Source of the DNA: Eubacteriales bacterium | GTDB taxonomy: Bacteria > Bacillota > Clostridia > Oscillospirales > CAG-272 | Assembly (NCBI GenBank): GCA_045547015.1 | Contig: JAZQDY010000212.1 | Coordinates: 1-34,147 of the forward strand | Direction: 5' to 3' | DNA length: 34,147 bases | Part shown: piece after piece, positions 1 to 34,147 of the stretch | Layout: the number at the start of each line of letters is the position of its first letter | How positions within the stretch are numbered: position 1 is the stretch's first letter | Made by a program: the position numbers and the translations under genes | Notes under the pieces: generated by a model | What the model saw: only the letters and a program-made list of their open reading frames with translations | What the model was told of the DNA's origin: nothing | Database searches by the model: none

Positions 1-628
1 CCTTCATGATGGCGTCGTACATAACGTCATCCGGCACTTCGTCTGCACCTGCCTCGATCATAACCACTTTCTTTTCGGAAGCGGCAACGGTGAGGTCCAG
101 CGTGCTCTTGGCGCGCTGTGCGGTAGTGGGGTTCATAACGATGCCGTCTTCTTCGGTGAGACCTACGAACACGCCGCCGATGGGACCGTTCCACGGAATA
201 TCGGAGATGGAGAGGGCGATGGAAGCACCTACCATGGCAACGATTTCGGGAGAGCAGTCGTGGTCAACGGAAAGAACGGTCAGCGCAAGGTTTACGTCGT
301 TGCGCAGATCCTTCGGGAACAGCGGGCGGATGGGACGGTCGATCACACGGGCGGCAAGAATCGCCTTTTCGGAGGGACGGCCCTCGCGGCGGTTATAGCT
401 GCCGGGAATGCGGCCTACAGCGTACAGACGCTCTTCGTAGTCTACGGAGAGGGGCAGAAAATCGATGCCGTCACGGGGACGCTCAGAAGCGGTGGCACAG
501 CAGAGTACGGCGGTTTCGCCGTAGCGGACAAGGCAGGAGCCGTTGGCAAGGCCTGCCATTTTGCCGGTTTCTACTACGAGCGGCCGTCCGGCGAACTCGT
601 AGGAGAAAGTTCTGTAATTCTCAAACAT
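1..628 (-). CDS. pnp: polynucleotide phosphorylase (PNPase), N-terminal part; the gene runs off the left edge
   Basis: The reverse complement from the ATG at 628-626 reads [49 protein letters not shown], a typical PNPase N-terminus. The frame is open to position 1. The gene lies directly downstream of rpsO, as in most bacteria. It is missing from the ORF track because it is truncated. Confidence 0.85.
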
Positions 629-860
629 GAAACGATACCAATCCTTAAAATTAAATATTTGCGGTAATAACACATCCGTCCGTGTTACCGCTGGGACACG
701 GAAGACGCACACGCCGAGGCGCGGTATCAGCCGGGCGGACATGGGGTTTAGCACTTAAAGAGATACCTGAGATTCAGGCACGTCTTTACGGGCTAAGCCT
801 TCGGTCCTTGCGCGGCTGAAATGTTTGCGGGGAGCCGGGAAAAACAAAAATCGGATTCCT
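629..860 (-). promoter_or_regulatory. pnp 5' leader between the rpsO terminator and the pnp start; contains a long imperfect hairpin
   Basis: About 230 nt of non-coding sequence. On the minus strand GCGGTAACAC...GTGTTA(TT)ACCGC can pair just upstream of the pnp SD. PNPase leaders are known autoregulatory targets in other bacteria. The function here is inferred only. Confidence 0.3.
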
Positions 861-910
861 AAAAAACAAGCTGCGTCACGCTGCCGAAAAAAACAGCCTG
901 CCGCAGCTTG
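861..910 (-). terminator. intrinsic terminator downstream of rpsO
   Basis: On the minus strand, CAAGCTGCG (rc of 902-910) pairs with CGCAGCTTG (rc of 867-875) and is followed by TTTTTT (rc of 861-866). Confidence 0.6.
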
Positions 911-1000
911 TCGTTGCCGGAATCTTTTGCCGCTGTGCGGCGGAAATACGGCAGAAGGGACAAATCCCGCTTCAAAAAGGAATTCGGCGTGACGCCAAAA

Positions 1001-1264
1001 TTACTTTCTGATGCCCAGTTTCTCGATGATAGCGCGGTAACGCTCGATGTCTACCTTCTGGAGATAGCCAAGGAGGTTGCGGCGGTGACCAACCATCTTC
1101 AGAAGACCGCGGCGGCTGTGGTGATCCTTGTGGTTTTTCTTCAGATGCTCGTTCAGGCTGTTGATGCGGTAGGTCAGAACGGCGACCTGTACCTCGGGAG
1201 AACCGGTGTCACCCTCGTGGGTCTTGTACTGGTCAATGATCTGCTGCTTGATTTCCTTTTCCAT
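1001..1264 (-). CDS. rpsO: 30S ribosomal protein S15
   Basis: The 87-aa [90 protein letters not shown] is a full-length S15 sequence. Confidence 0.97.
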
Positions 1265-1426
1265 GATTTCACCTCAAAAAATAATGTATCACACCGCATA
1301 ACTCAGGAAGCGGCGGGTGAAAGCGTTCCGTTCAGAAACCTTTTATCCGCAACCCGGGTCGGCGGCACAACCGTAAATAATTATAGCACACTTTCTCCGG
1401 TTTGTAAATAGGGGTTCGACACAATT

Positions 1427-1813
1427 TTATAAAATATTTTTTCTTTTTTTTGATCTGTTTTTGCCCCGCAGGAGAGAAACCGTGCCGGAGATCACAAGCA
1501 TGGCACCAAAAAGCCTGCGTACCAGCAGTTCGGGCAGAAGAAGTGCCGCGTACGTTCCGGGTATGGCACCCAGCAGTCCTGCGGCTGCGGTCAAGGCAAT
1601 GACAGGGAAGGAAAGCCGCCGTTTCTGTACGTGCCACAGCATGGACGCACCGGAGGAAAACAGAAAGAATGCAAGATTGATCCCCTGGGCGCGGATCTGA
1701 GGAATGTCCGCGAATACGGTCAGGAAAACGACCAAAAGTCCTCCGCTGCCCACGCCCATGCCGCTGAGCATGGCGATAAGAAACGCGGCGGCAATTACGA
1801 TCAGCATATGCAT
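1427..1813 (-). CDS. TauE/SafE (DUF81, TSUP) family membrane protein, half-size, second of an adjacent pair
   Basis: The hydrophobic ORF carries the GxGGG-like motif (MLSGMGVGSGGLLVVFL) typical of TauE repeats. I trimmed the start to the ATG at 1813 (MHMLIVIAAAF). It lies 8 nt after the stop of the upstream half, and GGTGAG sits just upstream. Confidence 0.7.
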   Translation of the reverse strand: MHMLIVIAAAFLIAMLSGMGVGSGGLLVVFLTVFADIPQIRAQGINLAFFLFSSGASMLWHVQKRRLSFPVIALTAAAGLLGAIPGTYAALLLPELLVRRLFGAMLVISGTVSLLRGKNRSKKRKNIL

Positions 1814-1821
1814 CGGCAGCC

Positions 1822-2217
1822 TCACCGCAGAAGCATGCGGATGCCGGAATAGATCACCAGAACCGCAAACAGCTTTTTCAGAAGATTCGTATTGATTCGG
1901 GAAAGCAGCCATGCACCCGCCGCACCTCCCAGAACGGCTGGAAGAATCAGCGGTGTGACGGCGGAAAAATCCATCCGTCCGTCGGATGCGTACAAAATGG
2001 CGGAAAATAACGTTACCGGCAGAACGGCGGCGATGGTAGCGGCGAAATTGTCTCTGACACCCTCCGGGGATTTGTCCGGATTCATGGCAGAAAGAGCAAA
2101 GACGAGAAGAATGCCGCCGCCTGCGCCCAGAAGTCCGTTGAGAAATCCTGCCGCTGTACCGGCGGTGAGAAGAAGAAAGAACCGTGTTCTGGCACGGCGG
2201 CTTACGGTGATCTGCAA
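1822..2217 (-). CDS. TauE/SafE (DUF81, TSUP) family membrane protein, half-size, first of an adjacent pair
   Basis: The 131-aa ORF has the motif FLNGLLGAGGGILLVF and about 4 predicted TM segments. Confidence 0.75.
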   Translation of the reverse strand: MQITVSRRARTRFFLLLTAGTAAGFLNGLLGAGGGILLVFALSAMNPDKSPEGVRDNFAATIAAVLPVTLFSAILYASDGRMDFSAVTPLILPAVLGGAAGAWLLSRINTNLLKKLFAVLVIYSGIRMLLR

Positions 2218-2474
2218 GATGAAATCCTCCTTATTTTTCGGTTTCCCGTCGCTTTTGCTGTGAAAAACGGGTATTTTGCCTGTTTTTTTTCTTCCGGACG
2301 CAACTATGTTTGCGGTAACCCTTGTTTTTTTCTCAAAATTCTGCTATCATATATAATGGTGTGTACCGACAGGATGCGTACGGTGATACTATGCACCGCA
2401 CGCGCTCGGTTCATACATGCTTAAACCCGGGAAAGAGAGGAAACATCCGTCCGTCCGGACGGAGTAAAAATAGA

Positions 2475-5243
2475 ATGGCTGCAAAAAAATCGGAAACCGG
2501 AAAACAAACCGGCGGAAAAATCTACAAAAAAACGCCGGTGAAAAAAGCACCTTCGAAAAAAGGTGCCAAAGAATCGGCAAAACGGGAAAAGAAGGAATCA
2601 GCAATCAAGGCACCCGCCGGTCTTCTCGGGCAGATTCTGCCTTTTGTGGTTCTCGTAGTGGGAATCTGTTTGTGCGTTTGCCTGCTTCTCACGGATGCGG
2701 GCGTGGTGGGCAATTTTATCCGCAATACCCTTTTTGGGCTGTTTGCCGGTGCAGCATATACGCTGCCTCTGTATCTTCTTCTGGCAGCAGTTTTGTGGCG
2801 TGCAGACAAGGAAAACGGCGTTTTGCCCTGGAAAATTGTCTGCTATTCCGTAACGTTTCTGCTTACCACTATGCTGATGCATTTTCTGGCACACGGTGCG
2901 CCTACGTTCTCTGTAAAGACCCACTATACCGACGGACTTGCTCATATCGGCGGCGGTGTGGTAGGCGGCGTGCTTGGAGAATTGATGATGCGTGCTTTCC
3001 GGACGGAAGTGTCGCTGATTCTCCTGTTTGCGCTTTTGTTCCTGTTTATACTTCTGATGTTCGGTATAACGCCCCGGGGGCTGTGGATTCTTCTGGCGTA
3101 TAAGATCAAGATGTACCGGGAGAAGGTGGAGCTTTCCCGTAAGGCTTCTTTTGAAGCTGCCGAGGCTGCCAAAGAACGGGCAAAGGCGAAATCGGCTTTT
3201 GTATATCCGGAGAATGAGCAGCAGAAGCTGGTTCCCATCCCGGATACCCCGGTGAAGGGACGGCGGAATAAGCCTCTTGATATGGATCTGGATACGGATG
3301 ATGACGATGAAGAGCCGGCAACGGTGGTTGCGCCCGCAGAATCTTCTGCGCCTGCCGGTGCGGCAGACGGTACGGTGGATGAGAAAATCTTCGACGAGGT
3401 GATGCGCCGCACACAGGAGCGTCTGGCGCTGAGCGGTACGGCGGATGAAGTGCAGACTGCGGAGGAGGACGATCTCCCCTGGGATGAGACGCTTACGCCG
3501 GAACGTACATCGGCGGATATTATGGATGGGGATTCTCTCAATCGCATGGAAGAGGAAGAATTGGATCTTTCTGCCATCTTTACGGAGCCTTCCGGAGAGG
3601 ATCTGTTCAGCCGTTTTGAAAAGAATAACGACCGCGATGCCGGCGACGGCGCGGCAGATATGGATATTGAGCTGTCCGTGGAGCGGAAAACACTGACAGA
3701 GATCCGTACGCCGGCGGAACAGCCTGCTGCACTTTCTGCAGAGACGCCGGAGACTGAGCCGGAGTACCGTTTCCCGCCCATTCATCTTCTGACGGAGGAT
3801 GCCAACGTGAAGGATGAGAACGTGGCGGAGGAGCTTCGGGAAAATGCCGCCCGTCTGGTGGAGACGCTGAAAAACTTCAACGTGAGAACCAAGATTGTGG
3901 ATGTGTGCCGCGGTCCTACCATCACCCGCTACGAGCTGGCACCCGAGCCGGGCACCAAAGTGCGCTCTATTGCCAATCTGGTGGACGATATTGCGCTGAA
4001 TCTTGCCACTTCCGGCGTTCGGTTTGAACCGTCGATTCCGGGTAAATCTGCCGTGGGTATTGAGGTTCCCAACAAAAATGCCATGACGGTGCATCTCAGA
4101 ACGCTTCTGGAAAACCCGCGGTTCGGTTCATCCAAGAGCCGGCTGACGGCGGCTCTCGGCCAGGACGTTGCCGGTGCGGACGTATTCCTCGACGTGGCGA
4201 AGATGCCCCATCTGCTGATTGCCGGTGCCACCGGTCAGGGTAAATCCGTATGCATCAACAGCCTGATCGTCAGCCTTCTTTATAAGGCGAAGCCGGACGA
4301 GCTGAAGTTTATCATGGTGGACCCGAAAAAAGTGGAACTGAACATCTACAACGGCATCCCCCATTTGTATATGCCCGTAATCAGTGATCCGAAAAAAGCC
4401 GCCGGTGCGCTGTCCTGGGCAGTATCCGAAATGGAGCGCCGCTACAGCCTCATTGAGGAAGTGGGGGTGCGTGATCTGAAATCCTACAACGAGATCACAA
4501 AAGACGATCCCCAGTATGAATTTTTGCCCCAGTTTGTGATTATCATCGATGAGCTGGCGGATCTGATGATGGTGGCGAAAAACGACGTGGAGAGCCCTAT
4601 CTGCCGTATCGCGCAGAAGGCCCGCGCCGCCGGTATGCATCTGATTATCGGTACCCAGCGTCCGTCTGTGGATGTTATCACCGGTTTGATTAAGGCGAAT
4701 TTCCCCTCCCGTATTTCTTTCCGTGTGTCTCAGTTGGTGGACTCCCGTACGATCATTGACCGTGCCGGCGCGGAATCTCTCGTGGGGCGCGGTGATATGC
4801 TGTACAGCCCGGTGGGCTCTCACGAGCCTATGCGCGTGCAGGGCGCGTTCGTCTCCGACGCGGAGGTGGAGAGCGTGGTGGAATTTATCAAGCTGAACAA
4901 CGGCGGTGCCGAGTACAACTCAACCGCCATTGCCGAAGTGGAGCGGAACGCCGCTTCTATCGGTACGGGTAAGAAAGACAGTGTGGGCGGCGACGAGGAG
5001 GACGGCGGTCTGGACGATGATCCCATGCTTCGTCCCGCGATTGAGCTGGCAGTGGAAAGCGGAAAGATTTCCACCTCGCTGATTCAGCGCCGGCTGTCGC
5101 TCGGCTATGGTCGTGCCGCCAAGCTGATCGACCGGATGGAGCAGTTGGGCTACGTCAGCGCACCGGAGGGACAGAAGCCCCGTGACGTACTGATTTCAAA
5201 AGAACAGTTCATGGAAATGGTTCTCAGAGACACAGATTCGTGA
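2475..5243 (+). CDS. ftsK: DNA translocase FtsK/SpoIIIE
   Basis: N-terminal TM segments are followed by an acidic or low-complexity linker. The motor domain has Walker A (LLIAGATGQGKS) and the IIIDELADLM Walker B region. The C-terminal gamma winged helix reads STSLIQRRLSLGYGRAAKLIDRMEQLGYVS. I chose the ATG at 2475, which is preceded by GGAG at 2461-2464. Confidence 0.93.
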   Translation: MAAKKSETGKQTGGKIYKKTPVKKAPSKKGAKESAKREKKESAIKAPAGLLGQILPFVVLVVGICLCVCLLLTDAGVVGNFIRNTLFGLFAGAAYTLPLYLLLAAVLWRADKENGVLPWKIVCYSVTFLLTTMLMHFLAHGAPTFSVKTHYTDGLAHIGGGVVGGVLGELMMRAFRTEVSLILLFALLFLFILLMFGITPRGLWILLAYKIKMYREKVELSRKASFEAAEAAKERAKAKSAFVYPENEQQKLVPIPDTPVKGRRNKPLDMDLDTDDDDEEPATVVAPAESSAPAGAADGTVDEKIFDEVMRRTQERLALSGTADEVQTAEEDDLPWDETLTPERTSADIMDGDSLNRMEEEELDLSAIFTEPSGEDLFSRFEKNNDRDAGDGAADMDIELSVERKTLTEIRTPAEQPAALSAETPETEPEYRFPPIHLLTEDANVKDENVAEELRENAARLVETLKNFNVRTKIVDVCRGPTITRYELAPEPGTKVRSIANLVDDIALNLATSGVRFEPSIPGKSAVGIEVPNKNAMTVHLRTLLENPRFGSSKSRLTAALGQDVAGADVFLDVAKMPHLLIAGATGQGKSVCINSLIVSLLYKAKPDELKFIMVDPKKVELNIYNGIPHLYMPVISDPKKAAGALSWAVSEMERRYSLIEEVGVRDLKSYNEITKDDPQYEFLPQFVIIIDELADLMMVAKNDVESPICRIAQKARAAGMHLIIGTQRPSVDVITGLIKANFPSRISFRVSQLVDSRTIIDRAGAESLVGRGDMLYSPVGSHEPMRVQGAFVSDAEVESVVEFIKLNNGGAEYNSTAIAEVERNAASIGTGKKDSVGGDEEDGGLDDDPMLRPAIELAVESGKISTSLIQRRLSLGYGRAAKLIDRMEQLGYVSAPEGQKPRDVLISKEQFMEMVLRDTDS

Positions 5244-5267
5244 TTTCGTAGTTTCAGGAGACAATTT

Positions 5268-5927
5268 ATGGGTAAACTGATTGTAATCGAAGGTCTGGAC
5301 GGCGCGGGAAAGGGAACCCAGAGCGCACGGCTGGTACAGTTCCTGAAAGAGCAGGGGAAAAAGGTACGACTTATCGATTTTCCCTGTTACAGCGAGGAAA
5401 GCTCCGTGCTTGTGCGGATGTATCTGGGAGGGAAACTCGGCAATTCTCCGGACGATACCAATGCGTATGCCGCGTCCATGTTTTTTGCTGCCGATCGCTA
5501 TGTGAGCTACAAAACGGATTGGCAAAAGGACTGTGACGATCCCGATACGGTGGTGATCGCCAACCGGTATACTACGGCGAACGCCTACCATCAGCTGGCA
5601 AAACTGCCGAAAGAGCAGTGGGAAGAATATCTTGGCTGGCTGTGGGATTTTGAGTTTTCCCGGTTGGGCCTTCCGATGCCGGATGCGGTAATCGCTCTGA
5701 CCATGCCGCCTAAGGTATCCCGTGCGCTTGTGGAAAAACGGTGCGCGGAGCAGGGAATCAAAAAGGATATTCACGAGGCGGATGATGCCTATCTCGCCCG
5801 GTGTTATGAGGCACTTTGCTTCGTGGGAGAACGAATGGGCTGGTCGCTGATCGACTGCTCGGACGGGATGGAAATCCTGCCCATCGGGGAAATCGAGAAA
5901 AAAATTCACAAAGCGCTTTCCCTTTAA
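5268..5927 (+). CDS. tmk: thymidylate kinase (dTMP kinase) family protein
   Basis: The P-loop start MGKLIVIEGLDGAGKGTQ and the overall length of about 219 aa match the Tmk/dNK fold. Specificity cannot be determined from sequence alone. Confidence 0.7.
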   Translation: MGKLIVIEGLDGAGKGTQSARLVQFLKEQGKKVRLIDFPCYSEESSVLVRMYLGGKLGNSPDDTNAYAASMFFAADRYVSYKTDWQKDCDDPDTVVIANRYTTANAYHQLAKLPKEQWEEYLGWLWDFEFSRLGLPMPDAVIALTMPPKVSRALVEKRCAEQGIKKDIHEADDAYLARCYEALCFVGERMGWSLIDCSDGMEILPIGEIEKKIHKALSL

Positions 5928-6039
5928 TGGGGAATGAAATGATTTGTATCCCGAAACCGGTGCCATACTGGATAGGGGCGGAACATTTAAAGACCCCGTG
6001 CGTCAAAGAATATACAGAAAATATAAGAGGAGACAGAAC

Positions 6040-6612
6040 ATGGAAGACAGAGTGGTGTACTTGTTTTTGGCGGACGGCTTTGAGGAAATCGAAGCCTTGA
6101 CTCCCGTGGATCTGCTGCGCCGTGCGGGTGTTCCCGTAACGACGGTGGGCGTAACGGGAAAAATGATCGTCGGAGCCCACGGTATTCCCGTAGCCGCCGA
6201 CGTGACCGGTGAGGAAGCGGCAAAAATGCTGGCAGACGGTATTCTCCCTCTGATGGTGATTCTGCCAGGCGGCATGCCCGGTGCGAAGAATCTGGATGCG
6301 TCTCCTTTGGTGGATTCGTTTATTGAAGCGGCTATGCGGGAGGATGCGTATCTTGCCGCCATTTGTGCCGCGCCCATGATTCTGGGAAAACGGGGGATTC
6401 TGTCCGGAAAAAGTGCAGTCTGCTATCCCGGTTTTGAGGAATATCTTGCCGGTGCCAAGGTGCAAAAGGAAGGCTGTGTCTGCGCCTGGGATGGGAAAGT
6501 GATTACCGGACAGGCTATGGGCGCCGCCACGGAATTTGCCCTTACGTTGGTAGAAGCACTGAAAGGAGAGAGCACGGCAAACGAACTCCGTGCCGCAATT
6601 TTGTACAGATGA
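6040..6612 (+). CDS. DJ-1/PfpI (ThiJ) family protein
   Basis: The sequence reads VYLFLADGFEEIEALTPVDLLRRAG...LPGGMPGAKNL...AAICAAP, with the nucleophile-elbow Cys. The start is trimmed to the ATG at 6040, after AAGAGGAG. Confidence 0.85.
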   Translation: MEDRVVYLFLADGFEEIEALTPVDLLRRAGVPVTTVGVTGKMIVGAHGIPVAADVTGEEAAKMLADGILPLMVILPGGMPGAKNLDASPLVDSFIEAAMREDAYLAAICAAPMILGKRGILSGKSAVCYPGFEEYLAGAKVQKEGCVCAWDGKVITGQAMGAATEFALTLVEALKGESTANELRAAILYR

Positions 6613-7202
6613 ACATGATCCGTAAACAGAAAGATGAGATCCGTGCGGAATATTCCGAAAAGCGGAAAGCCATGGATGCCGCGGAGAAGCAGCGGCGGGA
6701 TGAAGCCATCTGCCGGGCGGCCGTGTCTCTTGTGAGCTTTCGTTATGCGGAGTACGTACTGCTGTACGCCGCTACCGCCGGCGAAATCGATATCATGCCC
6801 ATCGCCGAAGAAGCATTGGCACGGGGCAAAAAAATTGCGTTTCCCCGGTGCGATAAGGAAACGCATACCATGCGGTATCACATTGTAACTTCTATTGACC
6901 AGATGTCTCCCGATGCATACAATATTCCGGAGCCGCCGGCGGATGCGCCCATCTACGATCCGAAAAACGATCTGGGCAGTGCCGTCTGCTTCGTACCCGG
7001 ATTGGTGTACGATAAGGCCGGCTATCGGCTGGGATACGGTAAAGGCTTTTACGACCGGTATCTGTCCGGCTTTTCCGGCTGTACCATCGGTGTAGTATAT
7101 GGGGATTACATTCTGCCCACTGTACCGCGCGGCAGATATGACGTGTCCGTCAATATCCTTCTTACAGAGAAGGGTGTGAGGATGACCGGGGCCGGCAAGT
7201 GA
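6609..7202 (+). CDS. 5-formyltetrahydrofolate cyclo-ligase
   Basis: The protein is 197 aa and has the family signature GYRLGYGKGFYDRYL near the C-terminus. Its start overlaps the upstream stop (ATGA). Confidence 0.85.
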   Translation: MNMIRKQKDEIRAEYSEKRKAMDAAEKQRRDEAICRAAVSLVSFRYAEYVLLYAATAGEIDIMPIAEEALARGKKIAFPRCDKETHTMRYHIVTSIDQMSPDAYNIPEPPADAPIYDPKNDLGSAVCFVPGLVYDKAGYRLGYGKGFYDRYLSGFSGCTIGVVYGDYILPTVPRGRYDVSVNILLTEKGVRMTGAGK

Positions 7203-8113
7203 GAGTAAAAGGCGTTTTTGCCGCACCGTTTTTGCTTACGGTGGTGCTGGCACTTTGGGCTGTCGCCGGATTTCTGGATGCCGATGCGCTGGGCGCGGGT
7301 GTGAGTCCGTATCTTTCGCTTGTTATTATGCAGTTTATCGTGTATGCACTGCCGTCGGTGTTTTTCTGCCGCCTGCGGGGGAAGGAGTATACGCCCCGCC
7401 TGCGGTTACGGCTTGTGAAGCCGGGACATATTTTTCTGCTTATTTCTGCTCTTACTGCGATTCTGGCGGGAAGTGCGCTTCTGAATCTCGGGGTGATTAC
7501 TCTGTTCCCCCAGGCGGATTTCGGAACTGCTGTCTCCCGGTACGGAAGTGCCGGCGGCGGGGATGCGGGCAGTATGCTGTACGTGCTTTTGGCTCTGTGC
7601 ATCCTGCCGGCACTGCTGGAGGAGTTTCTGTTCCGGGGAATTATCGTGGCAGAGTATGAATCGGTCAGTGTACCCACTGCTATCGTTTTGTCTGCGCTTC
7701 TTTTTGCACTGATGCATATGAACTACGCCCGGCTGCCTGCGTATTTTTTCAGCGGTGTCATGCTGTGCCTGACGCTGTATGCGTCCCGTTCGGTGCTTGC
7801 CCCCATGATCGTGCATGCCTGCAATAATGTGGCCGCTTTATTTCTGGACCGGTATTTGTATGCCGCCGTGCCGGAGATCGGAGAAAGAAGTGTTCTTCTC
7901 GTATTTATTCTTTTCTGCATTTTGTTTGTTTCTCTGATCTGCTTTACTTTGTCGGCACAGAATATTTATACGGCATACGGAATTACCAACACACCATCTC
8001 CGCATATACGAAAAAAGAAACGGGGGGAAACCGGCGGATTTTTCACCGCCGTGGGTGCGCCGCCGTTTGTGTTCCTGGTTGTGCTCTTTGTGATCTTCAC
8101 TGCGGTTTCGTGA
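7199..8113 (+). CDS. CPBP family intramembrane glutamic endopeptidase (CAAX protease / Abi family)
   Basis: This is a multi-TM protein with EEFLFRG (motif 1) and LFALMHM...HACNN (motifs 2 and 3). The start is GTG. Confidence 0.8.
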   Translation: MRVKGVFAAPFLLTVVLALWAVAGFLDADALGAGVSPYLSLVIMQFIVYALPSVFFCRLRGKEYTPRLRLRLVKPGHIFLLISALTAILAGSALLNLGVITLFPQADFGTAVSRYGSAGGGDAGSMLYVLLALCILPALLEEFLFRGIIVAEYESVSVPTAIVLSALLFALMHMNYARLPAYFFSGVMLCLTLYASRSVLAPMIVHACNNVAALFLDRYLYAAVPEIGERSVLLVFILFCILFVSLICFTLSAQNIYTAYGITNTPSPHIRKKKRGETGGFFTAVGAPPFVFLVVLFVIFTAVS

Positions 8114-8152
8114 AATTTGTACCGCATCATTCCCAGAAAGGGGATTTTTTGA

Positions 8153-10135
8153 ATGGAAAATGACGCAAAACTTCTTCCCGCCGAGGATTCTCTCGGCGCG
8201 GATAATGCCGATATTCTCAATGCAAAACGCACGCGGTCTGCTGCTGTTTCCGAAAACACTGCCCGGGCAGTACCGCCCGCCGTCAGTGCCGGTCAGCTGC
8301 GGATGCAGATGAATGCTGCCCGCGCCGCCGATGCAAAGCGTACCGGGGGACAGCCGAAACCGCAGAACGTCCCGCCGGTAACCCGGCAGACCGTTTCTCA
8401 GCCGCGCCCCGTCAGTGCAGGACAAAAACCTGTGCATACCGGAAATTCGCCTGCGGCGAATAAATCGATCCCGGCGGCAAAGAATGTATCGGCAGCGCCT
8501 GCTTCGCCGGGACAGAAAAAATCGTCTGCAGCCGCGCCCAAGGCACCGGTGAAACCGGCTGCTATTACCGCATCTGCTGCCGCAAAACCGACGGCTTCCA
8601 AAGCACAGACCGCATCTGTGCCTGCAGTACAGCGGCAGACTGCCGCCGGAAGAACACCGTCTCCTGCCGTACAGCCGAAGGCTTCTGCGGCCCAAAAGCC
8701 TGTGCAGGCGGGACAAAAAACACCGAATCAGCCCCATGCTTCCGACGCACCGAAGACGGCATCCTCCCAAACGCTTCCGTTCCAGGTTGTGTATGCCGAT
8801 CAGAATCGCGCGCCCAAACAAAAAACAGCAGAACCCAAAAAAACAACCGATATACACGCGCTGATTCCTCATCAGAAGGCGCAGATTGCCCGCAGCGATG
8901 CGGAGCAGAATAATTCTGCTACCCGCGTCACCGATATGCGTACGGCTGTTCCCGCGGATGCCACGCGGCTCAGCTCCGTACAACCCGTGATTCCCAAGAA
9001 GAAAACGCCGAAAAAAGGCCGGGAAATGGAGGATGAAAGCGAGGGCAGCAACGCCATCATCAGCGTAATCAAAGCCATTACCTATATTGTTTCCGTGGTA
9101 GTTGTGTCGGTGTTTCTTGCGGTGTTCATCATCCTGGTGGGAAACGACGTTTACGCATTTGTGAAGGATGAGTCGGTGATTGACGTGACTGTACCTGAGT
9201 ACGCTACGCTGAACGATATCTCTGTTCTTCTCCATGAAAACGGCATCATTGAGTATCCTACGGTGTTCAAGATTTACGCCAATCTGAAAAAAGACGATGG
9301 GCAGTATATTGCCGGAGAGTACCCCTTGAGCCCCATGATGAACTACGATGAGCTTCTCATGGCATTCAAGCCGAAAAAGCCTACCGGTACGTCCCGGATT
9401 ACGATTCCGGAGGGGTATACCACGGATCAGATCATCGATCTGTTTGTCTCCAAGGGAATCGGTACCCGAGAGGGGTATGTGGAGGTAATCAATCATTACG
9501 ATTTCGACTACTGGTTTATTGATAAGCTGGAGGAAAGCGGCTGGAAAGAGGGACGGTATTACCGGCTGGACGGTTATCTGTTCCCGGACACCTATGAATT
9601 TTACAACGCTTCTACCGAAGAAGTGGTAATCGGCAAACTTTTGAAACGCTTCAATGAGGTGTTTATTGAAGACTATTCCATCAAGGCCGAGCAGTTAGGC
9701 TATACGGTAGACGAAATTCTGACCCTTGCATCTATGGTGGAGAAAGAGGGCGGTACTCAGTCCGATTTCTTCAATATTTCTTCCGTGTTTACCAACCGTC
9801 TGAACAACGCAGCGCGATTCCCCTACCTGGAATGCGACGCAACAATCGTGTACGCTATCGAGCACGATACCGGTGAGCATGTGAATCCTACCAAGGAGCA
9901 TCTCAGTTACGAAAGCCCGTACAATACCCATACCAATAAGGGATTGCCGCCTGGACCGATTGCCAATCCCAGTGCCAGTGCTATCCGTGCCGCTCTGTAC
10001 CCGGCAGATACGAAATATTTCTTCTTCGTGTCTGCTTCGGCGACGGTCACGTATTATGCGGAAACGCTGGACGAGCATAATGCAAATCTTGTGAAGGCCG
10101 CCGTGGGCGGCACCGCACCGGCACCGGAGAATTAA
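8153..10135 (+). CDS. mltG: endolytic murein transglycosylase MltG (YceG-like) with a roughly 300-aa low-complexity N-terminal extension
   Basis: The C-terminal half carries YceG motifs: ITIPEGYTTDQI, LASMVEKEG, NRL...LECDATIVYA and SPYNTHTNKGLPPGPIANPS. A single TM helix lies at about aa 305-330. The N-terminus is rich in P, A, K and Q. Confidence 0.88.
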   Translation: MENDAKLLPAEDSLGADNADILNAKRTRSAAVSENTARAVPPAVSAGQLRMQMNAARAADAKRTGGQPKPQNVPPVTRQTVSQPRPVSAGQKPVHTGNSPAANKSIPAAKNVSAAPASPGQKKSSAAAPKAPVKPAAITASAAAKPTASKAQTASVPAVQRQTAAGRTPSPAVQPKASAAQKPVQAGQKTPNQPHASDAPKTASSQTLPFQVVYADQNRAPKQKTAEPKKTTDIHALIPHQKAQIARSDAEQNNSATRVTDMRTAVPADATRLSSVQPVIPKKKTPKKGREMEDESEGSNAIISVIKAITYIVSVVVVSVFLAVFIILVGNDVYAFVKDESVIDVTVPEYATLNDISVLLHENGIIEYPTVFKIYANLKKDDGQYIAGEYPLSPMMNYDELLMAFKPKKPTGTSRITIPEGYTTDQIIDLFVSKGIGTREGYVEVINHYDFDYWFIDKLEESGWKEGRYYRLDGYLFPDTYEFYNASTEEVVIGKLLKRFNEVFIEDYSIKAEQLGYTVDEILTLASMVEKEGGTQSDFFNISSVFTNRLNNAARFPYLECDATIVYAIEHDTGEHVNPTKEHLSYESPYNTHTNKGLPPGPIANPSASAIRAALYPADTKYFFFVSASATVTYYAETLDEHNANLVKAAVGGTAPAPEN

Positions 10136-10180
10136 AAGGAAAACCGCTGTGAGAATGTTCGGTGATCGTAAAACAGCGTT

Positions 10181-10216
10181 CAGGCACAGCAGAGTTTCTG
10201 CTGTGCCTGTTCTTCT
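10181..10216 (+). terminator. intrinsic terminator after mltG
   Basis: A 12-bp stem (CAGGCACAGCAG / CTGCTGTGCCTG) with loop AGTTT is followed by TTCTTCT. Confidence 0.65.
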
Positions 10217-10272
10217 ATCACGTACGCTTGCATGTATCGTATATCCGGTTACTTTCAGAAAGAGCAGCTATT

Positions 10273-10878
10273 ATGGAATTTAATGAAAAATTACAAGAAC
10301 TCCGAAAACAAAAAGAAATTACCCAGGAGGAACTGGCGGAATCCCTGTACGTTTCCCGAACTGCCGTTTCAAAGTGGGAGTCGGGCAGAGGATATCCGAG
10401 CATAGATTCCTTGAAAGCGATAGCAAAGTTTTTTGGAGTAACGATTGATGAACTGCTGTCCGGGGATGAATTACTGATTGCAGCAGAAGAAGACACCAGA
10501 CAAAAAGAAGGATGTTTTCGCGATTTGGTATACGGATTGCTGGATTGCAGTGTCGCCATTTTCTTTTTCCTGCCGCTATTCGGGCAAAAAGCAGAGGGCG
10601 TATTACAGGAAGTGTCCCTTTTATCGTTTACCGAAATCGCACCGTATTTGAGAACGGCTTATTTTTCCGTTGTAATTGGAATTACAGTGCTGGGGCTTTT
10701 GACCCTTGTTCTGCAAAACTGCCGTCAACCGTTTTGGGTAAGAAACAAAAGTAAAGGATCACTGATCGTTAATGCGCTCGGAACACTTCTCTTTATTATC
10801 AGCGCGCAGCCGTATGCGGCAGCATTTCTGTTTATATTCCTTCTGATAAAGACGTTGCTGCTGATTAAATGGCAGTGA
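10273..10878 (+). CDS. XRE-family HTH regulator fused to a C-terminal multi-TM domain
   Basis: The N-terminus MEFNEKLQELRKQKEITQEELAESLYVSRTAVSKWESGRGYPSIDSLKAIAKFFGVTIDELL is a classic HTH_3 domain. About 4 hydrophobic helices follow. The start is trimmed to the ATG at 10273. Confidence 0.8.
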   Translation: MEFNEKLQELRKQKEITQEELAESLYVSRTAVSKWESGRGYPSIDSLKAIAKFFGVTIDELLSGDELLIAAEEDTRQKEGCFRDLVYGLLDCSVAIFFFLPLFGQKAEGVLQEVSLLSFTEIAPYLRTAYFSVVIGITVLGLLTLVLQNCRQPFWVRNKSKGSLIVNALGTLLFIISAQPYAAAFLFIFLLIKTLLLIKWQ

Positions 10879-10994
10879 TACGAAGCGTATCATCATTGTG
10901 ACGACCCGTTTCTTGTGTTTGTTCATACCATCCTTTAAAATGTATTTGGACAGGAGCCAAATACAAATATATAAATAAGGAAGGTTCAGAACAA

Positions 10995-11648
10995 ATGAAA
11001 AAAGAAGCCCGGAGAAACTTTTGTATCGCAGCATATATGCTTTTGACATTCTTGGCATGGACGGCAGCAATCAAATATATTGACGTCGCGGCAATCGGGC
11101 CGCGGGAATCAGCGGTCGGATTTGCAGCGGTGAATCAGTTCGTTCATAACCTTACAGGCGTACATATGTCTCTGTATACTATCACGGATTGGTTGGGTCT
11201 GGTGCCAATCGGGTTTGCCATCGGGTTTGCACTGCTCGGCCTTTTTCAATGGATCAGGCGGAAACATTTCTTAAAAGTAGATTACAGCATTATTGTCCTT
11301 GGCGGATTCTACGTTGTAGTAATGGCAGTCTATATCTTCTTTGAGATATTTGTTGTAAACTGCAGACCTGTGCTGATTAACGGATATCTGGAGGCATCGT
11401 ATCCATCGTCAACGACAATGCTTGTGCTGTGTGTGATGCCGACCGCAATCATGCAGTTTCATACCCGCATTAAAAACGATCTCCTCAAACGGTGTATCAC
11501 TTGGGCAATTACCGCTTTTATTGTTTTTGCGGTAATGGGAAGATTTGTATCAGGCGTGCATTGGTTTACCGATATTGTTGGCGGGGCTTTGCTGAGCACA
11601 GGACTTGTATGGATGTATCGTGCTGTCGTCAGTCTGGAAGATCGATAA
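10995..11648 (+). CDS. PAP2-superfamily-like integral membrane protein (motifs partly degenerate)
   Basis: This is a multi-TM protein. The C3-like motif GRFVSGVHWFTDIVGGA fits R-x5-H-x3-D. The expected PSGH (C2) position reads YPSSTT. Confidence 0.55.
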   Translation: MKKEARRNFCIAAYMLLTFLAWTAAIKYIDVAAIGPRESAVGFAAVNQFVHNLTGVHMSLYTITDWLGLVPIGFAIGFALLGLFQWIRRKHFLKVDYSIIVLGGFYVVVMAVYIFFEIFVVNCRPVLINGYLEASYPSSTTMLVLCVMPTAIMQFHTRIKNDLLKRCITWAITAFIVFAVMGRFVSGVHWFTDIVGGALLSTGLVWMYRAVVSLEDR

Positions 11649-11717
11649 ACTGAAATTTGACAAACAGGAATCACGTCGGAATGCGACAGCCCCTTTTCAA
11701 AGCCGGAATATATTACA

Positions 11718-11755
11718 AAAATCCGACCTGTGATCGAAACCAAAGGTCGGATTTC
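11718..11755. terminator. hairpin between convergent genes (possible bidirectional terminator)
   Basis: AAATCCGACCT pairs with AGGTCGGATTT around a 14-nt loop. Both sides are flanked by A/T runs. Confidence 0.5.
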
Positions 11756-11796
11756 ACCGTTTTGCGAATTCCCCCTTCATTACAGAGAGGGCTTTT

Positions 11797-13473
11797 TTAT
11801 CCATTGCTTTTGTCAATTGCCGAATAATCTACAAAACTGATATTTACATCCAGATCGGCATGGGGTACGCCTTCAAAGTTTCCGGTGCACCCGTACTGCC
11901 AGATGTCAAAATCGTAGTAGAATGTGGGCTTGTCTTTATATTCCGCGTACCAGAAATCGTAGTTATCAATGCGGCTCAGCTCATAGTAGAGAAGTGAGAC
12001 ACTCTGGTTGCAGTATACCATGGGTATGTATCCGGCTTCTTCCACGGTGGAGCAGAATACGTTTGCCGCCTGGCAGAGCGCGTCTGTTTCGATGCCATTC
12101 GTCCGTGCAGAGGAAGCGTTGATTGTTTCCCAGTCAAAGACAACGGGGAATGTGATATTGTAGCCTTTTATCATATCCAGCAGGTATACGGCTTCGTCGT
12201 AGGCTTCCTGAGCATTCAGTGCCTGGGAGAAGAAGTACACGCCCACCTTGATACCGGCCTCAAGCGCGCCTTTTATGTTTTTTTCAAAGTATTCGTCTTT
12301 GTTCAGCTTACCGCTTTCGTATCCCCGGTAGCCAACTCGGATAAAAGCAAAGTACACGCCTTCTTCCTTCAGCTTCTGCCAGTTTACATCTCCCTGCCAG
12401 GAGGATACGTCCACGCCAAACCAGTGGGGGCGCGTATCGTCCAGATAATGCATGATGCCTTTTTCGTCCTTCAAAAACAGATCGGTATCGTAGGAGCATA
12501 CCGGCAGCTGCGGATTGATAGGCACAATATAGGAGGCCGCTTTCAGATACCGTACGAACCCACCGGCTGTGTAGGAATAAATCTTTCCGTAGTGATTGCA
12601 GGTTTTGAAAAGAACCGTTTCATGATCCACTCCCTCGGTGAGAATGATGTTTCCTCCGATATCGTAGTTTTTGATTGTTACGTCGTCGGAGGCGATAATC
12701 ACGAAATCTGCCAGGCCTTCAAAAGGACGGTAATTGTATTCACCGGGCTTGTCAATGTAGGTGGTAATCATGTTGCTGAGAACGGTTACCGCTTCTGCGC
12801 GGGTGAGCGAATCCAGCGGGAAAAAGTTGCCCCCGTCACTGCCGTGCAGAAATCCGGCATCCGTCATGGCGATGATGTACCCTCTCGCCCAGTCGGAAAT
12901 CGTTTCGTAATCAGCGTATACGAAGGTTTCTGCCTGCGGATCGTCCTGTGCCTCGTGATTGTCAGGCAGCTTGTAATCGGCAGGCGCAAAGCCGAAGGCG
13001 CGGGCAATAAGAACCATGGCTTCTTCCCGGGTTACCGGGGTGTCCGGCAGGGCACGGCCCAGCTCATCTCCCAGCATGACGCCGGCGGCACGGAGTTTCT
13101 GCATCTCTTCCTCATATGGGTGACCGTATGTGTCAGCAAACGGTATGTCCGATATGGTTTTGTAATGCATGATGCGGGTCAGAAGCCATGCAACCTCTCC
13201 GCGGGTGATGGACTGATCGGGCAGAAATGCCTCTCCTCCCGGAAGAAGCCCCAGCGTGTGAAAGCGTCCCACGGCATCCGCCGCCCAGTGTCCCACTGTG
13301 TCGTTGTAGCCGGGATGTTCCGGGATTTCCGAAATCGGTCCGGCAGTGGTTACGGTAATATATTCTGCAGGGGGTGTTTTGTCTTTTTCGTTCGTCGACC
13401 CTGCCGCAAAAACAGGCACGGCAGAGAAAAGAAGGGCGGCTGCCAGCACAGCCGACAGAAGTCTCTTTTGCAT
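11797..13473 (-). CDS. secreted cell-wall hydrolase: signal peptide, SLH repeats and a C-terminal GH25 muramidase
   Basis: The signal peptide is MQKRLLSAVLAAALLFSAVPVFAAG. SLH-like repeats include GHWAADAVGRFHTLGLL and ITRGEVAWLL. The GH25 motifs are FGVDVSSWQGDVNWQKLKEEGVYFAFIRVGYRGY and GVYFFSQA. Confidence 0.88.
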   Translation of the reverse strand: MQKRLLSAVLAAALLFSAVPVFAAGSTNEKDKTPPAEYITVTTAGPISEIPEHPGYNDTVGHWAADAVGRFHTLGLLPGGEAFLPDQSITRGEVAWLLTRIMHYKTISDIPFADTYGHPYEEEMQKLRAAGVMLGDELGRALPDTPVTREEAMVLIARAFGFAPADYKLPDNHEAQDDPQAETFVYADYETISDWARGYIIAMTDAGFLHGSDGGNFFPLDSLTRAEAVTVLSNMITTYIDKPGEYNYRPFEGLADFVIIASDDVTIKNYDIGGNIILTEGVDHETVLFKTCNHYGKIYSYTAGGFVRYLKAASYIVPINPQLPVCSYDTDLFLKDEKGIMHYLDDTRPHWFGVDVSSWQGDVNWQKLKEEGVYFAFIRVGYRGYESGKLNKDEYFEKNIKGALEAGIKVGVYFFSQALNAQEAYDEAVYLLDMIKGYNITFPVVFDWETINASSARTNGIETDALCQAANVFCSTVEEAGYIPMVYCNQSVSLLYYELSRIDNYDFWYAEYKDKPTFYYDFDIWQYGCTGNFEGVPHADLDVNISFVDYSAIDKSNG

Positions 13474-13615
13474 ACTGTCTCCCGATGAAAAAATATCGTA
13501 AGTACATTATACAGGAATTTTTCTGTCGAAAAATGGACGTTTTGTGAATGATGCATCCTGTTCACAAGGAAATTTTTTCCGAAAGAGACAAAAAGACGGT
13601 GGATCCCGGTTGCTC

Positions 13616-13644
13616 TTGCATCCTCACGCCGTTTATGCTATAAT
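13616..13644 (+). promoter_or_regulatory. sigma-70-type promoter upstream of trmO
   Basis: TTGCAT (13616-13621), a 17-nt spacer, then TATAAT (13639-13644). Confidence 0.5.
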
Positions 13645-13670
13645 AGAGAATCATAGAAACAGGGACGGGG

Positions 13671-14381
13671 ATGCGCATGAAAAAAACGGAACAGACGGTG
13701 AGTATACAGCCCATCGCCCACATCCGCACCGGCTTTTCGGAGAAATTCGGGATTCCGCGGCAAAGCGGCCTGGTGGACGCGGTAAAAGGACGGGTGGTGT
13801 TTCTGCCGGCGTACCGCAATCCGGATGCACTGCGGGGGCTGGAATCTTTTTCCCACATCTGGCTCATCTGGCACTTTACAAAAGCGGTGCGTGCAGAATG
13901 GAGTCCCACCGTTCGCCCGCCCCGGCTGGGCGGGAATACACGTATGGGGGTGTTTGCTACGCGATCCCCCTTTCGCCCTAACAATCTGGGACTTTCCTGT
14001 GTCCGGCTTGAGGGAATCGATTACGAGGCCCCGGATGGACCGGTACTGCTTGTATCCGGTGTGGATATGCTGGACGGGACGCCGATTTTTGACGTAAAGC
14101 CGTACGTGCCGCTGGCGGACTGTCGTCCGGAGGCCTCAGAGGGGTATACCGCGGAGACACGGGAACATTGTCTTACCGTGCATATTCCCACGGAGTGGGC
14201 AGAGTCTCTTTCCGTCGAGGATCGGGCGGCACTCGTGGGGATTCTGGAAAATGATCCCCGTCCCGGCTACGACAACGATCCGAATAACGAGTACGGATTG
14301 ACATTCCAGCAGTATGACGTAGGATTTACCGTAGACGGTACGGAACTTTATGTAGTCCGTCTTTCCATTCGGAGTGAATAA
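13671..14381 (+). CDS. trmO: tRNA (N6-threonylcarbamoyladenosine(37)-N6)-methyltransferase TrmO (TsaA/YaeB family)
   Basis: The sequence IAHIRTGFSEKFGIPRQSGL...LESFSHIWLIWHF...RPPRLGGN..GVFATRSPFRPN matches the YaeB/TsaA signature. Confidence 0.88.
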   Translation: MRMKKTEQTVSIQPIAHIRTGFSEKFGIPRQSGLVDAVKGRVVFLPAYRNPDALRGLESFSHIWLIWHFTKAVRAEWSPTVRPPRLGGNTRMGVFATRSPFRPNNLGLSCVRLEGIDYEAPDGPVLLVSGVDMLDGTPIFDVKPYVPLADCRPEASEGYTAETREHCLTVHIPTEWAESLSVEDRAALVGILENDPRPGYDNDPNNEYGLTFQQYDVGFTVDGTELYVVRLSIRSE

Positions 14382-14419
14382 AAAAGTGCGTCCGTGGATA
14401 GCTCGCGGACGCACTTTTT
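14381..14419. terminator. bidirectional intrinsic terminator between trmO and the convergent small ORF
   Basis: AAAAAGTGCGTCCG pairs with CGGACGCACTTTTT. A-run and T-run flanks fit termination on both strands. Confidence 0.65.
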
Positions 14420-14440
14420 ATGGAGATGGACCAGTGTGAT

Positions 14441-14740
14441 TCATAGAAGATCTTCCAGCACGTCGGAAAGCGTGCAGGGAGTGACCGCTCCCTCCGTGAT
14501 CAGACGGAACAGCTTTTCCGCTTCGTCTGTATCCGCCGTCACGTCTTCAATCATGCGGGCGTCATTGTTGGCAGAATTGCCGTCAAAAAGGGTGACTGCG
14601 ATGGAGAAAGAGGAAGTATGTCCGGTGTCCGTGCGCAGAAGAATGCTGATGAGTGTAAGTCCCTCTCCCACGTGCCGTACGACGACCTTCGTGGGACGGA
14701 TGCTGTGATCCGTGAGAATGGTTTCCTTGGGGAAAAGCAT
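14441..14740 (-). CDS. hypothetical small protein (99 aa)
   Basis: The ORF has a balanced composition, lies between a terminator and an intergenic region, and has no competing ORF. I recognise no family. Confidence 0.5.
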   Translation of the reverse strand: MLFPKETILTDHSIRPTKVVVRHVGEGLTLISILLRTDTGHTSSFSIAVTLFDGNSANNDARMIEDVTADTDEAEKLFRLITEGAVTPCTLSDVLEDLL

Positions 14741-15035
14741 AATAATGTCCTCCTTTGCGTGCCGTCAGAGACGGGACGATACTATTATACCACATGGCAA
14801 AGCGGCGGAAGATGCAGAAAACGGTGCGTCATAATGCCGCTTTTTTTGCTGTTTGGATGGATTTTTCAGCAGTTTTTTTCGAAAAGTGGGGAGAATACGC
14901 GAATTTTGCGTTGTTTTGAGGCGGTTGTGCCCAGTATGGAAAGAAAATTATTCCAAACGGGATGCAATATATATTAATAACAGGGCGAAGAATTTTATAA
15001 AAAACTGTAAAGTGGCGTAAATCTTGCATATTTGG

Positions 15036-15064
15036 TTGAAATTCCGGCAGATTTGTGCTATAAT
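15036..15064 (+). promoter_or_regulatory. sigma-70-type promoter upstream of the MATE gene
   Basis: TTGAAA (15036-15041), a 17-nt spacer, then TATAAT (15059-15064). Confidence 0.5.
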
Positions 15065-15203
15065 ACAACAAATGTGTGCACTTTTTGTGTGCACGGTATT
15101 TTTTTGACTGTAGCACGGGGTAATGCAGATGACTACTCAACATGGTCAGGGGATTCTTTATCGGTTGTTTTCTCCCAATTGTATGGTAGGAAACGATTTG
15201 CGC

Positions 15204-16547
15204 ATGGAGGAAAGGTATTCTTTTGGAATGTACCGTTCCTTTATGAAGATTGCCTGGCCGGCACTGATTGAAGCGGTGCTGGGCGGTCTTGTGAATTTCG
15301 TGGACTCTCTCATGGTATCCGTTGTAGGTGAGGAAGGCGTGGCCGCCGTCGGTCTTACCGGACAGCCCCGTATGATTTTTTATTCCCTGTTTTTGTCCAT
15401 GAGTATCGCCGTCAACGCTATCGTCAGCCGGCGCTTTGGCGAAAAACGGCAGGAAGATGCCAACCGATGCCTGGCCACGGTACTGCCGGTGACGGTGCTG
15501 GTGGGAATTCTGTCTACGGTGGTATCGTTTGCCGTGGCGCGGCCGCTTTTGTTGTTCGCCGGTGCCCAGGAGGATACCATTGAACTGGCTATCCCGTATT
15601 TCCTGATTACCATGGTAGGACTGAATTTTACCGCCGTTTCCATTATGATAAATGCCGCCCACCGTGCCTGCGGCAATACGAAAATAACGCTGGTCACCAA
15701 TATGACTGCCAATGTTATCAACGTCATGTTCAACGCCATCCTGATTAACGGACTGTTCGGCTTCCCCAAACTGGGCGTGACCGGTGCCGCTGTCGCTACG
15801 CTGATGGGTAACGTCTCCACGGCAGTTATTTCCATCGTATCGGTGCTTCGTAAAAACGGATATCTCAGACTGCGGCTGAAGTATATGATTCGCTGGGATT
15901 TCCCTCAGTTGGGGCTGATCTTCCGTATCGGAAGCGGTTCTCTTACGGAACAGGTTTTCATGCGGATCGGTTTTTTTACATATGCAAAGATTGTGGCGGA
16001 TCTGGGAACGATGGAGTTTGCCACCCACCAGATCGTGATGACCATTATGACGCTCACGTTTACGGTGGGCGACGGCCTCAGCATAGCGGCCGGTGCGCTG
16101 GTTGGACAAAATCTTGGCAAAAAACGCCCGGATCTGTCGCTGATCTACAGCCGGATCGGGCAGAGAATCGGTATCTGCATCGCGCTTTGTATGGTGGCGG
16201 CCTTTACTGCGGCCGGCACACCCATTATGCGGATGTTCTCCGATGACGATATGGTCATCCGCACCGGTGTGTACCTTCTGGGAATTCTTGCGATAGCCGC
16301 TCCCTTCCAGGTGGTGCAGGTGGAATGCCGCGGCTGTCTGAACGGCGCGGGTGATACCAAATTCATGGCGGTTGTCTCCTTCGTTTCCATCGCGCTGGTG
16401 CGTCCCGTGCTGGCGTATGTGCTCTGCTATCCGGTGGGATGGGGCATTTACGGTGCGTGGCTTTCTATGCTGATTGATCAGATGACCCGCTGCGCTCTTG
16501 CCTTGTGGCGGTTTTCCGGCTCTGCCTGGTATCAGAAAAAGGTTTGA
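15204..16547 (+). CDS. MATE family efflux transporter
   Basis: The protein has about 12 TM segments. The start MEERYSFGMYRSFMKIAWPALIEAVLGGLVNFVDSLMV is typical of MATE proteins. The start codon is uncertain, because the frame is open from the ATG at 15123. Confidence 0.85.
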   Translation: MEERYSFGMYRSFMKIAWPALIEAVLGGLVNFVDSLMVSVVGEEGVAAVGLTGQPRMIFYSLFLSMSIAVNAIVSRRFGEKRQEDANRCLATVLPVTVLVGILSTVVSFAVARPLLLFAGAQEDTIELAIPYFLITMVGLNFTAVSIMINAAHRACGNTKITLVTNMTANVINVMFNAILINGLFGFPKLGVTGAAVATLMGNVSTAVISIVSVLRKNGYLRLRLKYMIRWDFPQLGLIFRIGSGSLTEQVFMRIGFFTYAKIVADLGTMEFATHQIVMTIMTLTFTVGDGLSIAAGALVGQNLGKKRPDLSLIYSRIGQRIGICIALCMVAAFTAAGTPIMRMFSDDDMVIRTGVYLLGILAIAAPFQVVQVECRGCLNGAGDTKFMAVVSFVSIALVRPVLAYVLCYPVGWGIYGAWLSMLIDQMTRCALALWRFSGSAWYQKKV

Positions 16548-16612
16548 CAGATCATGATTTGTTACATACACTTATTGTACAGCGTTATAAAATAAGGAAG
16601 GATAGATAGTAT

Positions 16613-17566
16613 ATGCACTCTTCATCCGTATCAAAGCAGATCGTATCTGCTCTGCTTTTAGTAATTGCCGCTTTCGTTTGGGGAAGTACGTTTGTTGCCC
16701 AGAGCGTGGGCAGTGATTCTGTGGAAGCGTTTACGTTTCTCACCAGCCGGTCATTCATTTCCGCCGCGGCTCTCCTCCCCGTAATTGCAGTGCGCAAAGC
16801 ACTGCGCCCGAAAGATATGCCCGAGACGCGGGAAGAAAGCGCTTCCGCTTCGCCGCGTACTCTTTGGTTGGGCGGCATCCTCTGTGGCGTGGCACTTATG
16901 GTGGCAAGCGGTATCCAGCAGATCGGCATCAAGGATACTACCGTGGGCAAGGCCGGCTTTATTACGGCGATGTACATTGTGATTGTGCCGCTGCTGGGCA
17001 TCTTCTTGAAAAAGCGGATCGGACTGAATGTGTGGGCGGGCGTGGCTATTGCCGTCACCGGTATGTATTTCCTCTGCATTACGGAGGGATTCAGCATCAG
17101 TCGGGGAGATTTCCTCGTGCTGATCTGCGCGTTCTGTTTCTCACTCCACATTCTTGTGATCGATTATTTTTCACCCAAGGTGGACGGCGTAAAAATGTCG
17201 TGCATCCAGTTTTTCACCTGCGGCGTTCTGTCGCTGTTCCCCACGTTCCTTCTGGAAAAACCGTCTCTTGCGGACGTGCAGGCGGCGGCACTGCCGATCC
17301 TCTATGCAGGTCTTCTCTCCGGTGCGGTGGGATATACTTTGCAGATCATCGCGCAGAAGAATCTCCAGCCTACGGTGGCGTCTCTTATCATGAGTCTGGA
17401 ATCGGTGTTCTCCGTGCTGTCCGGCTGGGTGGTCCTCCGGGAGGGGCTTTCCGCAAGAGAGCTGATCGGCTGTCTTCTGATGTTTGCGGCGATTCTTCTG
17501 GCACAGCTGCCGGGGGATCTTTTCCGGAGAGGGAAACGCAACCCGCACCCGGACGGGGAAAAGTGA
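16613..17566 (+). CDS. DMT superfamily (EamA-like) transporter
   Basis: The protein has 10 TM segments in two EamA repeats. WGSTFVA lies near the N-terminus. Confidence 0.85.
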   Translation: MHSSSVSKQIVSALLLVIAAFVWGSTFVAQSVGSDSVEAFTFLTSRSFISAAALLPVIAVRKALRPKDMPETREESASASPRTLWLGGILCGVALMVASGIQQIGIKDTTVGKAGFITAMYIVIVPLLGIFLKKRIGLNVWAGVAIAVTGMYFLCITEGFSISRGDFLVLICAFCFSLHILVIDYFSPKVDGVKMSCIQFFTCGVLSLFPTFLLEKPSLADVQAAALPILYAGLLSGAVGYTLQIIAQKNLQPTVASLIMSLESVFSVLSGWVVLREGLSARELIGCLLMFAAILLAQLPGDLFRRGKRNPHPDGEK

Positions 17567-17583
17567 AAAAATAAAAAATTCTG

Positions 17584-17612
17584 TTGACAAAAGTGTACCG
17601 CTGTGCTATAAT
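17584..17612 (+). promoter_or_regulatory. consensus sigma-70 promoter for tRNA-Val
   Basis: TTGACA (17584-17589), a 17-nt spacer, then TATAAT (17607-17612). It lies about 18 nt upstream of the tRNA 5' end. Confidence 0.6.
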
Positions 17613-17629
17613 GGATAAGCAAAATCCAC

Positions 17630-17706
17630 GGAGGCATAGCTCAGCTGGTTAGAGTACTTGCTTGACATGCAAGGGGTCACTGGTTCGATCCCAGTTGTCT
17701 CCACCA
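17630..17706 (+). tRNA. tRNA-Val (anticodon GAC), CCA encoded
   Basis: A hand-folded cloverleaf fits. The acceptor stem is GGAGGCA/TGTCTCC with one G-U pair. The D arm is GCTC..GAGT. The anticodon stem is CTTGC/GCAAG with loop TTGACAT. The T arm is ACTGG-TTCGATC-CCAGT, followed by a discriminator A and CCA. Confidence 0.9.
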
Positions 17707-17713
17707 AAAACGG

Positions 17714-17747
17714 AAAAGAGCCTGTAAATACAGGCTCTTTTGTTTTT
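17714..17747 (+). terminator. intrinsic terminator after the tRNA
   Basis: AAAGAGCCTG pairs with CAGGCTCTTT around loop TAAATA, followed by TGTTTTTG. Confidence 0.7.
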
Positions 17748-17748
17748 G

Positions 17749-17790
17749 TTTACACGATTTTTACACGATTTTGAGGCTTTACACGATTTT
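17749..17790. repeat. three direct copies of TTACACGATTTT at the tRNA/integrase junction
   Basis: The copies start at about 17750, 17761 and 17779. The third contains the integrase stop codon (AAAATCGTGTAA on the minus strand). Confidence 0.7.
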
Positions 17791-18885
17791 ATTCAGTATT
17801 GCAACGGCGCGTTCTTCTTCCCGGGGGTACAAATGGGAGTAGGTATTCCAGGTGATTTCCACTTTACTGTGACCAAGACGGCGGGCCACTTCCTGGATGC
17901 TGATTCCCTCGTTTACGAGGAGAGAGGCATGTGTGTGACGGAAATCGTGTATGCGGATATGAGGGAGTCCGGCAGCGGCGGAGTATGCTTTGTTTTTGTT
18001 TTCGATGCTGGAATCGCGGAGAACAGAGGATCCGCCGCATACGCGGTAATCTTCGGTGAAGCGGCTGTCCTTCTGTTGCCGTTGCTTGTGGGTGTGGAGG
18101 ATCTCCATCAGCGGGAGCGGGATCTGCAGATCGCGGTAGGAACTTTTATTCTTTGGCGGGGTTTCTATATCGCCGCCTTTCAGTTTCTGCGCGATGCTCC
18201 GGCGGACGTGCAGCGTGGTACCTTCGATGTCGCTCCATTTGAGGGCGTTGATCTCCCCTTTGCGCATTCCCGTGTAGAATGCAATGGAGAAGAAGACATA
18301 ATATGGCCAGTCGCCGGATTCCCGGGCGACGGCAGAAAATTCCTTGTACTGCTCGGCGGTGTAGTATTTCAATTTCTCAGCGGGCTTTTCAAAATACACG
18401 TCCTGAAACGTGCCGACAGATTTCAATGGATTGCGGCGGATGCGTTCCAGTTTTACCGCCCAGTTGAGCATGGAATTGAGTTCTTTGTACACATTCCGTT
18501 TTGTTGTGAGTGCCAGCTCCAATTCACCTACATCGTTTTTCCACTTTTGCAGGCGCTGCGGGGTGAGATGCTCCAGACGGACGGATCCGATTCGGGGAAG
18601 AATATGTGTTTCCAGCACATTTCTGGACTTATCCCACGAGGTGGCGCGGACAGACTGCTTCTTTGCGGCCATATAGTCATCATAGAGTTCCCTTACGGTA
18701 ATTCGTTCCGTGGGGGATTTTTCTTTTATATCGGAAAGGAGTTTTGCTTCCAGCTGTTTGGCGGAATCCTTACCGTAGGCGATGCGATCGAGCTGCTTTG
18801 CGTTTCCGCTTGCATCTGTGTAGTTGATACGTACTCGGTACTGCTGCAGACCGTCCTTTTTCCCGGACATTTTGTAGATCGGCAT
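17779..18885 (-). CDS. int: tyrosine-type site-specific integrase (phage integrase family)
   Basis: The arm-binding-like N-terminus reads MPIYKMSGKKDGLQQYRVRINYTD. The catalytic region reads GMRKGEINALKW...HDFRHTHASLLV...LGHSKVEITWNTYSHLY. The start is trimmed to the ATG at 18885, after AAGGAG. Confidence 0.93.
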   Translation of the reverse strand: MPIYKMSGKKDGLQQYRVRINYTDASGNAKQLDRIAYGKDSAKQLEAKLLSDIKEKSPTERITVRELYDDYMAAKKQSVRATSWDKSRNVLETHILPRIGSVRLEHLTPQRLQKWKNDVGELELALTTKRNVYKELNSMLNWAVKLERIRRNPLKSVGTFQDVYFEKPAEKLKYYTAEQYKEFSAVARESGDWPYYVFFSIAFYTGMRKGEINALKWSDIEGTTLHVRRSIAQKLKGGDIETPPKNKSSYRDLQIPLPLMEILHTHKQRQQKDSRFTEDYRVCGGSSVLRDSSIENKNKAYSAAAGLPHIRIHDFRHTHASLLVNEGISIQEVARRLGHSKVEITWNTYSHLYPREEERAVAILNKIV

Positions 18886-19009
18886 GTTGCGGCTCCTTTT
18901 TCGATAATATGTGTGTAGTTTGTCTTTGTAAATAAGGGTTTGTATTATGTATCGTTGTAATAGCGGATTTATATGAGGAAATTTGCTATTAAAAAAGTGA
19001 GTTTTTGTA

Positions 19010-19060
19010 TTGACAAAAGTTGTACGAAGTGATAAAATGTAGTATAACAAATATGTTATA
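19010..19060 (+). promoter_or_regulatory. promoter plus palindromic operator upstream of the toxin-antitoxin-chaperone operon
   Basis: TTGACA (19010-19015), a 17-nt spacer, then TAAAAT (19033-19038). The 18-bp palindrome TATAACA-AATA-TGTTATA (19043-19060) follows immediately. Confidence 0.5.
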
Positions 19061-19097
19061 TTTGAATATCATATAGAAAGAGGGGAGACGATAATCT

Positions 19098-19463
19098 TTG
19101 TACAAGGTTGAGGTATATAAAACAGCGGCAGGAAATGCCCCGGTCAAAGAATACATGCAGGACATTTTGGTAAAACGTCATGGCGTAACTGAACATGCAA
19201 AAGTTAGTTTGTTTATCGAGCGTTTAGAAGAGTACGGGCTGGAGATAAATAAACATTACCCCAGATCCATGAAATATCTTAGGGACGGAGTGTATGAGCT
19301 TCGTCCGGGTGATAACCGCGTATTGTTTTTCTATTGGAGTAGTGAAGGGTACTTCGTCCTGTTGCACTGTTTCAAAAAGAAAAGACAAACGACCCCGCCG
19401 AGAGAAATAGACCAGGCGATAAAAGAGTATAAAGATCATATAAGGAGGAACGGCAATGGCTAA
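19098..19463 (+). CDS. type II toxin, RelE/ParE superfamily, phage Gp49 / HigB-like
   Basis: The sequence MYKVEVYKTAAGNAPVKEYM...YLRDGVYELRPGDNRVLFFYW..GYFVLLHCFKKKRQTTPPREIDQA matches the Gp49-like addiction-module toxin pattern. The start is TTG. It overlaps the next gene by 8 nt. Confidence 0.85.
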   Translation: MYKVEVYKTAAGNAPVKEYMQDILVKRHGVTEHAKVSLFIERLEEYGLEINKHYPRSMKYLRDGVYELRPGDNRVLFFYWSSEGYFVLLHCFKKKRQTTPPREIDQAIKEYKDHIRRNGNG

Positions 19464-19863
19464 GTACACAGTAGATGAAATGTTTAACGAACTGAAAGAA
19501 GATCCACGTTATAGAAAACCAGTTGAGGTTTCTGCAACAGTGTGCCGCATAATTGGGGATATTTCAAAGGCACGGGTAAAGAATAACCTATCTCAAAAGG
19601 AGTTGGCAGAGCTCTGCGGAATGAAGCAGTCTGCTATCGCACGAATTGAAAATATGCACAGCATTCCAAGATTAGATACACTTGCGCGAATTGCTCATGA
19701 AGTAGGAGTAGATATTCATTCATCTGTGTGTGAAACAAAATGTGTAAGAATGCGTATAGGTGCTGTAGAGAAACAGCGTATTGAAACTGCTGCAAAACAG
19801 CAATATCTTTCAAAATCAAAGTATAAATGGCAGCTGGGAGCAGTTTGTGCTATAATCAAATAA
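19456..19863 (+). CDS. XRE-family HTH antitoxin (HigA-like) with a roughly 45-aa C-terminal extension
   Basis: The HTH reads LSQKELAELCGMKQSAIARIENMHSIPRLDTLARIAHEVGVDI. The gene is translationally coupled to the toxin. The tail after the HTH reads SSVCETKCVRMRIGAVEKQRIETAAKQQYLSKSKYKWQLGAVCAIIK. Confidence 0.85.
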   Translation: MAKYTVDEMFNELKEDPRYRKPVEVSATVCRIIGDISKARVKNNLSQKELAELCGMKQSAIARIENMHSIPRLDTLARIAHEVGVDIHSSVCETKCVRMRIGAVEKQRIETAAKQQYLSKSKYKWQLGAVCAIIK

Positions 19864-19943
19864 AGATTGACCATGTTTAATTGGTGCTATTAAATTTTTT
19901 TGGATATAATGTGTCGGTTGATTTAGAAAATTAGGAGTAATAT

Positions 19944-20342
19944 ATGAGTGTTTTTTCAAATATAGAGATAATTACTAATGAAGTTAAAATGACAAACCAT
20001 CAAATGCCTGCTGGGGAATATGAGTTAATACCTACGTTTTCACGCAAGATAGGGAGATTGGCTGGGAATAAATGCTTTACCGAATTGAGTGTTGCGATCA
20101 CCAACACCGAGGAACATCCATTTCCGATTGATCTATATGTACGCATGACCGCTGTATTTTCGATTGATAACATTCCGTCAGAAGATGTTGACAATTTCTT
20201 GGAGATCGATGGAGTGGCTATTCTATACCCATATTTACGATCACTAATTTCATCCGTTGCTGCAAGTGCTTTAATGCCGCCGCTCGTTCTTCCTGTACTT
20301 GACATGGAACTGCTTTTTGAGGATAAAGATTCAGAATCATGA
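19944..20342 (+). CDS. SecB-like chaperone
   Basis: The C-terminal two thirds, DLYVRMTAVFSIDNIPSEDVDNFLEIDGVAILYPYLRSLISSVAASALMPPLVLPVLDMELLF, align by eye to E. coli SecB [63 protein letters not shown]. The RBS is AGGAG. Confidence 0.72.
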   Translation: MSVFSNIEIITNEVKMTNHQMPAGEYELIPTFSRKIGRLAGNKCFTELSVAITNTEEHPFPIDLYVRMTAVFSIDNIPSEDVDNFLEIDGVAILYPYLRSLISSVAASALMPPLVLPVLDMELLFEDKDSES

Positions 20343-20360
20343 CACAATATTAGATTAATG

Positions 20361-20391
20361 CGCCGCCCTTGTAATGGGGCGGCGTTTTTTT
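20361..20391 (+). terminator. intrinsic terminator after the SecB-like gene
   Basis: CGCCGCCC pairs with GGGCGGCG around loop TTGTAATG, followed by TTTTTTT. Confidence 0.75.
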
Positions 20392-20441
20392 GTTGAATTT
20401 TTATGGTTGCCTTTGAAATTGAGACCGGATTTTTGGGTGGG

Positions 20442-22238
20442 TTAATTGGAAATCCATTTGTGAGCGCGCCGGAAGCCGAGGGACTCCGCTTCTGCTACGG
20501 TCATGCAGTATCCTTCGCCTTTCTTTTTATCGATAATAACGCGGTCGTACTGCTGATCGAATGGAAGATGATAAATCTTTTCACCGTTCTTGCCAATGTT
20601 ACATTTTATTTTGGGATAAGGTTTTAACGGGAGATCTTCCCGAACGGTTACATGTAATTCGCGGGCAACTGCATTGGCACACTCGGAGAGGGCAGTGGTT
20701 GTTACAAATAAAGGAATAACGGTTTCTTGTGGGTGATCTATTCGATACAGGATAGTGGATCCATAAAGTTGGAATATGTGCTTTTCGTGGATGGTCTTAT
20801 GCTTATCCCAGCGTTTGCACTGTATTACGTAAACCCTGCCGTCTTTTTTTGCAATGATGTCACGTCCCATGTCGTCGTATCCATCCAGAGCACCACGATA
20901 TTCCACGTCAAAGTCGTGGCTTTCATACACCCATCCAACGTATCGTTCGTACATAATACCGGCCTCCCAAGCGGAGCGGGCGCGTGACTCATAGCGATCC
21001 AACGCAAGCTGGTATTTCTCAACGGTGGAGAGATTGGCGTATTCGGTGGCTGAAATCCAATCCTTCAGACTGTCCCATTCGGTGTCGCCCGTTGGCTCTG
21101 CCAGCATTTCTTTGGTGGGCGGGTCAGTGATGAAATCTTCCAGCCAGGGGAAAGTGTGGGTAAGATAGGATAACTGGCTTTCAAGCATCTTTGCCTTGAA
21201 GGTGGCATCTCGCTTCTCTTTGCTGATCCGTTTTAACTCATCCTTTTTTGTGGTTCGCGGAATTGCATCAATGCGCTTATTGTCGATGGTTTTATAATAT
21301 TCCGCTATGCGTTCTGCGAGCCACGGACTGCTTTGAGAGCGGGTGTTTACGATCTTCTGTATATCAGAGCGTTCGCGGTCGATCTCGGATTTGAGCTTGG
21401 TGCATTGGGTGAGCTCGGAACGTAGTGCTTCGTGGTTGGGTAAGAGAAAAATGCCGAGTTCCAGTGCGAGGGTGTACATGTGTTTGCAAGGTTTGCCTTG
21501 GGTGTTGTATTTGAAATCGGGACAGGTACAGGAAGTGAGCGTGGTTTCGTACTCCGTGCCGTCTTTCGCTGAAATGTATTTGGCACGGGTGAGAATGTCA
21601 GAATGATGTATGCCTTCAGCGAAGGCGTGGTGCAAACGAGTGCAGTCTACATCTTTGCTCCAAGTGTATTCTGATTGGTTTTTTGGAAGGAGAGCACGGC
21701 TCAACTGTTTAGTGTTTGACACCCAGTTTTTAAGATTATTGTAATCGACAGATAATGTACGGAAATTTTCTTGTAGTTTTTGCAATTCCTGCTTGAACTC
21801 TTCGCGTTCTCTGTAAAGCGTAACATTGTGTGAAGAAAAATAATCGTTTCGGCTATTCAATCTTTGTTCAAGTTCGCTTTTGTCGGCGATGAGTAATTCT
21901 ATGCGATTAGTTAAACGAAGAATCTCAGCATTTTTTTCATCAAGAAGATACATCTGTTCTTCGATAATTCGTTTATCATCGGGTGAGCAAGGGGCTTGCT
22001 GAATAATGTTGTGGTACTCCTCAGAGTGTGTTTCACTGGCTTTAAGCAACGCATCATGCGATTTCTTTAAGGAGGAATATTCAGATTCAAGTTTACGTAC
22101 CCTTGGGGCGTCTTGCTCAAATTGTTGCAATCTCTTGTAGCCATCGTAACTTCTGGAAATCCAACAAAAAAAGGAAAATAGAAGAATTAAGCCAACAGGA
22201 AGGGAGAGCACGAAAACAATAACCATCCATTCCGGCAC
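20442..22238 (-). CDS. membrane-anchored coiled-coil protein with a SWIM zinc finger, a Mrr-like PD-(D/E)xK nuclease domain and a C-terminal sunset-like motif
   Basis: The protein is 598 aa.
- TM helix, aa 4-27: WMVIVFVLSLPVGLILLFSFFCWI.
- Heptad-rich region, about aa 35-180.
- SWIM CxCx11CxH: SCTCPDFKYNTQGKPCKHMY, aa 236-254.
- Mrr_cat-like core: YERYVGWVYE...DDMGRDIIAKKDGRVYVIQCKRW.
- C-terminus: IKCNIGKNGEKIYHLPFDQQYD...VAEAESLGFRRAHKW.
The GTG start lies 7 nt after the repressor stop. Confidence 0.8.
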   Translation of the reverse strand: MPEWMVIVFVLSLPVGLILLFSFFCWISRSYDGYKRLQQFEQDAPRVRKLESEYSSLKKSHDALLKASETHSEEYHNIIQQAPCSPDDKRIIEEQMYLLDEKNAEILRLTNRIELLIADKSELEQRLNSRNDYFSSHNVTLYREREEFKQELQKLQENFRTLSVDYNNLKNWVSNTKQLSRALLPKNQSEYTWSKDVDCTRLHHAFAEGIHHSDILTRAKYISAKDGTEYETTLTSCTCPDFKYNTQGKPCKHMYTLALELGIFLLPNHEALRSELTQCTKLKSEIDRERSDIQKIVNTRSQSSPWLAERIAEYYKTIDNKRIDAIPRTTKKDELKRISKEKRDATFKAKMLESQLSYLTHTFPWLEDFITDPPTKEMLAEPTGDTEWDSLKDWISATEYANLSTVEKYQLALDRYESRARSAWEAGIMYERYVGWVYESHDFDVEYRGALDGYDDMGRDIIAKKDGRVYVIQCKRWDKHKTIHEKHIFQLYGSTILYRIDHPQETVIPLFVTTTALSECANAVARELHVTVREDLPLKPYPKIKCNIGKNGEKIYHLPFDQQYDRVIIDKKKGEGYCMTVAEAESLGFRRAHKWISN

Positions 22239-22245
22239 AACACTC

Positions 22246-22872
22246 TCACCTTACCTTACTCAAAAATGCAACAGCCAGTCCGATGATCCGGATGTTCTTG
22301 GCGTCCTTGGCCGTGTATATCTGCGGCTTGATCGCCGGGTTCTCGGCCTGCAGGATCATGCTGTCGCCGTCACGGTACACCCGCTTCAGCGTGGCTTCGT
22401 CGTCTACGAGTACCGCCGCGATCTGTCCGTCGTCTACGTCGTCCTGCTGCTTGATATACACCAGATCGCCATCGTAGATCCGGGCACCGATCATGCTGTC
22501 ACCTTTGCAGCGGAGGCAGAAATCGGCGGTGATGTGAGAGGGAACAGTGACGGTCTGCTCCACGTTCTCCGTGGCGAGAATAGGCGTACCGCAGGCGATG
22601 TCGCCCAGCAGCGGAATCTCGTACGTCTCCGGGAGAGGGAGAATGTTTGCGGCGGCGGGGGAGTTCCTTGTGTTTGGGGAAGTTCTGCCGAGAAGAAAAT
22701 CGACGGTAACGCCGAAATGTTCAGAAATGCTTGTCAGAATTTCCATAGAAGGCATAGTTCCGGTTTCATACTTACCAACGGAGGATCGCTCTACGCCAAT
22801 GATTGTAGCGAGTTGTTCTTGCGTTAATTTGTGTCGCTTGCGAAGAGTTTTTAAATTCTCGGCGAGTGTCAT
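22246..22872 (-). CDS. CI/LexA-like phage repressor (XRE HTH plus S24 peptidase domain)
   Basis: The HTH reads MTLAENLKTLRKRHKLTQEQLATIIGVERSSVGKYETG. The S24 domain reads CKGDSMIGARIYDGDLVYIKQQ...GQIAAVLVDDEATLKRV, with the Ser/Lys dyad. The start is trimmed to the ATG at 22872. Confidence 0.9.
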   Translation of the reverse strand: MTLAENLKTLRKRHKLTQEQLATIIGVERSSVGKYETGTMPSMEILTSISEHFGVTVDFLLGRTSPNTRNSPAAANILPLPETYEIPLLGDIACGTPILATENVEQTVTVPSHITADFCLRCKGDSMIGARIYDGDLVYIKQQDDVDDGQIAAVLVDDEATLKRVYRDGDSMILQAENPAIKPQIYTAKDAKNIRIIGLAVAFLSKVR

Positions 22873-22893
22873 AATGTCACCCCTTTCGAAATA

Positions 22894-22995
22894 ATTATAG
22901 TGAATAAAATTCACTAAGTCAACATATTCTGAAAGAAATTCACAAAAACTATTGACAAGACACATGAATAGCAGTATAATGTGAATGTAATTCAG
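22894..22995. promoter_or_regulatory. divergent lysis-lysogeny switch region: two face-to-back promoters and three operator-like 15-mers
   Basis: Rightward promoter: TTGACA (22952-22957), 17 nt, TATAAT (22975-22980). Leftward promoter: TTGACT (rc of 22917-22922), 17 nt, TATAAT (rc of 22894-22899).
Operators:
- O1: GTGAATAAAATTCAC, 22900-22914
- O2: CTGAAAGAAATTCAC, 22929-22943
- O3: GTGAATGTAATTCAG, 22981-22995. Confidence 0.6.
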
Positions 22996-23026
22996 AAAAA
23001 CAAAGCAAAATGTGAAAGGAGAATGT

Positions 23027-23236
23027 ATGAATATCTTTCAATCAATGAGAAAAGAAGCCGGGATCAGTCAGGCAATGCTTGCAGACAGAGTTGGTGTTGA
23101 GAGATCAACTGTAGCAAAATGGGAGACAGGAACAAGCCTGCCCCGGGCAGATCTTCTGCCGAAGCTGGCGGACGTGCTGGGCTGCACGGTGGACGAATTG
23201 CTCCGTCAGCCGGAACAAAAAGAAACTCCCGCCTGA
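23027..23236 (+). CDS. Cro-like XRE-family HTH regulator
   Basis: MNIFQSMRKEAGISQAMLADRVGVERSTVAKWETGTSLPRADLLPKLADVLGCTVDELL. The RBS AAAGGAG lies upstream of the ATG at 23027. The gene is divergent from the repressor. Confidence 0.85.
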   Translation: MNIFQSMRKEAGISQAMLADRVGVERSTVAKWETGTSLPRADLLPKLADVLGCTVDELLRQPEQKETPA

Positions 23237-23252
23237 TGCGGGAGAGGGAGGA
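23215..23252 (-). repeat. copy 1 of a thrice-repeated hairpin element (minus-strand intrinsic terminator; the plus strand reads hairpin plus AGGGAGG)
   Basis: The sequence is CAAAAAGAAA-CTCCCGC-CTGAT-GCGGGAG-AGGGAGG. On the minus strand the 7-bp GC stem is followed by TTTCTTTTTG. The cro stop codon lies in the loop. Confidence 0.7.
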
Positions 23253-23271
23253 AGGGTGTATGAATTGTCCA

Positions 23272-23309
23272 GAAAAAGGAGCAGCACCCCCGGATGGACA
23301 GGGGTGCTG
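23272..23309 (-). terminator. minus-strand intrinsic terminator
   Basis: The 9-bp stem pairs CAGCACCCC (23282-23290) with GGGGTGCTG (23301-23309). On the minus strand it is followed by CTCCTTTTTCT. There is no T-run on the plus strand. Confidence 0.6.
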
Positions 23310-23418
23310 GCAAAAGATGGGGAGCGAGATAAATGGCTGATTTATCTCGTGATTAGACAGCGGTTAGGCGTCCGCTGACGCAAAGATTTGGATCGCGAAG
23401 CGATTCGGAATCTATAGC
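23272..23418 (-). ncRNA. candidate small RNA of about 147 nt (ORF-less transcription unit), antisense to the post-cro early transcript
   Basis: The unit is bounded by a consensus leftward promoter (23425-23453) and the terminator at 23272-23309. I saw no ATG in the interval. Internal stems are GAGATAAAT/ATTTATCTC (23326-23348) and CAGCGG/CCGCTG. The 5' end is complementary to the SD/start region of the upstream 27-aa ORF. Confidence 0.45.
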
Positions 23419-23424
23419 AAGGTC

Positions 23425-23453
23425 ATTATAGCAAAAATCAAGCATTTTGTCAA
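23425..23453 (-). promoter_or_regulatory. consensus leftward promoter with an extended -10
   Basis: The minus strand reads TTGACA (rc of 23448-23453), 17 nt, then TGcTATAAT (rc of 23425-23433). Confidence 0.6.
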
Positions 23454-23559
23454 TACTCAAGCGAAAGAATCCGGCGTACTACACCAAGCATGAGCGATTG
23501 TGAAAACGGCGGCGCCTAATCCGTGCCTCAACTCGCACGCCGGAAGACGGGGCTATGTC

Positions 23560-23643
23560 TTACTTGCGCTTGCTGTTACAGTATACGCTGTACATAAGGC
23601 CAGCGAATGCGATTGCAATCTGGATAATGCTATAGATGTCCAT
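23560..23643 (-). CDS. 27-aa hydrophobic peptide, type I toxin-like or holin-like (candidate)
   Basis: The peptide is MDIYSIIQIAIAFAGLMYSVYCNSKRK: one TM-length hydrophobic stretch plus a basic tail. AAAGGA lies 11 nt upstream of the ATG. An extended -10 promoter, TGCTATACT (rc of 23688-23696), has TTGCTT 17 nt upstream. The ORF is below the length cutoff of the ORF track. Confidence 0.35.
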   Translation of the reverse strand: MDIYSIIQIAIAFAGLMYSVYCNSKRK

Positions 23644-23712
23644 TTGAATTTCCGCGATCCTTTCTGCTCACCGTGCGGGTAATAAACAGTATAGCACAGA
23701 ACATGACAAAAA

Positions 23713-23756
23713 GCAACAGCAAAAACAAAATCCCGCCTGATGCGGGAGAGGGAGGT
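23713..23756 (-). repeat. copy 2 of the repeated terminator-promoter cassette
   Basis: The sequence is GCAACAGCAAAAACAAAA-TCCCGC-CTGAT-GCGGGA-GAGGGAGG. On the minus strand the hairpin is followed by TTTTGTTTTTG. It lies about 100 nt downstream of the 99-aa leftward ORF and directly upstream of the promoter of the 27-aa ORF. Confidence 0.7.
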
Positions 23757-23854
23757 TTGGTATATGAAGGCATGGGAGAGGGCGCACGCTTTTTGGTGTC
23801 GCCGACGTATGGAGTGGGATGCTTCGCGAAGCAAGTGGTACGTTGACCGTATGG

Positions 23855-24154
23855 TCAGAGTGCCGCGAGGATGGCTTGGGCTTTTTTGTAGGCTGAACGC
23901 GCCACGCACCGGATTTCGAGCGAGTCAAATTCGAGACCGAGCTGCAAGGCGTCAAGAATGACGCGGATTTCGTTTGCGGTGAACGTGGTGAACATCGTGT
24001 AAGTTTCGAGTTTTTGGCACACGGAATTGAATAATGGACCGTATTCACCGGCATCGAGGGCGAAAAACAAAACTGAAAGTTCAATGTTTTCGTTGATATT
24101 GGCGAGAAATTCATAGATAAGATTTATCTCGCGCGGCGTAAACGTATTGCTCAT
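23855..24154 (-). CDS. hypothetical 99-aa protein, leftward-transcribed moron-like gene
   Basis: MSNTFTPREINLIYEFLANINENIELSVLFFALDAGEYGPLFNSVCQKLETYTMFTTFTANEIRVILDALQLGLEFDSLEIRCVARSAYKKAQAILAAL has a balanced, helical-looking composition. The RBS is AAAGGA. Its own promoter reads TTGCAT, 17 nt, TGcTATAAT (rc of 24188-24216). Its terminator is repeat copy 2. Confidence 0.6.
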   Translation of the reverse strand: MSNTFTPREINLIYEFLANINENIELSVLFFALDAGEYGPLFNSVCQKLETYTMFTTFTANEIRVILDALQLGLEFDSLEIRCVARSAYKKAQAILAAL

Positions 24155-24212
24155 GAAGGTGAATTCCTTTCGGCTATAGATGGTTTAATTATAGCACGGA
24201 GAGGAACCAAAT

Positions 24213-24256
24213 GCAACAACAAAAAGAAACTCCCGCCTGATGCGGGAGAGGGAGGA
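24213..24256 (-). repeat. copy 3 of the repeated terminator-promoter cassette
   Basis: The sequence is GCAACAACAAAAAGAAA-CTCCCGC-CTGAT-GCGGGAG-AGGGAGG. The core is identical to copy 1. The TCCCGCCTGA cores start at 23227, 23731 and 24231. Confidence 0.7.
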
Positions 24257-24260
24257 AATC

Positions 24261-24569
24261 ATGGGAATAAGAGTAAGAGTGCCGCCGATTGTGAGCGTGG
24301 AAGTGGCTGTTCGGGTGTACTGGAGTTATCCGGAGCTTGGGAATCCGCAGCTGGCGGAGCTTTTCGGGAAAAGATCGCCAAATACATACTCCAGCCTAAA
24401 AAAAGCGGCCTGGGAAGTCATGCGGGAAGATGATATGTTTTCCACAAATGCAAGTCGAGTGAATACCGATGCCGCGTACCGTGCATGGGGACTTGACATT
24501 GACGATCTGACGAAAAGATACACTCGTTTGCAGAGGATCGGCGTGATTCCAAAGGAGAGGCGGACATGA
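24261..24569 (+). CDS. hypothetical early protein (102 aa)
   Basis: The ATG at 24261 lies 6 nt after the AGGGAGG of repeat copy 3. This is the first gene of a tightly overlapping rightward operon. Confidence 0.6.
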   Translation: MGIRVRVPPIVSVEVAVRVYWSYPELGNPQLAELFGKRSPNTYSSLKKAAWEVMREDDMFSTNASRVNTDAAYRAWGLDIDDLTKRYTRLQRIGVIPKERRT

Positions 24570-24913
24570 GCCGGCCGTGGATGAGTGACGGGGACATCGT
24601 AATGATGTACCGGCAGGCGAAGTCTCCGCCGCAAGAGATCAAGGTGCTTGCCGAGTTGAACGGCGTTACCCGGGACGTGATCGTGGAGATCCTTAAGCGG
24701 AACGGGGTGGATATGCTGACGAAAGGGCAGAGATCCGGAAAGAAAAAGGCTCCGCGGTGGACGGCGGAGCAGGATGCGATTCTCGTGGACATGCTGTCGG
24801 CGGGAGCAAGCTACACGGCGATCGCGGAAAGAATCGCCAGAAGCAGGTATGCAGTTAAAACGCGGGTGTATACACTCGGGATGAACCAGAAGAAATATGT
24901 TAAAGGAGATTAA
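24566..24913 (+). CDS. putative DNA-binding protein with two HTH/Myb-like segments
   Basis: The start overlaps the upstream stop (ATGA) and the RBS is AAGGAGAGG. The segments are EIKVLAELNGVTRDVIVEILKRNG and WTAEQDAILVDMLSAGASYTAIAERIARSRYAVKTRVYTLG. Confidence 0.55.
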   Translation: MSRPWMSDGDIVMMYRQAKSPPQEIKVLAELNGVTRDVIVEILKRNGVDMLTKGQRSGKKKAPRWTAEQDAILVDMLSAGASYTAIAERIARSRYAVKTRVYTLGMNQKKYVKGD

Positions 24914-24916
24914 ACC

Positions 24917-25189
24917 ATGAAGTACAATATTACGATCAAGGACAACGAAACCGGCGAGGTAGTGCAGGCTTTCGACACGAATGCCATTATCGGAGCGATA
25001 GGAGCCGGAAAGGGAAGGGCACGCGGAATCTTCTTAACGGAGTGCACGAAAACTGAGATAGCAGAGGCGGTGCTGGCTGCGACGAAAATCGTGGATACCG
25101 TGGTAGAAGAAGACAAAGAACTGGAACTGCTTGTTATGTTGAGTGGAATCAAGCAGATGAAAGCCGGAAAGGTCGGGGATTCGCTGTGA
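24917..25189 (+). CDS. hypothetical protein (90 aa)
   Basis: The RBS is AAAGGAG. The gene is packed in the operon. I recognise no family. Confidence 0.55.
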   Translation: MKYNITIKDNETGEVVQAFDTNAIIGAIGAGKGRARGIFLTECTKTEIAEAVLAATKIVDTVVEEDKELELLVMLSGIKQMKAGKVGDSL

Positions 25190-25632
25190 AGGTAAAGATA
25201 CGGCCGCACAATCTGCCAGCGGCACAGAGAGGTGAGCTGGAACGTGCGGCGCGGGAGTACATAGCTCAGGAGTTGGAGGCGTATTCCAAAAAACTGAAAT
25301 GGATACTCCTACGGCGAATGGTATATGCAGTATGCCTTGCTTTGTCTGACCAGTACGGATTTGGTTCCAAGCGATGCCAGCGGGTGGTAGACGGTGCCGT
25401 GGAAATCATCACCGGTGTCTCCGAGGACGTATACAGGAAGGGCGAAATCGATCCGGACGGCGTAGACAAGGCAGCCGATAATATGCTGGCGGAGCTTGCG
25501 GACAGAGGGATAGAGATCGTTATTGAGGGGGACGACCTCTACGACGATACCAGGAAAATCAACGAAAGAAAGGAAAAAGAAATCGCCTCCGGTGCTGGCA
25601 CACGCGGAAGCGACAAGGTAATAACCCAATGA
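25186..25632 (+). CDS. hypothetical protein (148 aa)
   Basis: The GTG start overlaps the upstream stop. Composition looks coding. Confidence 0.55.
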   Translation: MKVKIRPHNLPAAQRGELERAAREYIAQELEAYSKKLKWILLRRMVYAVCLALSDQYGFGSKRCQRVVDGAVEIITGVSEDVYRKGEIDPDGVDKAADNMLAELADRGIEIVIEGDDLYDDTRKINERKEKEIASGAGTRGSDKVITQ

Positions 25633-25934
25633 AATTATATCAGATTCGAAAGATTTTGTCAAGGGACGTCCTGGAAACGGCGGCGGGGTACATCCTGCCG
25701 GCGGTGCTGGTGGTGGATATCAAAGCCGGGCTGTGCTTCTTCGCCATGACGGGCGGTGCACAGTTGACGGGCGGGGGCATGGCACTTGCGGTGTTTTTCG
25801 CTTTGCAGATTGCCGTATGCCTCGCCGCTGTGGTCTCAGGTGTGGTTTGTGTATGGAAGCGGGCGCGGATGCCAAAACGGTATGGCGTCATTCAGCCGGA
25901 GACGATCCGGCAGCTGCTGGAGGGGCGGAGATGA
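25629..25934 (+). CDS. hypothetical small membrane protein (101 aa, about 2-3 TM)
   Basis: The start overlaps the upstream stop (ATGA). Hydrophobic stretches are ILPAVLVVDIKAGLCFFAM and ALAVFFALQIAVCLAAVVSGVVCVW. Confidence 0.55.
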   Translation: MKLYQIRKILSRDVLETAAGYILPAVLVVDIKAGLCFFAMTGGAQLTGGGMALAVFFALQIAVCLAAVVSGVVCVWKRARMPKRYGVIQPETIRQLLEGRR

Positions 25935-26122
25935 AGTACGTGGTGACTATGGGAAATCCGGATACCGGGATATGCACAGTTAGGCCGAACGCAGACGGAG
26001 ATCAGCGGGTATATATGGCGATACGGCACGGTGACGGCTGGAATCTGCATCAAAGAGCGGGCTGCGGCCGCGGTAAATATGGGGATGCGATATACATCCC
26101 GGACGAAGATCTGGAACGATAA
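25931..26122 (+). CDS. hypothetical protein (63 aa)
   Basis: The ATG at 25931 overlaps the upstream stop. The RBS is GGAGGGGCGGAG. The protein starts MKYVVTMGNPDTGICTV. Confidence 0.45.
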   Translation: MKYVVTMGNPDTGICTVRPNADGDQRVYMAIRHGDGWNLHQRAGCGRGKYGDAIYIPDEDLER

Positions 26123-26142
26123 AGGAAAGAGAGGGAGAGGGA

Positions 26143-26451
26143 ATGCAGAAAAAGCCGTATGAGGTCATCGGTGGAATCCCCGGCCAGGGAAAGTGCAAAA
26201 TCGTGTACCACCCGGAGGTGGATCTGTACGTATATTACCACGGATACTATTACCACAACGATGACAGCTGGAAACTGTATTCCTACCCCGGTACGCCGGA
26301 GAAATACACACGGCACGGCATGATCGTTCGCGCGGCGGACGTATCGTACAAGCCGGAGAAGCCGAAGGCCGTTGAGAAGAAGCCGGAAGCGCCGAAGCAG
26401 AAACCGTGGTGGACGCTGCCCGATCCGGAAGGGCAGATCAAACTGATATAA
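26143..26451 (+). CDS. hypothetical protein (102 aa, Tyr/Pro/Lys-rich)
   Basis: The RBS is GAGGGAGAGGGA. I recognise no family. Confidence 0.55.
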   Translation: MQKKPYEVIGGIPGQGKCKIVYHPEVDLYVYYHGYYYHNDDSWKLYSYPGTPEKYTRHGMIVRAADVSYKPEKPKAVEKKPEAPKQKPWWTLPDPEGQIKLI

Positions 26452-26465
26452 TGGAGACGTGAAAT

Positions 26466-26876
26466 ATGATAATCAAAAATGACAGTGAAATCGTACGTGC
26501 TGCCGTGCAGAAGATCACGGACGGCACGAAGGACGTAAAAGGCAGCAAGGAGAATCTTGTAAAAGAGGCAGTACGGGACACGCTCTGCAGCTTCTGTGAA
26601 CAGTCAGAAGAATTTGCCAGAGCTGTAACGGAAACGAGCAAATGCCTGGCTGAGTGTCTGACGGAGATCATGAAAGACGCAAAGAACGGCATTTCCGATT
26701 TTGAAGTGTACCGCCGGGCCGTTGCTTTCTTCATGGAGGACGCGGAGGTATACGCGGAGCTGCGTGTCATTCTCCCCGAAGAGGCGCACGAAACGGGCAA
26801 ATCGCCGGACGTCCGTGAAAGTGATCCGCGGCCGCGCCGTGCGGCGAAGATTCTTTCGCTGGAGGATCTTTGGTGA
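26466..26876 (+). CDS. PcfK-like protein (the family that includes anti-CRISPR AcrIIA9)
   Basis: The segment NGISDFEVYRRAVAFFMEDAEV matches the PcfK-like hallmark as I remember it (G..TDdEVY..AVHYYdEd). The size of about 136 aa fits. The gene sits directly upstream of a PcfJ-like gene, as in pCF10-type pairs. Confidence 0.55.
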   Translation: MIIKNDSEIVRAAVQKITDGTKDVKGSKENLVKEAVRDTLCSFCEQSEEFARAVTETSKCLAECLTEIMKDAKNGISDFEVYRRAVAFFMEDAEVYAELRVILPEEAHETGKSPDVRESDPRPRRAAKILSLEDLW

Positions 26877-28549
26877 TGCTGAACGAGAAAGAAGCGTTTG
26901 CTGATCTGCCGCCGCTTAGGGGAAGCACCGTGGAGGCGATGCTGGATTCATTTCCGGTGGTGCTGTGGTACAAGAGCCACAAGGACGGCAAAGAATACTG
27001 GTGCTCCCGGTGCGGGGCACATGAGCGGATCAAAAAGGTGCAGCGAACCGTCACGCCGGAAGAGAGAAAGCTGCTTTGGAGCCGGCACGGATATGAAACG
27101 GAATGCCCATCCTGCGGTCGGATGGCGAAGGTGGCGTGCATCGGCGTGGCACGCCGCCCGTATCGGTACGAGAAATCGCACTGGTTTCTCATAGTGCAGC
27201 CTGTGTCGGAGAGGGAAGTATATATGCGGGAAGTGCACGCCTGGTATGATCCGGGCATTGAGAGCGCCGACGGGCACTCGTGGGATATTTTCCCTGCCAT
27301 GCAGGTCAAATACAAGGATTGCGTGCGGTATCGCCTGACACCAGGTTCGGTGACGCAGTATGTAAACTATATATACGCCGGATGGGACGTGTCGAAAGAG
27401 CTTGTCAACCGTGTAAAAGCACCGTACCCGTGGGGGACAAACGTGTTCCGTCCCGGTACATCCACCGGCATGCTGGTGGAGGGCGATCTTGCAGACACGT
27501 TTCTGCGGTATAACTCCTACCAGAAGATCGAGGGACGGGGCGTGAGCGTACCGCTGTATCTGGCGAACTACGCACTGTATCCGACCATGGAAATGATGGT
27601 GAAATCCGGATTCGGTGATTTTGTGATCGATCTTGTGGAAAACCGAAAGAAAAACGTAGCCGTGGTGGATTGGAGAGAGACGGATCCGCGGAAAGCATTC
27701 CATCTGTCGAAAGAGAATCTTCGAAAACTGCGGGAATGCCGCGGACATCAGGTGCAGATGTTGCAGGAATATCACCGATTCCGGAAGCGGGGAGAACGGG
27801 ATCCGTGGCACTGTGCGGAGCTTACGTGGGAGTATCGGCCGTCGTACGGTGTGAAAAGAAAAGTGACGGATCATCTGAAAGAATCCGGCACGACGGAGAT
27901 CGAACTGTACAAATACCTTGAGAAGATTCACGAGCAAAATCCCGGATGCCACATGAATCCGGCACCTGCGGTGGACCGGACTTGGATGGACTACATAGAT
28001 GCCGCCGCAAAGGTCGGCTATGATCTTTCGCAGAAAGCGGTAGTCATGCCGAAGGATTTGTACGGGAAACACAATGAGGCGGTAGCTCTGCGGAACGAAC
28101 TGTTTCCGCAGCTTGGTAACGGCATCACGCCGAAAACGGTGGAACTGTTTGAAAAGCGTGCACCGAAACTGCAGCAGAAGTACGGAAAGGTCGGCGCGAA
28201 GTATTTCATCCGCATCCCGCAAACGCCGGTAGAGGTAATTGAGGAGGGACAGGCTCTCCACCACTGCGTGGGCGGATACAGTTATATATCCGGGCATGCA
28301 GCGGGGAAGAATCCGATCCTGTTCCTGCGACGTACCGATGATCCGGACACGCCGTTCTATACGATGGAGATCAACGTGCGAACGAATGAGATCATCCAGT
28401 GTGAGGGCGGCCCCAGCAAAGACGGGCACGGCCGTTGCGGCCATATACACCGGGCGGATCTTCCGCCGGAAGCCCAGGCATTTCTTGACGAATGGGAAGC
28501 TGAACGGGTGGAAAAGAAGAAAACGAAGAAGGAGACAAAAACGGCATGA
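26870..28549 (+). CDS. PcfJ-like protein with an N-terminal zinc ribbon
   Basis: The zinc ribbon is WCSRCGAH...CPSCGRM. The C-terminal PcfJ-like block is EEGQALHHCVGGYSYISGHAAGKNPILFLRR...FYTMEINVRTNEIIQCEG. Confidence 0.65.
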   Translation: MVMLNEKEAFADLPPLRGSTVEAMLDSFPVVLWYKSHKDGKEYWCSRCGAHERIKKVQRTVTPEERKLLWSRHGYETECPSCGRMAKVACIGVARRPYRYEKSHWFLIVQPVSEREVYMREVHAWYDPGIESADGHSWDIFPAMQVKYKDCVRYRLTPGSVTQYVNYIYAGWDVSKELVNRVKAPYPWGTNVFRPGTSTGMLVEGDLADTFLRYNSYQKIEGRGVSVPLYLANYALYPTMEMMVKSGFGDFVIDLVENRKKNVAVVDWRETDPRKAFHLSKENLRKLRECRGHQVQMLQEYHRFRKRGERDPWHCAELTWEYRPSYGVKRKVTDHLKESGTTEIELYKYLEKIHEQNPGCHMNPAPAVDRTWMDYIDAAAKVGYDLSQKAVVMPKDLYGKHNEAVALRNELFPQLGNGITPKTVELFEKRAPKLQQKYGKVGAKYFIRIPQTPVEVIEEGQALHHCVGGYSYISGHAAGKNPILFLRRTDDPDTPFYTMEINVRTNEIIQCEGGPSKDGHGRCGHIHRADLPPEAQAFLDEWEAERVEKKKTKKETKTA

Positions 28550-29568
28550 ACGAGATTATGGAGCACAGAAACGGCGACGTGATCGCCGCAGAAATAAACG
28601 GTATCAAACGGCAGGTGGAGAAGACGGTTCGCGGCATTATGCTTACCGGTGCCATGGAGATCGGATGCCTGCTTATAGAAGCGAAGGCAGTGGTGCCGCA
28701 CGGTGAGTGGGGTGCGTGGCTGGAAGCCAACGTGGACTACAGTCAAACCACGGCAAACGATCTGATGCGGCTGTATACGGAATATAAGGATGGGCAGGTA
28801 TCGCTGGAAAGCGGACCGACCAATGAAGAACTGTTCGGAGCCCTGGCTCCGTCCAAAGCCCTTGCCCTCCTTGCCTTGCCCAATGAGGAACGCCGTGAGT
28901 ACGTGCAGAGTCACGACGTGGAGGATATGTCCTATCGTGCACTGAAAGAAGATCTTGCACGCATGAAGGCGGAGAAGGAGGCGGCAGAAGCGGCCGCAAG
29001 GGCCGCCGATGCAGAGCGTGCTGCTGCCGAAATTCTCGCCAGTGAAGCGAACGACCGTGCAGACGAGCTTGTGGGGAAAGCGGAAGCGGCGAAGCAGGAA
29101 GCGGAGGCAAAGCTTGCCAATCTGGAAAAGCGGCGTGACGAGACAGTCAAAGTCGCCGTTGCCGCCGCACGGGAGAAACTGGAGAAGGATCTCAAAAAGA
29201 CCCGCGAAAATCTGGAGAAAGCATTGAAACGTGAATCCGAAAAGGAAAACGAGATTGCCCAGCTGAAGATGCAGATGGAGGAGACTGCTGCCGCAGAGGA
29301 AGAATCAGCCGAAGAGGATGCCGGGGAATCCGAGGAAGTGACGGCTCTCCGGGCGGAAGTGGAACGGCTGGAAAAGGCACTTCGTGCCGCCGATCCTGCT
29401 TTTCAGAAATTCGGCGCCCTGCTTGAACAGTGGCAGGGGATGTTCTATGATCTGGTGGGACTTTCCTACGCCGACGAGAATACAGAAAGCGGCGAGAAGA
29501 TGCGTGCCATCCTCGGCCGTGTGATCGAGGGCTTTGCCGGGGAGATCAAGGGAGGTGAGCATGGATGA
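28546..29568 (+). CDS. DUF3102-family protein with a long Ala/Glu-rich coiled coil
   Basis: The N-terminus EIGCLLIEAKAVVPHGEWGAWLEANVDYSQTTANDLMRLY matches the DUF3102 pattern (HGEW..WL). Confidence 0.7.
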   Translation: MNEIMEHRNGDVIAAEINGIKRQVEKTVRGIMLTGAMEIGCLLIEAKAVVPHGEWGAWLEANVDYSQTTANDLMRLYTEYKDGQVSLESGPTNEELFGALAPSKALALLALPNEERREYVQSHDVEDMSYRALKEDLARMKAEKEAAEAAARAADAERAAAEILASEANDRADELVGKAEAAKQEAEAKLANLEKRRDETVKVAVAAAREKLEKDLKKTRENLEKALKRESEKENEIAQLKMQMEETAAAEEESAEEDAGESEEVTALRAEVERLEKALRAADPAFQKFGALLEQWQGMFYDLVGLSYADENTESGEKMRAILGRVIEGFAGEIKGGEHG

Positions 29569-29894
29569 TACACGAATTGAAGATATTTCCCGAATTTTTC
29601 AACGCCGTTATTTCGGGGGAGAAGACCTTTGAAATCCGAAAAAATGACAGACCATTTCACAAGGGCGATTTGTTGGCTTTGAATGAGTATGACGGGCAAT
29701 ATTGGACGGGTAATAGTTGCCTTGTTTATGTTGATTATATCTTGAACAATCCCGATTATGTTAAAAAGGATATGATAATTATGGGAATAAAGCCGTGTAC
29801 TGTTTACCGGCATACAGATCCGTTCGATCTTTCGAAACTTGCAAAAGGTTATTCTGTTCCGTTAGCGACAAAATGTGATGAAGAAAGGCGGTGA
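29565..29894 (+). CDS. DUF3850 / ASCH-like domain protein
   Basis: MIHELKIFPEFFNAVISGEKTFEIRKNDRPFHKGDLLALNEY matches the DUF3850 N-terminal pattern. The gene is visibly AT-richer than its neighbours. Confidence 0.65.
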   Translation: MIHELKIFPEFFNAVISGEKTFEIRKNDRPFHKGDLLALNEYDGQYWTGNSCLVYVDYILNNPDYVKKDMIIMGIKPCTVYRHTDPFDLSKLAKGYSVPLATKCDEERR

Positions 29895-29900
29895 GTCTTG

Positions 29901-30203
29901 ATGGCTGAAAAGGAATATATCGAGCGGCGGAAACTCAAAGAACGGTTAGAGGATTTCTCGCAGTGGTGCAGAGACGGCAGAAAGCAGGGCGTTGATTTTG
30001 TGCTTGACGGTGTGCTTCCCGATATGCTTGCCGCCGATGTGGTGGAGGTAGTGCGGTGCAAGGATTGCAAGAATTACCGTTATGAAAAAGTCCTTAACTA
30101 CTACGAATGCGATATTTTTATGGGAGCGTATGAAATAACAGGCTATCCCACAAAGCCCGACGATTTTTGCAGTTACGGAGAAAGGAAGGCGGCTACACCA
30201 TGA
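29901..30203 (+). CDS. hypothetical phage protein (Cys-containing, about 100 aa)
   Basis: MAEKEYIERRKL...VVRCKDCKNY...FCSYGERK. The gene is packed in the operon. Confidence 0.55.
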   Translation: MAEKEYIERRKLKERLEDFSQWCRDGRKQGVDFVLDGVLPDMLAADVVEVVRCKDCKNYRYEKVLNYYECDIFMGAYEITGYPTKPDDFCSYGERKAATP

Positions 30204-30619
30204 CCGATAACGAGATCATAAGGGCGTTGGAAAGTGCCTTGAAAACAGGGGATGAACCCATCGGAAAACATTGGGGCTGTTTTCTCACCACGGAAACCGC
30301 AAAAAACGCCCTTGACCTTATCAACCGCCAAAAGGCAGAGATTGGGCGGCTGACCACGCTTGCGGAACTTGGAAGTGTGAGATCGAATGATTACAGAGCA
30401 ATGCGTGACAAGGCAAGGAACGCGAGAGCCGAGGCAATCAAAGAGTTTGCGGAAAGAGCTGGTGTGATGATAACCGAAGTCTATAACAAGCACATTTTCG
30501 GTGCAAACGACTTGGAAGCCGAAGAAAAAGATGCCATTATAAACTTTTCCGATGATATCACCAGTGGGCTTGATGGTCTTGTAAAAGAAATGACGGAGGA
30601 GCCTGATGGCAAACTTTAA
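30200..30619 (+). CDS. hypothetical phage protein (139 aa)
   Basis: The ATG at 30200 overlaps the upstream stop. The protein starts MTDNEIIRALESALK. Confidence 0.55.
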   Translation: MTDNEIIRALESALKTGDEPIGKHWGCFLTTETAKNALDLINRQKAEIGRLTTLAELGSVRSNDYRAMRDKARNARAEAIKEFAERAGVMITEVYNKHIFGANDLEAEEKDAIINFSDDITSGLDGLVKEMTEEPDGKL

Positions 30620-31025
30620 CTTTAACAAAGTGATTCTTGCCGGACGGCTGGCAGCCGATCCGGAGCTGAAGTCCACGCCGGGCGGCGTGCCGGTGACAAC
30701 CTTCTCCATCGCCGTGAACCGTACGTACAAACCGAAGGACGGCGAGCCGCAGGCGGATTTCATAACCGTAACTGCATGGAGATCTACAGCGGAGTTCATT
30801 ACACGGTATTTCCGAAAGGCCAGCTCTATCTGCATTGTGGGCGGTCTGCAGTCCCGTTCGTGGACGGATCAGAGTGGGGCAAAGCGGTACGCCACGAAGG
30901 TGGTCGCCGATGAAGCGCACTTCGTGGATTCCAAATCGGACGGTGCCGCCGGACAGGCTGCGGCCGCGCCGCCGGTGCAGCCGCATTTTGAAGAGATCGC
31001 TTCAGATGAAGAATTACCGTTTTAA
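30606..31025 (+). CDS. ssb: single-stranded DNA-binding protein
   Basis: The OB fold reads MANFNFNKVILAGRLAADPELKSTPGGVPVTTFSIAVNR...ADFITVTAWRSTAEF. The acidic tail is DEELPF. Confidence 0.92.
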   Translation: MANFNFNKVILAGRLAADPELKSTPGGVPVTTFSIAVNRTYKPKDGEPQADFITVTAWRSTAEFITRYFRKASSICIVGGLQSRSWTDQSGAKRYATKVVADEAHFVDSKSDGAAGQAAAAPPVQPHFEEIASDEELPF

Positions 31026-31031
31026 CGGAAT

Positions 31032-31048
31032 GGTGACAAATTGTCACC
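31032..31048. promoter_or_regulatory. perfect 17-bp palindrome upstream of the second XRE regulator
   Basis: GGTGACA-AAT-TGTCACC lies 22 nt upstream of the ATG at 31070. Confidence 0.35.
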
Positions 31049-31069
31049 GCTTTGAGAAAGGAACATAAT

Positions 31070-31453
31070 ATGGAAATCTTTGCAAAAAGGCTGCGGGAAT
31101 TGCGGGAAGAGCGTGGAATAACTAAACAGAAGTTGGGTGAGGAAATCGGAACGTCCGGCGTGAGTATCGGATACTATGAACGCGGTGAGCGCGTTCCGGA
31201 TATCGATGTTCTTGCAAAACTTGCGGAATTGTTTGAAGTAACCAGCGATTACCTCATTGGGATTACGGATTACCGCGAGAACAAGGATATGTCGGTGCAA
31301 CTAAGAATCGCCGAAGCAATGCGTGGGGCTCTCTGTACCCGGCGGCATGTTTTGGGACTCGGAAGCGTTATTGAGGTAACGGAAGAACTGTGGCTGAAAA
31401 TTGCGGATGCAGTGGAAGGAAAGTGTGGAGCATGGCAAGAGAAATGGAACTGA
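31070..31453 (+). CDS. XRE-family HTH regulator (second one in the element)
   Basis: MEIFAKRLRELREERGITKQKLGEEIGTSGVSIGYYERGERVPDIDVLAKLAELFEVTSDYLIG. Confidence 0.8.
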   Translation: MEIFAKRLRELREERGITKQKLGEEIGTSGVSIGYYERGERVPDIDVLAKLAELFEVTSDYLIGITDYRENKDMSVQLRIAEAMRGALCTRRHVLGLGSVIEVTEELWLKIADAVEGKCGAWQEKWN

Positions 31454-32004
31454 TCGATGCGGTGCCGCTTGCGGAAACGATTCGGTCACTTACGGTGTTC
31501 GTGTCCGGCAGACCGGCAACACAGGAAGAATACCGGGAAGCGGTACTGAAGATCATCGACGAACAGGCACGGCTGCGTGTGAAGATCGCACCGGAGAAGA
31601 AAGCTAAAAGTGCGAAACCGGAGGAGGTTTCTGTATTTGCTCAGATTGTGGGCATGTATCACGAGATGTGCCCGGAGCTTCCCAAGGTGACGGCGATCAC
31701 GGCGGCACGGGAAAGTGCACTTCGGGCACGGATGCAGGATATCGAGGAGAAGAACCCCGGGCAAATCTTCAGCACATTCGGTGAACTGTTTGCACGCGTG
31801 CAGGGATCCTCTTTTCTGCGTGGCGAGAACAAGCGTGGATGGCGTGCGAATTTCGACTGGCTCATGAATCCGCAGAATTTCGCAAAGGTGATGGGCGGTA
31901 CCTACGACGACCGCAAGCCGGCGGGTGAAAAACCGGCGGGCAGTTTTGAAACGGATGATTTTTTTGAAGCGGCACTCAATGCGTCGTATGGAGGAAACGT
32001 ATGA
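31432..32004 (+). CDS. phage replication-module protein of uncertain function; start uncertain (31390, 31432 or 31444)
   Basis: The C-terminal block SSFLRGENKRGWRANFDWLMNPQNFAKVMGGTYDD resembles the conserved C-termini of DnaD/replisome-organiser-associated phage proteins as I remember them. I did not verify this. Confidence 0.45.
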   Translation: MAREMELIDAVPLAETIRSLTVFVSGRPATQEEYREAVLKIIDEQARLRVKIAPEKKAKSAKPEEVSVFAQIVGMYHEMCPELPKVTAITAARESALRARMQDIEEKNPGQIFSTFGELFARVQGSSFLRGENKRGWRANFDWLMNPQNFAKVMGGTYDDRKPAGEKPAGSFETDDFFEAALNASYGGNV

Positions 32005-32612
32005 AACTGTCTAAACTGTCGCAGATCGTGAAACGGTTCACGTATCTGCAGATATTCACGCACGGCGGCGTACAGTGGATCAGCGTAGGCGGTGCGGCGT
32101 ATCCCATGTACTGCGTGCCCACGATCACCGGCGCAGAGCAGCTGCTGGCGATGATGGACGTTCCGGCAGATAAGCGTGAGGCGTATACCGTTGATTTCAT
32201 CGAGGATCCCGGCAGTGTATTCGATGATCTGGATTCGGATGACACGATGCTCACGGATTCGCTGATGCTTTGCCAGTGGAGAGGGCGGCTTCTTCTGCCT
32301 TTGTTCGCGGAGGACAGGCGTACATACTGGATCAATGAGCGGTATATGCATCCGATCGCACAGGCGGAAGAAATATCCTTTGCACTCCGATGTGTGGGAG
32401 AGGGAATGTATGCCGTCGCCGTTTTTGACGGCATGAGCATCTGTGCCGTGATTGGTGTGCACATTGTGCATCCGGAAGTGACAGATATGCTTGCCGATGC
32501 ACTGGAGGGTGACAGGCGAGCAAAAAACTATGGGTACCGCATCAGCGAGGATATGGTAGAACGGCTGCATGGGTACCAGATCCCGGTGACGGGAATCGTA
32601 AATGAGTCGTAA
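32001..32612 (+). CDS. hypothetical protein (203 aa)
   Basis: The start overlaps the upstream stop. Composition looks coding. I recognise no family. Confidence 0.55.
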   Translation: MKLSKLSQIVKRFTYLQIFTHGGVQWISVGGAAYPMYCVPTITGAEQLLAMMDVPADKREAYTVDFIEDPGSVFDDLDSDDTMLTDSLMLCQWRGRLLLPLFAEDRRTYWINERYMHPIAQAEEISFALRCVGEGMYAVAVFDGMSICAVIGVHIVHPEVTDMLADALEGDRRAKNYGYRISEDMVERLHGYQIPVTGIVNES

Positions 32613-32624
32613 AAATAGGGAGAG

Positions 32625-32655
32625 TCCGCACGGATAAAAACGTCCGTGCGGATTT
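32625..32655 (+). terminator. 10-bp hairpin (weak terminator or regulatory stem) before the Rep-like gene
   Basis: TCCGCACGGA pairs with TCCGTGCGGA around loop TAAAAACG, followed only by TTTGG. Confidence 0.4.
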
Positions 32656-32676
32656 GGAACATAAAGTGAGGGATAT

Positions 32677-33411
32677 ATGAAACGGGTAAAAAGACGGATA
32701 TTTTCCGGCACCGTCTGTGAGCAGATCGTACATAACGTATCCGATCGGGCGGATGTGAAGAAGGCAAAACCGCGGATTCGGTTCAAGGACGAAGCGGATC
32801 GTGCGGCACACCGGGACATGATCGCTCGGAAAAGAAATGCACGTCTAATCAATGCGAACTACGGTCCGTCCTCCTTATACAGCACTCTTACGTTTGATGA
32901 TGAACACGAACTGCATTATTTCAGTGATGCGAAGCGTATCCGGACACGATGGAGAAAAAAGCTGCAGAAGGAATACCCGAGTGCAAAGATATATATCGTG
33001 ATGGGGCGCGGAAAGAGTACGAGCCGGATCCATTTCCATATGATTTCCGATGGGATCCCGGCTTCGGTGATCCGGCAGTTGTGGGAATACGGAGACGTCG
33101 TCGAATGCAAGCCGCTCCGGAAACACAACCGATACAACGGGGTGGATCATGGAACGGATTACACAGGCCTTGCAAACTATCTCTTTGATCACTGGACGGA
33201 GGAACAGGGCGGCCACCGTTATATGGCTACCAAAAACCACGTGAAGCCGGAGGCGGAAGCTCCGGTGGAAGTGAAGAGAGAATACACGGAAGAACATGCG
33301 CCTGCCGCGCCCAAGGGATACAAACTGGTGGAAGCGAAAGCGACGCCATTCGGATATATCTATTATAAGTACATACTTGATCCTGACGTAGATTTAGATT
33401 CAATAGAATAA
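32677..33411 (+). CDS. HUH-motif protein, possible rolling-circle Rep or relaxase-like endonuclease
   Basis: Three motifs appear in the order expected for HUH endonucleases: YSTLTFDDE (motif I-like), RIHFHMISD (HUH), and DYTGLANYLFDH (Tyr motif III-like). The call rests on motifs only. Confidence 0.5.
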   Translation: MKRVKRRIFSGTVCEQIVHNVSDRADVKKAKPRIRFKDEADRAAHRDMIARKRNARLINANYGPSSLYSTLTFDDEHELHYFSDAKRIRTRWRKKLQKEYPSAKIYIVMGRGKSTSRIHFHMISDGIPASVIRQLWEYGDVVECKPLRKHNRYNGVDHGTDYTGLANYLFDHWTEEQGGHRYMATKNHVKPEAEAPVEVKREYTEEHAPAAPKGYKLVEAKATPFGYIYYKYILDPDVDLDSIE

Positions 33412-33640
33412 TGGAAAAGAACACGGCATCCGGGAGGGTGCCGTGGTAATCCTCGTAAATGTGTAACGTTTTGGTATTGCCGGACGTCCGGGAGGCGGAT
33501 TTCTGCCGGTGCGGCGACGTTCGATGAAGCACAGAGACATCGATCGGAGACGCACAAGTGCACACGGAACGGGGAGGGAAAGCAACACGGCAGCAATGGC
33601 GTGCATTTGGTCGTACAAAAGGCAAAAAAGGAGTGAGTGA

Positions 33641-34003
33641 ATGGAAAAGGTGACAAGGCGTGATCTGGAGAACTATGCGGGTGTAGTGAAAGAGCTGGAG
33701 GACGTTCGGCGGCGTCGGTCCGCAGCGGAAGCGAAGGCTAAGCAATCGGCCCGGCCGGAGGATGCGGAGAGGGCGTGCCGGGAGGCTGCATTGTTCGATG
33801 CGGTGGCGGACTGGCTGGAGGAAGAACGCCTGCGGATCGAAAGTGCACTCACATCGGTGACAGATTCACGTGCGAGAGAGGCCATGCGTATGCGATACTA
33901 CGACGGAAAGAGCGATGTGGAGATCGGCGTGCGTCTGCACTATTCGGACAGATCCGTGCGGCGTCTGATCGACAATGCAATAATGGTGCTTGAGAAGGGG
34001 TGA
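33641..34003 (+). CDS. sigma-70 region-4-like / phage late transcriptional activator-like protein
   Basis: The C-terminus AREAMRMRYYDGKSDVEIGVRLHYSDRSVRRLIDNAIMVL is a region-4-type HTH. Its position is typical of the gene preceding packaging genes. Confidence 0.65.
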   Translation: MEKVTRRDLENYAGVVKELEDVRRRRSAAEAKAKQSARPEDAERACREAALFDAVADWLEEERLRIESALTSVTDSRAREAMRMRYYDGKSDVEIGVRLHYSDRSVRRLIDNAIMVLEKG

Positions 34004-34121
34004 GCGGAATGCTCGCTCCTTTTTTCATTTGCCGAAAAGTTGGCCAACTTTGTCCGGATTTTTCTGCTACACTTTAGGCAAGGGCGGAAATAAATAGCCG
34101 TCGGTTGGTTGGGGAGGGAGA

Positions 34122-34147
34122 ATGCAGGCACGGTATTCGAAGGGATG
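34122..34147 (+). CDS. possible start of the next gene (partial, runs off the window)
   Basis: GGAGG lies 4 nt upstream of the ATG at 34122. Only 8 codons are visible (MQARYSKG). Confidence 0.25.

Follow-up and report, generated by a model that had tools for sequence, protein, structure and literature searches.

Tripartite toxin-antitoxin-chaperone (TAC) systems form a defined and experimentally understood class, and the chaperone has lately been shown to act as a phage sensor in two systems from E. coli. HigBAC of E. coli NT1F31, which a lambdoid prophage carries next to cI, responds to lambda gpV; a HigB toxin is followed by an HTH antitoxin, HigA, with a disordered, aromatic chaperone-addiction (ChAD) extension, and then by a SecB-like chaperone (bioRxiv 10.1101/2024.02.24.581848). 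In E. coli CmdTAC/PD-T4-9, the chaperone guards an unstable antitoxin (PMC9519451, PMC11618068), which is cleared by ClpP, and the system senses T4 capsid protein (PMC11618068). In M. tuberculosis HigB1-HigA1-SecB(TA) (Rv1955-1957), the ChAD spans 42–46 aa (PMC5105189) and its key contacts are aromatic or basic: W108, R110, and Y114 (PMC5105189, PMC6377645, PMC9098466). Y114 is contacted by chaperone residues L154-P155-P156-L157, and SecB in general prefers stretches that are aromatic and basic (PMC6377645). The HigBA pair of S. pneumoniae is a simpler two-gene system, in which R68, R73, F90, and K92 are the key residues of the HigB RNase, and HigA and HigBA bind palindromes of their own promoter (PMC7984235).

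The locus described here occupies positions 19098–20342 of a 34,147-nt window, the whole stretch of DNA that was analyzed (contig JAZQDY010000212.1). It is probably a HigBAC-type tripartite TAC operon, carried in a low-G+C accessory cassette that adjoins the integrase of a phage-like element integrated in a gut bacterium of Oscillospiraceae-like type. At the level of sequence, it is confirmed as a genuine further case of a TAC type described before, in which phage defense has been established for certain members, and every part of the TAC reading that computation could address was borne out. The gene order is that of M. tuberculosis HigB1-HigA1-SecB(TA), as had been proposed in a preliminary description, and also that of NT1F31 HigBAC, with which the locus shares a position on an apparently temperate integrated element, in a variable region near a cI-type repressor. 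The likeness to NT1F31 HigBAC, whose host belongs to another phylum, is one of gene order, described domain make-up, and setting. The ChAD of the E. coli system has 96 aa, with four aromatic motifs ∼30 residues apart, whereas the tail here has ∼40 aa and one clear aromatic and basic patch. The locus leaves the understanding of TAC systems unaltered, and adds to it a clear, mobile-element-borne Clostridia example with a short tail of ∼40 residues. As a compact system, it might be used to model what suffices for a ChAD, and it flags candidate defense cargo for the annotation of prophages from gut Clostridia.

Gene layout and transcription signals

Three open reading frames on the same strand encode, in order, the toxin, the antitoxin, and the SecB-like chaperone. 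The features of the cassette are as follows.

19010–19038, + strand: operon promoter, TTGACA-17-TAAAAT with an extended −10 TG, matching 11 of 12 consensus positions.
19043–19060, no strand: perfect inverted repeat TATAACA-N4-TGTTATA just 3′ of the −10 hexamer, a candidate operator for the HTH antitoxin.
19098–19463, + strand: toxin of 121 aa, Gp49/HigB family of the RelE superfamily, a predicted mRNA endonuclease.
19456–19863, + strand: antitoxin of 135 aa, a HigA-type XRE HTH core with a C-terminal extension.
19732–19860, + strand: antitoxin tail (residues 93–135, about 40 aa), a putative ChAD segment.
19864–19943, + strand: antitoxin-chaperone spacer of 80 nt, with the chaperone ribosome-binding site AGGAG at 19932–19936.
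19944–20342, + strand: SecB-like chaperone of 132 aa, Pfam SecB family with a predicted SecB fold.
20360–20395, + strand: intrinsic terminator with a stem of 10 pairs (8 G-C) and a 6-nt loop, then TTTTTTTGTTG, a T run.

The preliminary description had claimed three co-oriented genes, the first two overlapping by 8 nt and the third following after 80 nt, bracketed by one promoter and one strong terminator. All of these elements were found. The toxin gene starts with TTG, 10 nt past the ribosome-binding site GAGGGGAG, and this start codon is retained in two related loci (L001 and L006). In L001, one of two close relatives, both promoter hexamers are kept despite diverged flanking DNA, and the block 19042–19073, which holds the palindrome, is near-identical while the DNA around it is not. 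By analogy to the S. pneumoniae system, the palindrome is a candidate autoregulatory operator to which the antitoxin may bind. At the other end, similarity to L001 and to the second close relative, L002, stops at ∼20394, at the terminator, whose G+C-rich stem and T run were placed at 20360–20385. Judged from the layout, the single promoter, and the single terminator, the three genes would form one operon.

The 80-nt spacer before the chaperone gene is a feature of the present locus, unlike NT1F31 HigBAC; in other TACs, too, the antitoxin and chaperone genes are tightly coupled. The spacer had been suggested to hold internal promoters for the chaperone gene. The strings themselves are present (TTGACC at 19867–19872, TTAAAT at 19890–19895, and TATAAT at 19905–19910). 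They lie in A+T-rich DNA, in which promoter-like matches are frequent: 13 were counted versus 5.7 ± 3.2 in shuffled sequences. When the spacer was aligned with those of L001 and L002, which are 65 and 106 nt long, conservation was limited to the chaperone ribosome-binding site and the start region, and L001 has lost the TTGACC region. Internal chaperone promoters were rejected as unsupported because the strings are not conserved in these two close relatives. No credible terminator was found within the gap at 19864–19943.

Toxin, antitoxin tail, and chaperone

The first protein had been described as a RelE-superfamily Gp49/HigB-like toxin, and this assignment holds. It scores 53 bits against Pfam Gp49 (PF05973; cut-off 23.9, E = 3.5e-14) and aligns over its full length with S. 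pneumoniae HigB (6af3; E = 9e-17), both proteins from residue 1. The four key residues of the S. pneumoniae enzyme correspond to R69, R74, F92, and K94 of the toxin. Since its closest solved relative is an enzymatically active RNase, the toxin may likewise cleave RNA and inhibit growth. Together, the upstream position of the toxin gene, the HigB/Gp49 family of its product, and the XRE HTH antitoxin are those of a HigBA-type type II toxin-antitoxin system. S. pneumoniae HigBA (6af3/6af4; PMC7984235) is the nearest solved toxin and antitoxin core, with the same key RNase residues, but it consists of two genes, its antitoxin of 97 aa is tail-less, and no chaperone is linked to it. The match to M. 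tuberculosis HigB1 is poor (E = 0.3). The toxin and antitoxin of CmdTAC are unrelated to those here, the CmdTAC toxin being an mRNA ADP-ribosyltransferase.

In the antitoxin, residues 36–87 match Pfam HTH_3 (55 bits, cut-off 23; E = 7.6e-15), and residues 30–85 match the tail-less S. pneumoniae HigA (E = 6.5e-6). Beyond this core, the preliminary description had noted an extended tail of ∼45 aa. The extension is indeed there, at about 40 aa; it is predicted to be disordered and is missing from two-gene relatives, so that the protein has 135 aa versus 92–98 aa in chaperone-less homologs. In the AlphaFold model, residues 98–135 have no secondary structure and a pLDDT below 50 (about 40), a prediction made from an alignment in which ∼5 sequences reach across the tail. 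The tail combines an aromatic and basic patch, YLSKSKYKW (residues 117–125), with the hydrophobic C terminus GAVCAIIK, and the patch is the best SecB-type aromatic-plus-basic 9-mer of the whole antitoxin. The tail diverges quickly, being 64% and 51% identical to those of L001 and L002 versus 96% and 91% for the core; despite this, KY[KR]W and the C terminus are retained among the three close relatives. In length it is similar to the M. tuberculosis ChAD. M. tuberculosis HigA1 closes with a Val-Ala ClpXP degron, and the last two residues of CmdA are AA. The antitoxin here ends in AIIK, and it counts against the TAC reading that its tail carries no recognizable ClpXP-type C-terminal degron. The tail is a putative ChAD-like segment that the chaperone would bind.

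The third protein has the family membership and the predicted fold of SecB. It scores 46.3 bits against Pfam SecB (PF02556; cut-off 26) in the HMM search that had been proposed as a check, and a profile search against solved SecB structures gave E = 3.6e-12. HMMER comparison with SecB chains of E. coli and H. influenzae recovered the SecB alignment that had been made by eye. The AlphaFold model (pLDDT 78.5) has four strands, one long helix, and one short helix; in the structure comparison, also proposed earlier, Foldseek gave TM scores of 0.77–0.79 to E. coli SecB (1qyn) and 0.68 to M. tuberculosis SecB-TA with bound ChAD (5mtw). The protein is thus compact and nearer to E. coli SecB than to its M. 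tuberculosis counterpart, in which an N-terminal helix is added and the β3-β4 loop holds an insertion of 12–14 residues (PMC6377645). The chaperones of the two TACs are 15%–17% identical. Nevertheless, the ChAD-contacting L154-P155-P156-L157 of M. tuberculosis SecB-TA aligns with M111-P112-P113-L114 here, an M-P-P-L in place of L-P-P-L. The chaperone also matches the PADLOC model PD-T4-9_C (E = 4e-14), a model for gene C, the third of PD-T4-9, whose product we take to be CmdC of CmdTAC; this is a point of likeness to that system.

A housekeeping export SecB was considered and not adopted: scores against the NCBIfam SecB equivalogs are far under the cut-offs (best model 47.6 versus 143; TIGR00809 41.5 versus 102.8), and the gene follows a toxin-antitoxin pair in a low-G+C cassette that belongs to an integrated element. 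A diverged SecB-like protein would be expected to score in this way.

Related modules and genomic setting

The same three-gene order was recovered in six other diverged loci, two close (L001 and L002) and four distant, giving seven modules in all. Identities to the other six are 33%–71% for the toxins (where these are on the contig), about 36%–85% for the antitoxins, and 32%–79% for the chaperones. Recurrence in these six loci shows that the genes do not stand side by side by chance. In the four distant modules the antitoxin and chaperone genes either overlap or are separated by no more than 11 nt. All seven SecB-linked antitoxins carry aromatic-rich tails of 41–45 aa. By comparison, in three of three phage-borne two-gene Gp49-XRE relatives the antitoxin has 92–98 aa and no tail, and no SecB gene follows. 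These pairs are the better negative controls; three short HTH relatives (P0022, P0030, and P0038) also have no SecB gene downstream but are weak controls because they belong to other operon types. The genome collection was scanned with one LYPYL-containing pattern, and the 19 loci obtained are a biased sample from which no frequencies are derivable. Chaperone relatives numbered two close ones in a word-indexed protein search and 980 clusters in an exhaustive search.

SecB-like genes of the same subfamily also stand alone in conserved chromosomal neighborhoods of Bacillota. In Acholeplasma, they are flanked by an aminopeptidase gene on one side and chromate-transporter genes on the other, and in Borkfalkia-like Clostridia, they are found just 5′ of FabZ/FabH-like reading frames (read from ORF translations). 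Because solitary genes occur, the presence of a SecB-like gene alone does not prove a TAC role. A rough neighbor-joining tree, which carries no support values, intersperses TAC-linked chaperones with solitary ones.

The cassette has a G+C content of 37%, versus 50%–56% around it, and adjoins an integrase at the edge of an integrated element, which agrees with the earlier placement of the module beside the integrase. Element genes include this integrase, beside tRNA-Val, a cI-type repressor with HTH and S24 domains, an SSB, and a replication initiator. PcfJ/PcfK-like genes, such as conjugative elements typically have, are present as well. The element had been called a prophage. The integrase by tRNA-Val and the cI-type repressor fit this description, but the window has no phage structural genes and includes the PcfJ/PcfK-like ones; a prophage is a plausible identity, judged from gene content. 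The cassette is common to L001 and L002, where the downstream neighbors differ. PHROG families exist for all three proteins; megablast of 17600–23000 against phage records gave no match, nor did a tblastn search with the chaperone against records of phages and plasmids.

A neighboring gene encodes a SWIM plus Mrr-type nuclease and is apparently co-transcribed with the cI-like repressor gene. The pair looks like an exclusion locus expressed by the lysogen.

Proposed mechanism and alternative readings

In the mechanism proposed for the TAC operon, a single sigma-70-type promoter would transcribe all three genes, and the antitoxin, alone or with the toxin, would probably repress this promoter through the conserved palindrome. 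Free HigB/Gp49 ribonuclease would cut mRNA and halt translation unless bound and neutralized by the HTH domain of HigA. The disordered tail would render the antitoxin unstable or prone to aggregation except when held by the chaperone; by analogy to the described TACs, the antitoxin would thus depend on the chaperone. The SecB-like protein, probably a tetramer, would grip the tail in its client-binding groove, and the toxin would stay inhibited for as long as chaperone is free to bind. The most likely trigger, after E. coli HigBAC and CmdTAC, would be an abundant phage protein that competes for the chaperone. On titration of the chaperone, the antitoxin would be lost and the toxin would stop translation, aborting the infection. 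Defense and trigger have been demonstrated for NT1F31 HigBAC and are extended to the present locus by analogy.

A more ambitious version of this model is tentative. The locus may be a working anti-phage sensor of an uncultured gut Oscillospiraceae, with a compact chaperone recruited from solitary Bacillota SecB-like genes, a minimal ChAD of ∼40 aa guarded via the single K-Y-[KR]-W patch, and titration of the chaperone by an invading phage's structural protein with a similar aromatic and basic motif. If true, the principle of the chaperone as sensor, so far limited to E. coli, would extend to Gram-positive anaerobes, and a much shorter ChAD recognition element would be defined.

The mechanism presupposes that the chaperone gene belongs with the pair upstream. 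Alternatively, an ordinary HigBA pair might stand beside an independent, solitary SecB-like gene with its own promoter, serving other clients of the element or host without any chaperone addiction. The 80-nt gap with its promoter-like strings, the abundance of solitary genes of the same subfamily in Bacillota chromosomes, and the interleaving in the unsupported tree would all suit such a juxtaposition. It is nonetheless improbable: the order is kept in seven diverged modules, four of them with the chaperone gene overlapping or nearly abutting, the tail is present exactly where SecB is and missing from the two-gene relatives, and the strings in the gap are unconserved, partly deleted in L001, and not accompanied by a terminator between the antitoxin and chaperone genes. 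The tail could also be something other than a ChAD tag, namely a folded second domain, either a ribbon-helix-helix (RHH)/NikA-like DNA-binding domain or an additional toxin-binding element. Indeed, residues 94–123 weakly match Pfam NikA-like (E = 0.0099, 16.4 bits), and by eye VRMRIGAVEKQRIETAAKQQ looks like the strand-helix start of an RHH domain. However, the score is far under the family cut-off of 27 bits, the close relatives carry helix-breaking changes in this stretch (EKPRIIVAAG and EKPCVIVTTG), the other modules have tails that do not align with this stretch, and the AlphaFold model, with a pLDDT of ∼40, gives the tail no secondary structure. A folded tail is therefore very unlikely, and the NikA-like/RHH reading was rejected as a sub-cut-off, unconserved match in a segment predicted to be disordered.

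The TAC mechanism might, on the other hand, operate as proposed but for another end: stabilization of the element, by post-segregational or post-excision killing, or a stress response, in place of phage defense. This is a real but minority prospect. The cassette borders the integrase where the element ends, and related modules are found near NikA/MobC mobilization genes (L003) and near another antitoxin, MazE (L006). Plasmid- and island-borne TACs have been discussed as addiction systems, and the M. tuberculosis TAC is stress induced (PMC3581621). Against this, both TACs of established biological role are prophage-borne and defensive (bioRxiv 10.1101/2024.02.24.581848; PMC11618068), and the neighboring nuclease and cI-like genes have the appearance of lysogen-expressed exclusion. 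Stabilization and defense are, in addition, mutually compatible.

In the wider window, an FtsK protein is 90%–94% identical to sequences from Oscillospiraceae/Ruminococcaceae metagenome-assembled genomes, which places the host in the Clostridia, and the tRNA is the sole match of an Rfam scan.

Organization of the operon and its toxin

The preliminary description placed three co-oriented genes at 19098–20342, between a promoter and a strong terminator. The list of open reading frames (ORFs) reproduces all three on the plus strand, with 8 nt shared by the toxin and antitoxin ORFs and a spacer of 80 nt between antitoxin and chaperone, and both control signals are clearly evident.

Features of the toxin, antitoxin and chaperone cassette
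19010–19038, +, operon promoter, TTGACA-17-TAAAAT with extended TG, near-consensus
19043–19060, perfect inverted repeat TATAACA-N4-TGTTATA, candidate operator
19098–19463, +, toxin gene, 121 aa, TTG start (ORF list)
19456–19863, +, antitoxin gene, 135 aa (ORF list)
19944–20342, +, chaperone gene, 132 aa (ORF list)
20360–20385, +, terminator stem (10 bp, 8 G-C pairs) and T run

A Shine-Dalgarno sequence lies at the proper distance before each gene (GAGGGGAG for the toxin, AGGAGG for the antitoxin and AGGAG for the chaperone). The promoter hexamers and the inverted repeat form a block that is near-invariant between the window and L001, a close relative of the cassette, while the flanking DNA has diverged. 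Because this block is kept and promoter palindromes are bound by S. pneumoniae HigA/HigBA (PMC7984235), the repeat may be considered a good operator candidate. The internal promoters proposed earlier for the 80-nt gap fared less well: L001 has lost the TTGACC box through a deletion, and the TATAAT is unconserved. An internal promoter before the chaperone gene is thus possible but unsupported and, as no credible terminator was found within the spacer, the operon is probably read as one transcription unit. The spacer (80 nt in the window, 65 nt in L001 and 106 nt in L002, a second close relative) is conserved only at the ribosome-binding site and start region. In the L002 spacer (597–660), a TGTTTTGATT(T/C)GTAT-like unit is duplicated in tandem over a short stretch, which explains the greater length there (106 nt versus 65–80 nt) and indicates that the spacer evolves by insertions and deletions.

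The assignment of the first gene as Gp49/HigB-like is borne out by a match to Pfam Gp49 (53 bits; cut-off 23.9) and by its nearest solved relative, S. pneumoniae HigB (6af3; E = 9e-17), which aligns from residue 1. This alignment and the same TTG in the toxins of L001 and the distant module L006 support the TTG start. S. pneumoniae HigB has RNase activity in vitro, and its mutagenesis singled out R68, R73, F90 and K92 (PMC7984235); these residues align to R69, R74, F92 and K94 of the window toxin, and E66 aligns to E67. M. tuberculosis HigB1 is matched no more than marginally (E = 0.3).

The antitoxin tail and the SecB-like chaperone

Antitoxin residues 36–87 match Pfam HTH_3 (55 bits; cut-off 23), and the nearest solved relative is S. 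pneumoniae HigA (E = 6.5e-6, residues 30–85 in both), which has 97 aa compared with 135 aa here, in agreement with the description of an XRE antitoxin carrying an extra tail. AlphaFold models the HTH core (∼27–83) with a pLDDT of 88–96; residues 98–135 fall below 50 and lack secondary structure, with few sequences in the alignment covering the tail. Among the window, L001 and L002, the antitoxin core is 91%–96% identical and the tail only 51%–64%, although all three tails retain a K-Y-[KR]-W patch and a C-terminal GA[VI]CAIIK. A weak, below-cut-off NikA-like Pfam match at residues 94–123 (E = 0.0099) was considered, and a ribbon-helix-helix tail was rejected: these residues are unconserved, with helix-breaking changes in close relatives and predicted disorder.

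Whether the tail accompanies the chaperone was assessed in the window and six further loci in which an XRE antitoxin gene is followed by SecB, with Gp49 upstream wherever the contig extends that far. In L001 and L002 (two Logan contigs), antitoxin and chaperone are 74%–85% identical to the window proteins and the toxin about 70%. In the distant modules L003/L004 and L005, the antitoxin is 36%–42% identical and the SecB gene overlaps the antitoxin gene or starts 2 nt later; L006 (an Izemoplasmatales MAG) and L014 (an Acholeplasmatales MAG) are likewise antitoxin and SecB modules. All seven antitoxins have 135–139 aa and tails of 41–45 aa beyond the HTH core, about the length of the chaperone-addiction (ChAD) segment of M. 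tuberculosis HigA1 (42–46 aa; PMC5105189). Three phage-borne relatives of the toxin, in Streptococcus satellite phage Javan160, Monoglobales phage CHVD 5762 and human faecal phage contig MT835942, are paired with antitoxins that lack the tail (98, 92 and 93 aa, respectively), and none has a SecB gene downstream. This comparison supports the earlier proposal of a ChAD-like tail. The tails of the distant modules are unalignable; all have more aromatic residues than their own cores. Aromatic residues are recognition determinants in both studied ChADs (PMC6377645; bioRxiv 10.1101/2024.02.24.581848), and the best aromatic-plus-basic, non-acidic 9-mer of the entire window antitoxin, YLSKSKYKW (117–125), lies within the tail.

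The SecB resemblance of the third protein, first noted by eye against E. coli SecB, is reproduced by HMMER, and residues 47–129 match Pfam SecB (PF02556; 46.3 bits, cut-off 26). A profile of 42 relatives aligns along almost the entire length with SecB of H. influenzae (E = 3.6e-12) and of E. coli (E = 1.5e-9); its match to M. tuberculosis Rv1957 (SecB-TA) has E = 0.024. The AlphaFold model (mean pLDDT 78.5, pTM 0.73) has four antiparallel strands, a long helix (79–108) and a short C-terminal helix. Its top Foldseek matches in the PDB are all SecB (E. coli 1qyn, TM 0.77–0.79; H. influenzae 1fx3), with a TM of 0.68 to ChAD-bound M. tuberculosis SecB-TA (5mtw). PADLOC also gives a match (E = 4e-14), to its model for the third (C) gene of PD-T4-9, an anti-phage system; we take this gene to be CmdC of E. 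coli CmdTAC. None of the NCBIfam housekeeping SecB equivalog cut-offs is reached, so the export chaperone is rejected and the protein is, by sequence, a diverged SecB-like protein. Chaperone M111-P112-P113-L114 aligns to M. tuberculosis L154-P155-P156-L157 (allowing for a 3-residue PDB-chain tag offset), which contact ChAD residue Y114 and whose mutation impairs toxin-antitoxin control (PMC6377645). The segment is consistent with a role in a toxin-antitoxin-chaperone (TAC) system but is non-discriminating, since it is fairly conserved in solitary SecB proteins too.

Relation to known TACs and solitary SecB-like genes

Bordes et al. defined and tested TACs built on HigBA, MqsRA and HicAB units (PMC5105189), and a chaperone-ChAD structure has been solved (PMC6377645). 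Of the features that define a HigBA-type TAC, all those open to an in silico check are present at the window locus, so the TAC-type assignment holds, and the predicted TAC mechanism, with a toxic first protein, an antitoxin that depends on the chaperone and direct binding of its tail by that chaperone, is likely to operate here. The differences of the locus from known TACs are matters of degree: the tail is short and shows a single obvious patch of aromatic and basic residues, the antitoxin has no obvious C-terminal degron, the chaperone gene is preceded by a spacer, the host belongs to the Clostridia, and the compact chaperone (132 aa) is nearer to E. coli SecB than to M. tuberculosis SecB-TA. 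In the prophage-borne E. coli TACs HigBAC, which adjoins cI, and CmdTAC, defence against phages comes about when a structural protein of the phage and the ChAD compete for the chaperone (bioRxiv 10.1101/2024.02.24.581848; PMC11618068); a defensive role of the window cassette, and its trigger, would follow by analogy. The cassette adds a Clostridia example to a class already defined.

A word-indexed protein search returned only two close chaperone relatives. An exhaustive profile search over 50%-identity clusters retrieved 980 of them at E ≤ 1e-3, of which 129 reach E ≤ 1e-10; almost all are ∼130 aa long. A scan of species-representative genomes, confined to a single pattern, found 19 loci, every one of them in Bacillota; only two are TAC-type, and the remainder are solitary SecB-like genes in conserved chromosomal neighborhoods. 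These belong to the same subfamily as the window chaperone, in hosts without an outer membrane. In Acholeplasma and Paracholeplasma, the solitary gene lies between an aminopeptidase gene and a chromate-transporter gene pair; in Borkfalkia-like and other Clostridia MAGs, it is directly upstream of FabZ/FabH-like ORFs, as read from translations. The loci with such solitary genes include L009, L010, L017 and L019–L023, in which the ORF ends near locus position 4340–4370, and L011–L013, L015, L016 and L018. Solitary and TAC-linked chaperones interleave in a rough neighbor-joining tree without support values. Solitary SecB in Firmicutes was already known, as were TACs in seven phyla, including one firmicute (PMC3581621).

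The surrounding element

The cassette lies between the integrase gene and a gene for a 598-aa protein, followed by a cI-type repressor gene and rightward genes.

Features flanking the cassette
17630–17706, tRNA-Val (GAC)
17779 to about 18885, −, tyrosine integrase gene, directly after tRNA-Val
20442–22238, −, 598-aa SWIM and Mrr-type nuclease gene, convergent with the cassette, GTG start
22246–22965, cI-type HTH+S24 repressor gene
26466–29568, PcfK-like, PcfJ-like and DUF3102 genes, rightward early genes
30606–31025, SSB gene, rightward
32677–33411, replication initiator gene, rightward
33641–34003, sigma-70 region 4 protein gene, rightward

The integrated element probably has its attachment site at the tRNA-Val/integrase junction, and its far end falls outside the window. 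The element had been called a prophage. It is phage-like, but the window contains no structural phage genes and a prophage is not proven. The PcfK-like, PcfJ-like, DUF3102, SSB, initiator and sigma-70 region 4 families are typical of conjugative elements, phage-plasmids and phages alike, so the element may be a prophage, a satellite or an ICE. The "Clostridia-type" host was correct, as the FtsK protein on the chromosomal side is 90%–94% identical to Ruminococcaceae/Oscillospiraceae MAG proteins.

The G+C content falls to 37% in the cassette versus 50%–56% on either side. The promoter-to-terminator block has 79% nucleotide identity to L001, where the integrase is 63% identical (protein) and unrelated genes follow downstream. 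This dip and the shared block suggest a mobile accessory cassette.

The 598-aa protein is hydrophobic in an N-terminal segment and coiled-coil-like over a long middle part, and it carries a SWIM zinc finger (234–260) and a C-terminal Mrr-type restriction-endonuclease domain (429–527). Its gene starts 7 nt past the stop of the cI-like repressor and is therefore probably co-transcribed with it in the lysogen; lambda rexAB occupies the same position. The protein has no PADLOC or PHROG match and is absent from L001 and L002; its gene is a candidate for a role in exclusion or defence, of no assigned type.

Among the distant modules, L003 adjoins a NikA/MobC-type relaxosome gene (6218–6562) and L006 a MazE-family antitoxin gene (3372–3710), indicating that these modules travel on mobilisable elements and in toxin-antitoxin islands as well as on phage-like elements.

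Follow-up and report, generated by a model that had tools for sequence, protein, structure and literature searches.

The locus studied here raises the question of what a large gene lying directly behind a prophage repressor does for the lysogen. The window, i.e. the whole stretch of 34,147 nucleotides that was analysed (contig JAZQDY010000212.1 of an Eubacteriales bacterium), contains the left end of a prophage with its immunity region, and the gene in question, in the following referred to as T, lies in the interval between integrase and repressor. The original prediction, made from the sequence alone, regarded T as a candidate defence or exclusion gene, and the present analysis supports this status, all computational checks suggested with that prediction having turned out in its favour. 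Regarding its mode of action, our best explanation is that T is a single-gene cargo (moron), expressed in the lysogen, which encodes a membrane-anchored anti-phage defence or exclusion nuclease that would cut entering DNA. This explanation draws on sequence, structure models and analogy, and we consider it about evenly balanced between right and wrong.

Position of T behind the prophage repressor

The relevant features of the window are:

17630-17706, plus strand: tRNA-Val, left end of the prophage (ARAGORN)
17779-19050, minus strand: tyrosine integrase (Pfam Phage_integrase, 2.8e-20)
19098-20342, plus strand: Gp49/HigB-like toxin, HTH antitoxin and SecB-like chaperone, a TAC-like module (Pfam Gp49 3.5e-14, HTH_3 7.6e-15, SecB 5.2e-12)
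20360-20385, either strand: candidate bidirectional terminator hairpin, G+C-rich, between the convergent T and SecB-like genes
20442-22238, minus strand: T, the gene under study, a 598-aa ORF with GTG start (predicted membrane-anchored SWIM + Mrr_cat + sunset protein)
22239-22262, minus strand: repressor-T junction, Shine-Dalgarno-like AAGGTAAGGTGA ending in the repressor TGA, then a 7-nt spacer (read from the sequence)
22246-22872, minus strand: CI/LexA-like repressor, HTH_3 + Peptidase_S24 (Pfam 2e-14 and 1.8e-28, respectively), start revised
22922-22894, minus strand: leftward promoter-like site TTGACT-17-TATAAT, 11 of 12 consensus positions, inside the longer repressor ORF
22900-22914, 22929-22943 and 22981-22995, either strand: three operator-like copies of GTGAAT-N3-ATTCAC, overlapping the divergent promoters
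23012-23236, plus strand: Cro-like HTH gene, divergent from the repressor (Pfam HTH_3, 1.6e-16)

Re-reading of the minus strand returned T exactly as first proposed, a 598-aa ORF whose GTG stands 7 nt past the repressor TGA. At the junction (...AGTAAGGTAAGGTGAgagtgttGTGccggaatgg) the TGA occupies 22248-22246, and the Shine-Dalgarno-like stretch for T, GGTGA, ends in this stop codon, in agreement with its proposed location inside the end of the repressor gene. The repressor itself probably starts at the ATG at 22872 (MTLAENL..., with AAAGGGGTGA just before it) instead of at 22965, and the leftward promoter-like site at 22894-22922 is likely the promoter of a predicted repressor-T transcript. 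The rightward promoter-like site at 22952-22980 agrees with the consensus at 12 of 12 positions; the operator-like copies were picked up as repeat family D1 and as the inverted repeats I1-I3. No promoter-like site was found from the repressor start down to the GTG of T. A point against our explanation is a weak terminator-like site (6 pairs, 4 of them G-C) at 22715-22700 within the repressor coding sequence. Beyond T, the hairpin at 20360-20385 has a 10-pair stem with 8 G-C pairs and a plus-strand T-run, and on the minus strand it is reached about 57 nt past the T stop. Altogether, repressor and T probably share a transcript that begins at the leftward promoter, so that T would be made in the lysogen.

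The observation that T is AT-richer than the repressor was confirmed, with GC fractions of 0.451 versus 0.542. This drop comes mainly from the N-terminal third (0.398), the remainder having a value of 0.481. The TAC-like module is a second cargo in the integrase-repressor interval, beside T, and for TAC systems antiphage activity has been reported (bioRxiv 10.1101/2024.02.24.581848). When the lysogeny region was compared by megablast to 50,697 phage records, none matched.

Anatomy of the T protein

In the order from N- to C-terminus, all on the minus strand, T is composed of the following elements:

22158-22226, residues ~5-27: N-terminal membrane anchor, predicted N-terminus out and C-terminus cytoplasmic
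21690-22154, residues 29-183: helical, heptad-rich stalk of about 155 aa (AlphaFold2 helices 2-81 and 86-183)
21453-21593, residues 216-262: SWIM zinc finger (Pfam SWIM; C237, C239, C251, H253)
20919-21338, residues 301-440: family-specific conserved helical domain (occupancy 1.00, majority-residue fraction 0.58)
20634-20918, residues 441-535: Mrr_cat PD-(D/E)xK nuclease core (catalytic candidates E439, D460, Q473, K475)
20454-20621, residues 540-595: sunset-like C-terminal domain (NCBIfam NF051437, E=8.4e-4)

The best 19-residue window of the anchor (residues 6-24) has a mean Kyte-Doolittle hydrophobicity of 2.76, and the charges around it are unequal, with no K/R before the helix and four in the next 15 residues. 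Anchors were found in 185 of 224 non-redundant homologues, including those of Patescibacteria, Chloroflexota, Planctomycetota, Nostoc and archaea; in 161 of these 185, K+R are more numerous after the helix than before it. By the positive-inside rule, this supports the earlier prediction that the bulk of T is cytoplasmic. T would thus be a single-pass inner-membrane protein with an N-terminus of 4-5 residues outside and the remainder in the cytoplasm. The anchor lacks sequence conservation, yet it is the other constant feature of the family besides the nuclease. A secreted nuclease was also considered and rejected, because a positive n-region is missing, the charge bias places the C-terminus inside and a Cys/His zinc finger fits the cytoplasm.

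The stalk is hypervariable in sequence and length (majority-residue fraction 0.14), and the AlphaFold2 model of the whole protein reached a mean pLDDT of 84.2. The long helices of the stalk probably dimerise. In the predicted form they would allow a distance of up to about 20 nm between nuclease and membrane, so that cutting at the entry point itself is not assured. The N-termini of a few homologues resemble DivIC, FtsL or MreC.

In the case of the SWIM finger, the Pfam profile (PF04434) matched residues 235-261 with E=1.9e-6 and 27.7 bits against a cut-off of 19.6. All four residues of its signature, C237-x-C239-x11-C251-x-H253, are at least 90% conserved in an alignment of 70 sequences; 62 of the 70 aligned homologues carry the finger, which is missing from the short forms. 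The helical domain that follows was modelled with pLDDT values of mostly 84-98, and it matched no known family or fold, since the Foldseek matches span the nuclease only.

For the nuclease, the Pfam profile Mrr_cat (PF04471) matched residues 430-528 with E=3.8e-8 and a score of 33.9 bits, the cut-off being 21; Mrr_cat_2 gave 8.6e-6, and 70 of 70 homologues matched Mrr_cat. Of the catalytic candidates, E439, D460 and K475 do not vary in these sequences, nor does C474, and Q473 is conserved to at least 90%; D460 is part of GRDIIA and Q473-C-K475 part of VIQCKRW. The AlphaFold2 pLDDT over residues 441-535 is 88-98, and Foldseek related this predicted fold to AF1548 (1y88, E=3.3e-5), MspJI (5e-4) and EndoMS (1.5e-3), further matches being AspBHI, Hjc, Hna, Cdn1, Card1 and Can2. 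Many of these (MspJI, AspBHI, Hna, Cdn1 and Card1) are defence enzymes. Profile, invariant residues and predicted fold therefore agree on the PD-(D/E)xK core that had been proposed, and the SWIM finger, D460 and K475 were found exactly where they had been placed. As judged from sequence and model, the C-terminal nuclease domain is real and under selection, its fold being predicted, and it would be an active DNA endonuclease. An inactive nuclease was rejected, as matches to NA-iREase1 are weak (4 of 70 members) and the catalytic residues are invariant.

For the C-terminus, the proposal of a sunset-like motif stood at the level of the family, where 66 of 70 members match at E<=0.01 (best 2.6e-6), but not fully for T itself, which covers profile positions 1-41 of 42 with 19.3 bits and thus stays below the curated cut-off of 27. 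This domain is the most conserved part of T (majority-residue fraction 0.75), with C546, N547, H557, P559 and Y564 invariant in the 70 sequences. A second AlphaFold2 model, limited to residues 264-598 (pLDDT 87.1, pTM 0.65), was compared to the PDB with Foldseek; only the nuclease was matched and no relatives of the helical or sunset domains appeared. A PDB sequence search with T alone or with the 70-sequence profile returned only coiled-coil noise (Rad50, SMC, ATP synthase b), and a search for published work on the sunset domain yielded nothing relevant.

Distribution and genomic neighbourhood of the family

At 50% identity, the T family falls into about 1,170 clusters. A scan of 185,579 species-representative genomes with three peptide patterns confirmed it in at least 430 stretches, and its distribution is patchy across phyla. 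The core of the protein is fixed in length (303-307 aa), and the N-terminal region ranges from 4 to 456 aa (median 238); majority-residue conservation is 0.14-0.22 in the N-terminal regions versus 0.58-0.75 in the core. Family genes are present on plasmids and on 130 viral contigs, and one identical 431-aa variant occurs in 955 blocks of the sequence collection. No family name and no solved structure was found, nor any description in the literature on SWIM/Mrr membrane proteins or prophage anti-phage genes. Ten homologues bore the source name ‘hypothetical protein’ or none, those of Hymenobacter are named ‘restriction endonuclease’ by PGAP, and a BFVD search led to proteins of gut Siphoviridae that are called ‘restriction endonuclease’ and are uncharacterised. 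Among PHROGs, T had no significant match, and none annotated for superinfection exclusion was hit. Among cultured phages, no carrier of the family was found in 50,697 records, tblastn giving one marginal hit over 24% of the query.

It had been suggested to look whether homologues recurrently lie next to prophage repressors, and within Clostridia this is the case. The gene immediately upstream of a T homologue is an immunity gene (HTH, S24 or M78) in 25 of 39 Clostridia genome loci and in 51 of 77 IMG/VR loci on viral contigs; these counts are approximate, because the gene calls in the fetched loci were crude (longest ORF, greedy) and the HTH and integrase labels came from jackhmmer seeded with few proteins. 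The placement is common to three immunity types and two recombinase families. The gap from the upstream gene is 1-100 nt in called genes, and a tyrosine or serine recombinase often comes after the T homologue, whose gene overlaps that of the integrase in one element. On 27 viral contigs with relatives of the repressor in the window and without T, the position was empty or held unrelated genes, and other occupants of this position include Abi_2 and Gp49/HTH toxin-antitoxin pairs, with the TAC-like module in the window. The site behind the repressor is thus a variable cargo position. No methyltransferase or other recurrent partner gene was found in any set of homologue loci, for which reason a classical restriction-modification system was rejected.

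Outside Clostridia the picture is different. More than ten phyla, Patescibacteria and archaea among them, sporadically carry the 305-aa core with its anchor, encoded by a gene that stands alone. There, an upstream HTH gene was found in 0 of 31 loci, no conserved synteny was found outside prophages, and the neighbours are mostly ordinary metabolic or informational genes. Some are defence genes, namely three SoFic and also BrxHI/DpdF-like, SngC and PsyrT, and homologues on Hymenobacter plasmids lie next to DUF4238 and FRG genes. For these phyla, an association with defence islands is no more than suggestive.

Comparison with known systems and competing explanations

Other genes are known at comparable positions. 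In lactococcal P335 phages and in TP-J34, the superinfection-exclusion genes sie2009 and ltp, respectively, lie between repressor and integrase; their products are membrane-associated, expressed in the lysogen and act at the DNA entry step. T shares with them the place in the lysogeny module and a membrane association (in its case predicted), whereas Sie2009 and Ltp are small proteins or lipoproteins without an enzymatic domain. Lambda rexAB is found downstream of cI and is co-transcribed with it in the lysogen, one component being a membrane protein, but RexAB is a two-protein abortive system around an ion channel, unlike the single nuclease protein T, to which it has no homology. Type I Zorya contains an Mrr-like nuclease in ZorD. 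Zorya and Kiwa are membrane-localised defences acting on entering phage DNA (PMC13190303); both consist of several genes, and their membrane sensors are MotAB-like or multi-pass, whereas T is a single gene without a PADLOC match to either.

The original remark that the combination fits no named defence system was borne out with PADLOC-DB v2.0.0 (2023), where 5,027 models compared to T gave 0 families at E<=1 and no sequence or profile link to the validated systems among them. However, a membrane-tethered nuclease directed at incoming DNA is no longer without precedent, because a functional analogue, SNIPE, is now published (PMC13190303). SNIPE is a membrane-anchored single-protein defence, studied in E. 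coli with activity demonstrated experimentally. It cuts phage DNA while this is being injected, a direct rather than an abortive action, and becomes toxic once its transmembrane helix is removed (PMC13190303). Like T as predicted, it has a short N-terminus outside, one transmembrane helix, an elongated cytoplasmic part and a C-terminal nuclease; both lack a methyltransferase partner and have a middle domain with a presumed role in binding DNA or phage proteins. In both families a conserved nuclease is combined with a hypervariable N-terminal region, which differs in sequence as well as in length and is sometimes FtsB/FtsL-like. The domains are different, as SNIPE consists of DUF4041 and GIY-YIG, whereas T combines SWIM, a novel helical domain, Mrr_cat PD-(D/E)xK and sunset. 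Neither DUF4041 nor GIY-YIG/T5orf172 had a hit in T (E<=1), and neither was one of the 25 families that the 70 homologues hit most often. Judging SNIPE by its domains, homology was therefore rejected, and by analogy T would be convergent with it. They also differ in setting, E. coli for SNIPE and mainly Clostridia prophage lysogeny modules for T, and in that the activity of SNIPE is demonstrated and that of T inferred.

In the mechanism we propose, the anchor would keep a solitary nuclease, without a partner methyltransferase, off the nucleoid. DNA crossing the membrane, i.e. the genome of a superinfecting phage and possibly other incoming DNA, would be cut close to where it comes in, with the SWIM finger, the helical domain and the sunset domain binding either the DNA or part of the injection machinery. 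In this way both lysogen and prophage would be protected, by the same logic as shown for SNIPE, reached with unrelated domains. With less confidence than for the defence role itself, we tentatively suggest that entry-point nucleases have evolved a second time, independently, in the T family, which would distinguish self from foreign by location, be convergent with the GIY-YIG protein SNIPE and rank among the commonest cargo of prophage lysogeny modules in human-gut Clostridia. If true, location-based self/non-self discrimination would not be a one-off of SNIPE, having been reached at least twice with unrelated nuclease folds, and a family whose only present labels are ‘restriction endonuclease’ and ‘hypothetical protein’ would obtain a named function. 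T would also be a major determinant of phage-phage competition in lysogens of gut Oscillospiraceae and of the Faecalibacterium type. Such lysogens are difficult to work with experimentally, and to our knowledge hardly any defence encoded by their prophages has been characterised. It would further be expected that T without its transmembrane helix is toxic, that D460A relieves this toxicity, and that full-length T is harmless and protective.

The same anatomy and context would also suit an abortive-infection effector, in which the nuclease is held inactive at the membrane and, once activated or released on infection, degrades host and phage DNA and kills the cell before phage release. Nearby cargo is of abortive or toxin-antitoxin type (Abi_2, the TAC-like module), and the fold neighbours Card1, Can2 and Cdn1 are signal-activated abortive effectors. 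However, the sequence of T contains no visible release or activation switch, permanent sequestration is a simpler account of the near-universal anchor, and SNIPE, the only characterised protein with a T-like layout, acts directly. We regard abortive killing, triggered for instance by membrane perturbation or by a phage protein sensed via the SWIM/helical domains, as rather unlikely. That T could be a Type IV-like, modification-dependent restriction enzyme, with accessory domains recognising modified phage DNA and the anchor being secondary, is suggested by its Mrr_cat catalytic domain. Mrr and MspJI share the QxK variant, and the catalytic domain of T is homologous to that of Mrr, MspJI and AspBHI, of the D...QxK form of PD-(D/E)xK. 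The modification-dependent MspJI and AspBHI are the best multi-domain structural matches, these enzymes are likewise solitary nucleases without methyltransferase, as are the T loci, and the PGAP label of the Hymenobacter homologues points in the same direction. In contrast, these enzymes lack the anchor, stalk, SWIM finger and sunset domain of T, and no Mrr_N, SRA or other known modification-reading domain was found in T (Pfam E<=1) or among the 25 families most matched by its homologues. As this role would leave the retention of the anchor in 185 of 224 homologues unexplained, we find it quite improbable as an account of its own, although it is compatible with a nuclease acting at entry.

The remaining explanations start from the surroundings of the gene. 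Being embedded in a repressor-(ImmA)-integrase operon, T may serve the life cycle of the prophage, e.g. as induction sensor, anti-repressor partner, helper in excision or replication, or degrader of host DNA after induction, and many partner repressors are indeed HTH-only, without a self-cleavage domain. However, T is found with all three immunity designs, including a self-cleaving S24 repressor as in the window, it is absent beside closely related repressors, and 38 loci from other phyla encode core and anchor away from any repressor or integrase. A membrane anchor would also be odd for a regulator of a DNA-bound repressor, and this role appears very improbable. An HTH gene immediately upstream is likewise the usual layout of Xre-type antitoxin-toxin pairs, so T may be an addiction or stabilisation toxin that is kept in check by the co-transcribed repressor and kills the cell upon prophage loss. 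We give this extremely little credence, as the upstream gene is clearly an immunity repressor (divergent Cro-like gene, three operators, S24), is an M78 protease in some elements, and homologues of other phyla have no partner. Finally, T may be a housekeeping protein captured by phages, such as a membrane-associated nuclease of DNA repair, segregation or DNA uptake. In favour of this, the non-Clostridia neighbours are mostly housekeeping genes (tRNA synthetase, DNA polymerase III alpha, metabolic enzymes) and the family is present in the small genomes of Patescibacteria. The low frequency among species representatives and the lack of synteny outside prophages, even among five Patescibacteria loci, speak against a housekeeping or replication gene, an outcome that the original prediction had named as decisive against defence, and the chance of such an origin seems minimal in view of the presence of the family on plasmids and viral contigs.

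Domain composition, predicted fold and topology

The catalytic domain of T (the 598-aa ORF following the CI/LexA-like repressor gene) belongs to the Mrr_cat family, as profile, motif and fold all agree. Profile searches matched Mrr_cat at residues 430-528 (E=3.8e-8), Mrr_cat_2 (E=8.6e-6) and SWIM at residues 235-261 (E=1.9e-6), and the sunset domain at residues 544-592 scored below its curated cut-off (E=8.4e-4). Of the domain order proposed in the original prediction, SWIM and Mrr_cat were thus recovered, with the sunset motif left as a sub-threshold match. The residues that it had named (C237/C239/C251/H253, D460 and K475) are present. With 70 homologues as input, AlphaFold2 gave a model (mean pLDDT 84.2) consisting of the following parts:

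Residues 2-81 and 86-183: helices
Residues 179-214: disordered linker
Residues 218-260: SWIM unit, small beta/alpha
Residues 269-440: helical domain
Residues 444-533: alpha/beta nuclease
Residues 544-590: small, beta-rich C-terminal domain

When this model was compared to the PDB with Foldseek, the nuclease was the sole matched part, with matches to AF1548 (1y88), MspJI, EndoMS/NucS, AspBHI, Hjc, Hna and Cdn1/Card1/Can2, and also to McrC and Avs3 in their nuclease parts. For residues 264-598, modelled separately (pLDDT 87.1, pTM 0.65), the list was identical. Structural modelling therefore bears out the proposed PD-(D/E)xK-type nuclease, e.g. by the matches to MspJI, AspBHI and Hjc. In the 70-sequence alignment, E439, D460, C474 and K475 are invariant, as are the sunset residues C546, N547, H557, P559 and Y564, and Q473 is conserved in at least 90%. 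Conservation increases from the N- to the C-terminus, with majority-residue fractions of 0.22 in the anchor (the N-terminal membrane helix), 0.14 in the stalk (the heptad-rich helical region), 0.54 in SWIM, 0.58 in the helical domain, 0.64 in the nuclease and 0.75 in sunset.

The hydrophobic segment of T covers residues 6-24 (mean Kyte-Doolittle 2.76), with no K/R before it and four within the next 15 residues. Such an N-terminal segment was found in 185 of 224 non-redundant homologues (median start at residue 6), and K+R were more numerous after than before it in 161 of these 185 (mean 3.28 vs 0.48). This charge pattern is the signature of a predicted N-out/C-in anchor and not of a signal peptide, in agreement with the earlier proposal of a single membrane helix leaving the rest of T in the cytoplasm; a cytoplasmic zinc finger fits this topology. 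Dimerisation of T and DNA binding by its SWIM and sunset domains are likewise predicted.

The family is large. A word-indexed search gave 1,529 relatives among the scored candidates, the nearest merely 46-55% identical and named nothing beyond ‘hypothetical protein’, and a profile run against 1.84 billion representatives gave 1,167 clusters at E<=1e-30. The conserved unit consists of the last ~305 residues, i.e. helical domain, nuclease and sunset (interquartile range 303-307 aa), and the N-terminal region varies in length from 4 to 456 aa, a few N-termini being weakly like DivIC, FtsL, MreC or FlbB. Aligned members matched Mrr_cat in 70/70, sunset in 66/70 and SWIM in 62/70 cases, SWIM being limited to the long Clostridia forms. 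In short forms (~375-450 aa), a motif K-Y-x-x-L-K-P-(R/K)-L-D-x-(L/I)-(D/E) directly follows the membrane helix; it occurs in eight or more phyla, among them Nostoc, Patescibacteria, Planctomycetota and the archaeon Geoglobus (loci L034, L037, L042, L046-L048, L052, L056, L061, L063, L066, L070, L073, L080, L081 and L087), and is missing from the Clostridia prophage forms.

Position within the lysogeny module

From left to right, the features around T are:

Left of tRNA-Val: host EamA transporter gene
17630-17706, plus strand: tRNA-Val (anticodon GAC)
17779-19050, minus strand: tyrosine integrase
19098-19463, plus strand: Gp49/HigB-like toxin gene, overlapping the HTH antitoxin gene
19456-19863, plus strand: HTH antitoxin gene with a C-terminal extension
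19944-20342, plus strand: SecB-like gene, following the antitoxin gene
20360-20385: strong hairpin between T and the convergent SecB-like gene
20442-22238, minus strand: T, 598-aa ORF with a GTG start
Directly upstream of T, minus strand: repressor (HTH + Peptidase_S24)
22922-22894, minus strand: leftward promoter-like site, 11/12 match
22952-22980, plus strand: rightward promoter-like site, 12/12 match
22900-22914, 22929-22943 and 22981-22995: three operator-like palindromes GTGAAT-N3-ATTCAC, overlapping both divergent promoters
Divergent from the repressor: Cro-like gene
Beyond the Cro-like gene: early genes, including SSB and replication initiators

The tRNA-Val lies 72 nt from the stop-codon end of the integrase gene and is probably the attachment site of the prophage, whose right end falls outside the contig. 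Phage structural genes are absent from the window because the contig ends before them. The switch region, as read from its sequence, is a lambda-like three-operator switch. Its leftward promoter-like site lies inside the long repressor ORF (listed start 22965), and downstream of it stands AAAGGGGTGAcattATG at 22872, an ATG with a strong Shine-Dalgarno sequence; therefore, the true repressor start is probably 22872.

At the junction between repressor and T, the minus strand reads AGTAAGGTAAGGTGAgagtgttGTGccggaatgg. Here 7 nt separate the repressor TGA from the GTG of T, precisely as originally described, and a GGTGA Shine-Dalgarno-like stretch upstream of T ends in the repressor stop codon. No promoter-like site was found from 22872 to T, one weak terminator-like site lies within the repressor gene, and the strong hairpin stands beyond T. 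This layout of promoters and terminators makes co-transcription of T with the repressor likely.

T is AT-richer than the adjoining repressor, as had been noticed at first sight (GC 0.451 vs 0.542, and 0.526 in the remaining prophage). The difference is centered on the N-terminal third: codons 1-215, encoding anchor and stalk (21594-22238), have a GC of 0.398 and a GC3 of 0.391, vs 0.481 and 0.542 in the rest (20442-21593). This step at codon 215 suggests that the N-terminal module was exchanged in from a source differing from that of the nuclease core.

The recurrence of homologues beside prophage repressors, which the original prediction had proposed as a check, was found in Clostridia genome loci and on viral contigs as summarised below, where genes were called as greedy longest ORFs.

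Neighbours of T homologues. HTH, S24, M78 and recombinase labels were assigned by jackhmmer from a small number of seed proteins, with Pfam censuses as a bulk cross-check only; the division between Clostridia and other phyla (Chloroflexota, Planctomycetota, Patescibacteria, Nostoc, Verrucomicrobiota, Acidobacteriota, Pseudomonadota, two archaea) was taken from record titles.
Clostridia loci among 80 species-representative genomes: HTH/S24 regulator immediately upstream in 25/39, one gene further in 3 more; tyrosine integrase in 20/40 loci, serine recombinases in at least 5
Other-phyla loci of the same 80-genome set: HTH/S24 immediately upstream in 0/31; integrase in 3/38
IMG/VR loci (80 kept out of 130 viral contigs carrying the family): HTH/S24/M78 immediately upstream in 51/77; recombinase among the next four downstream genes in 29/80, with many loci truncated by contig ends

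Several arrangements could be identified. A single 431-aa variant recurs identically in 955 indexed blocks of the sequence collection; in the eight loci listed it is flanked by a 124-aa HTH gene (22-nt gap) on one side and by a small HTH gene plus integrase on the other, opposite a Cro-like gene, and in 3/8 an Abi_2 gene is inserted ahead of the integrase. Elsewhere the order is HTH gene, T, Gp49/HTH pair, integrase; or S24 repressor, T, serine recombinase; or a 119-aa gene, an M78 (ImmA-like) protease and T overlapping the integrase gene. In L017, L106, L107, L114, L118, L119, L121, L124 and L126, T faces a giant convergent ORF (~1,950-1,980 aa) and is not followed by an integrase. L092 and L094 carry a >3,300-aa polyvalent protein (LPD3/LPD23/MuF_C domains) just past the integrase.

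T was absent from all 27 viral contigs encoding relatives of the window's repressor (30-53% identity), where the repressor is followed either at once by the integrase or by unrelated genes of 108-386 aa. T is therefore one of many genes that can fill the interval between repressor and integrase. In the window, this interval also contains the toxin, antitoxin and SecB-like chaperone genes (19098-20342) in the layout of a TAC (toxin-antitoxin-chaperone) system, and TAC systems are reported to be active against phages (bioRxiv 10.1101/2024.02.24.581848; PMC5105189). This stretch is the AT-richest part of the prophage (GC 0.39-0.42), and L009 and L090 carry Gp49/HTH pairs without the chaperone at the same position. 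L003, L006 and L007 (7863-8987) are near-identical prophages apart from the interval between T and the integrase, where they differ by an inserted Abi_2 gene and a duplicated 72-aa HTH gene. Their comparison is direct evidence for gain and loss of defence-type cargo in this interval.

Defence reading and its rivals

A defence or exclusion nuclease would be the simplest account of these facts. T is evidently, to judge from its motifs, an active and solitary DNA endonuclease, whose predicted anchor is retained across phyla with its sequence free to vary, and whose variable stalk is followed by a conserved core that contains two small, putatively binding modules. Its place in Clostridia is in an operon that would be switched on in the lysogen. 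Tethering would protect the host chromosome from it, and it would act on DNA entering through the membrane. We consider it probable that T serves defence or exclusion in some form. We give roughly even chances to the combined statement that it is a lysogen-expressed, single-gene, membrane-anchored defence/exclusion nuclease, probably cutting entering DNA, and put forward tentatively, as less likely than not, that it cuts DNA specifically at entry. The main rival reading is an abortive-infection effector, in which the same nuclease would become activated. T could also be a modification-dependent restriction enzyme, a reading combinable with either of the other two.

A tethered nuclease that acts on DNA as it comes through the membrane has a demonstrated precedent in SNIPE, a GIY-YIG/DUF4041 anti-phage protein (PMC13190303). 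SNIPE has an N-terminal anchor with its N-side periplasmic, a middle domain binding DNA and tape measure, and a C-terminal nuclease; anchor removal is toxic, a catalytic mutation relieves this toxicity, and in its homologues the nuclease is conserved, unlike the N-terminal region, which is hypervariable in both its sequence and its length (PMC13190303). T resembles it in layout and in this evolutionary pattern, but has no domain in common with it, and because of this we read T as convergent with SNIPE. Membership of SNIPE itself was rejected, as neither DUF4041 nor GIY-YIG was matched by T at E<=1 or appeared among the 25 most frequent family matches of the 70 aligned members. Mrr proper was also rejected, T being without a reader domain. 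The original prediction could not match T to a named defence system; it matches none of the PADLOC v2 systems, and literature searches found no publication describing the family.

Classical Gram-positive Sie genes are characterised by a genomic position in the lysogeny module and a membrane location. T is like them in both, but unlike them it carries an enzyme. Overall, T would be a moron of the lysogeny module that encodes a membrane-tethered defence nuclease, a function that we infer throughout. The concept of a membrane-tethered nuclease already has precedent. The family, large and without a name, is abundant in the human gut and open to direct tests.

Homologues outside Clostridia prophages

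The family is rare among species representatives, being confirmed in at least 430 stretches among 185,579, and shows no synteny even among related lineages. This argues against a housekeeping role, which would have contradicted the original prediction. The 126 genes flanking 38 non-Clostridia loci are of mixed kinds, with no recurrent partner gene or methyltransferase. Some match defence models (3 SoFic, 2 BrxHI/DpdF-like, 2 SngC and 2 PsyrT), and many are housekeeping genes (tRNA synthetase, DNA polymerase III alpha, metabolic enzymes); an association with defence islands is suggestive at most in these loci.

A 398-aa homologue annotated ‘restriction endonuclease’ is found on four Hymenobacter plasmids, between metal-resistance cassettes and adjoining DUF4238, FRG and DUF4942 genes. 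In the two plasmids examined (L175 and L176, 6591-10079), a conserved 415-aa hypothetical protein is encoded upstream on the same strand with a ~50-nt gap, and a convergent DUF4238 gene follows the 398-aa homologue. This three-gene block is common to both, lies between copper- and arsenic-resistance cassettes and is possibly a local partner or defence islet.

Follow-up and report, generated by a model that had tools for sequence, protein, structure and literature searches.

The 34,147-nt stretch of DNA analysed here (the window) contains a temperate, CI/Cro-controlled element of gut Clostridia together with 17.6 kb of host DNA. A CI-type repressor gene and a cro-type HTH gene lie on opposite strands on either side of a genetic switch, and to the right of cro three copies of a short repeat, termed R, alternate with two leftward units, A and B, and precede a rightward gene of 102 aa (Table 1). 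Compared with the related loci L038 and L042, DNA identity over the C-terminal part of CI is 92-97%, whereas both the operators and the N-terminal part are different. A search with the operator pattern found no operator-like site near the promoters of the two units.

Table 1. Features of the switch and of the R-flanked region, in window positions.
Feature	Position	Strand	Basis or remark
CI-type repressor	22246..22872	-	Pfam PF01381 (HTH_3) 1.7e-14, PF00717 (Peptidase_S24) 1.4e-28
Genetic switch	22894..22995		Promoter scan and operator pattern search
Switch, leftward promoter	22922-22894		
Switch, rightward promoter	22952-22980		TTGACA-17-TATAAT
Three operator-like sites	22900, 22929, 22981		GTGAATnnnATTCAC
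cro-type HTH gene, 69 aa	23027..23236	+	Pfam HTH_3 1.3e-16
R copy 1	23214..23263		A-run 23214-23225, hairpin 23226-23244, SD AGGGAGG 23245-23251; promoter motif absent
Vestigial start of 65-aa-type gene in R copy 1	23256-23263		GTGTATGA
Unit A cargo	23265..23687	-	Absent from L038, L043 and L045
Unit A, strong terminator	23309-23282	-	Fold -21.7 kcal/mol, z -5.4
Unit A, predicted sRNA, ~145 nt	about 23418-23275	-	Promoter and terminator scan
Unit A, 12/12 consensus promoter	23453-23425	-	Promoter scan
Unit A, 27-aa hydrophobic ORF, KRK tail	23643-23560	-	ORF list
R copy 2, composite	23688..23755		Hairpin 23731-23747, plus-strand SD 23748-23755
R copy 2, minus-strand motifs	23730-23688	-	U-run template 23730-23717, -35 TTGCTT 23716-23711, TG-extended -10 TATACT 23693-23688
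65-aa ORF	23764..23961	+	Served by the SD of copy 2
Unit B cargo, 99-aa gene	23855-24154	-	ORF list
R copy 3, composite	24188..24255		Hairpin 24230-24248, plus-strand SD 24249-24255
R copy 3, minus-strand motifs	24229-24188	-	U-run template 24229-24217, -35 TTGCAT 24216-24211, TG-extended -10 TATAAT 24193-24188
102-aa gene	24261..24569	+	Uses the SD of copy 3

The core of R, TCCCGCCTGATGCGGGAGAGGGAGG, occurs exactly three times in the window, at 23227, 23731 and 24231 of the plus strand, and the exact count thereby confirms both the number and the spacings (504 and 500 bp) given in a preliminary description of this DNA. The chance expectation for the core is 0 (100 shuffles), and no further match was found in the window with up to three mismatches allowed. 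Copies 2 and 3 have 66 nt in common at 83% identity (23690-23755 and 24190-24255), and the exact 40-mer AACAAAAAGAAACTCCCGCCTGATGCGGGAGAGGGAGGAA is common to copies 1 and 3.

Each copy harbors a hairpin of 17-19 nt with a GC stem of 6-7 bp. On the minus strand, the GC stem, short loop and U-run of an intrinsic terminator are present in 3/3 copies, but not on the plus strand, where the stem is followed by AGAGGGAGG and no U-run. A consensus scan likewise returned all three copies as terminator-like sites of the minus strand, with the tails TTTCTTTTTG or TTTTGTTTTT, and found no such site on their plus strand. The minus-strand fold amounts to -13.3 kcal/mol for copies 1 and 3 and to -11.9 kcal/mol for copy 2 (49-nt segments), with modest z-scores against shuffled sequences (-1.2 to -2.0). 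Copies 2 and 3 additionally contain a leftward promoter motif with a 17-nt spacer and a TG-extended -10 element (TGC TATACT and TGC TATAAT, respectively); its -35 hexamers agree with the consensus at 3/6 positions, which is why a generic promoter scan omitted these motifs. The strand-specific features reported in the preliminary description, namely a hairpin with T-run on the minus strand, the same hairpin without T-run and followed by an SD on the plus strand, and leftward promoter motifs at copies 2 and 3, are thus all found. Its notion of an insulated terminator-plus-promoter cassette has to be amended in that copy 1 is promoterless and the core, instead of standing on its own, is the end of a cro-type gene.

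More precisely, the core corresponds to the final 7-9 codons of a cro-type HTH gene together with its stop codon, which is located in the hairpin loop. The cro gene of the window ends within copy 1 with EQKETPA and the stop codon TGA (23234-23236). Since the A-run of this copy also codes for EQKE, its conservation is uninformative with respect to the U-tract. Copies 2 and 3 read MQQQKETPA and KQQQKQNPA, each followed by a stop, i.e. the last codons of cro without the gene body. According to the alignment, the R-encoded tail EQKETPA plus stop is common to cro-type and unrelated HTH2-type proteins, which are 26-32% identical.

The rightward 65-aa ORF behind copy 2 overlaps convergently with the 3' end of the 99-aa gene (23855-23961). 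The window, L038, L042, L044, L040 and L041 all have this frame open and without gaps, L040 and L041 as the C-terminal part of a 155-aa ORF. Its third-position bias is weak and a database search returned no homologue; the ORF is probably real. Of the leftward island proposed earlier, the 99-aa ORF, the 27-aa ORF and the sRNA signals are present, but the island is not exclusively leftward owing to this ORF. In L001, L038, L042, L043, L044 and L045 the slot of the 102-aa gene holds an unrelated gene, whose called length in L038 and L042 is 86 or 91 aa.

The 27-aa peptide of unit A has the sequence MDIYSIIQIAIAFAGLMYSVYCNSKRK and is encoded in tandem with the predicted sRNA on the same strand, with no antisense overlap. 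The 5' end of the sRNA and the SD and start of the toxin-like ORF are predicted to form a duplex of -36.2 kcal/mol, compared with -17.2 ± 3.3 kcal/mol for shuffled sequences; this value is reached by 0/2000 shuffles, yet other GC-rich segments of the window reach -34 kcal/mol, so that the pairing is suggestive but not unique. The complementarity comprises blocks of 10 nt and 8 nt. Duplex energies of the two whole RNAs are uninformative, and the unit A homologue of L044 is devoid of the sRNA. On these features, unit A may be a moron of the type I toxin-antitoxin kind. Like the type I toxin-antitoxin systems known from prophages of Clostridia (PMC7699646, PMC6563280), it lies in a prophage, encodes a short hydrophobic peptide ending in basic residues and has a strong promoter motif for a small RNA that may pair with the SD and start of the toxin-like ORF. 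It differs from them in the tandem arrangement of its RNAs in place of an overlapping antisense RNA, and no sequence similarity to known type I toxin-antitoxin families was found.

The 99-aa gene of unit B displays a strong third-codon-position substitution bias (e.g. 12:9:39). Only three homologue clusters of its product were found among 5.8 billion proteins, and comparison with Pfam, PHROG and NCBIfam gave no match. The AF2 model is poor (pLDDT 66.8), and Foldseek returned no match with it, the best hit against the PDB having E = 1.8.

The relatives compared are mostly short metagenomic contigs or MAG contigs. L043 and L045 are free of cassettes and thus lack unit B as well, R being directly followed by the next gene (cro-R-gene). 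L038 and L039, from two independent samples, have the arrangement cro-R-B-R, L042 has cro-R-B-HTH2-R and L044 cro-R-B-R-A'-R. The window itself has cro-R-A-R-B-R, with the cassettes in the opposite order to L044. L044 is 98.5% identical to L043 up to R, where a 746-nt insertion bounded by R follows. The segment 23265-23719 of the window is missing from L038, the gap being flanked by copies 1 and 2. Copy 2 of the window is chimeric, its left half being of the L038 type and its right half of the type shared by the window and L042. Immediately after the right edge, GGGAGAGGG, L001, L038 and L042 diverge from the window and continue with other genes. The shared extent varies by junction: on the left, the second R of L044 is longer by 10 nt, and on the right the last common base is not always the same. 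Judged from these alignments, small leftward cassettes are gained, lost and reordered at R in related gut-Clostridia phages. A role of R as recombination boundary for module exchange is hence the best supported claim of the preliminary description, as 0, 1 or 2 cassettes, both orders and breakpoints inside R are observed, and the comparison suggested there did find the repeat at module junctions of related prophages, with indels and reordering bounded by R.

In copies 2 and 3 of the window, in L001, L038_B, L044_3 and L040_431 and in copy 2 of L030, the T-run is followed, always at one fixed distance, by a promoter motif TTGnnn-17-TGnTATAMT; copies of R with an HTH gene to their left lack it. 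The combined layout of terminator and promoter recurs wherever the left neighbour is a leftward gene, i.e. in six sequences with four different cargos. A hairpin is retained in R variants whose loops differ by indels of 4, 5 and 18 nt, and in the more divergent L040 and L041 it pairs in a shifted register. No clean compensatory stem changes were found among the R copies, because the family is young and its members are closely related. Wobble asymmetry gives a mixed picture, as L038_B retains the pair on the minus-strand RNA only and L044_2 and L030 retain it on the plus-strand RNA only. L030 possesses an analogue with an unrelated hairpin, in which A-run, hairpin and SD follow cro, in three copies, with adjacent leftward promoters at two of them. 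The same succession is located after cro in L053, L160 and L179, again with unrelated hairpin sequences; ORF noise in this GC range obscures whether leftward genes lie behind these three post-cro hairpins.

We consider it likely, with a probability of roughly 0.7, that R is a composite two-strand junction, which provides a leftward terminator and promoter on the minus strand, a stop codon and an SD on the plus strand, and by its repetition the homology for shuffling. On the plus strand, in the early operon transcribed from the cro promoter, R would end the cro-type gene and supply the SD of the next gene, and rightward transcription should pass it, the hairpin having no U-run behind it in this direction. 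Read on the minus strand, hairpin and U-run together would form an intrinsic terminator for leftward transcription. The TG-extended -10 promoter of copies 2 and 3 would follow within a few bases, and its -35 hexamer would presumably have the T-rich run as AT-rich upstream sequence. With terminator and promoter both contained in R, each leftward cargo would consequently be self-promoted and closed off by the next R to the left, and leftward transcripts would be stopped before running antisense into cro, the switch and cI. We infer these activities, as well as expression of the cargos in the lysogen, from the motifs. Because the same 40-66 bp recur at successive gene junctions, R would moreover supply recombination homology, and general or phage-recombinase-mediated recombination, a pathway that we likewise infer, would insert, delete and reorder the cargos. 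Unequal exchange between phages and circles that excise and insert would both fit the cassette data.

An extended version of this reading is put forward tentatively and we regard it as doubtful. In it the R-flanked units of temperate gut-Clostridia phages would be actively mobile cassettes on a PeSL-like or integron-like platform driven by homologous recombination, whose lysogen-expressed cargos are placed head-on in the early operon and silenced through convergent transcription at prophage induction, and one of them would be a new, tandem, same-strand type I toxin-antitoxin system with the 3' part of the toxin transcript as antitoxin RNA.

The coding nature of the core also suits a different explanation, in which R is a passive scar without regulatory role and copies 2 and 3 are cro 3' ends left over from module joining or from deletion of an HTH2 gene. 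As described above, both copies hold the terminal codons and stop of cro without its body; the ten further bases in the second R of L044 are cro coding sequence, L042 has an intact HTH2 gene ending in R at the same position, and in a young family conservation could simply reflect recency. We nevertheless consider a scar unlikely, since the layout of A-run, hairpin and SD recurs with unrelated sequences in L030, L053, L160 and L179, the hairpin persists through the three loop indels and the register shift of L040, and the promoter precedes four different cargos at a constant offset.

Alternatively, the main role of R might lie in the RNA of the rightward transcript, be it as a nut/boxB-like loading site, as an mRNA stabiliser or processing site, or as a device linking the end of cro translation with initiation at the next SD. 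Copy 1 is located just downstream of cro, as is nutR in phage lambda, an SD directly follows every copy of R, each phage has its own hairpin in several copies (the window compared with L030), and L044_2 and L030 are fully paired on the plus-strand RNA only. The loop, however, varies (CTGAT, CTGAG, CTGA and the 18-nt insertion), which disfavours a sequence-specific protein-loop contact like that of N with boxB, and neither an N-like nor a Q-like protein was recognised. In addition, a single copy of R suffices in L043 and L045, it is the minus strand that carries the conserved T-run and the promoter next to it, and no Rfam family matches 22800-25800 at E <= 1. An RNA element as the main function of R therefore appears quite improbable. 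A lambda-type nut site (boxB) as such was rejected on the differing sequence and length of the loop and the missing N-like protein.

Short cassettes bounded by a hairpin repeat, variable in order and with empty sites, are also reminiscent of an integron cassette array, in which R would be the site of a dedicated site-specific recombinase like attC. One of the cassettes is toxin-antitoxin-like, and toxin-antitoxin cassettes are common in chromosomal integrons. The sole recombinase in the window is, however, a tyrosine integrase adjacent to a tRNA at the end of the element, 4 kb away, attC sites are far longer than the 17-19 nt of the R hairpin, and the varying extents of the junctions fit homologous exchange and not a fixed cleavage point. 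An attC-like function is accordingly very unlikely, and the assignment as integron attC or cassette array was rejected, as the integrase is of the phage type, the hairpin short and the junctions variable.

R is restricted to this phage lineage. No additional copy was found in the rest of the window including the host DNA, and exact searches for the core gave no match in 185,579 species genomes or in the viral contigs of IMG/VR. A scan of the JGI metagenomes returned seven matches, all chance matches within one unrelated coding sequence, which we take to be that of a PlsC-type acyltransferase by the resemblance of its translation. A 20-mer of R was found solely beside cro-type or HTH2 genes of the lineage (122 loci). 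Exact look-ups of the cro, 102-aa and CI proteins of the window gave no match, and the GenBank phages of INPHARED contained nothing similar except a 239-nt piece of the repressor gene. R is palindromic, short and intergenic, as REP- or MITE-like repeats of a host would be; such a generic repeat, which the preliminary description had named as a reading that would overturn its own, nevertheless has a negligible probability in view of these searches of the window with its 17.6 kb of host DNA and of genomes, viruses and metagenomes.

The closest known analogue of R is the PeSL motif, i.e. the promoter-early stem-loop mobile regulatory cassettes of T4-like phages (Arbiol et al. 2010, PMC2839356; Comeau et al. 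2014, PMC4122927). In PeSLs a promoter and a stem-loop terminator occur together with a stop codon on their upstream side and an SD on their downstream side, and these elements mediate indels; mini-circles as well as promoter and terminator activity have been shown experimentally (PMC2839356; PMC4122927). R and PeSL are alike in being short intergenic composites that are repeated and unite four signals: the stop codon of the preceding gene, the SD of the following one, a stem-loop terminator and a sigma-70-type promoter preceded by AT-rich sequence. Either motif flanks small genes without an assigned function and bounds indels or replacements between close relatives, for which recombination between copies has been proposed. 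R thus displays the promoter motif (copies 2 and 3), the stem-loop and the motif-bounded indels of a PeSL. In contrast to PeSL, where all signals are on one strand, the terminator and promoter of R are opposite to the strand of its stop codon and SD, and the cargos therefore face against the early operon. The two motifs are unrelated in sequence, and R belongs with its core to the coding 3' end of cro-type genes. R resides in 1-3 copies in a temperate, CI/Cro-controlled element of gut Clostridia, PeSL in about 50 copies in a lytic T4-like myovirus. The activities of PeSL are known from experiments; those of R are predicted from sequence motifs.

The conserved boundary (linker) sequences between the modules of lambdoid phages (Susskind & Botstein 1978 and Clark et al. 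2001, cited in PMC3029335) resemble R as short conserved homologies at gene boundaries that permit exchange of unrelated modules. Compared with them, R is distinguished by being repeated in one genome, bearing regulatory signals and extending into a coding end.

The cargos, for their part, are comparable to morons. In lambdoid prophages these are reportedly, after Juhala et al. in 2000, additional genes that bring along a promoter and a terminator and are inserted between genes that are adjacent in relatives. Units A and B both carry promoter and terminator motifs of their own, are absent from relatives at the same junction and have a slightly lower GC content than their flanks (0.485-0.489 vs 0.51-0.54). 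They differ from lambdoid morons in lying antiparallel to the early operon that contains them and in using one common, repeated promoter-terminator unit.

R opens no new category of system but is a variant on the PeSL-type theme already known in T4-like phages. Its design is compact in that one sequence of 40-66 bp would serve as gene end, next translation start, opposite-strand terminator and promoter, and crossover point. If the composite-junction reading is true, shuffling at composite promoter-terminator motifs extends from lytic T4-like phages of Gram-negatives to temperate phages of gut Clostridia. It would also suggest a way for induction to silence the cassette genes, and R would constitute a route by which small genes expressed in the lysogen, such as the orphan 99-aa gene and the toxin-antitoxin-like unit of the window, may enter prophages.

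The junction element R, three copies of which lie downstream of cro, is built around a 25-nt core (TCCCGCCTGATGCGGGAGAGGGAGG) starting at 23227, 23731 and 24231 on the plus strand; no further core match with up to 3 mismatches is found in the rest of the 34,147-nt window (shuffles predict 0). Copies 2 and 3 are 83% identical over 66 nt, and an exact 40-mer is common to copies 1 and 3. In a consensus scan all three copies are terminator-like on the minus strand only, where the hairpin folds with -13.3 kcal/mol in copies 1 and 3 and -11.9 kcal/mol in copy 2, the z-scores being modest. On the plus strand AGAGGGAGG comes after the hairpin, with a start codon 4-8 nt beyond it. The promoter motifs of copies 2 and 3 were omitted by a generic scan because their -35 hexamers match the consensus at just 3 of 6 positions. 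The three copies, minus-strand hairpins and promoter motifs of the preliminary description are borne out as written.

Features of R, its cargo units and the adjoining switch (window coordinates)
Feature	Position	Strand	Details
CI-type repressor	22246-22872	minus	HTH+S24
Divergent switch			consensus promoters, three GTGAATnnnATTCAC operator-like sites
cro-type HTH gene	23027-23236		69 aa
R hairpin		minus	stem 6-7 pairs, loop 5 nt, tail TTTCTTTTTG or TTTTGTTTTT
Promoter motif, copy 2		minus	TTGCTT, 17-nt spacer, TGCTATACT
Promoter motif, copy 3		minus	TTGCAT, 17-nt spacer, TGCTATAAT
Unit A	23265-23687	minus	cargo between copies 1 and 2
Hydrophobic ORF, unit A	23643-23560	minus	27 aa, KRK tail
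Promoter, unit A	23453-23425	minus	12/12 consensus, TG-extended
Strong terminator, unit A	23309-23282	minus	-21.7 kcal/mol, z -5.4
65-aa ORF, unit B	23764-23961	rightward	SD from copy 2

About 17.6 kb of host DNA and a tRNA gene (17630-17703) precede the integrated element, which carries a tyrosine integrase, a Gp49/HTH pair, a SecB-like gene and an Mrr/SWIM nuclease, and farther right PcfK/PcfJ-like, DUF3102 and ASCH genes and a replication initiator. The genes between integrase and repressor (19098-22238), namely the Gp49(HigB-like)/HTH pair, the SecB-like gene and that of a 598-aa protein with SWIM and Mrr_cat nuclease domains, are candidate accessory or defence genes. Over 22245-23110 the window and the relative loci L038 and L042 share 82-97% identity in two stretches, the C-terminal (S24) part of the repressor gene and the 3′ half of cro. 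No DNA similarity is detectable in the operators, the 5′ half of cro or the part of the repressor gene for the HTH domain, a mosaic that looks like an immunity-specificity swap within otherwise shared genes.

Rather than being intergenic, copy 1 contains the end of cro, whose frame reads ...CAA AAA GAA ACT CCC GCC TGA, so that the A-run codes for QKE and the 5′ arm of the hairpin for TPA, with the stop codon in the loop. In L042 the cro-type protein and that of a second HTH gene type (HTH2), only 26-32% identical, both end in EQKETPA and a stop encoded by the same DNA, which makes R, as judged from the sequence, a 3′-end-plus-junction module common to different HTH genes. In copies 2 and 3 of the window the HTH tail alone is left, joined directly to the -35 hexamer of the leftward promoter.

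For comparison, contigs of the 99-aa homologue clusters (just three in 5.8 billion proteins) and cro-alignment loci in species-representative genomes were used, reversed loci being numbered in window orientation. The Clostridia/Eubacteriales MAG loci L043 and L045 are arranged as cro-R-gene X without a cassette, gene X being the rightward gene right of the last R. L038 and L039, from two independent samples, read cro-R-[B]-R-gene X, where unit B comprises the rightward 65-aa ORF, the leftward 99-aa gene and a promoter. L042 reads cro-R-[B]-[HTH2 rightward]-R-gene X and L044 cro-R-[B]-R-[A′]-R-gene X, A′ being an ORF homologous to the small hydrophobic one, its promoter and 5′ UTR likewise homologous. 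The window reads cro-R-[A]-R-[B]-R-gene Y and thus has two cargo types in common with L044, in reversed order. In the more distant relatives L040 and L041 (reverse complement) leftward genes alternate with rightward HTH genes in a longer array; every HTH gene there has a tail like that of R (E(E/Q)K(Q/E)TPA and a stop), and small rightward membrane-peptide ORFs come next, a pattern suggestive of divergent [leftward gene | HTH] modules stacked one after another. Positions about 1-140 of L001, a 798-nt ENA contig, translate into what we take to be a ClpB-like sequence; this end is probably a chimeric metagenome assembly, and the phage part alone entered the comparison.

Pairwise comparison places the breakpoints within R. 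L044 follows L043 at 98.5% identity as far as R, where a 746-nt insertion intervenes, and homology restarts in the 3′ arm of the hairpin. Window positions 23265-23719, with R1 and R2 on either side, have no counterpart in L038. Right of GGGAGAGGG the window carries its 102-aa gene (gene Y), and L001, L038, L042, L043, L044 and L045 an unrelated one; among the BLAST-compared loci the window rejoins L038, L039 and L042 at the start of the 115-aa gene (24564-24566), whose start sequence is also seen after gene X in L045. Furthermore, R2 is chimeric, its left half (CAAAAACAAAATCCCGCCTGA) being the L038 variant and its right half (TGCGGGAGAGGGAGG) the window/L042 variant, as expected of a crossover within R. 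Copies of the same genome share private loop variants, the window having CTGAT, L038 CTGAG and L044 (first two copies) CTGA, which fits in-situ duplication or gene conversion. The recombination boundary that had been proposed tentatively is now the best-supported part of the preliminary description.

At every R with a leftward gene on its left side, TTGnnn-17-TGnTATAMT is found a few bases past the T-run at a constant offset (window R2 and R3, L001, L038_B, L044_3 and L040_431, with four different cargos downstream); it is absent wherever an HTH gene occupies that side. An A-run, GC hairpin and SD right after cro, with unrelated hairpin sequences, also occur in L030, L053, L160 and L179; L030 has three copies, two of which adjoin leftward promoters, and its hairpins fold at about -16 kcal/mol on the minus strand. 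We infer that a leftward-only terminator at the cro end is a recurrent design, which would bar convergent transcripts from cro and the switch and which, in the lineage of the window, would have been fused to a promoter and repeated. Wobble asymmetry in the R hairpins favours no single strand, and a pattern search found no operator-like sites near the cassette promoters.

Two other minus-strand signals lie farther right. One, where genes 25186-25632 and 25629-25934 meet, is a second 12/12 TG-extended promoter (TTGACA 25662 to TATAAT 25634), with a hairpin (GCUUCCG..CGGAGGC) and then a U-rich stretch after it; region 25560-25662 could encode an OOP-like RNA, about 70 nt long and antisense to the 3′ end of the 148-aa gene. 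The other, a terminator-like hairpin with T-run at 24749-24770 (plus strand ggaaagaaaaagGCTCCGCGGTGGACGGCGGAGCagg), sits inside the GcrA/Myb-like 115-aa gene (24566-24913), where the coding sequence specifies a KKKAPRW linker. L042 and L045 carry the identical sequence, in genes whose N-terminal part is duplicated or fused to other sequence.

The promoter and terminator of unit A would yield an sRNA of about 145 nt from the same strand as the ORF. Its first ~40 nt can pair with the SD and first codons of the putative toxin (CGCGAUCC with GGAUCGCG and UGCUAUAGAU with AUCUAUAGCA). The duplex energy of -36.2 kcal/mol (shuffles -17.2 +/- 3.3) is by itself not decisive, since other GC-rich window segments come close. 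In a putative read-through toxin transcript the same segment would be present in cis, and it is paired with the start region in the minimum-energy fold. Unit A is reminiscent of the type I toxin-antitoxin modules described from Clostridia prophages (PMC7699646, PMC6563280), but is arranged in tandem. In unit B the leftward 99-aa gene is well supported (codon-position bias 12:9:39). The 65-aa ORF, which stays open without gaps in six sequences and in L040 and L041 belongs to a 155-aa ORF, is less firmly supported as a real gene. With this rightward ORF the island is not purely leftward; the architecture described earlier is largely right.

Tests of R as a REP-like repeat, as a nut-like site and as an integron attC all came out negative. 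By analogy, its closest described counterpart is the PeSL motif of T4-like phages, a repeated composite of early promoter, AT-rich stretch, stem-loop terminator, upstream stop codon and downstream SD (PMC2839356; PMC4122927). PeSLs flank ORFans, recombination between them accounts for the phi1 versus RB49 indels, and their promoter activity, terminator activity and mini-circles have been demonstrated experimentally (PMC2839356; PMC4122927). R is similar in components and evolutionary behaviour, its activities being read from sequence. In contrast to PeSLs it belongs to a temperate element of Clostridia, differs in copy number, takes in a coding 3′ end and is two-stranded, with terminator and promoter antisense to stop codon and SD. 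R also agrees with two older concepts, conserved boundary sequences, as cited in PMC3029335, and morons.

The recombination-boundary role is held with higher confidence than the predicted terminator and promoter activities. For the combined explanation, in which R is a PeSL-like shuffling junction and no new category, we estimate a probability of roughly 0.7. Clean as the comparative series is, and neat as R is in its two-stranded economy, the result would come as no great surprise to a specialist.

Follow-up and report, generated by a model that had tools for sequence, protein, structure and literature searches.

A plausible type I toxin-antitoxin-like cassette with a same-strand small RNA in a prophage of a Clostridia-like host

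Type I toxins are generally described as small hydrophobic proteins (<60 aa) with a predicted transmembrane (TM) segment and charged C-terminal residues (PMC6563280), and the antitoxin genes of the described type I systems lie on the strand opposite the toxin gene, which they overlap or adjoin in divergent orientation (PMC12390103). RalA is trans-encoded and prophage-borne, yet it also lies in the opposite orientation to its toxin gene (PMC4041452). For hok/Sok and aapA1/IsoA1, silencing by fold-back of the toxin mRNA is established in addition to a separate RNA antitoxin (PMC9841398, PMC5416894), and an element-stabilising role was proposed for the type I modules of C. difficile and B. subtilis prophages (PMC6563280, PMC7699646). 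No same-orientation type I system was found in the literature searched. Phage P4 CI RNA is a same-strand immunity RNA that acts through short separated patches at the ribosome-binding site, and c4 RNA is located in the same operon as its targets, the first of which (icd) is toxic. The DapZ/MicL-type sRNAs are made from an internal promoter within the 3' part of an upstream gene's transcript, end at the terminator of that transcript, and regulate unlinked mRNAs. The c4 RNA of phages P1 and P7 is encoded on the same strand as its target and pairs through short separated patches around the ribosome-binding site (PMC12197685).

The locus described here consists of a 27-aa peptide gene and an sRNA gene in a prophage, and its gene order departs from that of every described type I system. 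Like tisB/istR-1, shoB/ohsC, zorO/orzO, dinQ/agrB and ralR/ralA, the cassette places a small (candidate) toxin gene beside an sRNA gene with a separate (here predicted) promoter, and as in these trans-encoded pairs the complementarity is limited (16-21 nt there), partly discontinuous and derived from a short DNA inverted repeat (PMC4041452). The sRNAs of the tisB/istR-1 type act on translation of the toxin mRNA, as is predicted for the cassette sRNA, and RalR/RalA is likewise prophage-borne (PMC4041452). In those pairs, however, toxin and antitoxin genes occupy different strands, in divergent or convergent orientation (PMC4041452, PMC12390103), whereas the cassette sRNA is downstream on the same strand and co-terminal with the predicted read-through mRNA of the toxin candidate; there is no sequence similarity.

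The C. difficile CD0956.2/RCd10 family and B. subtilis txpA/RatA and bsrG/SR4 resemble the cassette in being located in Bacillota prophages, and the CD0956.2, txpA and bsrG toxins resemble the peptide in their small size and in having a TM helix at the N-terminus and a charged C-terminus, which is lysine-rich there (PMC6563280, PMC7699646). The cassette differs from them in that their antitoxins are convergent, overlapping antisense RNAs forming long perfect duplexes, and the 27-aa peptide matches none of the CD0956.2-type, TxpA and BsrG toxins (28-60 aa, the C. difficile ones interrelated). In the hok and aapA1 mRNAs the Shine-Dalgarno sequence (SD) is sequestered by a 3' segment and a separate small RNA addresses the same region, which is predicted for the cassette too; there fold-back and antisense pairing are the work of two distinct sequences from different strands, whereas a single sequence would do both in the cassette. 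The c4 (P1/P7, immI) and P4 CI RNAs are processed leaders upstream of their targets and serve immunity control. The cassette sRNA, by comparison, has a predicted promoter of its own, lies downstream, would target a tiny membrane peptide and gives no match to the Rfam C4 family. It is like the DapZ/MicL-type sRNAs in architecture only, its predicted target being the parent mRNA itself. The locus was filed as working like a type I TA system; peptide and sRNA are both on the minus strand, in disagreement with the opposite-strand antitoxins described (PMC12390103), and no toxin or RNA family includes them.

The window, that is, the whole stretch of DNA analysed, is a complete NCBI contig of 34,147 nt. 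Bases 1-17,600 are host chromosome with FtsK/SpoIIIE, thymidylate kinase, YceG/MltG and a GH25 muramidase with SLH domains, a gene set that is Bacillota/Clostridia-like. Hfq dependence is not expected in such a Bacillota-like host. The prophage starts at tRNA-Val(GAC) (17630-17706), followed by a tyrosine integrase (19050..17779), a HigB/Gp49-like, HTH and SecB-like trio (19098-20342) matching the PD-T4-9 defence models, an Mrr/SWIM nuclease and an S24-HTH CI-type repressor (22965..22246). A Cro-type HTH gene (23012/23027..23236, plus strand) is found behind a promoter matching the consensus at 12/12 positions, the switch region has four TGAAWnnnWTTCA operators, and the early genes run on the plus strand from 24261 onward. 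Such perfect consensus promoters (12/12) number only four in the 34-kb contig: those of the tRNA, cro and the sRNA, and one further antisense site. TA/defence morons other than the cassette are present in the prophage, among them the PD-T4-9-like HigB/HTH/SecB set, and this was counted in favour of the type I TA-like reading.

The peptide ORF (MDIYSIIQIAIAFAGLMYSVYCNSKRK; 23560..23643, minus strand) is present as originally predicted and encodes a single hydrophobic stretch, a predicted helix, followed by NSKRK, i.e. with a basic tail (KRK). The best 19-residue Kyte-Doolittle mean is 1.64. Equal hydrophobicity was observed in 4 of the 99 ATG ORFs of 22-45 aa in six frames, and the basic tail in addition only in the peptide, which in length (<60 aa), predicted TM segment and charged C-terminus looks like a type I toxin. 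Its promoter, TTGCTT-17-TGcTATACT (23688..23716, minus strand; -35 at 23716-23711, -10 at 23693-23688; predicted transcription start ~23683-23680), was also recovered with the extended -10 and the TTGCTT 17 nt upstream that had been proposed, but the -35 agrees with the consensus at only 3/6 positions and for this reason the promoter was not listed by the consensus scan. The translation initiation region (23629..23668, minus strand) comprises the SD AAAGGA at 23663-23658, the ATG at 23643-23641 and codons 2-5, and contains the target arm of the inverted repeat (23660-23629). The distance from the AAAGGA to the ATG is 14 nt, which is long, and a weaker GGA is found 7 nt ahead of the ATG. Such spacing would suit a gene meant for poor translation, yet it weakens the case for any translation.

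The sRNA promoter, TTGACA-17-TGcTATAAT (23425..23453, minus strand), is a perfect match with an extended -10. The whole predicted sRNA (23274..23418, minus strand) is ~143 nt long, lies 106 nt past the peptide stop codon on the same strand, and has neither an ATG nor a plausible ORF, in line with the ATG-free interval first described behind this promoter. Its 5' domain (GCUAUAGAUUCCGAAUCGCUUCGCGAUCC, 23390..23418) is the arm directed against the peptide start region and is followed by stem-loops SL1 (23377-23358) and SL2 (23349-23325, 10 bp) and by the terminator (23309-23282 plus T-run), all on the minus strand. The GC hairpin and T-run seen earlier at the end of the interval were confirmed, but the stem was counted as 11 pairs (8 G-C) and not 9 bp before CTCCTTTTTC. 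The predicted fold of the sRNA has a weak hairpin at the 5' end, then two stem-loops and the terminator, and its z-score against shuffles is -7.0. In silico, transcription from a promoter of its own is predicted from the 12/12 promoter with TG, the strong terminator, the lack of an ATG and the stable fold.

The predicted sRNA 5' end is complementary to the start region of the peptide mRNA. Nucleotides 1-9, 10-12, 13-16 and 20-29 of the sRNA pair with AUCUAUAGC, GGA, AUUC and GGAUCGCGGA, respectively. In total, 26 bp (9+3+4+10) join sRNA nt 1-29 to mRNA 23660-23629, covering the SD, the AUG and codons 3-5; base pairing with the toxin mRNA, as expected of a type I antitoxin, is thus predicted from the SD to codon 5. 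The colinear patches over these elements stood as first described, with patch lengths corrected from 8, 4, 3 and 9 nt, and the imperfect inverted repeat between 23390-23419 and 23628-23660 is present at the DNA level.

The strength of this complementarity depends on the measure used. The duplex energy of -36.7 kcal/mol (dinucleotide shuffles -21±3.5) was reached by 0 of 2000 shuffles, and the cofold ddG of -22.0, which includes unfolding costs (shuffles -11.2±2.4), by 0 of 300. When only Watson-Crick pairs were scored, 32 of 5000 shuffles of the whole mRNA and 14 of 5000 of the start region alone reached the alignment score, a moderate significance (p ~0.003-0.006). In the shuffled controls that had been called for, the complementarity thus stood out on energy and cofolding and moderately by Watson-Crick alignment; in the contig as a whole, comparable repeats exist at ~10-20 loci. 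Among non-self targets on either contig strand, none gives the sRNA 5' domain a better energy than the peptide start region (-37.0; runner-up -33.8). In addition, the 9-mer ATCTATAGC occurs in three exact copies in the contig, all within 23410-24181, compared with 0.26 expected (2 x 34,147 / 4^9). When every 40-nt window of the contig was compared with the DNA lying 60-500 nt downstream of it, however, the raw duplex energy of the cassette repeat was unexceptional (mean -28; GC-rich host genes -45 to -54). By composition-neutral Watson-Crick alignment the repeat was in the top 0.4% of windows, 57 overlapping windows (~10-20 loci) scored equally, and an unrelated plus-strand site at 16121-16210 gave an equally good seed match. 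With this many comparable inverted repeats, the argument draws on position in addition to pairing: the complementarity exceeds chance only when adjacency and exact placement are counted, and given adjacency the pairing is real at p roughly 10^-3. The persuasive force is in the placement, with the first base of one arm coinciding with the +1 predicted for a perfect promoter and the other arm covering the SD to codon 5 of a hydrophobic mini-ORF.

No intrinsic terminator was predicted between the peptide ORF and the sRNA promoter, where hairpins are weak and without a proper U-tract, as the original prediction had also noted. The peptide mRNA is thus predicted to continue to the sRNA terminator, giving an RNA of ~400 nt. 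In the 404-nt read-through RNA, the helix between the start region and the sRNA 5' sequence was found in both the minimum free energy (MFE) and the centroid structure (z -4.15), and the intramolecular fold-back that had been raised as an alternative to pairing in trans is supported in this way. In a shorter mRNA ending before the sRNA promoter, the SD region (23669-23652) instead pairs with CCGGAUUCUUUCGCUU in the peptide 3' UTR (23474-23459; CCGGATTCTTTCGCTT, 23459..23474, minus strand) in a 16-bp helix, again in MFE and centroid. This is an alternative, local anti-SD element, and the overall fold of the shorter mRNA has no unusual stability (z 0.3). A long-range helix sequestering the SD, as in hok and aapA1, is therefore predicted in two alternative forms. 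The weak -35 of the peptide promoter, the 14 nt between SD and ATG and the z-score of this mRNA speak against the best explanation offered below.

The cassette block (23245-23747, ~500 nt) is located between cro and the early genes, on the minus strand and against the early operon. It is bounded by copies of a terminator/SD element, CTCCCTCTCCCGCATCAGGCGGGA plus T-run, of which the contig contains three (0.1 expected by chance). Copy A (23226-23250, minus strand) forms the downstream limit and a second terminator shielding cro from minus-strand transcription. Copy B (23721-23755, minus strand; hairpin TCCCGC-ATCAG-GCGGGA plus T-run) forms the upstream limit and is the terminator of a 99-aa gene (ORF99; 24154..23855, minus strand). 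The third copy is at 24230-24255. Read on the minus strand, the element acts as a predicted intrinsic terminator; read on the plus strand, its hairpin holds the cro stop codon, and GGGAGAGGGAGG on its 3' side provides the following early gene with its SD. The copies are spaced 504 and 500 nt apart, and between them are two minus-strand units, ORF99 and the peptide-sRNA cassette. The first 67 nt of the cassette (terminator and promoter to the -10) duplicate the region upstream of ORF99 at 83% identity, so that the peptide promoter is a paralogue of the ORF99 promoter (66-nt repeat, 83% identical), and past the -10 the similarity of the two units is at chance level. An origin of the cassette by tandem duplication of the ORF99 unit and later divergence was also considered; despite the repeat spacing this was rejected, as the similarity ends at the -10. 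A MITE-like element flanked by the inverted repeat was rejected too (no other copies, no target duplication, and the indel limits are the direct terminator repeats), as was a riboswitch or leader (no downstream gene on the strand, two terminators and then convergent cro, and a negative Rfam search).

In contigs whose cro homologues are ~65-70% identical (L018-L026), a single copy of the element follows cro and the next plus-strand gene begins 20-40 nt on; the cassette was absent from the contigs of the Cro homologues examined. In three relatives with ORF99 at 95-97% identity (L001, L002 and L027), the terminator element and cro follow directly ~112 nt past the ORF99 stop. The ~500-nt block, which the most closely related phage contigs lack, is thus a discrete indel flanked by direct repeats, and such a clean indel fits an autonomous add-on module. 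This presence/absence polymorphism, like the promoters, the ORF, the terminator, the RNA structure and the complementarity, is established by sequence and computation.

ORF99 is a conserved gene with a conserved promoter. Three database cluster representatives share 64-97% identity with it, the 97% cluster has another member at 95% identity, and its promoter is conserved in L001, L003 and L005. Its predicted structure is all-helical, at low confidence (pLDDT 60). At the 5' end of its mRNA, AUCUAUAGC (24173..24181, minus strand) repeats the 9-mer exactly for the third time and can pair with sRNA nt 1-9, and the 3' arm of SL2 is complementary to ORF99 codons 8-11 (11 nt). The predicted interaction is weak (ddG -5.6). 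Both sites, one with a single change, are found in L001, which has no sRNA; since the 9-mer of the ORF99 leader exists in relatives without the sRNA, at least that match needs no sRNA. ORF99 as a second target of the sRNA is thus a possible lead from sequence only. The leader is operator-like in this contig, but a CI operator was rejected because it is conserved in L001, whose operators differ.

Homologues of the cassette were sought in several collections. No blastn match to the region was found in 50,697 phage genomes and 72,556 plasmids, and tblastn gave no match to the peptide in the phage genomes. The peptide matched no Pfam or NCBIfam family at E≤10, holin-like toxin models included, so the suggested search of small-toxin families such as the holin-like one was negative. 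An exhaustive phmmer search of 1.84 billion representative proteins gave 0 matches at E≤0.001, PADLOC gave none for the peptide, and similarity was absent for all known type I families tested (Hok, Fst/Ldr, TxpA/BsrG, Ibs, ShoB, TisB, AapA, Hol-Tox and CD0956.2-like). The sRNA belongs to no Rfam family: at gathering thresholds the contig gives the tRNA only, and at E≤10 the sole match is a chance RNase P fragment. Pattern scans of IMG/VR (seed, terminator element, promoter plus seed, two back-translated peptide patterns, SL2 and the ORF99 protein) yielded no relatives. A GTDB genome scan for promoter plus seed gave 12 matches, all of them chance agreement with the pattern alone, and two JGI metagenome scans gave 0 and 16, all 16 being inside large unrelated proteins. 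Spurious ORFs across the cassette had no exact match in the protein collection, and no record was found on look-up for the window's own Cro and its 115-aa early protein (24566..24913). With no homologue in any collection searched, there is no evolutionary support for a coding ORF or for maintained pairing.

The best explanation, to which we give slightly less than an even chance, is a moron with nested units whose sRNA would repress the peptide start in trans and in cis. In this reading a self-contained accessory cassette of a prophage integrated at tRNA-Val would carry two nested transcription units on the same strand. The weak promoter would give an mRNA that has a poorly spaced SD, codes for a single-pass membrane peptide of 27 aa and runs on to the sRNA terminator, and the perfect-consensus promoter inside the peptide 3' region would give a non-coding RNA of ~143 nt whose 3' end is common to the peptide mRNA. 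The peptide would be repressed at translation initiation by the first 29 nt of the sRNA on the SD, the AUG and codons 3-5, in trans by the abundant free sRNA and in cis by the same sequence folding back in the read-through mRNA. This would be type I TA logic with the antitoxin nested in the toxin 3' UTR. Most economically, a weakly made toxin-like mRNA would have its start site hidden in cis as soon as transcription has covered the 3' region, and in trans by the much more strongly promoted sRNA. What we infer from the sequence features is that the two RNAs are transcribed, that the peptide is produced and does harm, and that pairing represses it.

The sRNA may also be real and have its main job elsewhere (on ORF99, on other phage or host mRNAs or on the cro-promoted early transcript), with the 27-aa ORF fortuitous or incidental, which we consider unlikely. 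Small ORFs arise readily by chance (53 ORFs of at least 20 aa in 3 kb), although the hydrophobic helix with basic tail is unique among the 99 comparable ones, and the match of sRNA nt 1-9 and of the SL2 arm to ORF99 would give such an RNA a candidate target. Yet its 5' domain pairs most extensively with the peptide start region (ddG -22 against -5.6 for ORF99), and the ORF99 sites occur in relatives that lack the sRNA. In a variant of this reading the sRNA, fully antisense to the early transcript and driven by a strong convergent promoter, would act by transcriptional interference or RNA duplex formation like lambda OOP. Its promoter does face the 12/12 cro promoter from ~470 nt away, two tandem terminators protect cro, and the early operon contains another perfect minus-strand promoter, followed by a short predicted transcript that ends in a hairpin (25662-25565), which suggests that antisense RNAs are a theme of this phage; against the variant, the sRNA ends before cro, so no early coding sequence is overlapped.

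Control in cis only, by a single ~400-nt mRNA whose 3' UTR folds on its own start in the manner of hok and aapA1, with a minor internal promoter and no antitoxin in the TA sense, would explain the missing terminator behind the ORF, the fold-back helix in MFE and centroid and the second, local anti-SD helix, and such control of type I toxin mRNAs is established (PMC5416894). We nevertheless hold it to be very unlikely: a 12/12 extended -10 promoter with its +1 exactly at the first paired base is unlikely to be idle, and a consensus promoter would yield free RNA far above the mRNA level. Only a little less improbable is that there is no function and that recombination, in assembling this mosaic region, left behind the inverted repeat, the ORF and the promoter-like sites, e.g. 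a partial inverted duplication of the ORF99 leader. The cassette is indeed unique to one contig, its first 67 nt duplicate the ORF99 terminator and promoter, a 9-mer and an 11-mer are common to it and the ORF99 5' region, and comparable inverted repeats exist elsewhere in the contig. Weighing against this are the chance-level likeness to the ORF99 unit past the promoter and the coincidence of independent signals, namely a perfect promoter, a strong terminator, a z-score of -7, a hydrophobic basic-tailed ORF and anchored pairing.

The original prediction of a prophage type I TA or fold-back-controlled peptide thus holds in part: the anatomy fits the generic description (PMC6563280) in its small hydrophobic peptide with a charged C-terminus, its structured non-coding RNA behind a strong predicted promoter of its own, the complementarity over the translation initiation region and the location in a prophage, and the same-strand order and the missing toxin family match tell against it. 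The cassette is a plausible type I TA-like moron with a same-strand layout, going by its sequence features. That it is a TA-like module of new architecture, with a same-strand sRNA in the toxin 3' UTR silencing the start in cis and in trans and perhaps touching the ORF99 leader, is doubtful, with a chance well below even. If it is non-functional, the locus shows how a plausible TA look can arise in a mosaic recombination hotspot. If the nested-unit reading is true, type I TA logic needs no opposite-strand antitoxin, screens for antisense or divergent sRNAs beside small hydrophobic ORFs would miss tandem, co-terminal modules, and the cassette would be a compact natural case of one RNA segment serving as cis fold-back element and trans repressor. 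The locus also adds to the picture of gut Clostridia prophages in which stacked TA/defence morons flank the immunity region on both sides.

The prophage integrase gene starts about 70 nt past tRNA-Val, and the 3' end of this tRNA is therefore the likely attachment site; the other end of the prophage falls outside the contig. The tRNA itself is preceded, 18 nt upstream, by a promoter that matches the consensus at 12/12 positions and has an extended -10 (17584-17612, plus strand). Three genes at 19098-20342 (plus strand), whose products are a toxin resembling HigB/Gp49, an antitoxin of the HTH type and a SecB-like chaperone, look like a toxin-antitoxin-chaperone defence moron adjoining the integrase. 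The SecB-like member matches PADLOC PD-T4-9_C (E 4e-14), and a ToxN toxin is found at the equivalent position in the related contig L019. The next gene downstream of the one for the CI repressor (20442-22238, minus strand) encodes a protein of 598 aa. A membrane segment at its N-terminus and a coiled-coil-like region are accompanied by a SWIM zinc finger and a restriction endonuclease domain of the Mrr type. Contig L021 also carries a SWIM protein at the matching position.

The region of the diverging promoters of CI and cro (22901-23040) contains the 13-bp palindrome TGAAWnnnWTTCA four times; these sites presumably serve as operators for CI and Cro. The operators in the related contigs L001 and L005 differ from those of the window. 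The N-terminal halves of their Cro proteins are also unlike that of the window, whereas the DNA for the C-terminal halves is almost the same, a pattern which indicates mosaic recombination within cro.

The sRNA of the peptide cassette shares sequence with the neighbouring 99-aa gene (24154..23855, minus strand). Stem-loop 2 of the sRNA (CGAGATAAAT/ATTTATCTCG; 23324-23349) matches this gene at 24122-24132: codons 8-11 (GCGAGATAAAT) are present in it both as an exact 10-11-nt copy and as the complement. In addition, the leader of the 99-aa gene is complementary to the 5' 9-mer of the sRNA. The sRNA may have been assembled from inverted pieces of the 5' region of the 99-aa gene.

On the plus strand, a 65-aa ORF (MKAWERAHAFWCRRR...; 23764-23961) starts directly after element copy B, the terminator/SD element bounding the cassette on the side of the 99-aa gene, and shares about 107 nt with the 3' end of that gene. 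Its protein sequence is conserved in the related contigs L001 (65 aa), L005 (72 aa) and L003 (155 aa), and this conservation extends to the portion beyond the overlap; in the related contig L027, the ORF carries a frameshift. The two genes may form a convergent, overlapping pair.

A second perfect minus-strand promoter (TTGACAaaatctttcgaatcTGaTATAAT) sits within the plus-strand early operon, where ORFs 25186..25632 and 25629..25934 meet. Its spacer begins (TTGACAAAAT) much like that of the sRNA promoter. Beyond the promoter come a hairpin of 8 bp (CGCTTCCG/CGGAGGCG) and a T-rich tail, so that the region (25565-25662, minus strand) holds a candidate cis-antisense RNA of about 60 nt, of the OOP type.

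The terminator/SD element itself (about 30-40 nt) lies 3' of cro and is kept across a whole group of phages, being present in the window (23226-23250, 23721-23755 and 24230-24255), L001, L005 and L018-L026, the last being contigs with cro homologues about 65-70% identical. One strand of the element forms a terminator, and the other supplies the cro stop codon and the SD for the next gene. Because there is one copy per inserted minus-strand moron, the element looks like a recombination junction for swapping accessory cassettes.
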